Origin: Thecamonas trahens ATCC 50062
Lineage: Eukaryota > Protista > Apusomonadida
Length of the DNA stretch: 64,000 nucleotides
Assembly (NCBI RefSeq): GCF_000142905.1
Contig: NW_013657620.1
Coordinates: 1-64,000 of the forward strand
Direction: 5' to 3'
Positions 1 through 64,000 of the stretch are shown in pieces. The notes below the pieces were generated by a model, which worked only from the letters and a program-made list of their open reading frames with translations, had not been told where the DNA came from and ran no database searches. Each line of letters begins with the position of its first letter. Positions within the stretch are counted from its first letter, which is position 1. The position numbers and the translations under genes were made by a program.

Positions 1-312
1 GATGTGACTGCTGTCAGATCCTCATCGCCGCCGTCGCTGCAGCAGCCGCAGCCGCAGCCGCAGCCGCAGCCGCAGCCACAGCAGAGTGAGCCCTGCGAGA
101 TGGCCCTAGAGGATCTCCCTGCGCCGCCAGACCTGCCGTCGCTGCCGCCAGACTTTCGACGCCGCACCATCCACACAGCTGGACTGCCGCCGCCGCCAGA
201 GCTGCCTTCGGTCCTCAGACGTGAACCGATTCGCACCGCAGGCCTGCCGCCGCCGCCTGACCTGCCATCGGCGTACCATAGCTTGAGCTCAACCGAAAGC
301 GATACCATGTAG
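1..312 (+). CDS. 3' end of a gene starting before the window; Pro/Gln-rich tail with three LPxPPxLPS repeats
   Basis: Open frame from the window edge to TAG at 310-312; (CCGCAG)n encoding QP repeats; repeated TAGLPPPP(E/D)LPS motif. Confidence 0.5.
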   Translation, partial: DVTAVRSSSPPSLQQPQPQPQPQPQPQQSEPCEMALEDLPAPPDLPSLPPDFRRRTIHTAGLPPPPELPSVLRREPIRTAGLPPPPDLPSAYHSLSSTESDTM

Positions 313-1133
313 CGCGACTCCAGGGGCTACCGCCCAAGCAAGTGGCGTAATTGCGCCGAGCAAAATTTGGCCGAGGGCTCTGAACACACCCATGGTCTTC
401 CACTCTGTCGCCTGATCTACTCGTTCTACACACGTGCCAACCACACCAATTCGTAGGCACAGTATACACCGTGGGCTATATTGCTTTGTGAAGCCGAATC
501 TGGTAAGACCCTCTGCTCCAGGCCGCCCGCACAAGTAAACGTCTCAGGGGACTCGATCTATCGATCTGTTTTCCGCCGATTCTCAACACCAACGAGATAC
601 AAGCCAACATCCAGCTCCCGACAACGAGCGGCTCAAACATGGAGCGAGGCTTGGGTGTTTCAGAAGAGCATGCCACAACGGTAGTTCCTTCTGAACAGGG
701 ACATCGTCGACGTAGATGGCGTACTTGCCAGAGTAGGGCCTGATGCCGCGGACAAAGTAGACGCAGTCGATGACAGAGTCGGCGTCAGCGGCAACAGCAA
801 TGGCATCAATGCGAGCATCAAAGATCCAGCTGCACTCTGGCGCATCAGGAGGGAACCAGTGGACCGCGGCAGAGACGCTCACACGGTTTGAATGGGCGAT
901 GCCGAGTGAAAGAAAGCAGGCTGCAGCACACGATGGCAAGTCGACGACGCAGCCAGGATCGGCGGCGGCAGCAGCGTGCCAGGACTGAGGGACACTCGAC
1001 GAACATCTCGCTAGAGGCTGAGCCCGGCATGAGATCGACGACATTCCGACAGGCAGGTGCGTGACTCCACCGTGCATTGCGGTCATCTTTCATTGCGTCA
1101 GGCCAACAACACGCTCTCTACCCATACGCGCCC

Positions 1134-2728
1134 TTATCGGAGTCGCCTCCTACCTCTTAGCGCCTCACGCACCATATAACTGGGCACCATGTTGTACATG
1201 ATCATCCAATCATGCACGCGCTTGCTCTTCCTATGCATGCTCGCTTTCTCGTAGATCGTAATCATGACCATGCAGACGTACTGATCGGCGTCGATGCCAT
1301 ACTTGGCCATATTGTCCAAAATAGCCTCGGCAGTCTCGATATCATTCTGCTCCTTGCATCGCTCCAGGTCCTTGCTGTATGCCCCGATGTCGAGCTTTGT
1401 GTGCCTGCCGGCCCAATCGGCCTCGAACCCATTCCGACACATGTCCTCATCACGGCCGCAGGCAATCTCCTCAGCACACTGCGGACAGTTCTTGGGCCAG
1501 GTGAAAGAGTCATCAAAGAGAAATCCGATGTCTGCATGCTGCCTATCGCACGGCTGGTCGAAGAGCGTACCCGGGGCAGAGGCAACCGAGGCGATGGCCT
1601 GCACAAGCCCCCGGATGCCACCACCGCCAGCAAGGGCTGCGTCGATGCGCAACGTCTTTCGATCTGATCCTCGAGTGACGTCACGGCAGTATTGAGCTTG
1701 ATCTTGAGAAACTCAGTGATCTGCTTCAGCAGCTGGCCGGTGTTGCAGAAGGCAGTGTAATCGGCTGCTGCCTTCTTCTCGCACGCGGCCCTCGTGTTGA
1801 GCATCAAAAACAGCTCCGTCTCACTCCCTTGACACAGATTGTACAACAACTTGCCCCAACTTTTCTGTTGCTCGAATGCCCGAAGTAGCCCATTGTTGGT
1901 GGTCCATTCCTTAGCGTTGACCTCCTTCGCTTTGTACGCCGCCTTCATCATGGCGTAAACACGCCGGTCATGTCGCTTGTCAAGGATATCCTCGCCGAGT
2001 AGCTCACCCACAACATCCACCATGTCCAGCACTTCAAAACCGCTGATCTGCTCGTTGACCTCCTTGAGCAGGATCCGCCTCTCTCGATCCAGGTTTCCAA
2101 AGGCGTAGGCGAGCGGAGAGACGAGGCCAAAGCCAGCGTCGCGCAGTGCTTGCGTGAGTCGCGTCGCATCGCAGCTCATGATCTTGGGCTGGTGGCCGTT
2201 GGAGAACTGCAGCTCCGGAAGTGGCGTAAAGTACCCGGGGTTGAAGGTGCGATGCATCGACTCGTTAGCCTTTTTGAGACCGAGAAACATGCCCAAGGCC
2301 GCCGCATTCTCGTCGTCGGCGGCGATGGCGGCGAGCCGCTCGGCGTCACCTGCGATCATCTGATCCAGCGGCAACCCGCGGAGCTTGCTCACATAGAGCT
2401 TCACAGAGGCTTGCAGCGGCATGGGAATATCCGAGGAGAAGCCCCCTTCGCCGTTGTCGTTCATGTGGGAGATGTTGTTGCGAACTTCGCGCAGCGAATC
2501 CTTCACATTCTTCGCACAGTGTGTTGTGCCTGACCTTGCGCGAGCATCCAACTCGTCGATCCACGAAGCAAACACCACCACCCGCTTCTGACGGGTCACA
2601 CCATCGATGCTGTCGTCCTTCACCCAGTTCAGGATGGTATCAAGCTCATTTGCTGCCTGTTCTCTTGCCTGTGAGTCTCGTCACCCGCTGCAAATACCGA
2701 CCTGCTGCTGGATCCGCGACATCTCCAT
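1134..2728 (-). CDS. Hypothetical protein with two C-terminal PPR-like repeats; one 33-nt intron (2669-2701) and one frame break at ~1657
   Basis: ATG 2728 MEMSRIQQQ|GTCGGT...CTCACAG|AREQAANELD joins the 453-aa ORF (the intron contains an in-frame TGA). One extra A at 1657-1659 gives IEKTLRIDAAL and joins ORF 1134-1652, which ends in PPR-like helices (AEAILDNMAKYGIDADQYVCMVMITIY). Confidence 0.6.
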
Positions 2729-3640
2729 GCCGCTGCTCGTCCATCATGCTGTCGTGACTGGCCGTCATCACCGCCGTTGACCGACCATGCTCCACCACCC
2801 CACCACCGAGGCAGCGCGCGAGTCCGCCCGCTATACATCCTCCAAACACATCGGTCCACTATTGCACCCCCTCTCTCTCTCTCTCTACATACCATGACGA
2901 ATGTCAAGTCAAGTGGTCCTCATACCCCCCTCCGCGTCGGCACTGTGGTGCGCGGGTGGGTGGCTCGGTGTCCGGCCTGAATCGTAAATGGAGTTTTTTT
3001 TGCGACATCTGCCCTCAGTCGTCAGCACAACGGTGCTACCGAGATCTGCCACAACTCGGCTTGCGGCGCTCCTCCTCGCGCTTGCCCCCCCCCCCCCCTC
3101 CCTAATCCAGTGGACCTGCGTCCGCGCCCCCATCAACACCGCCCACTCTCTGCGTCTTTCGCCTGCCACCTCACCCGGGTCATGATCCACAGCTCGCCTG
3201 CGACATCGAGCTTGTCCTCGACACGCCGGCCATACTCACTCAACCGCCACGCTCATCGTCCTCACCCACCTGCTCGTCGCCTCCATCGCCACGTCCCCAG
3301 TGATCCGAGGACGAGAAGCACCGGTACCAGCAACCAATACCTCATGTCATATATGGAGACGCACACAAGCTAGGGCACTTGAGCATGCATATGGTGAAGA
3401 TCATCCCAGATCTGGTCCTGAGCTCGGAGTAGCCAAGGCATGAATCGGTCTCGCGCGGGCTCCATCTCCCCACATACGCCCAGTAGCAATGAATCGGGTT
3501 GGAGTTTGGTGGCGGCGGCCAATCATCACGGCCTTCTATTTCCGTGCCGGAGAACCACCGCAGCTGGCGCAGCCGCAGCCGCAGCCGCAGCACACGTGAC
3601 TCTCTCATCTCACGAGCTGCCCACGAGACCAAGAGCTATT

Positions 3641-4768
3641 ATGCTGGACAAGCTTTCCACCGAGCTCATTCACCGCATTGCATACCATCCTACCTCGCCG
3701 CTACCTCTGCCTGACGTCCTCGCTCTCGCCTCGTCGTGCAAGCGGCTCAACGCGGCGCTGCTCGGCTCGCCGCATGCGCGGGCTCTCGCATATGCGTCAC
3801 TTGGATTGGACGAGTGCATATCTCGCGGCCTGTGGCGATCGGCGGTGCTGGCCATCACCCGTAGCCCTTTGTCCTCGCAAGCCGGTTGCTGGGCCGAGAT
3901 CAAGGTCCGCCAGCTCTTTGATGCTGCTGATCCAGAGGATGCTGATTGGTGCCATCTCGTCCGTCTCGCCCAGGAGGCAGGTGCCTGCGCAGCTGTCTCC
4001 GCCTACACTACCGTTGGCACGGTGTATTGGCGAGGGCACATCAAGATGGGCCCTGCCTCACTTGCGGCATGCTACGGGCTTGCTGATCTGGCGGTAGCCC
4101 TTGTTGACAGTGCCGATGGACGCGATCGAACGTACGCTCTCAACGCCGCCGCCTCTAACGGCCTCACCGATCTGGCCCGGTATCTTCTGGACGATCCTCA
4201 GCTCCGGCCTATGCCAAGCTACCACGGTCCGCTCGAGGCTGCTGCTGCTAATGGTCACGTCGATGTTGTTGCCATGCTCCTCGCCGATGGGCGCATCAAA
4301 CCCGGCGCATCTGACTGCAACATCATGAACTGCGCCGCTCTCAACGGCCATCGAGACGTTATCGAGTTCCTCCTTAACGATGCCCGGATGAATCCCTTGG
4401 ACAACAACATGGCCTTTGAGACTGCGTGCAAAAAGGGCCATGCCGACGTCGCTGCGCTCCTCCTCGCTCATCCCAGCGTCGATCCTGCCGCGAACCACTA
4501 CAGCGGGCTGCTCCAGTCAGCGTCGTTGGGCCACGCTGATGTTGTTGCGCTTCTTCTTGCCAATCCTCGCGTTCATCCTGCCGTCTTTGACAACGCTGCC
4601 ATTCGCTTTGCCTCCGAGTACGGCCGAACGGAGGTCGTCCGTGTTCTGCTTGCAGATCCGCGTGTTGACATCAGTGCCGACAACAATTACGCCATCCGCA
4701 TGGCTGCGCAGAACAACCACACCGAGGTTGTGAGCCTCCTTCGTGATGCGGGTTGTCCATTGCCGTAG
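3641..4768 (+). CDS. F-box-like plus ankyrin-repeat protein
   Basis: N-terminal MLDKLSTELIHRIAYH...DVLALASSCKRL (F-box-like); about 7 ankyrin repeats (AAANGHVDVVAMLL, ACKKGHADVAALLL, ADNNYAIRMAAQNNHTEVVSLL). Confidence 0.85.
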   Translation: MLDKLSTELIHRIAYHPTSPLPLPDVLALASSCKRLNAALLGSPHARALAYASLGLDECISRGLWRSAVLAITRSPLSSQAGCWAEIKVRQLFDAADPEDADWCHLVRLAQEAGACAAVSAYTTVGTVYWRGHIKMGPASLAACYGLADLAVALVDSADGRDRTYALNAAASNGLTDLARYLLDDPQLRPMPSYHGPLEAAAANGHVDVVAMLLADGRIKPGASDCNIMNCAALNGHRDVIEFLLNDARMNPLDNNMAFETACKKGHADVAALLLAHPSVDPAANHYSGLLQSASLGHADVVALLLANPRVHPAVFDNAAIRFASEYGRTEVVRVLLADPRVDISADNNYAIRMAAQNNHTEVVSLLRDAGCPLP

Positions 4769-5314
4769 CCCCATTTTCTCGCCGTGCAGCCGTTACGACT
4801 ACCTTTACGTGTGGGCCCGCCTCCGATTTGGGACAGACAACATAGCCCTCCCTGCGCACACAGCTGTGACGGCTTTCCCAGAGAGCTCTGTGACTATGCC
4901 GTGCGATGAGATCGATATATCATGCCACCGCTACCCTCTCCCATGGTCTCTCCCTGAGACACACCAACACCAACGCTGCCGACAGATGACTGGCGCGCCA
5001 GGCTGCCTTCCCACTCCAGCTCGCTATCGGGGCTTGCGTCCCTTTGGCCATCGTCATCGCTACGCTCCTTTATAGTCTTTGCCCGTGATAGCTGCAGCCA
5101 CCGCCGACCTAAAGCCAGTCACCATCCAATCATCCCACCTTGTGCTCGCGGCATCGCCCCCCCCCACCCCCCTCGACAGGCAACCCCCCCCCCCCCCCCC
5201 CCACTCCTCCCAGTGTTCCCCACTCATTCCGTGGCTCGGCAACACCGCTCTCGCCTCTCCTCCCCCCTCCCCTCCTCCCCTCTCCCGCGTGGTCTCCAGA
5301 CCGGTAGCTCGAGT

Positions 5315-8300
5315 ATGGAGCTGCACACACATCGGGCGCGGGGTGCGGTGGCTGTGGCGGCTGCGGCTGTGTCGCTTGTGATGGTGTATGTGTGGTTCAA
5401 GGAACCATGGCCGGAGGGGATGGACGGCAGCAAGCGCAGCATTTTGGGAGCATGGATGGCCATGGCCTACCGTCGTAACTACCATGCATCTCCACCGACC
5501 CCACCGCCAGAAGCCATTGACCCTGGTGTCATTCATTCTGATTCGGTGGCCCTTAATCGTTACCATCGTGCTCTGGATTGGGCAACAGACGCCTTGGCTC
5601 GCCCGCTCAAGGTCAGCATCTCGGCCGATGATGGCGAGATGACGGCCATGGCCACGACGGCGACCACGATTCCCATGACCTATTATGGTGATGGTATGAA
5701 GGGTCCTCGTGGACCTGCCTCGGCTTTGTTACACACAACGAGCTCGGTTTGGCGGCCACGCCGTGATTGGTGGGGTGTCAGCCACGCCCCGCTCTCCTTC
5801 TCCATCTTCATCCAGGAAAGCGTCTTTGTCAGACCGGACAATCTGCCCACCTTTGCCGTCGTTGGCAATCTAGTGGTGGTCGAGACGAAAGACGATGATC
5901 TGGTAATCCCGTTCCTGCATCTGGCCGAGTCGGACGGTGTGTGCGGTACGACGCCAAATGAGGTCGCCCTGCTGCTCTTCACCCGCGTCCTGCCGGCCGT
6001 CGCCTCGGCGCTCCTCCCGACTCACCACACCGAATTGAGCTGGACGGCGTGGCGCGGATAGTGCTGGCCCTCCCAGACTGCATCGTTGACCATGCCGACC
6101 GCGAGCTTGCGGCGAGAAGCGTGCTGGACAGTTTTGCCACGCCTGTGCTGCGCGCCATGGTCGGCCTCCCGCTGCACGTGGTGTGGCTTGCTCCGCAGGA
6201 GGCGCTGGCGGCCCATCGCGTCGTCTTTGTGCAGGACATGGCGCTGGAGTTTTGCTCGCGGGCGCAGCTCCATCGCTGGCTGAATGCGGTGCGAGCCGTG
6301 TCCGGACTGGCCAGTGACGATGTGTGGGCACCAGCACCGTGCGTGGCAGTAGTTGTCAAGCCGGAGATCCAGCTTGAGGAAGATGCGTTGGATGCCATCG
6401 TTGAACTGGTGCCTGATGTCTGCGAGGTGGTGACGCTGGAGGCCGAGACTGAGATGGACGTTGCCTTGGAGGCGCTTGCGCAGGCGCGTGTTTTGGTTGT
6501 CTCGTCGGAAGTGCAGTCCGGGATCCGGCCGCTGTGGTCCATGCTTGCTCCGTTCTTGATGGTGCCGAAGCGGGTTGTCTTGTTGGACATCCTTTTGACC
6601 AGATGGGAGGGCGGGGTGCCAGGCTCAATGGCCGCTGCAATGTCGATCGACATCCCCCCGTACTCTGCGATGTGGCGGGCGTCGTTGGGTATGGACTTTG
6701 CCTATGTGCCGTACTTTGCGTTCTCGGGTCACCCTGTTGTGCGCGATCAGTATGTCCGCGACTGCCTTTTGTATGCCCGCGAACCCTTCTACGGACGTGT
6801 CGAGGACTTTATCCTCTCCCTCGATCTGGCAGAGCACTATCCGCTGGTATCGCCTCTGCGCAAGCTCGATCCATCCCGTGAGGGCCGTCCGCGGACTGTG
6901 GCTGAGCAGGCAGAGTTGGGCAAGGACTTGTTTGTTATTGGTGGTGCGTACGATGACTGGATCCACCAGGAGTCAACGTACGTGGTCAAGGTCGCTGGTG
7001 GGCGACTGGAGGGCCGTGGCTATATTGTAGACGGCTCGAAAGTTATCTTGCCTTTCCCAGACAAGGGCGTCGGTGACGAAACGTTGTTCGTCCTGCGCGA
7101 GCACTTGGAGCACGGGGCCGGCCCGATGTTCCCACCGTGCGCCATCTTCCCTGTCGATGCGCCAGTGTTCTCTCTCCTGCAGGTCTGGGACTCGGTGTAC
7201 TACCACATTGTGCTCGAGACGTTGCAGCGACTGGTGTTCTCGCTCGACTTTCTACGGCAGCATCCCAATGTGCTTATTGCACTGCGGTCGCCCAAGAAGG
7301 CACCCGCGCCGCAGTATGTTATCGACCTGCTGACGCGCCTCGAATTGATCGATCGTGTGCTTTGGGTGGCGGAAGAGGAGTGTCTGCTGCCTACTGGCAA
7401 GCATGGTATGTATGTACCTGCGGCGTCGCTGATGGCGACCTTTACCCCTGCTGCCGCCGAGCTCTATCACGCGATCTTTGTCTCGCCGGCTGTTCAGGCC
7501 CGGCCGCCAACACCACAAGATGCGGTTGTGTACACGCAGCGGACCAAGACGCGCCAGGTGTCGAACAATGATGCTGTGGTTGAGCTGCTGCTGGAGCTCT
7601 TTGGCGACCGGGTGGTGGTCTTTTCGGATGATGCGCTGCCCCCGATCTTGGAGACGGCCAACGTGTTTGGCTCTGCGGGCTTGGTAGTGGGCCCCGCTGG
7701 CAGCGGGCACGCAAACCTGGTCTTCTGCTCGCGGAGACAGGCGTTGGCGCTGGTAGAGTTGGAGCCCGACAGGTCGTGCGCTTGCCACTACAAAACGGCC
7801 CACGCCGTGGGCGGGCGGTTCTACTTTACAGCCGATACCACGTCGTCTGCCTGGATGGCGCCGTTTGAGGCCGATCTCGACATTTTGCCAGGTGTCGAAC
7901 AATGATGCTGTGGTTGAGCTGCTGCTGGAGCTCTTTGGCGACCAGGTGGTGGTCTTTTCGGATGATGCGCTGCCCCCAATCTTGGAGACGGCCAACGTGT
8001 TTGGCTCTGCGGGCTTGGTAGTGGGCCCCGCTGGCAGCGGGCACGCAAACCTGGTCTTCTGCTCGCGGAGACAGGCGTTGGCGCTGGTAGAGTTGGAGCC
8101 CGACAGGTCGTGCGCTTGCCACTACAAAACGGCCCACGCCGTGGGCGGGCGGTTCTACTTTACAGCCGATACCACGTCGTCTGCCTGGATGGCGCCGTTT
8201 GAGGCCGATCTCGACATTTTGCGCGCGCTCCTGCTGGAGGCTGATCGCCAACGGCGGCTGGACCTGGAGGCTATTGCTCAGGGTCTACCGTTGCCCGACG

Positions 8301-8374
8301 TGTCCGACATTGTGCCGTGGCCCAATGCTGCTGCCAGGGATCGATGGCTCGAGTTGCATGCAAGCGACGAGTAG
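5315..8374 (+). CDS. Type II membrane glycosyltransferase family 61 (DUF563)-like protein, interrupted by a frame break (~6016) and a 334-bp tandem duplication
   Basis: N-terminal TM anchor (AVAVAAAAVSLVMVYVWF); GT61-like motifs YYHIVLETLQRL, RQVSNNDAVVELL, FGSAGLVVGPAGSGHANLVF, LVELEP, YKTAHAVG; ORFs 5213-6061, 6049-7905 and 7865-8374 chain together. Confidence 0.7.
7553..8220 (+). repeat. 334-bp direct tandem duplication (7553-7886 and 7887-8220)
   Basis: Two near-identical copies starting GCCAGGTGTCGAACAATG; two substitutions seen; GC microhomology at the junction. Confidence 0.95.
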
Positions 8375-8905
8375 ACGGAGCAGGAAAGAAACGTGATTGT
8401 CGCGACGGCCGCCGATGGTCGACCATGCGTTGACAAGGATGCAAGCGACGATGCAAGCGACGAGTAGACGGAACAAGAAAAGGAACTTACTTCCCGCGAT
8501 CACGCGCGCCTGCCGAGCAGCAACTACGTGTGCTTGCCAGCAGGTCGTCTAATTGGCAGTGCTGCGCTTCGCACTGCCAGGCAGCGAGCTAGTGCCGGAT
8601 CAAGGACTGGCAACCAACGTCTTTGTCCACGATGTTCTCTCACCCTTGCCATGCCGGCATCGGCACCGATACGGCTGTAAAACCCCGGTGTAGAGGAGTG
8701 TGTGTGTGGGGGGGGGGGGAGGGTACAAAAATTGTTCTCCTTAGGTCGTCATTCCTCTGCTGCCGGGAAACATATCAGAAATCGTTGCAAACTTGGGCCG
8801 ACCTGCAACGCGTGGCTGTTGACTCGGTGGAGAAAGAGACAACCGTGCAGTCGAACAACTGGCAACGCACACTCGTCGTCGACGCCGAGAGGGCTATTCC
8901 TCAAT

Positions 8906-11900
8906 ATGGCCGGAACCAGCGGAATGAGCACGGGAAGAAGCAGCGCCATGAAAAAGACGAGGACGGGCAATGGGGGGAAGAAACCACGCGGTTTGTCCAA
9001 GAAGAAGGCGTATGCCTTTGGTGCCGGTTGCGGCTGCCTCACCACAACGATTATTGTTGCGGCCGTGCTTTTCGTCATTTTTCTTCTCGATGATGTTCGG
9101 GAAGATCTTGGCCTCGTTCGACAGAACACGTACATTGCAGCGACTGCTGAGCGTGCGTCTTCGGTGGCGGGACATGTGGCCGTGGTGAGGGAGACTGCTG
9201 ATGCTATGTATCTCGCCTTGGCCGCGGCTTATCGTGATGGGGACATTGCAAGCCCGGACGATGTGGCAGGGCTGACCAACACCCTCCGCCCGCTCCTCAC
9301 CTCGCACCCGTTCATCGCCTCGATCTCGGCCGCGCACTCAACAAGGAGCACGTTCAGATTCCATCGCGAGCACGTTCCCTTTCTCATCACTCAGTTCCGG
9401 GTCTATGTCAACGACAGCTACCAGACCCAGATCGAGCGGGTGGCTCCGCCTGGAGTGCCCATCACCCACGCCAACTGGTCCGAACCAGTCCCGCTCGCCT
9501 TTGACCCATGGGCCACCGAATGGTGGGCTCGTGGCAGCGATCCGAGTCTTGTCAACGTCACCGATGGAAATCCCATTGCGTGGAAGGCGCCGCTTGTTCC
9601 CGAGCTCGGCGATGCGACTGACCCGTCGGCCCTGCTCATCCCCTACATGGAGGCCTCGTTCCGGCTCAACTTTCGCGACTCGGACCACTTTTCGGTCTTC
9701 CGCATCCAGCTTGGCGTCAATGACATGTCATCGCTGCTCGACATTGTGCCGGCGAGCGACATCGTCATCGTGGCGGCCGACGGCTCGCTCATCGCCGGCC
9801 AGTCGGACGTCCAGCTCATCGAGTACATCGACTCGGAGAACCCAAGTCTTGGCGCACGGAATCGCCGCGTATGGGAGGTGCCTGGCCTCGATGTGGTGAC
9901 CGAAGAGTATTTGCAGAGCGCCGGCGGGCCGTTTGCCGGCGGCTACTTGTACGTGTCTTCGGCAACAGCGCGGGGTGACCTGCCGTGGCGCTCGGTCATC
10001 CGCACCTTTGCCGCCGATGTTGCCGGCGTGGAGGATATTGCGCGGATGGAGGACTCGGTCTTTCGGCTCCAAGTCTGGATCATCACCGTGGCCTCGGCCG
10101 TCGTCGCCCTCATTGTGCTCTCGATCCTCACTGTGTACGCCGTCTCGCGGGCACGGGTCTTTGCGATCCGCACCGACACCCAGTACTCGTTTGAGATGAG
10201 TGATGTGGTCATGGGTCAGCTCCTTGGTGTGGGCGGCTTTGGTGAGGTGTACCACGGCACGCTCAATGATGGCCGAGCAGTGGCGGTCAAGATCCTCAAG
10301 ACGCCTGCCGTCACCAAGCAGGAGATGCGGGCCTTTGTCTCGGAGGCAACTGCCATGGCTCAGCTCCGCCACCCAGACATTGTCGACTTTGTCGGCATCA
10401 TCGCCACCCCGCCGGACTTTGCCATTCTCTCGGACTTTATGCCGCGCGGCTCACTCTTTGCCGCCCTCCATCGGCCGTACACTCTCTACGACATGACGCT
10501 GCAGATCGCCTGGCTCCGCGGCATTGTCTCGGGCCTCCGCTTCCTCCACGCCCGTAACATCCTCCACCGCGACCTCAAGTCGCTCAACATCCTCCTCACC
10601 GTCGCGTACATGCCCAAGATCTCCGATTTTGGCACCGCAACTCTTGCCGAGTCGGTCTCAGCTACCGGCAACGAGATGGATGCGGTGACGTCGTTGGAGG
10701 CTGGACAGGGCGATCTCGGCTCGATCTTCTGGTCGGCGCCCGAAATCCTCTCGCCGACGCCGATCCACTCGGAAGCGTCCGACATCTACGCCCTGGGCAT
10801 TCTCCTCTGGGAGATCGTCTCTAACGGCGCCGACCTGTATCCGGACATTGCCGCCTCGTCAGTCGCCCATCTCGTGGTCCATGAGAATCTCCGACCGCCG
10901 ACTTCGATCCTCCCGCCGCGCTTCATCGAGCTGTACTCAGCGTGTGTGGACACCGAGACGCAGCGCCGTCCCACGCTGGCCTACATCGCTGGTGTCCTAG
11001 ACGACGTCGTTCCGCCCAACACCACACCCGTTCTGCCGTCGGATTGTGTGCCGTTCCCTACTGGCCCGCTCGCGGTCCTTGGCCTCACCATCCCGGATCT
11101 AGCACACGTTCTCTCAACCTCGACTGTGGCAAACGGCGAGGCCTATGTTGCCGCCATCTGCACCCTTCATGAGAAGATGGAGGCTATTGCTGCAAAGTTC
11201 TCGGGCGTGGTGGCCCAGTCGACGCTCCGCACCTTTATCGCGGTCTTCCCCTCGCCACAGGCTGCCATCCTCGCTGCCGCCGACGCGATCAGGAGCTTTA
11301 CGCCTCTCGCTAGCGACGCGGCCACTGCGTACAACACCGGCCTAGCCATCGACGACACGTCCAAATTTGGCTTTTCGTCGACATCGGTAACCGAGACAAG
11401 GTCGTCCCTTGAGCCTGCAGTCTCATCCAAAGCCTCGGCCCCGGCTTCGGCTTCAGCCTCGGCCCCAGTCAAGCGGAACCAGGTGGCGCCTGCCACGGCT
11501 ACACCTGCAATCGCGCCTGCGGTTGCGCCTACGCCTGCGCCTGCGCCTGCGACCAAGGCCACGGCCGAGAGCAAGCCGACGCCGACGCCGACGCCGACAA
11601 GGGCTCGCTGTCTTCTCCGTCTGCGTCGTTGTCGTCGTCTTCTTCTTCCTCGCCTTCGTCGTCATCGTCGTCGTCACTCCAGTCGTCGTCATCGGAAGAG
11701 GAAGAAGAGGAACAGACCGAGGCGAGGCTGGCAGCCGACGTGCTGGGAGTCACGTTTGGCATCGGTGTGTCATACGCGCACGGCTCGACAGCACGCAACA
11801 AGTCGACGTACGGCGTGATTGTGTCTGGACTTGCCAAGGACCAGGCGATGTCGCTGGCGCGGCGCGGGCGGCCCGGGGTAGCCATCGTTGCCGAGTCGGC

Positions 11901-12873
11901 GGTGGCGGTGGCGGCAATCGACTATAAGGCCGAAGGCCTGGAGGTCGGTCCAGCGTGCTCTGCTGTCGACGGCGTGCCTGCGGTGACGATGGGACAGAGC
12001 GGAGCAGGCGTGGTGGCGACGCACTCGCGCGAGGACGCGCAAGTTGCGGCTGCTGCGCGCGCGGACGGCGATAGCAACACGCCGTGGCTCCTCTTTGCGG
12101 TTCCACCACACATCAGCCTCACGGACCGAGTGGGCATCGGGTCGGCAACCGAGGTCTTTGCTGCTATGTTCCGCAACAAGGACTGCGTGATCAAGAAGGC
12201 GCTGCCGCGGTACATTCCGCTGCGTGTCCAGGGCTACCTGGCGCACCTCGCAGCGCGGTGCCAGAGCCTGAACTCACCCAATGTGGCGCCGCTGCTCGGC
12301 GCTGTGGTTGCGCCGGACAACACCTCGCTCCTTGTCCCGTGGTACAATAAGTGCCTTGCCGACCTGTTCGATAACGGGGCGGTGGAGCCGACCTACGTGA
12401 CGCCCAAGTCGATCGGGCTCGACGTCGTCGCTGGCCTCCAAGCGCTCGCTGCTGCCGACATGGTTCATGGCAAGATCTCGCTGGCGAACGTTGTGCTGAC
12501 CGAGGCAGGAACGGCCGTGGTGACCGACTATGCGCTCATGCCGCTGCTCACCTCAGCGCAGACAATGACCGGCGCCTCACATGTGTACTACATGGCACCG
12601 GAGCTGCTCCGCGGCGAAGCGCCGACAACTCACTCGGACGTCTACGCCCTCGGCATTGTCCTCTACCAGCTCATCACGGGACGGATCGATCCGTACGAGG
12701 GCACATCGGCCATGGCTGTCGTCTTTAAGGTAATCCAGGGCGACCTCACGCCGGACCTCAAGAACGTTGCGCCCGATTGGGCCGCCCTCCTCTCCTCGAC
12801 CTGGGCTCATGTCCCAGGCCGCCGTCCCTCGCTCACCCAGCTTTCCATGGATCTTGCCGCGCTGCCGCAGTAA
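8906..12873 (+). CDS. Receptor-type TKL protein kinase: TM, Cache-like ectodomain, TM, kinase, degenerate class III nucleotide cyclase, pseudokinase (frame break ~11600)
   Basis: Two TM segments flank the ectodomain; kinase 1 has GVGGFGEVY, VAVK, HRDLKSLN, DFG, WSAPE; a cyclase-like segment follows; kinase 2 has GIGSATEVF, VHGKISLAN, DYA, YMAPE, SDVYALG. One extra base at 11599-11603 joins the two ORFs. Confidence 0.85.
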
Positions 12874-12992
12874 ACCCGCATCCTGTCCATCCCTGGCTCT
12901 TGCCACACCCGCCTCTGCCCACACCCCATAGCGATAGTTGCGTGTATGGGTGGAGGGAAGGATGAGCAATGCTGCCATTGGGGTTATTGTTG

Positions 12993-13134
12993 GGGATTAT
13001 CGATGGGATTATCGATGGGATTATCGATGGGATTATCGATGGGATTATCGATGGGATTATCGATGGGATTATCGATGGAATTATCGATGGAATTATCGAT
13101 GGAATTATCGATGGGATTATCGATGGGATTATCG
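12993..13134. repeat. 12-bp tandem repeat (GGGATTATCGAT) x ~12
   Basis: Read directly; three internal units are the GGAATTATCGAT variant. Confidence 0.95.
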
Positions 13135-13245
13135 TTGTCGTTTGTGCGTCCGTTGGTCGCCAAATCGACCGTTTGCCCGCCCGTCGCCTGGCGGGCGGCG
13201 GCGAAGCGGGGACGGACGGCAGCGGGAGGAGCACACCCGTCTGCC

Positions 13246-15159
13246 ATGGCCGAGTCTGTGTACCTTCAAGGAACGGTGGGTGAGGCCCTTGCCGAGGCGC
13301 TCACCGAGGTGGCAGTCAAGCAGCCGAACGACCCCATCGAGTACCTTGCCCACTGGCTCATCAAGCACACAGACAACCTCAAGGCCCGCGAAAAGGTACG
13401 CCACTCCCGCAGCAGCAGCACCAGCAGCAGCAGCAGCAGCAGCACCAGCAGCAGTTGCAGGGTGTGTGTGTGTGGGGGGGGGAGGGGATGGTGTGGCCCT
13501 GGTCGGTGGACGGGGGTATGGACGGTGGACGGGGGTATGGACGGTGGACGGGGGTGTGGGCATGCCCTGGTCGGTGGACGGGGGTTGGGCATGCCCTGGT
13601 CGGTGGACGGGGGTATGGGCATGCCCTGGTCGGTGGACGGGGGTATGGGCATGCCCTGGTCGGTGGACGGGGGTATGGGCATGCCCTGGTCGGTGGACAG
13701 GGGTATGGGCATGCCCTGGTCGGTGGACGGGGGGGTGGGGGGTGGGCATGCCCTGGTCGGTGGACGGGGGTGTGGGCATGCCCTGGTCGGTGGACGGGGG
13801 GGGGGGGGTGGGCATGCCCTGGTCGAGGAGGGCACCATGGACGGGCAAAGCACTCACACACAACACAACACAACTTGACAGAGCTACCAAGAGCGGGCAC
13901 TGCTCGAGCGCGAGCGGCTGGAGAAGGAGCACGAGGAGGAGCAGGCCCGGATGATGCGGGAAGAGGAGGTGCGCGTGCTGAAGCGCCAGGCCATGGAGCG
14001 GGCAAAGCGCCTGGAGGAGGCCCGCAAGACCCTGCATGTCCAGCGCCTGGACCTGTACCAGGAGAAGAAGGCCGAGCTGGAGGAGGACTTGACCACCCGG
14101 ACGCGCAAGGTCTTTGTCGCCGGCCAGGACTCGATGGAGGACGACCACCTTGAGGAGCTCCCGCTGACAACCATCGAGAAGGACGTCGCTCTCCTCGACT
14201 TTGTCGCAAACGCACTCAAGGCCATCGCGGGCATCTCGGACTACGTCCCGCCCAAGGACGAGTCCGCCGACGCCGCTGCAGACGGCCAGTTCCCGCTCGC
14301 CGCTGCCGCCTCGGACGATGATGACGCCGATGACGATGACGACGCCGGCGACGCCGATGCTGACGCCGATGCTGATGCCGATGCCGATGCCACGCCGCAG
14401 GATGATGATGCCGACGCGCCGCCCACAGGCGATCACACTGGCGAGTCCGACTACGACGACGACGAGCCGCGCGCAGAGACCGAGGCCTCGTCCGTCGGCC
14501 CGCCGCCGTTTGAGGACCGGCTTCCCAACGTGCTCTCGGACGAGGGCAAGACCGGGCTCGAGCTCCTCCGCCACCAGGTTCTCACCGAGTGGACGCCCGA
14601 GACCAACCCGACGCTCTTCAAGGTCATCCGCGGCGTCATGTTCATGCTTGGCTTCTCCAAGGCCTCCACCGAGGACAACGACAAGATCGCCGAGCTCCTC
14701 AACCGCGAGAGCCCCTCGGTCGTCGACCTCATGCTCCGCGTCAAGTTTGCCGATCTGCCCAAGCCATCCAAGTTCAAGCGCGTCGCCCGCGCCACCCGCG
14801 GCCTCGACGTCCGCAACCTCGTCTCCACCTCGCCACTCGGCTCGTACCCGGCCTACGTCATGCTCGAGTGGCTCCGTGCGGGCGTCACCCTCCGAAACGA
14901 CGTCGTCAACGAGCGCCTCGACGCAGGCGATCCGCTCGATGCCGTCGAGGACCAGGCCTTCCGCGTTGGCGAGGCCGGCGAGCCCGACGACGAGCCCGAA
15001 GCATCCGACTACGACTCGGACTCGGACTGGCTCACTCTCTTTGACGACCATGAGGGCAACGAGTCCGGCACTTCGTACGATGACGGCGCTGGCGGCGACG
15101 CCTCGGAGCGCTACTCGGTCTCGGGCTCGTACTACGGCGAGTCGGACTACGAGTACTGA
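13246..15159 (+). CDS. DPY-30-motif protein with coiled coil and acidic regions, probably flagellar/radial-spoke-associated; exons 13246-13395 and 13882-15159
   Basis: YLQGTVGEALAEALTEVAVKQPNDPIEYLAHWL is a Dpy-30 motif; phase-0 intron GTACGC...TTGACAG joins in frame to ORF 13951-15159. Confidence 0.8.
13496..13824 (+). repeat. Intronic ~30-bp G-rich minisatellite (GGGCATGCCCTGGTCGGTGGACGGGGGTAT) x ~9
   Basis: Read directly; lies inside intron 13396-13881. Confidence 0.95.
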
Positions 15160-15219
15160 GCGCGTAAACGCTCCCTCCCCTTTTCCCTCTCTTTACCATC
15201 TCTGTTACCGCCTCTGCCC

Positions 15220-16803
15220 TCACTCGGCCTTGCCCACAAGCCCGAGGTCGTACACCCAGCCAACAGCCACGAGATCCTGCTCGGCATTGGGCTTGGGCGT
15301 CGACGGCGGTACCAGCGCCCGTGTAAACCGCGACGGCGTCGCCGGAAGCGGCGGCAGCGACACAAGCTGCCCGGAACCGGAGCCTGAGCCGCTCGCGTGC
15401 TGTGGTCGCGCCACCACCAGCGGGCGCGCCACCTTACGCGGTCGCGGATTGCGGTCGTCATCACCGCTGCTACCGGTTCCGCTGCTCCCCGTCCGGCTCT
15501 TGCGCTTACTCCGCCGCATCGCAGTCTCGGCCTCGTCGTCGCCGTCGTCGTTGTCCAAAAAGCCGCCACTGCGGCCATCGTCCGAGTAAACCGCCGGCGA
15601 CGACGAGAACGAGGCTCGGGCGGCAGCGGCAACCCGCGGCTGGCTCGCATCGAGCGACTGGCTCCACACCCGCACCCACGAGAGGTGCATAGCCAGGGTG
15701 GCGTGGTGGGCGCGGACGTGCGAGCGGAGCGAAGACCGGAACGCACATGTGTACGAGCACCCGATCCACTGGCAGCCGTAGTCGTGGAGCGGGGCATGGA
15801 ATGAGCCGTGGAGCTCGAGCAGCGACTTGAAGTCAGTCGAGTACCCGCACTTGGGCCAGGTGCAGCCGTACCGCTTCGCGTGCGTTGGCAGTTCCCAGTC
15901 GGCCCGTCGCCGCACCTGAAGCTCGCGGCTGAGCGCAATGGCGTCGTCGACAGCGTCGTCTGCCGCCGAGTCGGCGTCGTCCGCCGCTGCGTCGAGCCAA
16001 AACCGCCGCGCGTACGAGTAGTAGAGCGAGGCCGGAATGCCTACGCCTGGCTGGTGTGCCCGGAGCACGTGGTTCCACAGCTCGCGCGACGACGGAAAAG
16101 CCAGGTCGGCGCACCCGGGCAGGACGCACTTGCGCCAGCCGTCGCGCGGCAGCGTGGCTGGCGACGCCACCAGCCGCGCCGCTGCCTGTCGTCTCGCCTG
16201 CGTGCGCATCTCCTTGGCGGCCTTGGCCCGCGATGCCCGGATGGCCGCCCGCGCCTTGGCCCGCGCCCGCGAGCGAGCCGACTTGGACTTGGACGCCGCC
16301 GAGCCGAGCGACGCGCTCTCCAGCTCGGTCGCTACGGCAACCTCCTCGTACTGCTTTCGCACCTCGGCTGCTCTAGCCAGCAGCCGGCGCAGGAGCACCG
16401 AGTTCCCGTTGACTGCGCCCTTGCGCTTGCTCCGGTGCCGCTCGTTGGTCTCCAGCTGCTGGTCCATGGACCACTCGCACTCGGTCGCCAGCCCTGTCTG
16501 TGCCAAGTCACTCGGTGGCGACGTCGAGGCCAACGACGAGGTAGCACCGGCTCCTCCCACGCCCGCCGCGCCTTCTGCGGCAGCGGGGCCACTCCCTGAT
16601 CTTGCTCTGCTCGTCCCCGTAGCCGGCGGCGTTCTCCTCCTTCCGCCGGTGGCGACGCCAGCCAGTGGCGCTGTCGAGGGCAGCAGAGCCTTGCTCTCTG
16701 TCGACGACGTCGTCCGCATCGGTGTAGCTGCTGTCGACGTGCTCAGCCCAACTGGTTCGTCCCACAACCTCTGCTCGTCCCACAACCTCTGCTCGTCCCA
16801 CAA
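15220..16803 (-). CDS. C2H2 zinc-finger protein (three fingers); 5' end uncertain, may extend through the 18-bp array and the gap
   Basis: CVLPGC...LWNHVLRAH, CTWPKC...LELHGSFH, CQWIGC...LRSHVRAHH; first in-frame ATG at 16719. Confidence 0.8.
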   Translation of the reverse strand: MWDEQRLWDEQRLWDEPVGLSTSTAATPMRTTSSTESKALLPSTAPLAGVATGGRRRTPPATGTSRARSGSGPAAAEGAAGVGGAGATSSLASTSPPSDLAQTGLATECEWSMDQQLETNERHRSKRKGAVNGNSVLLRRLLARAAEVRKQYEEVAVATELESASLGSAASKSKSARSRARAKARAAIRASRAKAAKEMRTQARRQAAARLVASPATLPRDGWRKCVLPGCADLAFPSSRELWNHVLRAHQPGVGIPASLYYSYARRFWLDAAADDADSAADDAVDDAIALSRELQVRRRADWELPTHAKRYGCTWPKCGYSTDFKSLLELHGSFHAPLHDYGCQWIGCSYTCAFRSSLRSHVRAHHATLAMHLSWVRVWSQSLDASQPRVAAAARASFSSSPAVYSDDGRSGGFLDNDDGDDEAETAMRRSKRKSRTGSSGTGSSGDDDRNPRPRKVARPLVVARPQHASGSGSGSGQLVSLPPLPATPSRFTRALVPPSTPKPNAEQDLVAVGWVYDLGLVGKAE

Positions 16804-17101
16804 CCTCTGCTCGTCCGACTCGGTTGCTGTCCGACTGGTTCTCCTAGTCCGACTGGTTCTCCTTGTCCGACTGGTTCTCCTTGTCCGACTGGTTCTCCTT
16901 GTCCGACTGGTTCTCCTTGTCCGACTGGTTCTCCTTGTCCGACTGGTTCTCCTTGTCCGACTGGTTCTCCTTGTCCGACTGCCTGCTCGCCCGACTGCCT
17001 CTGCTCGCCCTACTGCCTCTGCTCGTCCGACTGCCTCTGCTCGCCCGACTACCTCTGCTCGCCGACTGCCTCTGCTCGCCCGACTGCCTCTGCTCGCCGA
17101 T
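16757..17101. repeat. Compound 18-bp minisatellite with three related unit types
   Basis: Units CCCACAACCTCTGCTCGT, GTCCGACTGGTTCTCCTT and GCCCGACTGCCTCTGCTC run up to the gap. Confidence 0.9.
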
Positions 17102-17111
17102 GCCTCGTGGA

Positions 17112-17554
17112 NNNNNNNNNNNNNNNNNNNNNNNNNNNNNNNNNNNNNNNNNNNNNNNNNNNNNNNNNNNNNNNNNNNNNNNNNNNNNNNNNNNNNNNNN
17201 NNNNNNNNNNNNNNNNNNNNNNNNNNNNNNNNNNNNNNNNNNNNNNNNNNNNNNNNNNNNNNNNNNNNNNNNNNNNNNNNNNNNNNNNNNNNNNNNNNNN
17301 NNNNNNNNNNNNNNNNNNNNNNNNNNNNNNNNNNNNNNNNNNNNNNNNNNNNNNNNNNNNNNNNNNNNNNNNNNNNNNNNNNNNNNNNNNNNNNNNNNNN
17401 NNNNNNNNNNNNNNNNNNNNNNNNNNNNNNNNNNNNNNNNNNNNNNNNNNNNNNNNNNNNNNNNNNNNNNNNNNNNNNNNNNNNNNNNNNNNNNNNNNNN
17501 NNNNNNNNNNNNNNNNNNNNNNNNNNNNNNNNNNNNNNNNNNNNNNNNNNNNNN
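17112..17554. other. Assembly gap
   Basis: Run of N. Confidence 1.
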
Positions 17555-18140
17555 GGGGGTTAGGCAATCGGGTTTCTCGAAGAGCTTGTCTACTTTCCTT
17601 TTTTAGGGTACAGGAATCTGTAATGGGCGGTTCGGGCTGCGGTTCGGATTGTTGATCGGTATGGAGATGGGATGCGGGAGGGACATGGGGGGGGGGATTG
17701 GGAGGGGGAGGGGGTTGGGGCTGGATCGTGCCATGGCCCGGGTCCTCCGCTGGCACAGGGGGAAGGCCGGGGATGGGGAGGGAGAAGGGGGGGGGGGGGG
17801 GGAAGGGGGGATGATGGCCATGGCATGTGACGATGGCATGTAACGATGGTGTGTGGGCACGGCATGCGGCGATGACAGGCATGGGGTGATGGCATGCGGT
17901 GATGAGGATGACTTGATCGGAGCAGCAGGAAGCAGCTCCCCGACCGAGAAACAACCCATGGCATGACCATGACCTCCCATCCCCCTCCCCCCCCCCCCCC
18001 CCCCCCCCCCCCTCCATCACGGCCCTATCCCCCCCCCCCGTCCACTCGACTCGATGCGGCCGCCATCCCCTCCCCCTCCCCCTCCCCCTCCCCCTCCCTC
18101 CCCCCCTCTTCCCCACCACCACCACCACCCCACCCGAGTC

Positions 18141-19454
18141 ATGCTCCGCCTCCCCGCCCTTGCCAGGCACAGCATCCGCCATGCCAGCACAGATGCGGTG
18201 TGGGCAACGAGGCTCTACAGGCGGCGCAGAGGTGTTGGGCAGCAGCGAGTCCATGTGTGGGAGGTCGAGGTCGTCGACGAGCACCCGCCGAGGGTGGTGA
18301 CCCGACATGGGACGGCCGAGGGGAAGAGGACCGAGTCGGTCCGCGAGGTGGCCAGCGGGAAGAACATCGGTCGAGCAAACGCAACTACGCCGCTGGAGCA
18401 AGCCATCAAGGAGGCCATGGCTGCAGAGAGGAAGAAACGTCGCGCGGGATATGTCCCTCGCCTGGCTGATCTGGATCAGATCGAGGCCGATGCTCCCGCT
18501 CATCCTGGTCTGCATCCGGCTTGTGCGGTCGAGCCCATGCTCCTGGGGAGCTACAAGTGGCCATGGATGGCAAAGCAGGTGAAAGAACCGTGGCTGGTCC
18601 AGCCAAAGCTGGATGGCGTCCGCGCCGTCGCCATCGCCCAAGAGCCCGGCACAGAGCGCCCCGTTCGCCTCTTTACCCGTTCGGGCCTCGAGCTCCACAT
18701 CCCGCCGCTCGCCGAGAGCCTCGCTGCACTCATGCTCCAGCCTCATCATCGCCGCTGGGGCTTTGTCGACGGCGAGCTGTACGCCCATGGCCGCCCGCTC
18801 GAATCCATCTCGGGCGCTGTCCGCAAGCTACTCAAGCCCGAGACTGCGACCGCCGATGTTGACGCTCTCGCTCACGCCGGCGTCGCCTTTCACATCTTTG
18901 ACGGCGCTCGCGAGCCGACCCGCACCGCCATGGACGCTCCGTTTGCCTCTCGCGCCGCCGACCTCGACACTGTCTTTGCCTCGATCGAGTCTGCCGCCTC
19001 GCCCTGGCTTGCCCGCGTTCCCATCATCGCCTCCCTCGCTCTCGCAGACAAGTCGCAGGCCGAGGCCGAGGCCGAGCTCCGCGCCATCGCCGGCGACCTC
19101 GTCAGCTCGGGCGGCTTCGAGGGCGCTGTCCTCCGCGCTGCTGGCAGCGCCTACGAGCCCGGCAAGCGATCGCACGCCGCCCTCAAGTACAAGTTCTGGG
19201 AGGAGGACGAGTTTGAGATTGTCGGTACAAAGTCGGGCCAGGGCCGCGAGGCCGGGTGCGTCATCTGGGCCGTCCGCGACGCCCACACCGGCGCCGTCTT
19301 TGACGTCCGCCCGCGCGGCTCGCTCGACTCGCGCCGCCTTGAGAACCCGGACGCCTACATCGGCGCTCTCCTCACCGTCCGTCACTACGGCCGGACCCAG
19401 GACGACGGCCTGCCGCGCTTTGCCGTCGGCATAGGCCTCCGCCAGCTCAAGTAG
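18141..19454 (+). CDS. Minimal ATP-dependent DNA ligase (phage/NCLDV/kinetoplast type) with predicted mitochondrial presequence
   Basis: Motifs I QPKLDGVR, III VDGELY, IIIa FHIFD, IV FEGAVLR, YEPGKRS, V ALKYK, VI LPRFAVGIGLR; N-domain GKNIGRANATTPLEQAIKEA; N-terminus MLRLPALARHSIRHAS. Confidence 0.92.
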   Translation: MLRLPALARHSIRHASTDAVWATRLYRRRRGVGQQRVHVWEVEVVDEHPPRVVTRHGTAEGKRTESVREVASGKNIGRANATTPLEQAIKEAMAAERKKRRAGYVPRLADLDQIEADAPAHPGLHPACAVEPMLLGSYKWPWMAKQVKEPWLVQPKLDGVRAVAIAQEPGTERPVRLFTRSGLELHIPPLAESLAALMLQPHHRRWGFVDGELYAHGRPLESISGAVRKLLKPETATADVDALAHAGVAFHIFDGAREPTRTAMDAPFASRAADLDTVFASIESAASPWLARVPIIASLALADKSQAEAEAELRAIAGDLVSSGGFEGAVLRAAGSAYEPGKRSHAALKYKFWEEDEFEIVGTKSGQGREAGCVIWAVRDAHTGAVFDVRPRGSLDSRRLENPDAYIGALLTVRHYGRTQDDGLPRFAVGIGLRQLK

Positions 19455-19538
19455 GCTTGCTTTAGATATGTTCAGTTGCTGCGCTATGTATCAGAATATG
19501 TGCATGCGCCAAACTCACTCGGCTTTTGCCTCCGCCTC

Positions 19539-22500
19539 TCACTTGCCCTCGTCGATCACGACCTCGTCTGACGACGAGTCGGCGTGCGACATAGACCGCG
19601 GGAGCGGCTCGCAATCCTCTGGCACCGCCGAGTTGACCATCGTCCCGCTTGTGGAGCCGGTCGACGCGCCCTCCCCTGAGCCTGGCGTCGAGACGAGGAT
19701 AACGTCAGGAATGGGTCCATAGTCTGAGACCGCTCCAGATTTTGGAGCCGCGGGCGCGGGCGCGGGCGCACCTGCGGTCGAGCCAGAGTCCGAGCCCAGA
19801 CCCGAGTCCGAGTTCGAGTCCGAGTCCGAGCCCGAGTCCGAGCCCGAGCTCGAGGCGCCCGAGTAGCCAGCAGTGCACGACTCGAGCTCGACGCCGAGCT
19901 GGTTGGCGATGGCGGTAACGTCGACCTTTTCGGGCTCGGGTGCCATGTGCGACGGCAGCGACGAGAGCGTGTTGTCCGAGTCCATCGAGTAGGCCGAGCT
20001 TCCTGGAGCGCGCGGCGGCAAGCGGGATGCCGACTGCGGTGAGACTGTGAGTAGCGTTAGGTCTGCGCGCGAGGCCTGGTTGAGCGAAGCTGACGACGGC
20101 GCAAAGGCGCGGTCGCGGCCGAGGATGCCAAGCTCAAAGAGGTCGGCGTCGTCCCTCAGCTCGATGTGGTTTTGGGTGGTGACCTGCCGGGCCTGTTGGA
20201 AGAGCTCGCGCTCCCAGCGAGTGTTCGACTTCCACACCCGCCACCGGCCGTCGACGGTCTCCATGACATTGAGGAACGCGCCCGACGCAGAGCCCTCGAG
20301 GAGGTCCATTTGCTGGACGAAGACGTCGACGACGATGGCGACGAGGACGTTGAGGAAGACGACGACGACAAGGACGATAAAGGCGACAAAATACCACGCC
20401 GTGTACGACGACGTCGCCTTGATCTCCTCGTACATGACCTCGTGCCAGTTGGAGCCGGTGAGGAGCTGGAACAGGGTGAGCTGCGACTCGACAAAGTTGG
20501 GAAACTGGCCCGTGCCTGAGCCGGCAAACAACTCGAGTCCGATGATAGAGAAGACGTAAAAGACGGTGAGGATGAGGAAGAAAACTGCGCCCATGGTAGG
20601 CAGCACCTCCATCATCGCCGACACAACCTTCCGCAGCCGCTCAAAGAGCGAGACAAGCCGCAGGGCGCGGAGCGCAAACAGGCCCTGTAGCACACGCACG
20701 TTGCGCTCGCTGTTGGGGAAGCCAAAGGCCTTGCGCGGGGCAATGGTAAAAAGAGCGATGGTGGTGCTCACCTGCGAGAGGAAGATGATCAGGTCGACTC
20801 GGTTCCACCGCGACTCCCAGAACTTGGCAAAGCCGAGAACAAGCATCTGGACGCCGTGCTCGAGGCCGTAGAAGACAAGGAAAGCGAGGTTGAAGGCATA
20901 CATGGCCGAGATCGACGACGGATCGTCGAGCGAGCCGACAAGGCCGAGCACGGTAATGTTGGCCGCTACCACCATAAACACCACAGCCTTGACGTACCGC
21001 GACTTGGTCTGGTCGCGCCACTTCCGCAGCTTGGTGGACGCGCCCGAGAACGCATGCGTCACGCACGCTGGCACGAGCGACTCGGCCTCGCGCCGCCGCG
21101 AGAACCGCAGCAGCAGCGCATCAACGAGGCCGTCCCAGTCGCTCCGCGAAATACCCTGGCCCGAGTGGTGCTGGTCGAGGTGGTGGAAGAGAATGAGCGC
21201 CTGCTCCTGGTCGTACTTTCCCGGAGCCACAGCGTCGAGAAAGTCGCGCCACTCGTCAAAGGTGACGAGCCCGTTGTTGTTGACGTCGAGGAGCGCAAAG
21301 GCGACGTCGAGGGCCTTGGTCTCCTCGATAAAGTCGCGCGAGACCTTTTTCTCGCGGATAGCCTTGTAGCCCTCGAGCACAATCGCTACCACCACATTCA
21401 TCAGCAGAAACATGGAGAAAATGATGTACGAAACAAAGAAGATGACGTTGACGTTGTTGCGGTCGTACGCCGGCCGCATGATGTCCGGGTAGTTCTCCGA
21501 GGTCGAGAGCACAAACATGGCGAGGCACGACGCCGAGAACGAGTTAAAGTCGCCGAGCCCGTCCGAGGTGTAGTACGAGTGGTACAGGTTCATGCCCATA
21601 ATGCCGTACGTGAGCACCAATGCAAGGTATGCCACCGAGATCTCGGCGAGCTTGGGAATGGCCTTGAGCATCGTGCCCACAATGTCACGCAGCTGGGCAG
21701 ACGAGGCCACCAGCAACGCGGCCCGGAATGGCCGCGAGAAGCGGACGTTGGTGCCGGCTCCGTACGTGATGAACGCATCGATGAGAATGGTGATCGCCGT
21801 GAAAAGATACGAGCCAGTGTGCAGCGACTTGAAGTACTGGAGGCCGCCCATGGACGGGAACTTGAGCCCGATGTCAATGAGGTAAAAGGTACAGGCGAGG
21901 ATCTCCAATGCCGCGTACGTCTTGCCGTGCTCACCGAGTGGCGCCCGGTGCGAAGTTGGCTCCCACCGAGCCAGTGACATGTGCGCCACAATGATGGCAA
22001 AGATAAAGTACCGCCATGCCCGTGACGAATGCCACTTGTAGAACGCCGACTGCACCGCCGTCCGATCGATAAAGATGTGGCCCTTGACTGATTCACGGAC
22101 AAAAACGCCGCCTTGTCCACGCGTTCTTTGCGCTGTCCGTCATCGCACCATCACCAGCACGACCAACGTCATCACCGCCACCAACGCCACCGCCGCCAGA
22201 AAACGATCATCACCACCAGCATGATCCCCACCACCGCCACGAGACCCCAGCCCGACCACCATCGCCATCACCACCGCCACGAGACCCCAGCCCGACCACC
22301 ATCACCATCGCCACCGCCACGAGACCCCAGCCCGACCACCACCACCATCGCCACCGCCACGAGACCCCAGCCCGACCACCATCGCCATCAACCGATCATC
22401 GTAACATCGCCATGAGTCCCCTTCCCTCCTCCCCCCTCCCGCCCCCGCCCCCGCACACACACGCTCTCTCCTCTCCGTCTTCTCCAACATACCGTCAGAT

Positions 22501-22763
22501 GGCGCCCCAATGTGTGCGAGTAGAACAGCTCGGCATGGGGCAGGATCGGGCCGACCAAGGCCTGGGCCACCGTCTCCAAGGGAAGGAGGGGGGGGGGGGG
22601 GGATGGGGGCTACCGCAAGCAAGCGCCTGAGAGTGTTGAGTGCGGGGGGCGGCGGACGCGGAAGAGAGACGAGTCTAGCTGGACCTCCCGTGCTGCTGCT
22701 GTCGTTGTCCTGCGCCACGTGGCGCGGCTCCCTCTTAGTGCTGTCCGCGTGGGTGTCAGTCAT
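19539..22763 (-). CDS. Two-pore channel (TPC/TPC-related) with inter-domain EF-hands; intron 22133-22492; frame breaks at the A-run 22101-22105 and probably the G-run ~22588-22602
   Basis: Two 6-TM repeats with S4 segments (RFSRPFR; LRALRLVSLFERLR), pore loops LSTSENYPD and LLTGSNWHE, EF-hand DVNNNGLVTFDEW; phase-0 splice HLT|RKERVDKAA. Confidence 0.88.
22229..22389. repeat. 40-bp-period minisatellite x4 inside the TPC intron
   Basis: GAGACCCCAGCCCGACCACC recurs at 22241, 22281, 22321 and 22361. Confidence 0.9.
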
Positions 22764-22968
22764 CTTTTCCCCGCTCAATCCGTCGCCTCGCTGCTCACAC
22801 GTGTCGGTCGAGGGTGATCAGCACTTGTATCTGGTCTATATACGAGACTAGCTAGAGGTTGTAGCCCATCATCGCCTTGGGCCTCGTCGCGCCTTGGACT
22901 TGCTTGGGCCGCGCTCGCGTGGGGATTTTATCGCCGCGGGCTCCTACGAGATCTATCATCGTGCATGA

Positions 22969-23664
22969 TCAGCTGTTAGCGGCTCCAATGGCATCCCAGA
23001 CGTTGCCTTGTGTCTCGAGCATGATCTTGGAAAAGGCCTCGTAGTCGATGGCGCCGGTAGCACCCGGATCAGCCTCGCGGATGAGCTCGTCGACCTCGGC
23101 CTGAGTCAGCTTCTCGCCCAGGTTGGTCATGATGTGGAAGAGCTGGGCTGAGGTGATGAAACCGTTGCCCTGGGCGTCAAACAGGCGCCATGCCTCGAGA
23201 ATGAGCTCCTCGGCGTCCGGCGCGACCATCTTGGGCGCCGCGGCGTTGAGAAACTCGACAAAGACCACCATGTTCTCCTCGGTCAGCCGCAGCGACGCCA
23301 AGATCTCCTTGACATCCTTCTCAGACGGATTGTACCCGAGTGAGCGCAGGACGACTGGCACGTCCTCGGGCTTGATCACCCCCTCCTCGGTCTTGTCGTA
23401 CTTGTCGAACGCCAGCTTGATCTGCTCCCGCCACCGACCGCCGCGCCAACCATCGGCATCGTCCACCGCAGTCACATCGATCACCGTCATCGCCCCCATC
23501 ACCAATGAGTCCCCCCCTCCCTCCCCCCCCTTCCCCCCCCCCCCTCCAATCCGTACCTTGGCCAGCTCCTCATGGCCCAACTCTGCCAACGACAGTCCGT
23601 CCTTGCCTGCCTTGGCGCCACCACTGGCACCACCTCTGCCCAAAGCCAAACTGCTTGCGCTCAT
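22969..23664 (-). CDS. Calmodulin/centrin-like EF-hand protein; intron 23422-23556
   Basis: EELAK|IKLAFDKYDKTEEGVIKPEDVPVVLRSLGYNPSE; AWRLFDAQGNGFITSAQLFHIMTNLGEKLTQAEVDELIREAD; GTACGG...GAGCAG phase-0 intron. Confidence 0.88.
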   Translation of the reverse strand: MSASSLALGRGGASGGAKAGKDGLSLAELGHEELAKVRIGGGGGKGGEGGGDSLVMGAMTVIDVTAVDDADGWRGGRWREQIKLAFDKYDKTEEGVIKPEDVPVVLRSLGYNPSEKDVKEILASLRLTEENMVVFVEFLNAAAPKMVAPDAEELILEAWRLFDAQGNGFITSAQLFHIMTNLGEKLTQAEVDELIREADPGATGAIDYEAFSKIMLETQGNVWDAIGAANS

Positions 23665-23786
23665 CCTCTCCAGCCCCTTGGGTATGAATAAGTGGGTGTA
23701 TGGGTGGTGGGTGTATGGGTGGTGGGTGTATGTGTATGGGTGGTGGGTGTATGGGTGAGGGGAGAGAGGAAGACAGGAGGTGTCCG

Positions 23787-23818
<32 letters not shown>

Positions 23819-23840
23819 TCCGTGTCCATGTTCGTCCCCG

Positions 23841-24205
23841 NNNNNNNNNNNNNNNNNNNNNNNNNNNNNNNNNNNNNNNNNNNNNNNNNNNNNNNNNNNN
23901 NNNNNNNNNNNNNNNNNNNNNNNNNNNNNNNNNNNNNNNNNNNNNNNNNNNNNNNNNNNNNNNNNNNNNNNNNNNNNNNNNNNNNNNNNNNNNNNNNNNN
24001 NNNNNNNNNNNNNNNNNNNNNNNNNNNNNNNNNNNNNNNNNNNNNNNNNNNNNNNNNNNNNNNNNNNNNNNNNNNNNNNNNNNNNNNNNNNNNNNNNNNN
24101 NNNNNNNNNNNNNNNNNNNNNNNNNNNNNNNNNNNNNNNNNNNNNNNNNNNNNNNNNNNNNNNNNNNNNNNNNNNNNNNNNNNNNNNNNNNNNNNNNNNN
24201 NNNNN
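23841..24205. other. Assembly gap flanked by microsatellites
   Basis: Run of N; (GTGTCC)n on the left flank. Confidence 1.
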
Positions 24206-24269
24206 NGCCTCGTACCTACCGCCCACTCCCCAACCCCCCCCCCCCCCCCCTTCCCCTCTTCATACACAC

Positions 24270-25046
24270 ATGCCTGTACGGTGGGTGGTAGAACCCGGTG
24301 TGTCCGTCTCGGCTGCCGTCTCCAGCTACCGTGTCTTCCAGCCAGGTGAGGTGGTCGACCTGCCTCGTGTTGCCGTGGCCAAGGCTCATGCTCGCTTTGC
24401 CCTCGCTGTCTCGGCAGCTACCCTCCTTGCTCCACTCATCGATCATGTGGTATGGCGGAGGTTCTCCGAGTTCCAAGCCCTGGCAAGCACTCTGAGGAGT
24501 GTCGCTGCATCGGCTGGAGGTGGCCTCGCCCTCCACATCGATGACTGCCTCCTCGCTCTGCCGAAAAAGACCTTCCGCCATCCGCTGCGCCTCTTTGGCC
24601 TCTTTGACGAAGATCATCTCTCAAAGCGCGCTCATGCGCTTGATGCCTTTGTAGCTGCCCTCCTGAGCCATCGCTCGGTCATTGCCCTCACTCCCGTCGC
24701 AGACTTTCTCTGCCTCCCACATCACATGGCTGACCCGGCCGACCCGCCACCGCCAGCCTCGTCACCGCTGGCTCCGCCGGCCACCACCAACCTTGGCTCA
24801 AACTTGGATGTGAGCTCGCAAAGTGACGTCGCTTCTGCTCCCGACTCGAGCGCTGCCTCGGCTGCCCTCGCTCCTGACTTGCCGCCGGTCTCGCCCTCGG
24901 CTCTTGAGGCTGCATACGGCTCGGTCCCGCCGCCTGCCTTGCATCGTCGTCTTGTCGCCGACGTTTCCTTTGCACCGCCGCTGGCCTCGCCCACTACCTC
25001 GCGCACGCTTGCTGACATCCTCGGCTCACCGGCCGCATCTAGCTAG
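24270..25046 (+). CDS. PX (phox homology) domain protein; 5' part may lie in the gap
   Basis: VVWRRFSEFQAL, LPKKTF, FDEDHLSKRAHALDAFVAALL, VADFL. Confidence 0.8.
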   Translation: MPVRWVVEPGVSVSAAVSSYRVFQPGEVVDLPRVAVAKAHARFALAVSAATLLAPLIDHVVWRRFSEFQALASTLRSVAASAGGGLALHIDDCLLALPKKTFRHPLRLFGLFDEDHLSKRAHALDAFVAALLSHRSVIALTPVADFLCLPHHMADPADPPPPASSPLAPPATTNLGSNLDVSSQSDVASAPDSSAASAALAPDLPPVSPSALEAAYGSVPPPALHRRLVADVSFAPPLASPTTSRTLADILGSPAASS

Positions 25047-25468
25047 AATTAATGACGAGAGAGAAAATACTCCCTCCTCCCCCCCTTCCCCCTTTCCCCC
25101 GCACTTCGCAGGGACTCAAAACGCTTTTGCCGCGTGCCGGGGAGGAAAACCGTCCGGAATTTTTCACTTACCACCACCTCACAACACTCAGCGACAACGC
25201 TTGGAACAACAATGTGTACGCTCATCCTCATCAATGGAGATATTAACCACATCTGCTAGTAGCCCACAAGCTATTGTATTTACTTGGCGTGCTCCTTTTC
25301 GGCTGTTTGCCTTAAACCCTTGTGTCAGATGCAAGGGATACACCGTGGCAGACATTGTCCGGATGGCCAAAAGTTTCCCCTCCCCCCCCCCACCCTCCCC
25401 CCCCCCCCCCCCGCAGTAACTCACCCCACATCTTGACAGTGACCAACTTAACGAGAGTTGCGCTAGCT

Positions 25469-28400
25469 ATGCTAGCGCTTGCCGCCACTGCGCATGCTGT
25501 CGGCTACTGCTACGTTGCTCATCCTGACTCTGTGACTCTGAAGTCTTCGGCCACCAAAGTGGACGATATTTTTGACGCTCCCGGCGGTGGCGTCAACAAC
25601 CCCTGTACCGCGGCTGGACACACCAGCCTTACCACACCTCGTACCATGCCAACGGATACAGCTCCGAGCACCAACCGACCTGTGAAGGCGCTATGACAAA
25701 CGCCTGTAGTATGGTTCCCAACGAGGTACGTGAGTATCGGGTTGTGCTCGGCCTTTGCTGCACTGACGCCGACATCGAGTCGGACAACTTTGTGCTCAAG
25801 GGACCGCGAGCAAGCGGACCTGACCTCAACGGGTGCATTGAAAAGGTGGATCACTCCAAGTCGTGCCCATTCGGCATGACCGAAGGTGCCATCAACTATC
25901 CGGCTCATCCCGACGGCAAAACGGGAGAGTACGGCTCGCCGCCGCACTCGTACGGCAACCGTGTCGAGTACTGCTGCGGTACGATCAAGTCTGCGGCCTC
26001 GGTCGACCAGGAGATGTGCGTCATCGCCGAGAGCATGCTTGGCACAAACGTTAATTGTCCTCCGGCCTTTCCCAACGGCAACCTCTACACCATCATTCCC
26101 CACTCACGCGGGACGAGCCTCCACGATTACTCGGGCGCGGGCTACACCCCCAACGCCTGGTACACCGCCTACCTCAGCAACGAGGACGACGGTAACCGTC
26201 CATGGTATCGTCCTGAAGCCCGCGGAGTGACTTCGCTCTCTCGATGCTGCACTGGCAGCGGGCCGTGGTCTGGCTGTGTTGCTTCTCCGTCGCACCCAAC
26301 CATCTGTGGCACCGACAACCCCAACGGGAACCACGAGGGGTGCCTGTCTCCGACCGCCAGCTCGCCGCTCTGGGACATGACCTGCCACTCGTGCCCACAC
26401 GGCGGATTTCCTTCGGCCTCGGTCGAGGATCGCCTCCGTACCCCGATCTCCGAGCCCAAGGTGTGCCAGTATGATCTCTGTGGAAACGGCGTCATCGACG
26501 GCGATGAGCAGTGCGACGTCTCGCGCTTCTACAGTAACGCCGACTACAATCTGGACTTGGCGGCCGTGGCCTCTGGCAGCCTGCCGGACCCGCGACCGAT
26601 GTGCAGTGACCAATGCAAGTGGATCGTGCCACAGATGCAGGTCGACTACGACCAGACGACGTTGTCCAACAGCGTCGTCAGGATCACGCCCCGGCTCAAC
26701 GCGCAATACGCGAGTACCATGGGCTTCAACACGGTCATGAACGTCAACTCGGATGCCGGCAACCAGGCAACCCTTGCTTCGCTCATGTTCAACTACGATC
26801 GCGTCGACTACATCATCGCCTTCTTCCCCTCGGGCACCGTCAAGGAGCTCAATGATCAGGTCCACGGCATGGAGACGTACGTCGAGTCGCCTGCAAACGA
26901 CAACCAGGTCCAGATCCAGGCCCGCGGTCGTCTGGCCTCGTCAGATCCAAACACCCCCGGGAGAGACCTCGGCTACTCCGAGTGGTCCCTCCCCACCTCG
27001 CGGAGCGTCCGTCCGTGCGGCTGCAACGACGTCGGCGATGGTCGGCCGTCTAACATGATCGCCACCCAGTCGGTCGACTCGGGCACCATGTCGCTCTCCT
27101 GGATCCACAACTCCACGTGCGGCTCTGTCATTGCTGTCGGAAAGGAGGAGCTCCGCGATCCTGTTTCCGGCGATTGGGGCCCCAACGTCGTCATCGAGAC
27201 CCGCACGCTTGGCGCCCTTTGTGGCCAAACCGTCGATGTCGTCAAGTACCGCCCGACCGAGTCGGACGTCGGCAAGACCATCCGCTTCTCGGCACACGTC
27301 GCCAACAACTTTAACGGCAACATCTTCCAGTCGTCTGCCGACTCGTATACCGCCCCGATCGTCGTCGCCTGGCAGCGGAGCTTCGAGGGCCGCGTCATCG
27401 CCCCCAACGGCGGCGGTGTCGGTGGCGCCGCCGTCACCGTCCAGCTCATCGACCCGGACACCATGGCAGTTCTCGCCGTCGCAAACAGCACTTCGACATC
27501 GTCGACAGCCGCTGGTGGCACATCGTCCACCGGCAGCTTTGTGGCTAACATCTACGCAGAGAACACGCCCAACAAGGGCCACATTATCCGCTACTTTGGC
27601 ACGTCGGCCTCAGGCGCGCCGCTCGAGTGCGGCACAGCCGGCCAGACCGTGTGCGATGTGGCCAATGTCAAGGTTACCGGAGGCATCGTTTCCCTGAGCC
27701 TCACCGATATGGTCGTCCCTACTATCCGCGTCTTTATCAACCACGTCAACTCAACTTGCGAGTTCCAGCGCTCACGGGCCGATGGTGCTCCCGACCTCAC
27801 CATCGCTGCTTTCACGTCGACAGACGCCAGCATGGCGCCCATCGAGACAACCGCCACGGTTGACCTGTTCCGCAACGCCGGCGAGCCGCATGGCGTTGTG
27901 GCCGATGGCCTCCAGATGGCTGCAAGCGTTGCCCTCGACATCACCTATGGTGATCACGTCTTCCGCATCGCGGCCATCAACAACTACAACTCTCTCGACG
28001 AGACGTCGGGCCCCCGATTTCCACCGACCTCCCGTCCTCGCCGCTGGGCTTTGTCATCACCGCCCCTGTTGTTGACATTATTGTCGAGGATGTGACCGTC
28101 CGCGACGTCGAGCTTGCGCTCTACTCTTCTCGCTGTGGCTACGATCTCGGTGGCGGTGTCGTGATTGCCAGTGGCCCAGGCCTCTGCTACCAGGCACGGT
28201 TCGATGTCGGCGTCTCGGCGTCACTTGTCACCATCCCCGCCCTCGCCGAGGTCACCTTTGACTACGAGCTTGCCATCTCGACCGCCGTCGATGCCGGTGA
28301 GCCGGTAACGCCTGATGTCCAGCTCCTGGCCACCCAGGCTGGGACCTTTTTCGACACCATCTACACGACTGGGCGGCGAGTCGACCTTGCGCTCCCCACC

Positions 28401-31400
28401 GATGTGCCGGCTGTTGTCCACTACCAGTTCCGGACCGACATCGACGTCGGAATCGACCAGATCCGCGACTACACATCGATGGAGAATTCGGTGGAGATTT
28501 GCAACACCGCATACGGCACGCCCTGCCTTGACTCGTACGATCCAAGCGTATGCTCGATGGCAACGATGTGCTCGCGCGAAGAAATTCGCACCCTTGCTGA
28601 TGGCTCGGTCGTCGACACGGGCGGCCAGCCGATGACCGACAGCAGTCTCATCGCTCGCTACGGCAGCGTCTTCTGCGTCTTCCTCGAGCTCTCCGAGACG
28701 TACACTGTCTTTGACTCTATCGGCAGCAGCCATGTTGAGACCTGCTACGACGTCGAGGGCGAGGTCTCGGTCCGCGATCACGTCTCGGGATCGGCCGAGC
28801 GAGTCCTGGAGTACTCGGGCTATGTGGGTGGCAAGACAAACGATACGGACACGTCGGGCGTCCGCATTCCGCTGTTTGTCGACGAGCCGGCCATGGCCGC
28901 GCCGTTTGTTCGCGAGCTCGGCGTGCAGATCGCGCCCACGTACTATGCCGGCTCGGCGGCTGTCGACGACGAGGCTTGGCGCGGACCCGCCTCGCAGGCC
29001 GATCTCGCCATCACGGCACCGGTCACCCATGTGCTGGACGTTGTCGTCACGGGTCCCATTCTTCAAGAGAACGGCAACATTGTCGAGTTCTCCGTCAGTG
29101 AGCCGCTGCTCATCCTGCACGATCCTCCCGGAGACAGCTCGTACGTCGAGCTCGAGTCCGGAGCAGCGATTGTGGCGACGAGCGAGAGGGAGCGGATGTG
29201 GACCGAGGGTGACGAGATCGACTCGCTCTTTACACCCATTTTGTATTCCAATGAGGTCTCGGTGGGCAGCTCGCTTGGACCTCTTGACTTTTCGGTGGTT
29301 GCGGTCAGCTTTGAAACCTACAAGGCCGAGATCAATCACCTAGCGCATGAGCTCCAAAGCGGCGACCGCCTGGGCTCTCATGAGAGCGAGGCAGTCACGC
29401 GCACCACAATCGCAACGTCATCGCTACCGGAAGCCGCCTTTGAGGAGGGTCTCTCGGACGTCATCGTGCTCAAGACAAAGGTCTTCCGCGTGGTCGACAC
29501 AAACATGGTCACCTTTGATCCCACAACCTGTCGTGCCAGCCGCAACACTTCCAGCTCGGTGTACAAGAAGGTCTCGGACGATGCCATCGCCGTTCACACC
29601 TGCGCCGACATCCGCAAGAACATCGCTCAGCTCCGCCACGATGCCGCTGCTGCCGTCCTCCAGTCAGACAGCGCGGTGACGACGGCAGTGCTGGACATGG
29701 AGATTGCGCGCTGGGAGAACATCCTCAGCATCCACAACCGGTCCCTGCATGAGGAGCCGATGGAGGGCACTACGGCGCAGGACCGGATCAAGTCGATTGT
29801 CTCGCGCGACTCGCAGCTCTCGCACTTTGGCCTCGACACGCTCGGCTTCAACGCCGATGACTCGACCATCTCGCTGTCGGGCGGACAGGAGCTGGTCCTC
29901 GAGTGGGAAATCGCAAAGTCTGAGGTGACGTTCTCGCAAGAAGTGTCCCACGCCACCACCCTTCCCATGACCTCTCGGCCCCGGCTCAGGTCCGCGGACT
30001 ACGACATGGATGTGGACGACCTCACGCGGCGTGACATCATCGCCCAGTTCCTGGGTGATATGAGTATTCAGGCCAACAAGGCCTCTCAGACACGCCTTAC
30101 CATCGCTAGCTTCGGCTACGAGAGCTCTTACGAGCGCAGTATCTACGATGTGTCCGAGAAGCGCTCCAACGACGAGGTGAGCGAAGGCAGTACGGCGCGC
30201 GTCCGCATTGTCCTCTCCGACAGCAACCTCGGCGATCACTTTGTCATGCGTATGGGCACCGATCCGCTCTTTGGCACTCCGGTCTTCAAGCTCCTCGACG
30301 GCAAGTCCCGCTGTCCGCACGTCCGGGGCACCATCCGGCGTGAAAGCGTGTCGCTGGTGCCGGCGACCGCGAACCAGGTGGCGGACGTGACCGGCGTGGC
30401 ACCCGATGGATCGGCGTTCTGGCGGTACTCGCTGATCAACACCAACCCGGATGAGGGAGCCGACGTCTCGGTCTATGTCTCGCTCCTCGACAATGCTGGT
30501 GGCATGCGGGTCTTCCTCAACGGGCAGGCCATCGGGACCGGGACCGGGCCGTTTGGCTCGTTTGATGTCTCCATCCCGCCGCTCGCCTCCGGCGAGCCTG
30601 CGCCGCAGCTCCTCCTCGAGGCTCGCCGCGATGGAACCGACGCCTTTGTCTCGGGCCCCATCACCATCACCGCAGTGCCAACGTGTGAGTTTGGCATCGA
30701 TTCAACGTCGCCGGACATTGACGAGGGTGTGTCCGAGCAGGTTGTCTCGGTCGAGTTTGTCTCGCCATGCGCGCAGGTTGTGTGGGCTGATGCGCTCGGC
30801 ACGGGCGCGCCGTTTGCTGTCCTCCACGACGAGCATGAGCCGCACGACGAGACCAAGTACCTCATCACAGGCTTTGTCCGCAACCCGCTGTACTCATCGG
30901 TCAGCCGGTGGCGTGACCATCCACGGCTGACTCTTGTCCGCGTCCAGTACGCAGCGCTCGGGACCGAGGACTTTACCGATGCCTCGGGCACTGTCCTCCT
31001 CGACACCGGTGCAAACACGGCCGGCTTCGTCCATCTGTACAAGCGCAGCGAGGATGATGTCGATGGATCCGAGGCCATCTCGGCCGAGGGCATGTTTGGC
31101 CTTGGTGCCTTCACCTGGGATGTCTCGGCCCTGCCAGATGGCGAGTATGAGCTCGTTGCCGAGGCCATGTGCTCCACGCCCGGCTCGCAGGATCCGATCG
31201 TGATCTCGACGATGACGCCGCGAGTTCGCGGCATTATTGATCGCTCCATCCCCGACGCTGCCGCGCCGCCGCGTCCGTTCTCGGGCGAGTACATGCCTGG
31301 CGAGTCCGACGTCGAGTTTGCCTTTACCGAACCGGTCGACTGCAAGCGAGCAAAGGCGACGGTGACCGTCGCCGGCCAGCTGGCGTCGCCGGTCTCGATC

Positions 31401-32318
31401 GAATGCATTGGCACGCGAGTCCGGGTCTACGTCGACGCTGCGCTGGTGGACAACGCCGGGGCGCTGGCTCCAACCCAGTCCTTTGTCGTCGCCCTTACCT
31501 CGATCTATGACATTGCCGGCAACCCGGCGCCGGCGTCGTACTCGCACACGCTGCGGACGGCACCGCTGGATCCGTCGCGCGCGCGCATCACCGTCGCCGG
31601 CCTGGTGGGCAAGGGCCCTGTCACCGACTACGGCTCGCTTGCTAACTACACCGCCGTCATGGGCGATGTGCTGGCCAACGCCACCCGTGCCCAGTCGGGC
31701 CTGGTCTTTGGCGACGACCGCATCACCGTTGTCCGCCCGACCGTCCTCTCGTCGGGCGACGTCATGTTTGACGCCTTTGTCTCGGACGCCTCGCCTGCGG
31801 ACCCCACCCTGCCGGGAGCTATCGCGCGCGATCTCATGGCTGCGATTGCCACCGTCGACGACGTCAGCGCTGGGCTCGCCTTTGACGAGCCGAGCGCCTC
31901 GCCGCGGTCGGCCCTGGTCCGATCGATCTCCACCGGCGCTCGTGCCGCTGGCTCGCTCCGCCTCAACATTGAGCCCGCCCTCGCCGACGTGCTCGAGCAC
32001 ACCCAAAGCGAGTGGCACGCCGTCCATGGGCAGCAGTCGTGGGAAGGTGAGCGCAAGCAGGTGATGGTGACCCAGACCATCGCCGCCACGCCGTCGCCGG
32101 CCGCCGCCGCGCCCATCACCCCCAGCAGCAGCTTTGCCCTCACTGCCGCCATCGCCGTCGCCGCCATCGCCACCGTTCTCCTCGTCGGTGTCGTCGGTAT
32201 GCAGTTCAAGATCCTGTCCGCCGTCAAGGTTGCCGCCAACAAGCCGGCGTGGTCCGAGACCAGTGGCTTCACCGGCGACTCGATGACGACCATCGAGTCT
32301 GGATCCTCGTCCGAGTAG
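25469..32318 (+). CDS. Giant (~2280 aa) type I membrane protein with Cys-rich N-terminus, beta-sandwich domains and C-terminal TM; frame breaks at ~25600 and ~28011; possible short first exon at 25363
   Basis: Signal peptide MLALAATAHA; CGNGVIDGDEQCD repeat; three consecutive ORFs join with one added C each (NNPLYRGW; SGPPISTDL); TM AAIAVAAIATVLLVGVVGM near the C-terminus. Confidence 0.8.
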
Positions 32319-32578
32319 TAAACTCTGGCCGTCAAGTCACCTCCCGCCTCTCATCAGCTCCCAACACACAGACGATCGATCGATCGGTGCGGACTGCCAC
32401 CGCCAACCGCTAATCACCTGTCAGCATCACACACACACACACACCCTTCTCCTCGTGCCTCCTCGCGCCCTTCACCTAACCGTGAGATGTGAGATGCCCA
32501 TTGTCTGCGGCGGCGGAGAGAGCAGTGGTCTCCAGCTCCCCATTTGGCCATGTCCCGGCATGGAGTGGCGTCACGGTA

Positions 32579-32615
<37 letters not shown>

Positions 32616-32817
32616 CCGCACCCGCACAGCCTCGACACCCCGCACCTCTGCTCCACCACCAATTCCGCGATGTCGCCACACCCGCTTCACAAAGTCGCCA
32701 TCGACACGGCTATGGAGGCATTGGGTTTGACTACGCACGGCCTGTGGAGGGGAAGCACTTGACTCTGTGGCAGCAGGGCACGAGGCGAGTGGCAGAAGCC
32801 AATCTTGAGACGAAGCC

Positions 32818-35800
32818 ATGCGCGTGGGTGACAGGTCCGGGCCCTTGGGCGGACGGTGGGGGCTGGGAGTGGCGGGTGCGGTAGTAATGATAGTGGCAAT
32901 AATGGTGGCGATCGGTCTGGCCGATGTGGCTGCGGCAACAACAACAACGACATCAGTGGGCGGGGGTGGATCTACGTGGATAGCGCCAAGTGTGTCCCAG
33001 TGTTTGCCGGATGCGACGGCGGTGCGGCAGCTGGTGGGGGTGGCCAACGGGGTGAGCGCCGTAGTGGCGGCCGATTTGGACGACGATGGCGACCACGATC
33101 TGGTGGTTGCCGTCAGGGTTGCCGACTCTGTGTGGTGGTATGAGAACGTCGACGGCAATGGAACGTATGGACCGGCTCGGGTGGTGTGCGCCGTGTGTGA
33201 CGGTGCCGAGGGCGTGGCGGTCGGTGACTTTGACGACGACGGCGACATCGACGTGGCCTCGGCCTCATCTAGTGACAACTGCATCCGCTGGCATCGCAAC
33301 AACGACGGTCTCGGCGGCTCGTGGACCACCTTTTTGCTCATGTCTGGTGCGAGCGGTGTGCGGTCGGTGGTGGCTGGCGACGTCAACAGCGACGGCTTGA
33401 CCGACTTGGTCTCGGCCACCCGCAACAGCGGGTCACTTGTGTGGCTGCGGAACAACGGCGGGCTCGGGTCGCCGCTAATCATTGCCAGCGGCCTCGGGAG
33501 GCCAGGTGCGCTGAACCTGGGTGACATTGACGGCGACAACGACGTCGACGTTGCCGCCGTCTGCGAGAACGACAACGAGGTGGTGTGGGCAGAGAATACT
33601 GGCGGTGCCGGACTGGTGTGGACCGTCCACCGGCTGATCGGCTCGCTCAAGAACCCGTCTTCGGTGGCAATAGCCGATTTGGACGGAGACGGTGACCTGG
33701 ACCTCACGGCCTCGGCATACTTTGGCAACGCGCTAGTCATGTTTAAGAACATCGATGGTCGTGGCAGCTTTGGGCCGCTCCTCGTGGTCTCGGCCAATGT
33801 AGACCGGCCATACCAGGTTGTGACGGAGGATTTGGACGGCGACGGCGACATCGATCTGGTAGTGGCCACCAATAGTTGGTCGACCAGTGATGTGGTATGG
33901 TTTGAGAACCGCGACGGACACGGCTCCTTTGGTGGGACCCGAGTGGTCTCATTCGGCCATCAAGGGTCGTCGTCGGTGGCAGTGGCAGACCTGGACGGCG
34001 ACGGAGATCGTGACATTGCCGCCGCGTACTTTAACGACGACGTTGTAGGCTGGTTTGCAAACAGCCTCGAGGCAAACCGCGAGTACTATGCCGCAACCGA
34101 CAACGTGGTGACCACGATTGTTGACGAGCTCAGCGAGATGGTTGTTGTGGACATTGATGGCGACGGCGACCGCGACGTCGTCTTTTCGGTCCAGGAGTTT
34201 TTCGGCTGGGTGGAGAACGTAGACGGCACCGGCACCTTCGCACCTTTCGTCGCCATCGACTCTACCGGATTTGGCGGCGCGAGCCAGCTAGCTTACGGCG
34301 ACATTGACTTGGACGGCGACATCGATGTGGTCTCGGTCACGTCGACAGGCGTGCTTGCGTGGTACAGCAACGACGGTGGCAAGGGTGTAGCTTGGACGCA
34401 GCAGGTGATCAACTCCGCCGAAACGAACAACAACTATGCACTCGCCACAGGCGATGTCGACGGCGACGGGTGGTGCGACCTTGTGGCCGCCAGTATGGTC
34501 GACGACGAACCACTGGTTTTGTACAAGGGCTCGGCGAGCGGGTGGACGACGGTGGTGGTGGCGGAGACAACCAAGCACTTTCGCAAGTTGGCCCTTGTTG
34601 ACCTCGACAGCGACGGCATTCTTGACTTGGTGGCGTGCAACAAGTCGGAAGTGTACTGGTTCCCCAACATCGGCGGCGAGTTCGGGGCTGGCATCCAGAT
34701 CGAGGCTGACACTGGAGCGTTTGTGATGTCGGTGGCGACGAGCGACATCGACAGCGACGGCGATGTCGATCTGGCGTTGACTAGCGGCACCTCGGTCCAT
34801 TGGTACGAGAACATTGACGGTGCTGGGACGTTTGCCGCAGCGCGTGTGCTGGCGGTCGGGACGAATGCAAACGACGTGACGCTGGCCGACATGGACGACG
34901 ACGGCGCTGTGGACATGATTGTCTCTCGCAGCGACAAGGTGTATCTGTACCCTAACCTCCACAACGCGAGCTTTGGTGGTGGGCAACTACTCAAGACGGT
35001 CGCCTCAGAGGCATGGATCAGCGTGGCCATCGACATCGACGACGACGGTGATCTCGACTTGGTGGTCGGCGCCGACAACGGCATTGCGCACCTGGTCTTA
35101 CAAACCTCGCGCAGCCCGTTCAAGGTCACATATGAGCCGACCGAGCGGGGGCTGGATGATCCGATGTGCGTTCGTGGAAACGCGACGGCTGTTGCGTGCT
35201 GGGGGGCATCGCTGGCTCGCCTCTCCAAGTGCACGACCGACACGCTTGCTCTTCCGCCCGGAGAGTACGACTGCCCTCGGCTGAGCCACGTTCGCGAGCA
35301 CCGGCGCTCAATCCGAATAGCAGCAGCTGAAGCGAGCACCGTGAACTTTGCTTGCGATGGCAGGGTGTTGTTTCAAGTCGGCGCAGATGAGGACTCGGTC
35401 GGCCAAGTCGAGGTTGTGGGCATCCGGATCAAGGCAACCGGGAGTGTGGCCACGGTCGACGGGGTGCCGGGCCTTCGTGTGGACGCTGCCGGCGGTCGAC
35501 TTGTTCTGCGCAACGTGACGATAGAAGGCGGGACGTCGACGGCGCGCCCGACGCTTCTCTCGGGCGGCACCGGCGGGTGCGCGCTGGCGGTGAACGGCGG
35601 GACGATCGAGGTGATTGACTCTGTTGTGAGTGGTTGCACAGCGTCGGGGAGTGGCGGGGCGCTAGCCTCGGTCGGCATTGGAAGCACAATCCATGTTGTC
35701 CGGTCCGAGATCTCAGACTCGGTGGCTGGCGGGCTCGGCGGAGGGCTGGCGGTCATTGATGGTGGGCTGGCGACGCTCCACTCGGTCGTCGTGGCACGCA

Positions 35801-38619
35801 ACTCTGCCGAGGAGGGTGGTGGGCTGGTGGTGGCTGACGGAACGGTAGTGGCATGTGAAGCGACGATGACGGCCAACCGCGCAAGCAGGTCTGGCGGCGG
35901 CGCGCGAGTCCTAGCCGGCGGCATGCTCAATACGAGCAGCAGCACGTGGGAGGCGAACACGGCCGGCGTGGCTGGTGGCGGGCTGATGGTGGCGGTAGGC
36001 GGGCTAGTGAGCCTGGAGTCGGACACGCTGACGGCGAACGCCGGTGTGATCGGCGGTGGGCTTGCCGTCGGGTCGCAGCCAGACGCGGCCGCGGCCGCGG
36101 CGACTGTGGCTGATATTCCGACAGCGGCGTCAACGTACGGCATCGACCGTAGCTCAGTCGCCAGTATTTCCTTGGTCGATGTGGTGCTGAGCGCAAACAC
36201 AGCGAGCAAGGTCGGTGGCGGGCTGTTTGTGTGTGAGGCGCGGATCAATGTGGCTGGCGATGCGACCAAGTGGGAGGGCAACACGGTCGGGTTCTCACCT
36301 TTGGTGCGATCGTCGGGCGACGCGTTTGTGTGCGCGGCAATCGAGAGCGGCGGCAGCGGGTGGAAACGCGACGTAGCCGACATGTTGCCGTGGCTCCGGA
36401 TTGAGCGGGAAGTCTTTGACAGAGACGGAAGAGGGTGGGAGATCCATGGCCCGATGGCGTCGCTGGCGTGGGTTGTAGCCCCGCCCGAGCGCGTGGAGGC
36501 CGGAGGGCGGGTCGCTGCAAGCATTGTGACGCGCGACTGGCTAGGTCAAGACGTGGTGTATGAGACAAGTGTGGTGGCGACGACGTTTGCGGCGTCGGCG
36601 GTGCTGGAGCCTTTCGATCTCCCAGACACGCTACTGGAGACGATTGTAGTGGCGCTTCCCGAGGCTGTGCTCGGAGTGGCGGACGTGGAGGAGGCGCCCG
36701 GGCGTGTTGTGATCTTGGTGGAGGCGGTGACGGACGGAAGCGGTCGCGGACTTCGAGTGGCGGGCCTGGATGCTGGTATTGAGATCACGGGCTGTGGTAT
36801 TGGCCGCGGTGCTGTTGTTGCGGATGGAGTGACGACGTGCGTAGCGTGCGGACCGGGGACTGACTCGCCGGACGAGTCGTTTGGCGCATGCGAAGGCCTC
36901 GGCGAGTGTCCGATCAATGCACTGCGGTTGCAGACGAACGCGACAAACGAGCCGTGCATGTGTGCGCCCGGTTTCTGGAGCCGGGACGGACAGGTGAACG
37001 TGGCGTGCGAGGCGTGCCCTGTGGGAGGCCGGTGCGATGGAGGACTGAGCCGGCCCGTGGCGCAACCGGGCTTCTACCCGGATGCTGGAAACCCGACGCT
37101 GTTCTTGGCGTGCCCGAATGCGGGCGCATGTGTGGGATCGGGGGCGTGTGCCGAAGGGTATGTTGGGCGACTCTGTGCCGAGTGTCGAAGCGGATACTAT
37201 CGGCTCCGCGGGCAGTGCTTCAAGTGTCAGACCGGGCTGAACGGGGCCGTGACGGGGCTGCTTGTGATCGGCGCTGCAGTGGTCGGCGCGGTGCTTGTGG
37301 GCTTCAACCTCGCGGAGAGCGTGCGGTACAAGTTTGCGGCAGTGATGATCGGGCTCAACGCGCTGCAGATCTCTGCGCTGTACGGCAAACTCGATCTGGA
37401 CTGGGGCGAGTTTGCGGCGGTGTACTTTGACATCATCTCATCGCTCAACCTCAATCTCGAGCTGACAAGTCCTGAGTGCAGCCTGGCGGCCGGGACGGAT
37501 GTGTGGGTGGCCAAGCTTGTGCTGACGCTGCTGCTCCCGGTGTTGGCCGTGTGCGTGCTGGTTGCGGTGGGGCTGGGGTTTTGGTGCGCGATCAAGGCAC
37601 GCGTGCGATGGTTTGCCGGCAAGAACCGGGCGCAGCTGGTGGCTGCCGTCCAGCGGGCGTGGTTCCAGTTTCTTGTCCTCCTTTACCTCCCGCTGACGAG
37701 CGCGGCGCTCTCGGTCTTTGGCTGCCGGCGCGACGAGGCTCGGCGGTGGGTGCTTGACGCCGATCCGGTGCGGAGCTGCTACAATAGCGCATGGTGGGCG
37801 GGCCTGTTCCCGATCGGGCTCGCCGGCGTCGGTGCGTATGCGCTGGCGATGCCGGGGATGGTGGTATGGCTACTCTCACGGCGACGCGCGACTATGGACG
37901 TGGTCACCTTTACGTTGCGGTACGGGTTTCTTGTTGGGCGGTTTGCGGTCGATTCGTGGTGGTTTGAGGCGGCGATTATGGCGCGGAAGCTATCTGTGGT
38001 CGGGTGCATGACGTTCTTCTTTACCGACGACGGCAAGGCCAACGCGGCGGTGTTTGCGCTGGCGGGCAGTCTGCTGCAGCTGGTCATGACCCGGCCGTAT
38101 CTGGCGCGGATCCACAACCAAGTGGCGGTTGTAGTCCTCTGTGCCACCATGTCTGTCCTCTACGCTGGCACCTTTGCGGATCGGACGTTCCGGCGGGTCG
38201 GCGTCGCCGCCGGCATCGCCGTCAACCTGGCCGCCATCGTCGGCGGAACAGCGCTCGACGTGTGGCGGATGGCGCAAAGCGAGAAGGCGGCCGAGACCCT
38301 CATGTTCCAGCCGGGCTCTTTCCACATGGACACAGAGGTCGAGGTCGAGGATCCAGTGGCTGCCACGGGGACGTTCACCACCACCGTCGAGCTCGACATC
38401 CTCGGTCAGCCCGAGATGGGCTCGAGTCCGGCCTCCTCGCTCGGTCCTTTCGCGACCGAGGGCTCGTCGATTTCGACCGCAGTGGCTTGCTCGACGCCTG
38501 GTCCCGGCCCGCCGACCGGCCCGCCGACCGTCGTCTCGTCAGCGGCGATGCTGTCACTGCCGTCGGCAGGTGCCGAGGACTCAGGCACCTTGACCACAGT
38601 GGGTGTGGATTCAGAGTGA
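32818..38619 (+). CDS. FG-GAP/VCBS repeat + Pmp-like parallel beta-helix + Cys-rich + multi-TM (about 7) receptor-like protein, paralogue 1
   Basis: Signal peptide; ~14 DxDGDGDxD motifs; GGGL/GGAL repeats with N-x-A spacing; CxxCPxG repeats; C-terminal hydrophobic helices. Confidence 0.9.
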   Translation: MRVGDRSGPLGGRWGLGVAGAVVMIVAIMVAIGLADVAAATTTTTSVGGGGSTWIAPSVSQCLPDATAVRQLVGVANGVSAVVAADLDDDGDHDLVVAVRVADSVWWYENVDGNGTYGPARVVCAVCDGAEGVAVGDFDDDGDIDVASASSSDNCIRWHRNNDGLGGSWTTFLLMSGASGVRSVVAGDVNSDGLTDLVSATRNSGSLVWLRNNGGLGSPLIIASGLGRPGALNLGDIDGDNDVDVAAVCENDNEVVWAENTGGAGLVWTVHRLIGSLKNPSSVAIADLDGDGDLDLTASAYFGNALVMFKNIDGRGSFGPLLVVSANVDRPYQVVTEDLDGDGDIDLVVATNSWSTSDVVWFENRDGHGSFGGTRVVSFGHQGSSSVAVADLDGDGDRDIAAAYFNDDVVGWFANSLEANREYYAATDNVVTTIVDELSEMVVVDIDGDGDRDVVFSVQEFFGWVENVDGTGTFAPFVAIDSTGFGGASQLAYGDIDLDGDIDVVSVTSTGVLAWYSNDGGKGVAWTQQVINSAETNNNYALATGDVDGDGWCDLVAASMVDDEPLVLYKGSASGWTTVVVAETTKHFRKLALVDLDSDGILDLVACNKSEVYWFPNIGGEFGAGIQIEADTGAFVMSVATSDIDSDGDVDLALTSGTSVHWYENIDGAGTFAAARVLAVGTNANDVTLADMDDDGAVDMIVSRSDKVYLYPNLHNASFGGGQLLKTVASEAWISVAIDIDDDGDLDLVVGADNGIAHLVLQTSRSPFKVTYEPTERGLDDPMCVRGNATAVACWGASLARLSKCTTDTLALPPGEYDCPRLSHVREHRRSIRIAAAEASTVNFACDGRVLFQVGADEDSVGQVEVVGIRIKATGSVATVDGVPGLRVDAAGGRLVLRNVTIEGGTSTARPTLLSGGTGGCALAVNGGTIEVIDSVVSGCTASGSGGALASVGIGSTIHVVRSEISDSVAGGLGGGLAVIDGGLATLHSVVVARNSAEEGGGLVVADGTVVACEATMTANRASRSGGGARVLAGGMLNTSSSTWEANTAGVAGGGLMVAVGGLVSLESDTLTANAGVIGGGLAVGSQPDAAAAAATVADIPTAASTYGIDRSSVASISLVDVVLSANTASKVGGGLFVCEARINVAGDATKWEGNTVGFSPLVRSSGDAFVCAAIESGGSGWKRDVADMLPWLRIEREVFDRDGRGWEIHGPMASLAWVVAPPERVEAGGRVAASIVTRDWLGQDVVYETSVVATTFAASAVLEPFDLPDTLLETIVVALPEAVLGVADVEEAPGRVVILVEAVTDGSGRGLRVAGLDAGIEITGCGIGRGAVVADGVTTCVACGPGTDSPDESFGACEGLGECPINALRLQTNATNEPCMCAPGFWSRDGQVNVACEACPVGGRCDGGLSRPVAQPGFYPDAGNPTLFLACPNAGACVGSGACAEGYVGRLCAECRSGYYRLRGQCFKCQTGLNGAVTGLLVIGAAVVGAVLVGFNLAESVRYKFAAVMIGLNALQISALYGKLDLDWGEFAAVYFDIISSLNLNLELTSPECSLAAGTDVWVAKLVLTLLLPVLAVCVLVAVGLGFWCAIKARVRWFAGKNRAQLVAAVQRAWFQFLVLLYLPLTSAALSVFGCRRDEARRWVLDADPVRSCYNSAWWAGLFPIGLAGVGAYALAMPGMVVWLLSRRRATMDVVTFTLRYGFLVGRFAVDSWWFEAAIMARKLSVVGCMTFFFTDDGKANAAVFALAGSLLQLVMTRPYLARIHNQVAVVVLCATMSVLYAGTFADRTFRRVGVAAGIAVNLAAIVGGTALDVWRMAQSEKAAETLMFQPGSFHMDTEVEVEDPVAATGTFTTTVELDILGQPEMGSSPASSLGPFATEGSSISTAVACSTPGPGPPTGPPTVVSSAAMLSLPSAGAEDSGTLTTVGVDSE

Positions 38620-38880
38620 ACACCCCAGGCTGGGGTGCGTCGCGGCAGAGTGGTAGTCGGGTCATTGAAAAGCGATCGAGTTGAATCTACATATTGGTTC
38701 TACGAGGCGATTTCGAGCGGAATACGCAACCGAGTTCTACTACGATGAGCGCAACGAGTAGCTGATAGTTACGACTACATGTGGTTAGAGTTTGGTCGTT
38801 GAGCATGGCTTGTATTATCGGACAGAAGACGGTGAAGCATGGACGCTGGTGATGAGACCAGAGAGTGCTCTACTCGGACC

Positions 38881-39060
38881 ACAATTGAGACACAATAATA
38901 AAAATCATTAAGAATCGTCTCCAAACGGCGAGAAATAATGCTTTTACATATTTTAACGTGTGAAAGTAGATTTTTTTTTAGAATTATGGCTGTGGTGCTT
39001 TAATATTATTATTATATGAACGTAAATTTATATAAGTATATGGTTGAGATAATTTTTGTT
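38881..39060. other. AT-rich island (~25% GC by hand count)
   Basis: 45 G+C in 180 nt within a strongly GC-rich window. Confidence 0.9.
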
Positions 39061-39531
39061 TGCTTCGAGACCTGGAACAATCGAATCTCTTCCCGTTGCA
39101 CACACAAGCTATATTCACACTACAGAGCCACATTGCAGCGTGAACGCCGCAATGATGGTGGTGCGTCTTCATCCCGTTGTGTCAAAGTATGAGGCGGGAG
39201 TATTGAGGGCGGGAAGCGTTGTTGGGAGGCTCGAGGCCCTGAGGAGGGTGGGCCGGCACATGCGCGTTCAACGGCACGAGTGACCAGACCGTTCTTCGAC
39301 CGTTCCTGAGACCGCCCAAAGAACACTTGATCGTTCCCGGACCGCTTCTGAATAACGTCGTCAGACTATTCCTGGAACGATATCCCAAAGAACGCGATGC
39401 CCAAGCTTTCCTCTTGCGCCTGGTCATCGCTGATGACCTCTGACTTGTGCGTGAGCCGGAGCACGACCTGCACCACTTCCGTGGCCTTCACGGCCAGCGG
39501 TGCATCCCCCCCCCCCCCCCCCCTCCCCTCC

Positions 39532-39876
39532 CTCCCTCCCCCACAGCGACCCCATATAACCACTGCAGGACCGCTCTCACGTTCTTTTCAACACANNNNN
39601 NNNNNNNNNNNNNNNNNNNNNNNNNNNNNNNNNNNNNNNNNNNNNNNNNNNNNNNNNNNNNNNNNNNNNNNNNNNNNNNNNNNNNNNNNNNNNNNNNNNN
39701 NNNNNNNNNNNNNNNNNNNNNNNNNNNNNNNNNNNNNNNNNNNNNNNNNNNNNNNNNNNNNNNNNNNNNNNNNNNNNNNNNNNNNNNNNNNNNNNNNNNN
39801 NNNNNNNNNNNNNNNNNNNNNNNNNNNNCTCCCTCCCCACAGCGACCCCATATAACCACTGCAGGACCGCTCTCAC
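39532..39876. repeat. ~48-bp direct repeat on both sides of gap 39596-39828
   Basis: CCCCACAGCGACCCCATATAACCACTGCAGGACCGCTCTCAC occurs before and after the gap. Confidence 0.85.
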
Positions 39877-40090
39877 ACCGCTCCCAAGAGCGCTCTCACG
39901 CCGCCTTTGCTACAAAATCCATTCAACGTAGTGCGCGTGATAAGCAGCGCAAAAGAGCAAGACTCGCGCACTTTCGGCAGCATGAGGTGCGTGGCTTGCT
40001 CTGCCTGCGGGTGCACCGGGCGTACAGCCACATCGCACTAGAGGCCGGCGCACATGCCATCCCCACAAGCTTTTGGTGCCCATGGCCAAG

Positions 40091-43000
40091 TCAAGCCTCC
40101 TCATCCAGCTCGGACAAGTCGCTCAAGCTCCCGCTCAGACTGACTTCACCGCTAAGACTCAGCAGACCGACAACGACGCCATCATCGACCGTGGACGACC
40201 GCTGACGGATGTCGCGCAGATCGCGGAGGATGACCCGGACCAGGAGGATGACCCCACTGCTGAGCGCGAACATGGCCATGACCACAAACAGCAAATGCGA
40301 GAGACTGTTTGGAAAGTCATCAGCCCAGAAAAATGCGCCCACCGTGAGCACAAACATGGCGATGCCGTTGAGCGCCAGCTCGACCGAGTTGTGCGAAGCC
40401 TTGGCAAACGGCTGCAGCCGAAGCTGGACAGCTCCAAACAGCGCAAAGAGGCAGAGGAGGAAGAAAAGGAGCCACACAATGAGACGCGACGCAAACATCG
40501 CCACTGCAACCAGCGCAAGCCGCTTGCCGAGCAGCGCAATCTCAAACAGGTAAAACTGCGGCTTGTACGCCTCGTACAGCACGCCGAGCTCGGCCTTCAC
40601 GTGCGGCTCGCCCAGCGAGTTGCGCGCCCGTGCAAGGATCACAAACAAAAACAGCGGGAGCCCGATGACGTACGCCACCACCGCAAACAGCCCAAACGGA
40701 AGCATGTCAAACCACTGGTCGTCAAAGCACTTTTGCCCCACGTCCGCGTCCAGCACGTACTCGCCCGATGGCAGCCGTGTGCAGTCAAATAGCAGCAGCG
40801 ACGCGTACGCCGACGTGATGTACAGCATCGGCCCCACCACACACACCAACCGCCGCACAACCTGGCCCACCTTCACATCGCCAAGTCGGAACACGTACCG
40901 CGCCGTCGCCGCCGCCGCAATCACCACAGCCAACAGCAATCCTGGCAATATGACCGAGAACTTGTACGTCAGCGCAAAGTCGTCCAGCACGCACTCGGCA
41001 CCCACCAGTGAGAACGAGAGATTGAAGAGCGAGAACAGGTCGAGTGTAAAGTTGAGTGGCGACGGCCAGTTGAGCAGCGACGCTCCGCCAATCACCGCCA
41101 TCGTCTGTACGTACAGCACCGCTGCCTTGACCCCGTACGGCGTCGACATCGGCACAAGCTCGCGTCGCGCCTTGTTCTGCCGCTGCGCAAGCACAATGAC
41201 GCCCGTCACGAACCCAATCGTCACCACAACCACGCCTGCCACAAAGACGACAAAGACTAGCTTGGCCGACGCCGGGCACTTGACGCACCGCAGCGCACGG
41301 TTCGTGTAGTACCCGTCCTCACACTTGCGGCACATAAAGTCGGTCGTCCCACGCTCACACTCCGAGTTGACCTTGCACGAGTCCGGCCGCGGGCACGGCG
41401 CCAACTGCGCCGCCACTCCTGTAACGTTGGAGACGTCAAAGTAGCCTTGAGCCGCAACAGGCGCCTCCACTGACGAGCCGCGACAGATCCCTCCGACCGG
41501 GCACATCACACACACCTCGTTCCGCCTCCGGTTCGGGGACCAAAACCCGGGCTTACACTCGCACGGCCCGACATCGAACGCCGTCGACTTGCCCGGCCGG
41601 TGCGTGTTGCGCGGGCAAAGCGGATACGGGATGCACGACTCAGTCGTCGTCTCCGGTGAGTACGATCCGTCCTGGCACTCGCCACACAGAAATGGCGATG
41701 GCGAGATGACGCCGTATCCGCGCGGGCACGCACCGAGTCGCACTGACGCAGTTGCCATCAGCGACGCGGACTCAACCATTGTTCCCGTCAGCACAAGGTT
41801 GATACCGGCAAGAACCTCCGTCGTCTCCCCAAGCATGTCGGCATCTGCGGCTGCCAAAACCGCACCCGCCATCGTCGCCTGTCCCATCGGCGTCGCACTC
41901 ACTGCCACAAGCACCTTGTCGCCAAGCAGCTTGAGCTGCGCCTCGGAGCCCGGTGCCACTTGGAGCGACACCGTAGCATCTGCACTCGGATTGCCGTACG
42001 CATCAAAGACTTCAAACACGAGCTCACTGGCCGGCGTCCCCGAGACCAGTTCCACAGGTGTCGTCACATTGGCCAACCGCAGATAGACCGGCCCGCTCCG
42101 CACGTTGCGCAGTGCCGACGAAGCCGCAACATCTAGCCACCCGGTCTCGCTCAGCGCCACCGCGTTCTCTAGCGCTCGCCCGTCTACCATCGCGGGCACG
42201 CATGTAAACGTTATCGAGCCCGAGTCGACGTCAGCGTCATGACTCGCCTGCCCGCCCTCGGTCGCATCCATCACCTGAAGCGTTGCCCCGCATAGGTACG
42301 CCACATCACCTCGATGTGCTGCGTTGCCTGAAAACGTCACCCGCTCCATGGCAACCCGCCCGCCGCTCGTCGTGGCGCTTCCTACCGGCCGCCACGGCAG
42401 CTGCGACGGATCACTGTCCATAGGCGAAGCAAGCGCGTCGTCAAACGCCGCAATCGCTCCGCCGTACATCGCCGTGTTCGCTTCAAACTGAACGTCAGCA
42501 AGGAACACCTCCGATGCCGCTGCAGGCATCACAAACTCCACCGCAACTGCTCCGCCTACTCCACTTGAAGCTGCGCACTCGACAAAGCTCGATCGAGTCA
42601 CAGACACACTCGCGCCGCTCGAGACAGCAATCGCGCCGCCAGAGCCGGAGGACGTGCACTTGCGGAAAGACGTGTCAGCCACTGCAAGACTCCCATTGCT
42701 GGTCACAGCCAGGAACCCGCCGTCCACACGCACCTCCCGCAAGTCGCCAAACGGCGAGATCCCCGAGTTGGCATGAGCCACGCTGCAGTTGCGCATCGTG
42801 AGCGCCCCTTCGTCTCGCACCTGAATCCCCGGTCGCGGCGGGTATGTCAGCGCAGACGTCGTACCCAAGATCACCAGCGAGTCCAGCGTAAGGCTCCCGC
42901 CATCCTTAATGTCAAACAACACTCCACCGGATCCGCAGTTGATAGTCCCGGAGCCAGGCACGTCAAACGACGGATGAATCGTCAGCGGCCCGAGCCCAGG

Positions 43001-44460
43001 CTCGTACTTGACCTCAATCGGCGAGCGCGGGCATCCCGTGTACGTGCTCGGCAGCTCGATAAAATCAGCTCTATGTCGGTCGCGTGTCGCAAACGCGTCC
43101 ACTAGGCAATCGCTGTCCGTGAGTGAGTTGCAACTCGACGGCAAACAGTAGGTGCGAAAGCCGAGCGGCCATGGGCCACGGTTGACAACAACTCCGAAGC
43201 CACCAAACGTCAATAGACGCAGCACATCAAAGTCTCCATCGTTGTCCATGTCCACCAGCCAAGCCGTCCGCTTGCGATAAGCCATTGTTCCTGCTTGGAG
43301 TGAGATTAAGCGTGGCTCAAACACACGGTCGCCCTTGTTGATGAACGCGGTTAACCCAAACTCAGCAAAGTTCAAGTGCGCCTTGCCACTCCAGAGAATG
43401 TCCATCAGCCCGTCCCGGTTCACGTCTGCATACCCTGCCTCAAACAGCGGGTTGTTAGGGTAAGGTGCTAGGCACTCGGCGAGCGTCGCCTGTGTCCCCA
43501 CCTTGTTCGGATCAGTGTGGCTGGTGTAGGTAGGAAAGTTATGCGGCACGTTGGTGAAAGACGTAGTACCGGTTCCGTACAGCACAAAACACTGCGTCAA
43601 ACATCGTGGTATCCATCGTTATCAAAATCAAGGACCGGCTGAGCGCCCTGCTGCAACAAGCTGGCCATCGTCGACGGAGTTGTCCACACCCTCGTTTGCG
43701 TGAACGATACCGCGCCGCCATTGTTGCGGAAGAGTCGAAATTGTGTCCCGTAGTCGACCAAAATGTCCCAGTGACCATCACGATCGTAGTCCAGTACCGT
43801 GATTGCATCCTTACTGCCAGTCACCGACGTGCCGTACCCGCGCGGTGTCCATGAAAGGCCATCACCCACAGCGTTCTCAAACCAGACCATAGCTCCGCTG
43901 GAAGAGTGCACCATCGGCAGAATGTCAAGATCGCCGTCCTTGTCAAGGTCAAACGTGGTCACAAACTTCATCTTGAGCGGCGAGGACGACATAGTCCGCA
44001 CCACGAACTGACTCAGCAGCGTCGCCGAACTCGTCGAGACTAGGGCCGTCACCGAGTATCCAGTCCAAGACTGAGACATCAGATCACCCCGCCCATCTCC
44101 GTTCAAATCAGCAACAAAGAGAAAGCCTCCGCCGTCGCCCATGTTCAACCCCAGGCTTTCAGTGTGCTCGAAGCTCCCATTGCCAAGAGCGACAAAGACA
44201 TTGAAGCCGAGCGGAGCGCCACCACCTCCGCCAGTGTACCCCACAATGTCGAGCATCCCATCGTTGGTAACATCCAAGGCGTTGATGCTGCCAATCTTGA
44301 ACATGCCCTCCGGTGTCAGCTGCCGGACAAACGCGTCGTAGCCGTACATATGGCCCGGGCCTTCGGTCTGGCAGGGCCAATCGGCCGCCACCATCTCCGC
44401 CCGCCACACCACCACCACCGTCAACCAGAGCCCCACCACAGCAGCCAACAGCACCCGCAT
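40091..44460 (-). CDS. FG-GAP + Pmp-like beta-helix + Cys-rich + multi-TM receptor-like protein, paralogue 2 (frame break ~43600)
   Basis: Signal peptide MRVLLAAVVGLWLTVVVVW; DVTNDGMLD, DLNGDGRGD, DLDKDGDLD; GGAI with FEANTA; one extra T gives DGYHDVLTQCF; TM region similar to paralogue 3. Confidence 0.88.
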
Positions 44461-45055
44461 GACAACCAAAGTCAACCTTCTGTTGACTCACGAATTACGC
44501 CTGATGCCCTTGGCTAGCCTGAGTGCGGTGTGCTCGACCCAGTTGCACCCTCTCTTCCCTTCCACTCTCCCGCACCCCTTCCTGCTCACCGCAGCCTCCG
44601 ACCGCACTGCCTACCCACGCGGAGAGCACTCGCCACCCGAAAAAAGTAAAGCAACTTGTTCTGCCCAGTAACGCAGCCACCTCCAGCCACACCATGACCC
44701 ACACGCCCACCCTCATGCAGCCATGCGTCCCAACTCATGCCACACACATGGTCAACTCCGACACACATGCCCTTCCTCCTCCCTTCGTCTTTCCCTCACA
44801 AAGCCCACGCATAACCACACAGGTCGGACTATGTCGCGGTGGCCCTGCGGTGGGCACGTTTCGTTTGGTACGCACCTTTTTTTGGGGGAAGAGCAACCAA
44901 CAACTGTCATTGGTCTCCATCGCCGACCACCCGCACCCATCTTGCGCTCCCCTTCCTCGCCTTCCCCCTCCCACAGACACACACACACACCACACTCCTC
45001 TCCCCAACCCTGAACTGGTAGACACTGCCGACGTATTCGTGACCTCAGGAGCACC

Positions 45056-48000
45056 ATGTCTCGTCCGTGCTTGCTTCTCACAGTCGTTGCAGTCATGGTC
45101 GCCGGACTGTCTTGCGCCGTGGCTGCCGTCGACGGGCCTTGCGTCCAGGTTCCCCCGCCAGCCCCGTCTGATTCACTCGCGCGGCTGCTGACCAACACGG
45201 CCAATGGAAACCATCTTGCTTTTGTCGACGTCGATGAAGACGGTTGGCTCGACCTACTCAGTGCGGCCTCGGGCAGCTACTCGTGGTACAAGAACAACGG
45301 CGACCGCACGTTCTCGACGGGGCCGTCGGCGTCTCATTTACCACCCCCGGCTGCACCGCCATCCGCTTCCGTATTGCTGATCTGAACGCCGATGGCCTGG
45401 ACGACGTTGTCGTCACTTGCACCAACCGCTACCTGGTGATGCTCAACAAGCCAGGCGGCGACTCAGCGTTCACGCACGTGCTCGTCGGCACCGCAACCAA
45501 CCCGTTCCAGGCCATTGTCCATGACATTGACGGTGATGGTGACCCCGACATTGTGTCGACATCGAAACAAAACGCGCTTGTCAACATCTACTGGTTTGAG
45601 AACAACGGCGCCGGCACCGGGTGGACCGCACATACCATCGACACCGCTCGCACTGCTCTCACCTCGCAGCCGATCGATGCCAACAACGACGGAGCCACCG
45701 ACATGCTCATTCTCGACTACAACGGCGGCGTCCAGCCGACCCGGGGCTACGTCAGCCTCTGGCTCAACTCGGGCGACGACATCAACTGGCTACCGCAGGG
45801 CACCCTTACGCCGCACGAGTACCTCGCCAGCTGGTATGGCGTGGGAAGTCAGCCCCGGATCGACTTTGACCAAGACGGAAACGAGGACTTTGCCACTTGC
45901 TGCCATGTCTTCTTTGGCCGCGGTGATGCCACCTTCAAGGAGACAGTCCGTCCGTTTGCGTGCAGTCACCAATGGATTCCGTACAACAACTACTACATCG
46001 ACCTGAATGTGGACGGCAAGATGGACTTGCTCTCCTTCCACAGTGCGACTGGCAACCAACATGGCGTGCGGGCTTTGATCAACCTTGGCAACCGCGACTG
46101 GGATGTGGTCGTGGTTGGCCACTTTTGGTACGCGACTGACATGCGGATGGCCATCGCTGACATCGATAATGACGGCGACCTGGATCTTTTTAACGTTGGA
46201 AGCAGTGGCGTTCCCACCTGGCTCGAGAACCGCGGCTCGCATCCGCTTGGCTTTCGCACCGTTTGCCTCTCACCCTCGTGCACCACGCTCAACGGTCCAG
46301 GCTGCCTCTTCGACCAGATCGCCAACTTTGACACGCACCACGCACTCCGGTACGAGTTTCGTAACCCTGGCATCCACACTGGATGCCCCACTAGCCACGT
46401 CAGGGTCCCGAAGTCGTCGATTCCGCTTCAGCTGACTCCATCACCGAGCGAGTTGGCCATCATTCGCATCGACTGCAACGGAGCAGGCGTTCTGTTTGAG
46501 GTTCCCCACGACTCGTCGCTTGAGATGACGTCGATGGAGATAGCGGGGTTGTCGGGAGCGATCGCTGATGGCACCCCTCGTCCCGCCTTCCATGTGCAAG
46601 GCGTCGACGCGCGGCTCACGCTGCGCAACGTCACCATCTCCAATGCTGTCTCGACTGCTTCCGGTGCGGCAGGCGGTGCAGTGTCTGTTGGTGCCCAGGG
46701 CGAGCTTACACTCTCCCACGCCACTTTTCGCAGCTGCACCGCAGGATCGAATGGCGGTGCCATCCACGCCTATGCGCCTCGCAAGATGGACATGATCGAT
46801 GTCACCTTTGACTCGTGTGCAAGCCCAAGCCACGCTGGCGGCGCCGTGGCCCTCGAAGTCAACCCCGATGAGCCGCCGATTATCTGGACCGACGTGGCAT
46901 TCAAGAACAACTCGGCGCAGTACGGCGGTGCTCTTTCACTGGTTACCGTTCTCTCGTCTCAGCCGAGCTTCGACTACCCGCTCCAGCTCGACCCAGAGGC
47001 GGCACCCGCCGCTGCAATCGCCGTTGAGAAGCCGAACATGCTCCAGCTCGCCGGCACCGTGCTCTTTGCAGAGAACAGGGCCGAGTACGGCGACGTTGCC
47101 TTTGACTGTTCGGTCGCAGTTGTCCTCGGCGCGCTGCATCCTGCCTCGGCCCAAGACACGGCGCGGAGCCCTATGTTTACCTGTGTTCCGCAGGCGGCGA
47201 TGGGCGCGTCGAGCACGACGCTGGCTCTTGTTCCTTGGCTCTCCGGCGACGACGCGACGGTGGCGTTTGTCGGCGCGGGCGCGCAGTCGCCGGTGGCGCG
47301 GGTCACTGGACCGACCACACCCATTACCGTTGTCTCGGGTGGGATGCTCGCCAACTGGAACGTGTCGACCATCGACGCCTACGGCAAGTCGACTCCCGGC
47401 GTGACCGTCGTTCTCTCGGTGGCACCCGAGTCCAGCAACGCAATAGCTCTCTTGCGACCGCTAGTGACGTCGGTGACCGACGCTACGGGCTTGGCAACAT
47501 TCCCGGATGTCGGGCTCTCCGCCATCACCGCCGCCAACCTCAATACCGATGAGTGGTTGTTGGCCACGCTCACTCTGCCCGGCACCGTCCGTTCTGGTTC
47601 TGTGCCGGTCGTCAACATTCCTGTGCGAGTCAGGGGATGCGGCATCGGGTGGGGTGCTGAGCGCAGCTCGCCAATCTCGTGCGCGCAATGTCCCGACGGC
47701 CTGTTCTCATTTGAGGAGAGTGGCGAGGCGTGCGTTCCTATCCCGATCTGCCCTATCAACACTGCCCGGACTGGTGAGGCTGTGTCTTCCACATCGCTCG
47801 TCCCGTGCACCTGCCTCCCAGGCTACTGGTCGCCGAGCCGGACCAACAATGTGGCGTGCGTGAGCTGTCCGTTTGGCGCGATTTGCTCCGGCACTTCAAC
47901 TGAGCTTCCAAGCGCGCAGCGCGGATTCTATGACGTTGCCAATGTGACCGGAGCCGCTGGTGTTGACATGATCGAGTGTCCACGACCCAACTCTTGCGCT

Positions 48001-49658
48001 GGCGCGTCGCGGTGCTCGCCTGGCACGACTGGCTTCATGTGTACCGTCTGCGAGGACGGCTACTACACTGGGCCATCTGGTGAGTGCGAGGCGTGCGGCT
48101 CGACTACAAGCACGCTTTTCTACGCCTTTGTCTCGGCGGTAGTCGTCCTTTCCATCGTGGCGGTTGTCATTATGGCGGTCATGGCGCGGCTGGACACCAA
48201 GTCACAGCGCTTGGCCGCGGCCGGTACCGCAGCAACCGTTCGTCGAGTTGCCTCGGGCATGCCGCATGGCATCAAGTCGGGCATCCTCTTCCTCCAGATC
48301 CTAGCAGTTGTAGGCTCGGTAACCGAGATCCGGTGGCCTTCCCCGACGCGCGAGAGCATGAACAGCTTTTCGTTCCTCAACCTCTCGCCGTCGGTGGTGG
48401 CCTCCGAGTGTGTGCTCGGCGACTTTGGGCTCTCGTATATCTTCTCGGTCTTTGTCCCAACAGCAGTCTTTTTGCTCATCGCGTTATCTGCCAGCCTTGC
48501 ACGGTTTGTCTTGCAGATTCGCGCCATCTCTGTCCGGCGGGTGCTGGAGAAGACGCTCTTCATTCTCGGCCCGATGCTGTACATCACCTGCGCCCAGTCG
48601 TCGCTAGTCCTCTTTGACTGCACCAAGCTGCCGTCAGGCGAGTGGATGCTCGACGCCAACCCGTCGTTCCGATGCTACACGAGCAAGTGGTTGGCGCTTG
48701 TACCGTTTGGCGTCTTTGCCATCGCAGCCTACGTCCTCGGCCTCCCGGCGTTTCTGGTGTGGCGGTTGCACGCGGTCCGGCGACGGCTTGACATGCCCGA
48801 GGTCCAAGCGCGGCTAGGCATGCTCTACTCCATGTATCGCCGCGAGTACTACCTGTTCGAGATCTGGCTCCTCGGCAAGCGACTGGCTCTTGTGGCGGCC
48901 TCGATGTTTGCCTCTCAGCAAGTGGTCTGGCTCCTCTTCGCCCTCATCCTGCTGTTTGTCGCCTCGGCCGGTATCCAGCTCCGGCTCCGCCCGTACAACA
49001 TCCCGCAGTACAACGACCTCGAGCTTCAACTCAACATCATCATCGCCTTTACTGTCCTCATGGGCTCGTTCTTCTGGGTCGACGACTTTCCCAACGACGC
49101 TTCGTTTGCCATCTTTGTTGTCATGACCACCCTCGCCATTGTCGCTGCCCTCGCCCTCCTCACTCGCCTCGTGATGTGGGAGTTGACAGTCAAGGCCCGG
49201 GCGCTGGTTGCCAGCTCGTCGAGCATGAGCGCCGACGAAACAGTGGAGAACAGCAAAGCCGACGGCGCCGACCATCGCCAGACCTCAAACCTCTCGTCGG
49301 TCATTGACGAGGAGAGCGGAAGTGACTCCCTCGACGCACCGATGGCACCGCCGATGGCACCCCGAAGGCTCGCCTACACCGGAGGCGCAGCAGCGCCAAA
49401 GTCAGTCCTGCTACGTCGGTCCGAGGCAGCCCGCGCAACGTCTCCATCAACAACAACGACGAAGCCACAAGCTCGGATAAGGTGCCCTTGTCGGCAGTAG
49501 CGGCGACAGCGTCGGTCCCGCGGATGGCGTCACCGTCGAGCAGGCGCAACTTGAGCCAATCGGGTATCAAGACAGCCTCGACGCGATCTCTTGCTTCCCG
49601 CCGCCGCCAGGCATCAATCTCGTCCATGCCACGGTCACAGTCAGTAGCCCGCTCGTGA
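45056..49658 (+). CDS. FG-GAP + Pmp-like beta-helix + Cys-rich + multi-TM receptor-like protein, paralogue 3 (frame break ~45320, probably also ~49329)
   Basis: Signal peptide MSRPCLLLTVVAVMVAGLSCAVAA; FG-GAP motifs; GGAV/GGAI with FKNNSA; GPMLYITCAQSSLVLFDC. Stop is at 49500 as assembled, or at 49658 if one C is added at 49328-49330. Confidence 0.88.
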
Positions 49659-49682
49659 TACACGGCGGTCGCCGCGTTGCGT

Positions 49683-50348
49683 TCACTGCGGATCGCCCTT
49701 GGAGTACACGGTCTCGGTCCCGCCCTCGGCGTGGCAAATGGCGCGAGCCACCGCAAAGAGGGCGTCGGAGAGCCGGTTGATGTAGGCAAACGCGTCGTCA
49801 CTCACCCCTCCCGGCCCGCGAAGACGGGCGACAGTGCGCTCGGCGCGCCGAGCAACGGCGCGGGCAACATGGATGTGCGCCGACGCAGGCGTGCCTCCGG
49901 GCAGGATAAACATGGTGAGCGGCGGCAGTGCACCATCGATCTCATCAATAAACGTCTCCATCGCCGCCACGTGCGTCGCCGGAAACGCCGTTGCCGCCCG
50001 CCGCGTAGCCACCGGATCGTCCTCGTCGTCCGACTCGCTTCCGTCGCTAGCGCCAGAAGGCGGCGGCAGCGGCGTGGCGACATGTGAGCCAAGCTCGACT
50101 AGCCGCGACTGGACGCCCTCCAGAAAGGCATCGATAGCAACCAGCACGTCATCGCCGCCGTCGGCAGCCTCAGCTCCCCGCAGCGCCACCCGCGCCACGC
50201 CCAGATGCGACGAGACCTCGTCGAGGCTCCCCAGCGCCTCAAACACCGCGTCGTCCTTAGCCCGCCGCTCGCCGGTGTACAGCGAAGACGTCCCGTCGTC
50301 ACCGGTCCGCGTGTATAGGTTCGACTTGCTGCGTCCTGATGAGGCCAT
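49683..50348 (-). CDS. MMAB: ATP:cob(I)alamin adenosyltransferase (PduO/MMAB family)
   Basis: LYTRTGDDGTSSL...R.KDD.VFEALGSLDE; FILPGG; HVARAVARRAER; YINRLSDALFAVAR. Confidence 0.95.
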   Translation of the reverse strand: MASSGRSKSNLYTRTGDDGTSSLYTGERRAKDDAVFEALGSLDEVSSHLGVARVALRGAEAADGGDDVLVAIDAFLEGVQSRLVELGSHVATPLPPPSGASDGSESDDEDDPVATRRAATAFPATHVAAMETFIDEIDGALPPLTMFILPGGTPASAHIHVARAVARRAERTVARLRGPGGVSDDAFAYINRLSDALFAVARAICHAEGGTETVYSKGDPQ

Positions 50349-50631
50349 GTCGTCACAAGGAAATAGGAGTGGTGATGGCGGTGCAACGGGGGGGGGGGGG
50401 GGGGGGGAAAGGGGCAGGGGGGGAGGGGGGAGGGGGCTGGGCGAGTTGGCTGACGAGCCCAGGCAGCCACCCGGGTCGGGCCGAGTCGCGCCACTTCGGT
50501 ACTTGGCGCACGTCCTCCACACTCCACACTCCACTCACACACACATACATACTTACAACCATACAACCATACAACCATACATACATACAACCATACATAC
50601 ATACATACATATATACGGCTGCTGCCCAAAC

Positions 50632-51353
50632 ATGGAGAACAAGGTCTCGGTGGTCGAGTTCTGTGAGCGTCATGGGTGCCTGGTCGACGTCAACTCGGCA
50701 GACTCGCTGCGCTATGTACGGATGTGGATGCAGAGACTGATGCGGATGCGGATGCGGATGCGGATGCGGATGCGGATGCGGATGCGGTAGTAGTGGTGGT
50801 GGTGGTGGTGGTGGTGGTGGTGGTGGTGAAGGGGGTCGCACTCACAGTCATAGGGGTGGCGGTGGTGGGAATGGGCGCTGCGCAACCATAGGCGCTGGAG
50901 AACGTGCTGTCGCTGCTGCCCGAGCCGTCGGACGGAACGGAGGCTGCAGAGCGGTCCGAGAAGATCTTGGCGCTACAGAGCGAGGTGGCCATGGCGCAGC
51001 AGCTGAACGATGCGCTGCAGCAGCAGATCGAACATGAGGCCACAGAGGTGGCCATTCTGGAGAAGAAGATGGAGGCCCGCCTGCTGCTCAACAAGGTGGC
51101 CCAGTCTCTCGCCATCGTCCCGCACACCCCCGCCGACAACAGGCCGCGCAAGTTGAAGAAGGCTCGCAAGACCGCAACAGACTCGGACATCGCCACCAGC
51201 CGCCCGAAGGAGCCTGCCCAGGACGACATCGTCACAGCCGATTCCGACGTCGATGCAGCAGCTGCGGGCTCTGGCACCAGCAGCAGCGGACCCGCTTCTG
51301 CCGCCGGTCGCCGACGCAGCAAGCGCCGCAAACCGCTTGCAGCCCTGAGCTAG
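50632..51353 (+). CDS. Hypothetical coiled-coil protein with basic tail; intron 50716-50891
   Basis: MENKVSVVEFCERHG...SLRY|GTACGG...CCATAG|ALENVLSLL is in frame; heptad-like segment; the intron holds (GATGCG)n and (GGT)n. Confidence 0.7.
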
Positions 51354-52164
51354 CTTTGCTCTCCCACTTGCTTCAACCAACGAATCAATCACACCATCAT
51401 GACATCAGCCCGTCGTCCTCTTTCCCCACCTCTACCTAGCTTGGACTGACTCGCTTGGTTTTACGATCTCGACATCACACCGCAAACGACCCAATCGCAG
51501 CAGCAAGCGCCACACATGCCCACCACCGCGTCTCAACCTTGCTCACCCACTCCCAAGCTCCCCTCTGAACCTGCTTGTCATCATCGTCCATTTGCAGCAT
51601 TTCGATGTTGCGGGCGAGAACAGCCAGCTGTTCGCCAAGACTAATTGGCCGGTGGCCAAGTTGACGACCTTTTGCTGATCTTGGCAGTGCGATCACATTT
51701 CCTTCGCCAACCCCACCGTCACCGTGCGCATTCGCCGCAGAGCATGCACCACACGCAGTAACGAGACCGTCAGCATCGCCTCGCCACATGCGCGGGGGGC
51801 AGGCACGTGGCTGACCGTTGGCTCCTTCTCCAATGCCACGTTGCCTGCCATCGGCATCTGCACCTGAATCAGCTGCGGCGCCACGGTCGGCACCGCCCAC
51901 CGGCACCGACGCTGGCCCCACAGGCGCCAGGGAACAATCGCCACCCGCGTCCTCCCCAAGGCACAGAGGCGCCTCAAGTCCATCACCATCATCCGTCGTC
52001 CAGCAGTCGTCACAGCTCCATCCCCTGACCCCTCATCATCCCGGGTATGGGCCGACTCCATCTCGCGCAGCAGCGAGGCGATCATGTCCCCACTTTGTTG
52101 CTGTCAGGTGGCCCGTGGTCCGGCGCGAGCCGCAGCTACACCACCCGACGTTGTCACGTGATCT

Positions 52165-52872
52165 ATGTCAGCCAGCAGTTGCGAGAGAGTGCAGAAGCGG
52201 ACGGCACGACTGCTTGTCCAGCTGGCGCCACAGGGAGCGTCCAGCGGCGGCGCAGGCCACGCCCGTGGACGGTCACTCCCGCTGCTCCGCGAAGCGCTGG
52301 CACGGGTCGACTTGGAGAGCCTTCTTGCCGACGGCGAGCATGTGGCTGCTGGCGGAGCTGGGAGCTTCGGCAGTGCTGACGAGGCCGGGAGCAGCAGTGG
52401 TGGAACGGTGGGAGCCGTCAATGTCGCCGAGTGGGTGGCCGGCGCCGGGTCGTGGACGGCGGTGTCTGGCGCGGTGGCGGTGAGCCAGGCGCGGATCGAC
52501 GCCTTCTCGGCGGTCACACTTGACCCGCAGTGGATCCACGGGGCAGAGGCTGGGCTCGCTGGCTCGCCGTATGGCACACCCATTGCTCATGGCTTTCTCG
52601 TCCTCTCGCTGCTCTCGCCGCTAGCGGCGTCGACCCTGCCGCCCATCAAGGGCATGGGCATGGGCATCAACTACGGTCTCAACCGAGTTCGGTTTGTGGC
52701 GCCCACGCGCGTCGGCGCTGCTGTCCATGCCTCAGTTGCTCTGGCTGCCGTCAAGCGCATCAACGGCGGCGGCATCGAGTCGGTTCTGGACGTCTCGCTC
52801 GTCTCGTCCGATCCGGCTGTAGGCGACAAGCCCGTCGTTGTCGCTCAGTGGCTTGTCCGCCACTATCCGTAG
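52165..52872 (+). CDS. MaoC/NodN-like hot-dog-fold dehydratase ((R)-enoyl-CoA hydratase-like)
   Basis: VSQARIDAFSAVTLDPQWIH, PIAHGFLVLSL, GINYGLNRVRFVAP. Confidence 0.92.
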   Translation: MSASSCERVQKRTARLLVQLAPQGASSGGAGHARGRSLPLLREALARVDLESLLADGEHVAAGGAGSFGSADEAGSSSGGTVGAVNVAEWVAGAGSWTAVSGAVAVSQARIDAFSAVTLDPQWIHGAEAGLAGSPYGTPIAHGFLVLSLLSPLAASTLPPIKGMGMGINYGLNRVRFVAPTRVGAAVHASVALAAVKRINGGGIESVLDVSLVSSDPAVGDKPVVVAQWLVRHYP

Positions 52873-52976
52873 AGAGGGCAATGGATGTCTTGGGGCGCAG
52901 CATTAGCAGAAAGTATAGTATGGGGAAGCATCCGCTGCAAGTCTGGCGAGACACTCGTCAGCCCTTCTTCTTTACC

Positions 52977-54975
52977 CTACGCATCATCGCTGTCGCCAGA
53001 TCTGCTCTTGGCAGTGGCTGCTCGGCTCCCGGCGGCGGCGGCAACGAGTGAGACACGGTTGACCAGCTCGAGCTCGCGGACCTTAAACTGTTGGGCGGCG
53101 TCAAAGTCCTCGGTGTCAATGGCCTCGGCCTTGCCGGCAAGACAGGCATGTAGCGCTTCACGACGGGCCTTGAACAGGCCGGCGGCGGCGTAGTCGGCGC
53201 GGGCAACGGCGGTGGCCTGCATCTGGATCAGCTCTGCGACCGAGAGCGGCGCGTCCGGATTGACCGGGAACGTCTCGCGCATCCACTCGAGGGTCTCAGT
53301 GGAGACCTCCATCTCTCCAGGCTGCGGCGGCTGCGGAGCGCCGAGGACAGCCTCGAGCTCGGCGACCACAGCGTCCCACTCGGTGCGGGTAGCGGCGGCG
53401 GCAGGGTAGTCTTCCAGCGCGAGCGCTTCGGCCAGCTGGCTCTCCAGGTGCTGGGCCTGCGGCAGGATGCGGCGGAGCGCGAATGCAACGCCATAGTCCT
53501 CACGTGCAACTGCGCCGGCTTCCATCTCGGCCATCTGTACGAGCGAGAGCAGGCCAGCGCCCGACGCTGCGTGGTCGGCGGCAACTTGGGCGCCGGCTGC
53601 CACGGCGGCATACGCCTCCATCACGCTTTCGTCGCGGACGAGAAGCTCGTTGATCTTACTCTTGCACTGCTTGGCCATGAGAAAGTCCTCGTTGGCGACG
53701 GCCTCAGCCTTTTCCGCAGCAAACGCGGCCAGCGCCTCGCGACGAGTGTGGAGGACGTGCGCAGCCGAGTACGTGTGAAACTTGAGCGCCCACGCCAGCC
53801 ACTGGTTGAGCTCGCCATCGGCCAGCGTGCCTCCACCGTCTACACTCTCGACACCGTCAAACGGCTTGTCGGCAAGTACAGTGAGGCTCTTCCCGCGCGG
53901 CAGGTGCGGGCTTCCGCTCGCGCGGGCATCAGACCGCCGTGGGGGCGGCACGTGGCTCCCGCTTGGCGGCGAGCCGGCAGCAGTGGCAGCGGCTACAATG
54001 GCTGCTGCGGCGGCGCGTTCCGACTTTTGGCGCTCTTTGGCCTCGCGCTGAAGCCGCTTCTTCTCTGCCTTGGCCGCCCGCTTCTCCTCGCGGACCCGCT
54101 CGCGCTCGAGGCGGAGCTGCTCACGAACGACTAGGGCCTTCTCGCGCTCCAGCACAGCGAGGCGGGCCTTCTCCGACTCGGCCATTTGCAGCTCGTGCTG
54201 AAGTGCCGCTTGCTCACGGGCGATCTGCTCTGCCGCCATGCTCATGTTGAGCGAGGCGACCCACGCCCGGCGCTCGGTCGAGTACGACGACGCTTTGCTT
54301 AGGGCGGCGTTTCGGAGAGCAAGCGTCTCACGCTCAAGCACCACCGAGTCCATCTCCTCCAGTAGCTCTTCCAGCCGTCCCATCTTTGCGCACACTCGCT
54401 GGACCGAGGCCTCCGCCTCTGCCACCGACTGCTCGACGGCCGGCAGCAGCTGCATGCGCGCCTCAAAGGTGACCCACCAATCATAGTGCTGAGCGACAGC
54501 CTTGGCCACCACTGCTGCCTGCTTCTCCAGCGCCTCGGCCTGCTCCGCCACCCGCTGCGTGCCCATAGCCAGCGCCCCATCCGCCACCTCCTTGCCATGA
54601 ACCAGCCCTGCGCCCGCTGCCACGGGGAAGCCCAGCTCGGCCGACAGCGCCTCCAGCTGCGCCGCCAGCTGAGCCGGCGATGGTCCTGTCCCTGCCGTCC
54701 GCTTCAGCTTGTCGAGCCTGTACACCATCCCCCCCCATCCAACCCCGACCCCGACCCCGACCCCAACCCCGACCCCCCGAGCCCGCCATGCCATCGCCAT
54801 TCCCATCCCCATCCATGTGTGCGTGGGTGAGTGTGGCCGTGACCTAGTGACCTGTCGTCCTGCCTGGCCCTCCCCCCCCCCTCCCCCCCCTCCCCCCCCT
54901 GCCCCCCTCTCCCCCCTGCCCCTGCCCCCCTACAGCGTACGAGCCCTCGACAAACGACTTGAACGAGTGCAGCAT
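52977..54975 (-). CDS. Dysbindin-like coiled-coil protein with five C-terminal UVR (UvrB/C) motifs; intron 54718-54940
   Basis: Exon 1 MLHSFKSFVEGS joins LDKLKRT in phase (GTACGC...GTACAG); dysbindin-like QLLPAVEQSV...LEELLEEMD; repeated A(V/I/L)xxED(F/Y)xxA motifs. Confidence 0.7.
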
Positions 54976-55061
54976 GCTTCCACCCCACCCCGCGTAGCGT
55001 TCGAGCCCAGAGAGCTGTACCTCAACCTCCCCTTCCCCCTTCCCCTCCCCCCCCCCCCCCC

Positions 55062-55557
55062 NNNNNNNNNNNNNNNNNNNNNNNNNNNNNNNNNNNNNNN
55101 NNNNNNNNNNNNNNNNNNNNNNNNNNNNNNNNNNNNNNNNNNNNNNNNNNNNNNNNNNNNNNNNNNNNNNNNNNNNNNNNNNNNNNNNNNNNNNNNNNNN
55201 NNNNNNNNNNNNNNNNNNNNNNNNNNNNNNNNNNNNNNNNNNNNNNNNNNNNNNNNNNNNNNNNNNNNNNNNNNNNNNNNNNNNNNNNNNNNNNNNNNNN
55301 NNNNNNNNNNNNNNNNNNNNNNNNNNNNNNNNNNNNNNNNNNNNNNNNNNNNNNNNNNNNNNNNNNNNNNNNNNNNNNNNNNNNNNNNNNNNNNNNNNNN
55401 NNNNNNNNNNNNNNNNNNNNNNNNNNNNNNNNNNNNNNNNNNNNNNNNNNNNNNNNNNNNNNNNNNNNNNNNNNNNNNNNNNNNNNNNNNNNNNNNNNNN
55501 NNNNNNNNNNNNNNNNNNNNNNNNNNNNNNNNNNNNNNNNNNNNNNNNNNNNNNNNN
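55062..55557. other. Assembly gap
   Basis: Run of N between poly-C tracts. Confidence 1.
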
Positions 55558-55661
55558 CTCACCCCCCCCTCACCCCTTCATTCCCCTACCCCCCCCACCC
55601 TCCACCTGCCTTATCTCCCCCCCCCCCCCCCCCCCCCCCCCCCCGCCGAAAAGACGCGGGT

Positions 55662-56523
55662 ATGCAGGGCGGCAAGTCACTGCAGAGGATCAACTTTGAC
55701 AATGTGGGGCCAATTGCCAGCTCGAGCCTGTTGCAGTTTGTGAATGGCTTTGTGCTCTCCTCTGTTCAGTTCCTCAATCGCTTCTCGGGCGTGTGCGAGG
55801 AGAAGCTCGGCAAGGTGGCCATTCAGCTCTCCCGTCTCGAGGCCACCATGGCCATTCTCGAGGCCAAGCTCGAGTCAGTTCCAGGCCTTGATCAGTACAA
55901 CATACCCATTGCAGACTCGGACTCAGAGTCGGACGATGCATCGCCTGCTGCACACAGGCCAAACGGTGTCCGTGACTCGACGGCCGAAGAGTCTCCGGCG
56001 CCTGCTGCGCCTGCTGCCGCCGCTGCTCCTGTCGCTGCTGGTACGGACTGTTCCGATCGATCCCCTCCCTCCCTCTCTCCCCACGCTCTTCCTTTCTTCA
56101 TTCCCCGCACTCACGCTCACGGTCGCTCGCTTGCACAGTACGGCTCGTCAAGGACAACCCAAAGTACAAGAAGTTCTTCCTCCAGATGCGGATGGGTGTG
56201 GACGAGCGCAACATCCGCAATCAGATGATGATTGCCGGCCTCAATCCGGACCTCATCACCACACCCAACGCGCCCGATCCGGATGTGGAAGGCGCTCTCG
56301 GCAACGAGATCACTCCAGTCCCCGGCGTGCTCTCCTCCGCGCCTCCTCCGCTTGCCCCGCCCCGCCGGCTGCATCGGACTCGGACTCGGACTCGTCGTCG
56401 TCCGACGGGGCCTTTGTCGCCACCTCCCTCCCGCCGCCGCCTCCTCCGCCAGGCGCCCCGCCACTGGATCCCTTTGCGGGCGGCTCGGACGATGGCTCCG
56501 AGTCAGGCTGGTCGTCATCGTAG
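55662..56523 (+). CDS. WASHC3: WASH complex subunit 3 (CCDC53); intron 56041-56138; frame break ~56360
   Basis: FVLSSVQFLNRFSGVCEEKL...LEATMAILEAKLESVPGL; VKDNPKYKKFFLQMRMGV...GLNPDLITTPNAP; one added C gives the acidic SDSDS tail. Confidence 0.93.
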
Positions 56524-56703
56524 CCCTTCCTCCCTCCCCCCCCCCTTCCAGCTCACGTCTCTGGACTGCCTGCGCTTCCTGGATGATCATCATTGAACAC
56601 CGTCGTCCTTCGATAGCTGGACACTGTTGGCAGCGTCCAGCCAGCCGCTGACGACCGACTGACGGCCGACCACCGTCACACCTCTCCCTTCCCCCCCCCA
56701 CCC

Positions 56704-59700
56704 ATGGCAGGCAAGCGGCGCAAGGCCCCGACAAGGGTTAGCCCCAGAAAGAGTCCCAAGCGGGCCAAGAAGCTTACGTCGTCACCAGAGGCGTCGCTGG
56801 ACGATGGCGAGACGCAGGGCTTGGTGGGCATGGACGAGGTGGCGGGTGGCGACGGCTCCGAAACTGCGACCTTTTTTGGGACGGTCCTTGCTGCCGCAGG
56901 CGTCCGGCTCGACGCCACGCCAGCAAGCCATGGCCTGACCGCACCTCCGGCTGCAGTCCGCCAGGCGCTCAAGACCAAGCTGTACTTTGACGATACCGCC
57001 CGCGAGGCCTTTGTCAACTCGCTCCTCGAGTACCTCGACGAGGGCCCCGAGTTCCTGGTCAAGGCTCTGCGGCCCATGGTCCAAGTCAAGACCACGCCCG
57101 GGAGCGCCGGCCTCGCCGGCACGCCTGCGGCCTCGGCCGAGCCGCTTCTTCGGCTCTGCCTCGGCGTCGAGCCGGTCCAGACTCAGCTGGCCCTCGCTCT
57201 GCTCGAGGCCATTCCCGAGCATGCTGACGACTCGCCCGAGGTGCCCAAGCTCATTCTTGCCGCTTTTCGCTGGCTTGACACCGTTGTCGATGGCGCGGCC
57301 ATTGCCACCAAGCTCCTCGAGCTGCTCGACGCTGTGAGCAACGAGCTTCAGCGCGAGCTCATCCTGTTTCTCCCGGAGATTGTCGACGACGCCGCCCACG
57401 CCACCGTGGTCAAGGCGCTGCAGGCGCTCATGGAGGAGAAGCCGTTCCTTGCCGTCCCCATTCTCGACACGCTTGCCAACCTGCATCTGGAGGGCGACTT
57501 GCTGGTGGTCATCCGCGCGGCTGTCCTCTCGCGCCTGGCGTCGGTGCCCATCGATGAGGCGCCAATCATGGTCAAGTTCCTCCTGCAGACCTCGGCGTCG
57601 TCAGCGGCTGCACTCGGTGTTGTCATCCGCGAGCTGCGGGCCAACCTCGACTTTGTCTCCGAGGCTGCGCCTGGTGCCAGCGCGGCAGCCTCGGAGACGG
57701 CGGTGGGTGAGGCGCTGACGCTTGAGGCGCTCAAGGCCGGCATCCGGTTCCGCCCGGCCATTGCGCGCGGCTTTCTCAAGGACATCACCGCCACTCCGCT
57801 CGCCCACATGCACCGCGGCATTGACCTCTGGATTCTGTTTGTCATTGCTTCGCTCGACTCGCGACGCAAGGCCGTCAAGTCGCTCCTTCGCAAAAAGGTC
57901 GCCGCGTGCTTCTTCACTCAGCCGCTGCTCTCGGCGGCCATTGTGGGCCACAGCCCGGCGCTGAAGGAGTACGTCCCGGTCATGCGCTCGCTCGCCGAAG
58001 AGCTCCTCCGCTCGCCGGCGCCCATCGTGGCCTCGTTTGGCGCTGCTTGGTACAAACTCCTCTTCACCGAGTTTGAATCGCCGCTTGCCCGGCAAGACAT
58101 CTTGGCGTCGATCATGACCCACATCGGCTCGACGTCGTCGTCGGAAGTCACCGCCGCGCTCAACGTGCTTATCGATCTGGCGGCAGCGCCGACGACCGGC
58201 CGCTCCATGCGCTCGTTTGTGCCGTTTTTCAAGGGCATGCTCGACTACCTCTTCACCCAGCCAAATGTCCATGTTCGCCTCCTCTTCCAGCTCTTTACCC
58301 TGCTGGCGGTTGGCGCGCCCATCGGCGCAGGCGCGCCTCTGGCTCGGAGCGCAAGTGGTGCCAATGCAGGCGCCCCGTCGTCGGTCTCGTCGTCGGCGTC
58401 GTCGGTGGCGTCGGGGCGGACGCCATCGGCCGGCCCAGGCACGGTCCCGTGGGAATCTGCGCTCCGTGACGAGCTCTTGATCATCATCCGCAAGCACGTC
58501 TCCAACCCGGCCGCCAAGTTTAAGCGGATCGGCATTCTCGGAGCGGTTGCGCTCATTGCGGCGCTGGCGCCGTACACGGCGACCGAGCCTGGCCCGCCGC
58601 GGCTCGACGAGGCCTCGCTCCATACCGAAGCCTTCTCGGGCGTCCGGCGCGAGATTGTCCTCATTCTTTCCATGCTCAAGGCGCACACAGCGTCGTTCCC
58701 GTCGGCGTATGCGTTTATGTGCGACGAGATGAGCGCTCTGCTGGTCCGGGGGCGGCTCCCGCGCGACCTTGTCTTTTACATCTCCTCGGAGCTCTCGTCG
58801 GTGGTGTTTGAGACCAAGTTTGTGATTGACAACACGGCCGAGGCCATGCCCAAGCCGAGCCTTGGTCTTGTTCCGGCGCGGCGGCTCAACCTCGACGTCA
58901 ACGCGGCGACCGGCGAGTCGACGGCCGAGGTCGCCATCGCCGTTCTCAACCACCAGCTTGCTCCGGATCCTGCTGCCCGCGAAGTTCTGGTCGGCCTCTG
59001 CTCCGAGTTCCGCCTTCTTCACGTCTGCGAGCGCTCGCTGCAGGCCGGCTCGATGGAGGAGATTGACGCCATCCTCGGATGCCCGCTTGTTCTCTTTGAC
59101 ACCTCGGCGCTCGACGCCTTTGACCAGCTCTCGATTGCGGCCAAAGATGCCATCCTCCTCACTCTCTTCCAGGGCATCAACTGGTGCCGCGAGCTGCTCA
59201 ACGCGTTTGCGCCGCCGGCGTCGGCGCCGTCGGCAGGAACCAAGGCCAAGGTCGCCGCCCGTCTCGCTAACATGCTTGAGCTCACTTCGTCGCTGCTCCC
59301 GCTGCTCCCACTCCACCCGGTCACCTTTCCGGTCATCGGGCGTGTCATGGAGCTCGAGGACGAGTCGGGCGCAGGATCGAGCTCGGTGACCAGCGGCAAG
59401 TCCGGGAGCGGCAAGGGCAAGGCGTCCAAGGGCAAGAGCAAGGCTTCGGCGTCGGCTGCAGCCGCAGGCAGCATGACAGTCGCCCTCCCGCCGCTCTGGC
59501 TTGCATCATCGGGCTTTGCCAGTCTCTCGCTCTTCCTCCGCGAGCTCGACATGTCGGTCTTTTCGCTCCTCTCGTTCTCGGCCTTTGTGGTCTTCCCGCT
59601 TGCGGCGCTCGACGCTGACCGTGCGGCAGGGATGGGCGTGAGCCTCGCCTCGCAGCCGCATCTCCTCCATGTCCTCCTCTCGGACCTCCTTGCCAAGATC

Positions 59701-61140
59701 AAGCACATGCTCCCAGCGCGGTCGGCGTCGGGCAGGGTCGGGCCTGCGCTTCCGCCGGGCTTTGGCTCGGCAGCGCCTTCGTGGGAGACCGCGCACGCCT
59801 TTGCCAACGTCGATGCCATGGGTCGCGATGCGTTCTTTGGTGCCACGGTGGCGCTCATCCCCGCCCTCTGCGAGCACCTCGAGCGGCTCAACTCGTTCCT
59901 CGCTCTCGATCCCGAGAGCCTTGCAAGCCTCGCACCGCATCTGGAGTCTGACGCCGGTGCGGCGCAGGCGAGGGCGATGGCCGCTCACCTCCTGGTCCTC
60001 CTCCTCAACATCTTTGAGTCGCTTTTCCTCTACCACGCGCTTGTGGAGCAGGGCGCGCGGGCATCGCTGGCGACGCTGCTTGCGGTGCCAGCGACGCGGA
60101 TTGCGCCACACGCGGCGGTCGGGCTTGGGCTCGACTCGCCGGTAGCGAGCGGCGAGGGCACGGTGGCGGAACCTGAGGCAGCGCGGCTCTCAGCACTTGT
60201 TGGCGCCGCCTTTGACTACTTTTCTAACATCGGCGCCGCGCCGGCTTCGCACTCGCTCTGCTCGCCACTCATCGCGCTTCTCACGGCGCTGGCGACGCTC
60301 GAGCCGGGCTCGGAGCTCCTTGCGCGAGTCTCGACGCTTGCAGGCGCGTTTCTGGCGCGGCAATGGGATGGGGAGCCTGCACTCCGCTCGGAGCTAATTG
60401 CCTCGCTCCTCACGGCGTACATTCGTGAGTCGTCAACACCAGTGACAATCATCCACGAGGTGGTGACGACCCACATCGGCGGCTTTGTGAGCACAAGCGG
60501 CGACGATGGCGAGGTCATGCCAGCGCTGACCAAGACCTCGCTCCCGGTCTTCTTCCGAGTCGTGCTCACGGAGCTTGTGGCGAACCTCGGGGTAGAGCCG
60601 CTGGCGGCGCGCGAGTCGGCCGAGTCGATCCCGGAGCGGCTGCAGCGGGTGGAGATCCTTGTGCGTGCGTTCTCTGTCCTGGCCAAGGCGACCAAGGTTT
60701 TTACCTCGCGGCCGTACCTGTTGCCAATTCTCAAGCACGGGACGACGTTTGCAGCCAAGATGTCCAAGCACATCACGGCGCTCGCGCCGTGCTTCCGGAT
60801 ATATGTCGGCGAGATCCAGACGGTCGTCAAGTGCATGCAAACATCGACCCGAATTCTGCAGGCCATCTGCGCCGAGTCCAAGATCATGGACTCGCACAAG
60901 CTTGGGCGGTTCGTGCCCAGGCTCCGCAAGGAGCTTGAGACGCTCATCTTCAAGGTCAAGGGCATGCTCTCGGCCAACAACCTCATGTCTGCGTTTTGGA
61001 TGGGTAACCTCAAGCACCGCAACTTGCTGGGCGAGGTTGTCTCGGACCGCATCGCGCCGGAACCGTCCGACTCGGACTCGGACGACGAGGATTCCGACGA
61101 CGACGAGGAGGACGACGAGGCCGACGACGACGACGAGTAG
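56704..61140 (+). CDS. FANCD2: Fanconi anemia group D2 protein, intronless
   Basis: FRWLD, QRELILFLPEIV, IIIRKHVSNPAAKFKRIGILGAV (matches the monoubiquitinated-Lys region), NWCRELLNAF, FWMGNLKHRNLLGEVV. Confidence 0.95.
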   Translation: MAGKRRKAPTRVSPRKSPKRAKKLTSSPEASLDDGETQGLVGMDEVAGGDGSETATFFGTVLAAAGVRLDATPASHGLTAPPAAVRQALKTKLYFDDTAREAFVNSLLEYLDEGPEFLVKALRPMVQVKTTPGSAGLAGTPAASAEPLLRLCLGVEPVQTQLALALLEAIPEHADDSPEVPKLILAAFRWLDTVVDGAAIATKLLELLDAVSNELQRELILFLPEIVDDAAHATVVKALQALMEEKPFLAVPILDTLANLHLEGDLLVVIRAAVLSRLASVPIDEAPIMVKFLLQTSASSAAALGVVIRELRANLDFVSEAAPGASAAASETAVGEALTLEALKAGIRFRPAIARGFLKDITATPLAHMHRGIDLWILFVIASLDSRRKAVKSLLRKKVAACFFTQPLLSAAIVGHSPALKEYVPVMRSLAEELLRSPAPIVASFGAAWYKLLFTEFESPLARQDILASIMTHIGSTSSSEVTAALNVLIDLAAAPTTGRSMRSFVPFFKGMLDYLFTQPNVHVRLLFQLFTLLAVGAPIGAGAPLARSASGANAGAPSSVSSSASSVASGRTPSAGPGTVPWESALRDELLIIIRKHVSNPAAKFKRIGILGAVALIAALAPYTATEPGPPRLDEASLHTEAFSGVRREIVLILSMLKAHTASFPSAYAFMCDEMSALLVRGRLPRDLVFYISSELSSVVFETKFVIDNTAEAMPKPSLGLVPARRLNLDVNAATGESTAEVAIAVLNHQLAPDPAAREVLVGLCSEFRLLHVCERSLQAGSMEEIDAILGCPLVLFDTSALDAFDQLSIAAKDAILLTLFQGINWCRELLNAFAPPASAPSAGTKAKVAARLANMLELTSSLLPLLPLHPVTFPVIGRVMELEDESGAGSSSVTSGKSGSGKGKASKGKSKASASAAAAGSMTVALPPLWLASSGFASLSLFLRELDMSVFSLLSFSAFVVFPLAALDADRAAGMGVSLASQPHLLHVLLSDLLAKIKHMLPARSASGRVGPALPPGFGSAAPSWETAHAFANVDAMGRDAFFGATVALIPALCEHLERLNSFLALDPESLASLAPHLESDAGAAQARAMAAHLLVLLLNIFESLFLYHALVEQGARASLATLLAVPATRIAPHAAVGLGLDSPVASGEGTVAEPEAARLSALVGAAFDYFSNIGAAPASHSLCSPLIALLTALATLEPGSELLARVSTLAGAFLARQWDGEPALRSELIASLLTAYIRESSTPVTIIHEVVTTHIGGFVSTSGDDGEVMPALTKTSLPVFFRVVLTELVANLGVEPLAARESAESIPERLQRVEILVRAFSVLAKATKVFTSRPYLLPILKHGTTFAAKMSKHITALAPCFRIYVGEIQTVVKCMQTSTRILQAICAESKIMDSHKLGRFVPRLRKELETLIFKVKGMLSANNLMSAFWMGNLKHRNLLGEVVSDRIAPEPSDSDSDDEDSDDDEEDDEADDDDE

Positions 61141-61191
61141 GCGGTCGAAGCTGTCGTCTGTAAATGCATCACACATTTCCCCTTGCGGCCA

Positions 61192-62409
61192 CTACGCCGG
61201 CTCGTCGTCGTCAACATGTTCGGCCTCGGTCGCCTCATCGTCGCCGTCCTGAAGTGTCAGCGCCAGCAGTTGTTCCAGTAAGGCTTCGGCTTGGAAGCTG
61301 CCGGGCATGCTGTCACCACGAACGAGCGAGGCGAGCAGGTCTTCGACGTGGACAACGTCGACGTCGCTCGAGGCGGCCGCCGGGTCTTCCTGGGGCGATG
61401 TGGGAGCCGCCGAAGCTGCGTCTTGGCTCTGGGGAGCATCAGAGCCGGCTGTGATCTTGTCAAGTGCGCGGACGAGAAGGCTGTGCCACGAGCTGTCGGC
61501 CGAGTTGGAGGCGGCAAAGAGCGAGGCCAGCGTGAGCGGCTCGGTCTTCGGTACACACAAGATGTCGAGCTCGGGCTCGTCGCGGGCGGCATACTCGTCG
61601 AGGTCGCAGAGCAGCGGGGTGGAGAGTGTCACCGCATAGGTGCACGTTGCTGGCTCGGAGATGGTGGAAATGGCGTTGAGCCCTGTGAGCGAGCACTCGA
61701 AGCTGAGCGAGGTGACACGCGGCTCGCCGGTGAGATCGCACGGAGTGCCAGCGTCATACTTTTCGACGTACCTTGCGGGAGGCATAGCGGCCGAGGCTGG
61801 ATCGGCCTCCACCTTGCCAGCAGCAGGTGACTTGGCCGCAGCATCAGCACGGTCACTCCGCGGGGCGCGACCGAGAAAGAACTCTGCAGTGACAGCCTCT
61901 GTCTTTGGATCGCGATGATACTGGCGGACGTGTGAGCCGTAGCAGACCTCATACGTCCACCATCCATCGACCCGATACAAGCATTCGCCGAGTAGCGGTG
62001 CCAGCAGTTCCGCCTCGGATGCCTTGCCCGACTGCCCCACCCCGCGCTCGCCAGATCCATTACTCCCGCCACTGCTGCCTGCGGACGTCGTCGAGCTTGT
62101 GCTTGCCGCCGCCGTCGAGCTTGAGCCTGTGGCGTGCGGGTCGAGCGGAGACACGTCGTCCTGGCTCTGGTCGTGGCTCTGATCGCCCCGCGGTACAGCG
62201 CAGAGGTACTTCCGGCCGTCTGCACCGGTCATGGCCACCACCCGCGGGCCATCGACTGAGGTCAGCAGCAGGTCTGCGCCAGGGGCATGGAGGCCGACAC
62301 GGAACTTGGTCTCGTCGAGCAGCGGGAGCAACGGCCCGCCACAGGCCGCCATGCCCACCATGGCGAGGATCATCCCGAGTATGGCCACTCGTGCTACTCT
62401 GTTTGTCAT
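61192..62409 (-). CDS. OS9: OS-9/Yos9-like ER lectin (MRH/PRKCSH domain)
   Basis: Signal peptide; CLYRVDGWWTYEVCYGSHVRQYH; GTPCDLTGEPR; ISEPATCTY...TPLLC. Confidence 0.9.
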   Translation of the reverse strand: MTNRVARVAILGMILAMVGMAACGGPLLPLLDETKFRVGLHAPGADLLLTSVDGPRVVAMTGADGRKYLCAVPRGDQSHDQSQDDVSPLDPHATGSSSTAAASTSSTTSAGSSGGSNGSGERGVGQSGKASEAELLAPLLGECLYRVDGWWTYEVCYGSHVRQYHRDPKTEAVTAEFFLGRAPRSDRADAAAKSPAAGKVEADPASAAMPPARYVEKYDAGTPCDLTGEPRVTSLSFECSLTGLNAISTISEPATCTYAVTLSTPLLCDLDEYAARDEPELDILCVPKTEPLTLASLFAASNSADSSWHSLLVRALDKITAGSDAPQSQDAASAAPTSPQEDPAAASSDVDVVHVEDLLASLVRGDSMPGSFQAEALLEQLLALTLQDGDDEATEAEHVDDDEPA

Positions 62410-62647
62410 GGTCTCTCACTCGGTGTGGGTAGTGGGGTGGTGGTGGGGGGGGGCGGAAGGGGGGAGGGAGGGGAGGGGGAGAGGGAGGATCGGTGACACG
62501 TTCGATGACTTTCAGTCAGTCAGTCGTTGTTGGTTGGTTGCGGGGAGGGGATGGGATGGGGGGGGGGGATGGGGGGGGATGGGTATGATGTCCGCATCAT
62601 CCCCGCATCGGATGGTTGTGCTGTTTGTTCAGTATTGCGGAGGTAGT

Positions 62648-63592
62648 CTAGATGCCCGGAACATCGATCTTGCCCATGATGCCAGAGGCAGAGTCACCGG
62701 CCTCGTCGGCAGCCTCGGCCATGGCGATGGCTGGGTAGACGACAACAAGGACGCTGTGGACGCAGCCAAGGCAGCACGAGGCAATAGCCATGACAACGAC
62801 AAAGTAGAAGGAGATGCCAAGCTTGAGCTTGTCTGCGCCGTCAAAGGTCTCCAGATCGTCGTTTGTCTGCGTCTTGTACACGATGGCGGCCAGGGCGGCG
62901 AGGAGGAACATCATGAAGTCGCAGCAGAGCGAGGGGAAGAGCGAGAGGTACCGCGGGCCTGCGGCAGCAGCAGTGGTGGCGCAGGGGAAGACGTCCGGGA
63001 CGTCGCAGCCAGGCACGCCGCACGGCAGGCAGTCGCCGATCGACTCAAAGACAGACTCGCCGGCGCAGAAGAGGCAGGCGAGGATGAGGGCAGGAACGAG
63101 GCAGAGGAGGAACATGATGAGCAGGACGCGGGCGACCTTGCCGGCCGAATTCCAGCCCTTGCAAGCATTGGTGCTGCACTTGTCCGAAGACAGCGAGATC
63201 GTCTCCGTGCTTGGCTGGCCCGACGAGACCAGTTCCGGTGAGAGCTTGTACGTCACCTTGGAGATGCCGATCTGGTAGGTGATGGTCCCTGTGGCCGGCG
63301 AGGCAGCCTTGACGTCGCCCACGAGCCAGAGCTGAGCAGCAAAGCCGAGAATGAGACCGATGATGATGAGGATAAAGGCGATGCAGATGAGGCACTCAAA
63401 GCAGTACATGCGGTTGTCGTCACCGTCCTTCTTCCCGCCACCGGAATCGTTCTTCTCCTCGTCCTTGTTGCGGTTGAACATGCCCTTGCCGTCCGACGAT
63501 GACGATGATGACGAGCCGATCTTCATCTCGCCACGCATGGCCTCCCCGGCCTTCTTCCTCATGTATGACATCGGTCCACGTCCTCTTCCCAT
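62648..63592 (-). CDS. Four-TM claudin/PMP22-superfamily-like membrane protein
   Basis: Four hydrophobic helices; Trp after TM1, Cys pair in loop 1 (CSTNAC), LGISFY before TM4; Cys-rich cytoplasmic loop. Confidence 0.65.
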   Translation of the reverse strand: MGRGRGPMSYMRKKAGEAMRGEMKIGSSSSSSSDGKGMFNRNKDEEKNDSGGGKKDGDDNRMYCFECLICIAFILIIIGLILGFAAQLWLVGDVKAASPATGTITYQIGISKVTYKLSPELVSSGQPSTETISLSSDKCSTNACKGWNSAGKVARVLLIMFLLCLVPALILACLFCAGESVFESIGDCLPCGVPGCDVPDVFPCATTAAAAGPRYLSLFPSLCCDFMMFLLAALAAIVYKTQTNDDLETFDGADKLKLGISFYFVVVMAIASCCLGCVHSVLVVVYPAIAMAEAADEAGDSASGIMGKIDVPGI

Positions 63593-64000
63593 GTTGCTTG
63601 TTTTTGCGGAACTAATCTACAAAGTCAGGTCTATCGCCTTCTCCTTCCCCCCTTCCCTCTCCCGCCTCCACCCCGTGCCTGTTACGCAACGGTGCGATCC
63701 GTTGCGCAACGCTTTTTTTTGTTGTGTTTTTGTGCACAATCTCTGCACCACTAGTGGTGGGCTGTTTCACCCCTCAGAGGGCCAGCTACAAGCCATACTC
63801 TCACCTAAGAACAACAGCGATAGTCTTACCTTCCACTTGCAGTCGTATATAAACATGGTGTGCTCTCTCCCTTCTTCCCTCCCCCCCCCCCCCAGGTAGA
63901 GGGAAAGAAATGGAGGACAGAGTGGCAATGACATGTCGGGGTGCACGTGCCGAGGCATTTGCAGCTGCCTGCCGGGTCGGCATCTTCATCGCACATTTAC

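Follow-up and report, generated by a model that had tools for sequence, protein, structure and literature searches.

The window (the whole 64,000-nucleotide stretch analyzed here) carries on its forward strand an ATP-dependent DNA ligase open reading frame (ORF) of 437 amino acids, which extends from ATG 18141 to TAG 19454 with zero internal stops and is of the three-domain ASFV/phage type (18141..19454), as assigned from Pfam, PHROG, and structure alignments. This gene is real, intact, and host-adapted, and belongs to a viral ligase family. The 90% identity cluster of a near-identical protein includes XP_013753465.1 (UniRef A0A0L0DTR3) of the apusomonad Thecamonas trahens, and a copy with 99% identity (P0002) is present in a separate assembly. 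Compared with positions 18613-18715 of the window, the P0002 protein (ENA) starts in another frame and only then enters that of the ligase, a pattern expected if 26 bases flanked by short direct matches had been lost; this switch is likely an assembly or cDNA artefact. The initial annotation had described a 437-residue ligase with all nucleotidyltransferase motifs and an OB domain, and this description is borne out by the frame, the Pfam matches, and the invariant catalytic residues. The N-module that it quoted (GKNIGRANATTPLEQAIKEA ... KKRRAGY) and the start (MLRLPALARHSIRHAS) likewise read as claimed from the translation, while its term "intronless" holds for the frame from 18141, with transcript cover being partial only.

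A C-rich tract (17975..18135, forward strand), delimited by base composition, ends just before ATG 18141: the C fraction of the 60 bases preceding this start is 0.72, vs. 0.53-0.62 at three and 0.18-0.38 at 16 of the 19 other ORF starts in the window. The tract includes a second ATG, at 18054, which is in frame with that at 18141 and not separated from it by a stop, and the resulting 466-aa ORF gains 29 residues of poly-Pro/His encoded by the C-rich sequence. Neither the tract nor the start codon at 18141 is covered by a contig, a result that is neutral as to which start is used.

The public protein XP_013753465.1 is 378 amino acids long and consists of the residues MAR followed by residues 63-437 of the 437-aa frame, such that residues 1-62 are dropped. 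The MAR codons are at 17733-17741 and are followed by GT, and residue 63 comes after an AG at 18325-18326; the public model thus appears to remove 17742-18326 as an intron, these coordinates being deduced from the P0037 protein sequence and not from annotation. This first exon with its intron (17733..18326, forward strand) is probably wrong. Residues 36-62, which lie inside the supposed intron, match a profile of 304 relatives (excluding the 437-aa ligase itself and its closest relative, P0003) at 15.5 bits, a score reached by 0 of 1000 shuffles (best 5.6), and they form confident beta strands of the N-terminal domain in the AlphaFold2 model. Additionally, an RNA-library contig of 169 bases is 100% identical to 18266-18434 and crosses the supposed acceptor unspliced; this one contig is the whole RNA cover of the ligase, and the library may contain DNA, although the X1 pieces longer than 150 bases that lie wholly on a 14-kb stretch are all three in coding frames (among the rows listed). 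The residue 36-62 homology, the N-domain strands, and the unspliced contig led us to reject the 378-aa model as the true gene. The analysis therefore corrects a public gene model that is probably truncated and that, by lacking residues 1-62, has hidden the N-terminal extension from proteome-level targeting screens.

The composition of the gene is host-like, as the initial annotation had claimed: with a GC3 of 0.79, it lies at a codon distance of 0.091 from the host pool, inside the range of host genes (0.048-0.117, n = 14). The corresponding distances for viral ligases are 0.105-0.326 (n = 11), with 10 of the 11 above the host range and one GC-rich ligase (L089, 0.105) within it. The further claim that there are no viral neighbors also holds, in that the 26 other ORFs scanned include none with a viral family match and 12 without any match. 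The neighboring ORFs encode two-pore-channel-like, EF-hand, zinc-finger, ankyrin, kinase, FG-GAP, MaoC, FANCD2, and PRKCSH-domain proteins, and many of these host genes are likewise long single ORFs. The nearest is a eukaryotic two-pore-channel-like gene on the reverse strand (19539..21980), with two Ion_trans stretches and an EF-hand, which lies tail to tail with the ligase at a distance of 84 bases.

Several features of the surrounding genes can be recorded here. The channel gene (19539-21980, reverse strand) is a long single ORF whose product has EF-hands and ends in a Ser/Asp-rich repeat tail; large FG-GAP repeat and DUF7630 proteins form a cluster at 32818-38619 (forward), 40091-44460 (reverse), and 45439-49500 (forward); and the long ORFs at 25693-28095 and 28479-32318 have no Pfam match. 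A FANCD2 orthologue (56704-61140, forward) is one ORF of 1478 aa with a basic N-terminus, and a MaoC-like dehydratase (52165-52872, forward) has an N-extension with a hydrophobic moment of 0.78 and may be organelle-targeted.

An artificial origin of the locus, in which contamination or misassembly attached a viral contig to the scaffold close to the 17112-17554 gap, is hardly credible: the N-gap is 590 bases upstream of the ligase, but the sequence is continuous into the channel gene, an independent contig (19165-19697) runs without differences from the 3' end of the ligase gene into that of the channel gene, and the 99%-identical P0002 comes from a separate assembly. Alternatively, the gene could be the sole leftover of a recent or decaying insertion from a giant virus or phage, with no role in the host, in which case P0003 would be viral as well. 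The intron-free frame, the P0003 contigs that show no host context, and our finding no close eukaryotic orthologue with a name or context all accord with such a remnant, yet the first of these is matched by the many long single ORFs among neighboring host genes. With intact catalytic residues, host-like codons, no viral gene among the 26 other ORFs, a host-type C-rich tract before the start, an RNA-library contig, and a long branch to every viral relative, we consider a remnant quite improbable. An old transfer, as the initial annotation had proposed, may be read from the codon use and from a single sister sequence, P0003.

Domain architecture and the N-terminal domain

The adenylation (nucleotidyltransferase) domain, delimited from Pfam and alignments, comprises residues 130-353 (18528..19199, forward strand) and contains the PF01068 match at residues 143-351 (E 6.5e-11, 42.7 bits, cut-off 26.2). 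Its motifs are QPKLDGVR (with the active-site K156, codon 18606-18608), R180, DGELY, FHIFD, EGAVLR, and LKYK, to which we assign roles on the assumption that established ligase biochemistry applies. No variation occurs at K156, R161, E212, E327, K349, or K351 across the 311 aligned family rows. The OB-fold domain follows at residues 354-437 (19200..19451, forward strand; Pfam, model, and alignments), with R426-F427 at the nick-contact position; PF14743 matches residues 366-434 with E 1.8e-5 and 25.1 bits, which is under the curated cut-off of 28, and the region is a confident beta fold in the model and is aligned to ligase OB domains.

The initial annotation had stated that the DBD, BRCT, and zinc-finger parts of LIG1/3/4 are absent, and none of these has a Pfam match at E ≤ 0.1. 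Its assignment of the protein as a virus-type ligase distinct from LIG1/3/4 is supported by the Foldseek, profile, and VIA comparisons. PHROG 114 covers residues 51-437 (E 1.5e-44), whereas no NCBIfam model is matched at its cut-off and the LIG1-type dnl1 reaches only E 2.8e-5. The family profile matches LIG4 at 1e-18, LIG1 at 1e-13, and LIG3 at 3e-12, in the catalytic core only, vs. 1.7e-57 for the ASFV ligase (AsfvLIG). An AlphaFold2 model built from a 24-row alignment has a mean pLDDT of 83.9 (residues 1-16 below 50), and its top Foldseek match is AsfvLIG 6imk, which aligns at full length with E 6.6e-26; the VIA alignment to AsfvLIG spans model residues 14-435 (Z 26.9, rmsd 4.3, 364 residues). 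Among the 50 structure rows listed, the N-terminal domain is covered by AsfvLIG entries only, and the rows for LIG1/3/4, T4, chlorovirus, and Lig E structures begin at residue 98 or later. As modeled, this is a ligase without a LIG1-type DBD but with an ASFV-type DNA-binding domain.

This N-terminal DNA-binding domain (residues 19-105; 18195..18455, forward strand), placed by the 6imk alignment that starts at model residue 14, is modeled as a beta sheet with one long basic helix and a GKNIGRAN loop; when folded from the single sequence it is poorly predicted (pLDDT 54). In a wide structural search, residues 21-109 match the N-terminal domain of 2ra8_A (Z 9.0, rmsd 2.0, 70 residues), and residues 12-113 match three WGR entries from PARP1/PARP3 (Z 7.3-7.4, rmsd 2.7-2.8, 84 residues), where a Z below 8 can reflect a common arrangement. 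The Pfam WGR family (PF05406) has a weak match in one of 24 relatives (E 5e-4) and none in the T. trahens ligase. CDD also lists a WGR model for bacterial ligases. Together, the structural matches of the model suggest that the N-domain of ASFV-type ligases is WGR-like. The AsfvLIG paper, in the parts cited here, describes the fold of this domain as novel, with WGR unmentioned, and reports that DNA binding and ligation are abolished in AsfvLIG without it (PMC6344480). The "novel" N-domain of the ASFV ligase is thus suggested to be WGR-like and common to many phage and giant-virus ligases.

Viral relatives and the candidate donor

Representatives clustered at 50% identity include 6517 proteins matching the ligase at E ≤ 0.001, of which 143 reach E ≤ 1e-30. 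Besides the gene's own copy, the closest relative is P0003 (297 bits, 46% identity), and the next scores 176 bits. P0003 is found on three short ENA contigs, where it is called from an internal Met, and it is sister to the T. trahens ligase in all trees (support 0.998, 100, and 100). Its sequence contains a Ser/Ala/Pro-rich linker, for which reason it is probably eukaryotic.

Where a label or context exists, relatives in the 25-36% identity range prove to be ligases of giant viruses or phages. Atlas clusters of the family are 70-100% viral, there are 455 phage records, and the top BFVD matches are pithovirus, crAss-like, and asfa-like models. PolB together with Rpb2, a capping enzyme, or a major capsid protein adjoins three of the 12 related ligase loci scanned, and other giant-virus-like genes are found near several more. 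Scans of metagenomes, viruses, and prokaryotes gave nothing above 36% identity among the matches listed, with 11 loci recovered from 185,579 prokaryote genomes using two short patterns. A search of shorter proteins returned 14 fragments, the best at 41%, none belonging by identity to the clade of P0003 and the T. trahens ligase (P0001), and an Atlas search with residues 1-45 gave no usable match. Of 20 protist and fungal genomes aligned, three had matches (L161-L163, at 28-31% identity), which lie in giant-virus-like or phage-like surroundings; given these viral-looking surroundings, we rejected the three loci as orthologues and take them to be contamination. These fungus- or protist-labeled assemblies contain giant-virus-like (with a TFIIS-like neighbor) or phage-like contigs that bear the ligase family. 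Among family members, P0077, P0237, P0267, and P0210 have 160-185 extra N-terminal residues, and the extra region of P0210 resembles an RNase H domain by eye.

For the trees, 423 rows were thinned to 311 at 75% identity and then hand-picked; the trees were built without ASFV, ligase k, ligase E, or LIG1/3/4 sequences. Beyond P0003, the sister is P0146 in the FastTree of 311 rows (0.89) and in a C20 mixture tree of 51 rows (86), while the IQ-TREE of 73 rows places P0208 there at 13, in a wider group with P0194 and P0231 at 65. In AU tests, constraining the ligase to the phage group or to P0194/P0231 gave p 0.84 in each case, and since each constraint found a better tree than the free search, the tests are uninformative. 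The donor is likely a large DNA virus, and no tree decides between a phage and a giant virus.

A second eukaryote-like pair belongs to the same viral ligase family. P0194 is a protein from MMETSP (marine protist transcriptomes) with a 79-residue N-extension that has an internal Arg-rich stretch from its second Met, and P0231, which lacks the first strand, is found on four contigs of 1.2-1.4 kb and is sister to P0194 (98). The two are not close to the T. trahens ligase by BLAST (ranks 116 and 222 of 423), and they are possibly another organelle-targeted recruit.

N-terminal extension and proposed role

Family relatives begin at about residue 19-20 of the T. trahens ligase, so that residues 1-18 are an addition ahead of the first conserved strand. 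From pLDDT, the relatives' starts, and composition, residues 1-17 (18141..18191, forward strand) are an unstructured, Arg-rich, acid-free extension and a predicted mitochondrial presequence. They contain three Arg and no Asp or Glu, and their best hydrophobic moment is 0.63 (residues 3-13), a value reached by 19% of shuffles (p 0.19), such that the helical amphipathicity is not above that of shuffles. The R-H-A-S end of the extension fits the R-2/R-3 cleavage rule, with cleavage predicted after H14 or A15. A true start downstream of the presequence, which the initial annotation had named as evidence that would count against targeting, is excluded because the next Met, M93, is inside the DNA-binding domain.

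Among 271 Met-initiated family proteins longer than 300 aa, the T. trahens ligase is the only one with no acid and at least three Arg in its first 17 residues. Length alone means little, since extensions of at least 15 residues occur in 29 of 278 aligned proteins, the T. trahens ligase included. A three-part filter, chosen after seeing the sequence, requires no acid with at least three Arg, a moment of at least 0.6, and at least four large hydrophobic residues; all three parts are passed by 0 of 19 other ORF starts in the window, by 59 of 13,479 internal windows, and by 24 of 1454 ATG-started 17-mers (∼2%). The first part by itself is passed by 171 of these 1454 17-mers in the GC-rich window, and also by the FANCD2 start, which makes Arg-rich starts cheap in this genome. 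A peroxisomal PTS2 signal was also considered and rejected: residues 3-11 fit eight of the nine positions of the pattern, the last fails, and peroxisomes hold no DNA. A DNA ligase is useful in only two compartments of the T. trahens cell. From the extension we judge mitochondrial import, alone or together with a second form of the protein, to be fairly likely; a mitochondrial function is the best reading, one that rests on a short, weakly diagnostic extension.

The other compartment is the nucleus, and here the protein would be a domesticated viral ligase serving as an extra repair enzyme, similar to the ligase E of bdelloid rotifers and Mortierella, with the extension being incidental. Chance occurrence of Arg-rich starts at the frequency given above would allow for this, and non-canonical nuclear repair ligases have precedents in eukaryotes, according to the sections cited of PMC10665377. 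The basic clusters R27-R30 and R97-R101 could serve as nuclear signals, and the WGR-like domain is of the type that reads DNA breaks in PARPs. Both basic patches, however, fall where viral relatives are basic as well, and P0003 does not retain KKRR. A distinct ligase E, equipped with a PBZ finger, already exists in T. trahens, and the acid-free extension is unique among the 271 family proteins. We consider a nuclear role of this kind unlikely.

LIG1/CDC9 and LIG3 serve both compartments via two starts. By analogy, ATG 18141 could give a mitochondrial form, and the upstream in-frame ATG 18054, from which no stop intervenes, a form with 29 more residues in which the poly-Pro/His leader masks the presequence, leaving the protein nuclear or cytosolic. 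ATG 18054 is, however, part of a low-complexity C-rich tract, and similar tracts terminate just ahead of other starts in the window; dual targeting by this route is improbable.

We lean toward the view that the gene encodes a viral ligase, domesticated by the host, whose task is to seal nicks in mitochondrial DNA. As a nuclear gene likely acquired from a large DNA virus, it would be translated from ATG 18141, with the first 15-17 residues acting as a matrix presequence; import would be followed by cleavage near residue 14-15, leaving the N-domain intact. By family analogy, K156 would be adenylated from ATP, the AMP would be transferred to the 5' phosphate of the nick, and the 3' OH would attack, while the WGR-like N-domain and the OB domain would close around the duplex in a three-domain clamp, also as in the family. 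The enzyme might join lagging-strand fragments or complete base-excision repair, beside the POP polymerase, which is putatively mitochondrial in Apusomonadida (PMC10877234, in part). Such recruitment has precedents, with phage-derived mitochondrial polymerases described from Euglenozoa in the cited passages of PMC7883662, and MidX, which is common to giant viruses and apusomonads, predicted to be mitochondrial in those of PMC10280142.

Tentatively, apusomonads, which are sister to animals and fungi, may have replaced or supplemented the usual dual-targeted LIG1 or LIG3 with a dedicated virus-derived mitochondrial ligase, which was missed through the truncated gene model, and P0194/P0231 may represent the same viral family recruited by another lineage. 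A full-text literature search, covering titles and the openings of abstracts, returned nothing on this gene or on a virus-type mitochondrial ligase in apusomonads (supplements were covered for two papers, and a table entry is possible), and found no report of a ligase from this viral family as a mitochondrial replication enzyme. The word "ligase" is absent from the main text of PMC10877234 and PMC6523293. For Andalucia, an 829-residue predicted mitochondrial ligase is given in the portion cited of PMC7050145.

Comparison with known ligases and virus-derived mitochondrial enzymes

AsfvLIG (NP419L; PDB 6IMJ, 6IMK; PMC6344480, in part) is the closest structural counterpart of the T. trahens ligase, with which it shares three domains, an N-domain with a GKNxGxxNATT loop, and a Leu at the position of F635 in LIG1 (T. 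trahens L220, AsfvLIG L211). The T. trahens ligase differs in being a cellular gene, in its 17-residue extension, and in sequence (26% identity). The two proteins also differ at the nick site, where T. trahens has D158, R426, and F427, human LIG1 has D570, R871, and F872, and AsfvLIG has N153, L402, and Q403. Most family members also have D, R, and F at these positions (286, 241, and 280 of 311 rows, respectively), and because these residues are as in human LIG1, the T. trahens ligase is predicted to be of ordinary fidelity, unlike the error-prone ASFV enzyme.

The PHROG 114 ligases of large phages (Nankokuvirus, Vequintavirus, and others) and giant viruses are homologous over their full length, including the N-module, at 25-36% identity, but they sit among viral genes, the members tested all lack an acid-free Arg-rich start, and they offer no supported sister group. 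The ASFV, phycodnavirus, and Marseillevirus ligases have been placed among phage and bacterial ligases, with a protist nuclear gene of this kind unmentioned in the sections cited (PMC2806865).

The kinetoplastid ligases k-alpha and k-beta (PMC2743194 and PMC10665377, in part) are compact proteins with PF01068 and PF14743 that are used on mitochondrial DNA, and are a functional parallel if the targeting holds. The initial annotation had drawn this parallel, and it stands for function but not for kinship, as ligase k is grouped with ligase E in the analysis cited (PMC10665377, in part). Eukaryotic ligase E, as described for Adineta vaga, Mortierella, and T. trahens in the parts consulted of PMC10665377 and its supplement, is also compact and horizontally acquired and has the same two Pfam domains; the T. 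trahens representative, which has a PBZ finger, is UniRef50_A0A0L0DPB3. The virus-type ligase (A0A0L0DTR3) is distinct from that ligase E gene (A0A0L0DPB3) and has no PBZ finger, and it scores 71.5 bits vs. a cut-off of 200 with PRK09125. Lig E structures align with it from residue 126-130 on, and the T. trahens ligase has an extra N-domain of 90 residues.

The mitochondrial Pol gamma, the T7-like RNA polymerase, and PolIBCD+ are viral DNA enzymes, phage-derived in these instances, that gained a presequence and act on mitochondrial DNA, but they are polymerases (PMC10877234 and PMC7883662, in part). Surveys of organellar DNA replication have centered on polymerases. A presequence-bearing ligase of viral type in the lineage sister to opisthokonts would add a new step to those of mitochondrial replication with viral components, and would provide a small, intronless, and easily tested enzyme. 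If the proposed role is true, ligases would stand next to the polymerase, helicase, and RNA polymerase among the virus-derived parts of mitochondrial replication.
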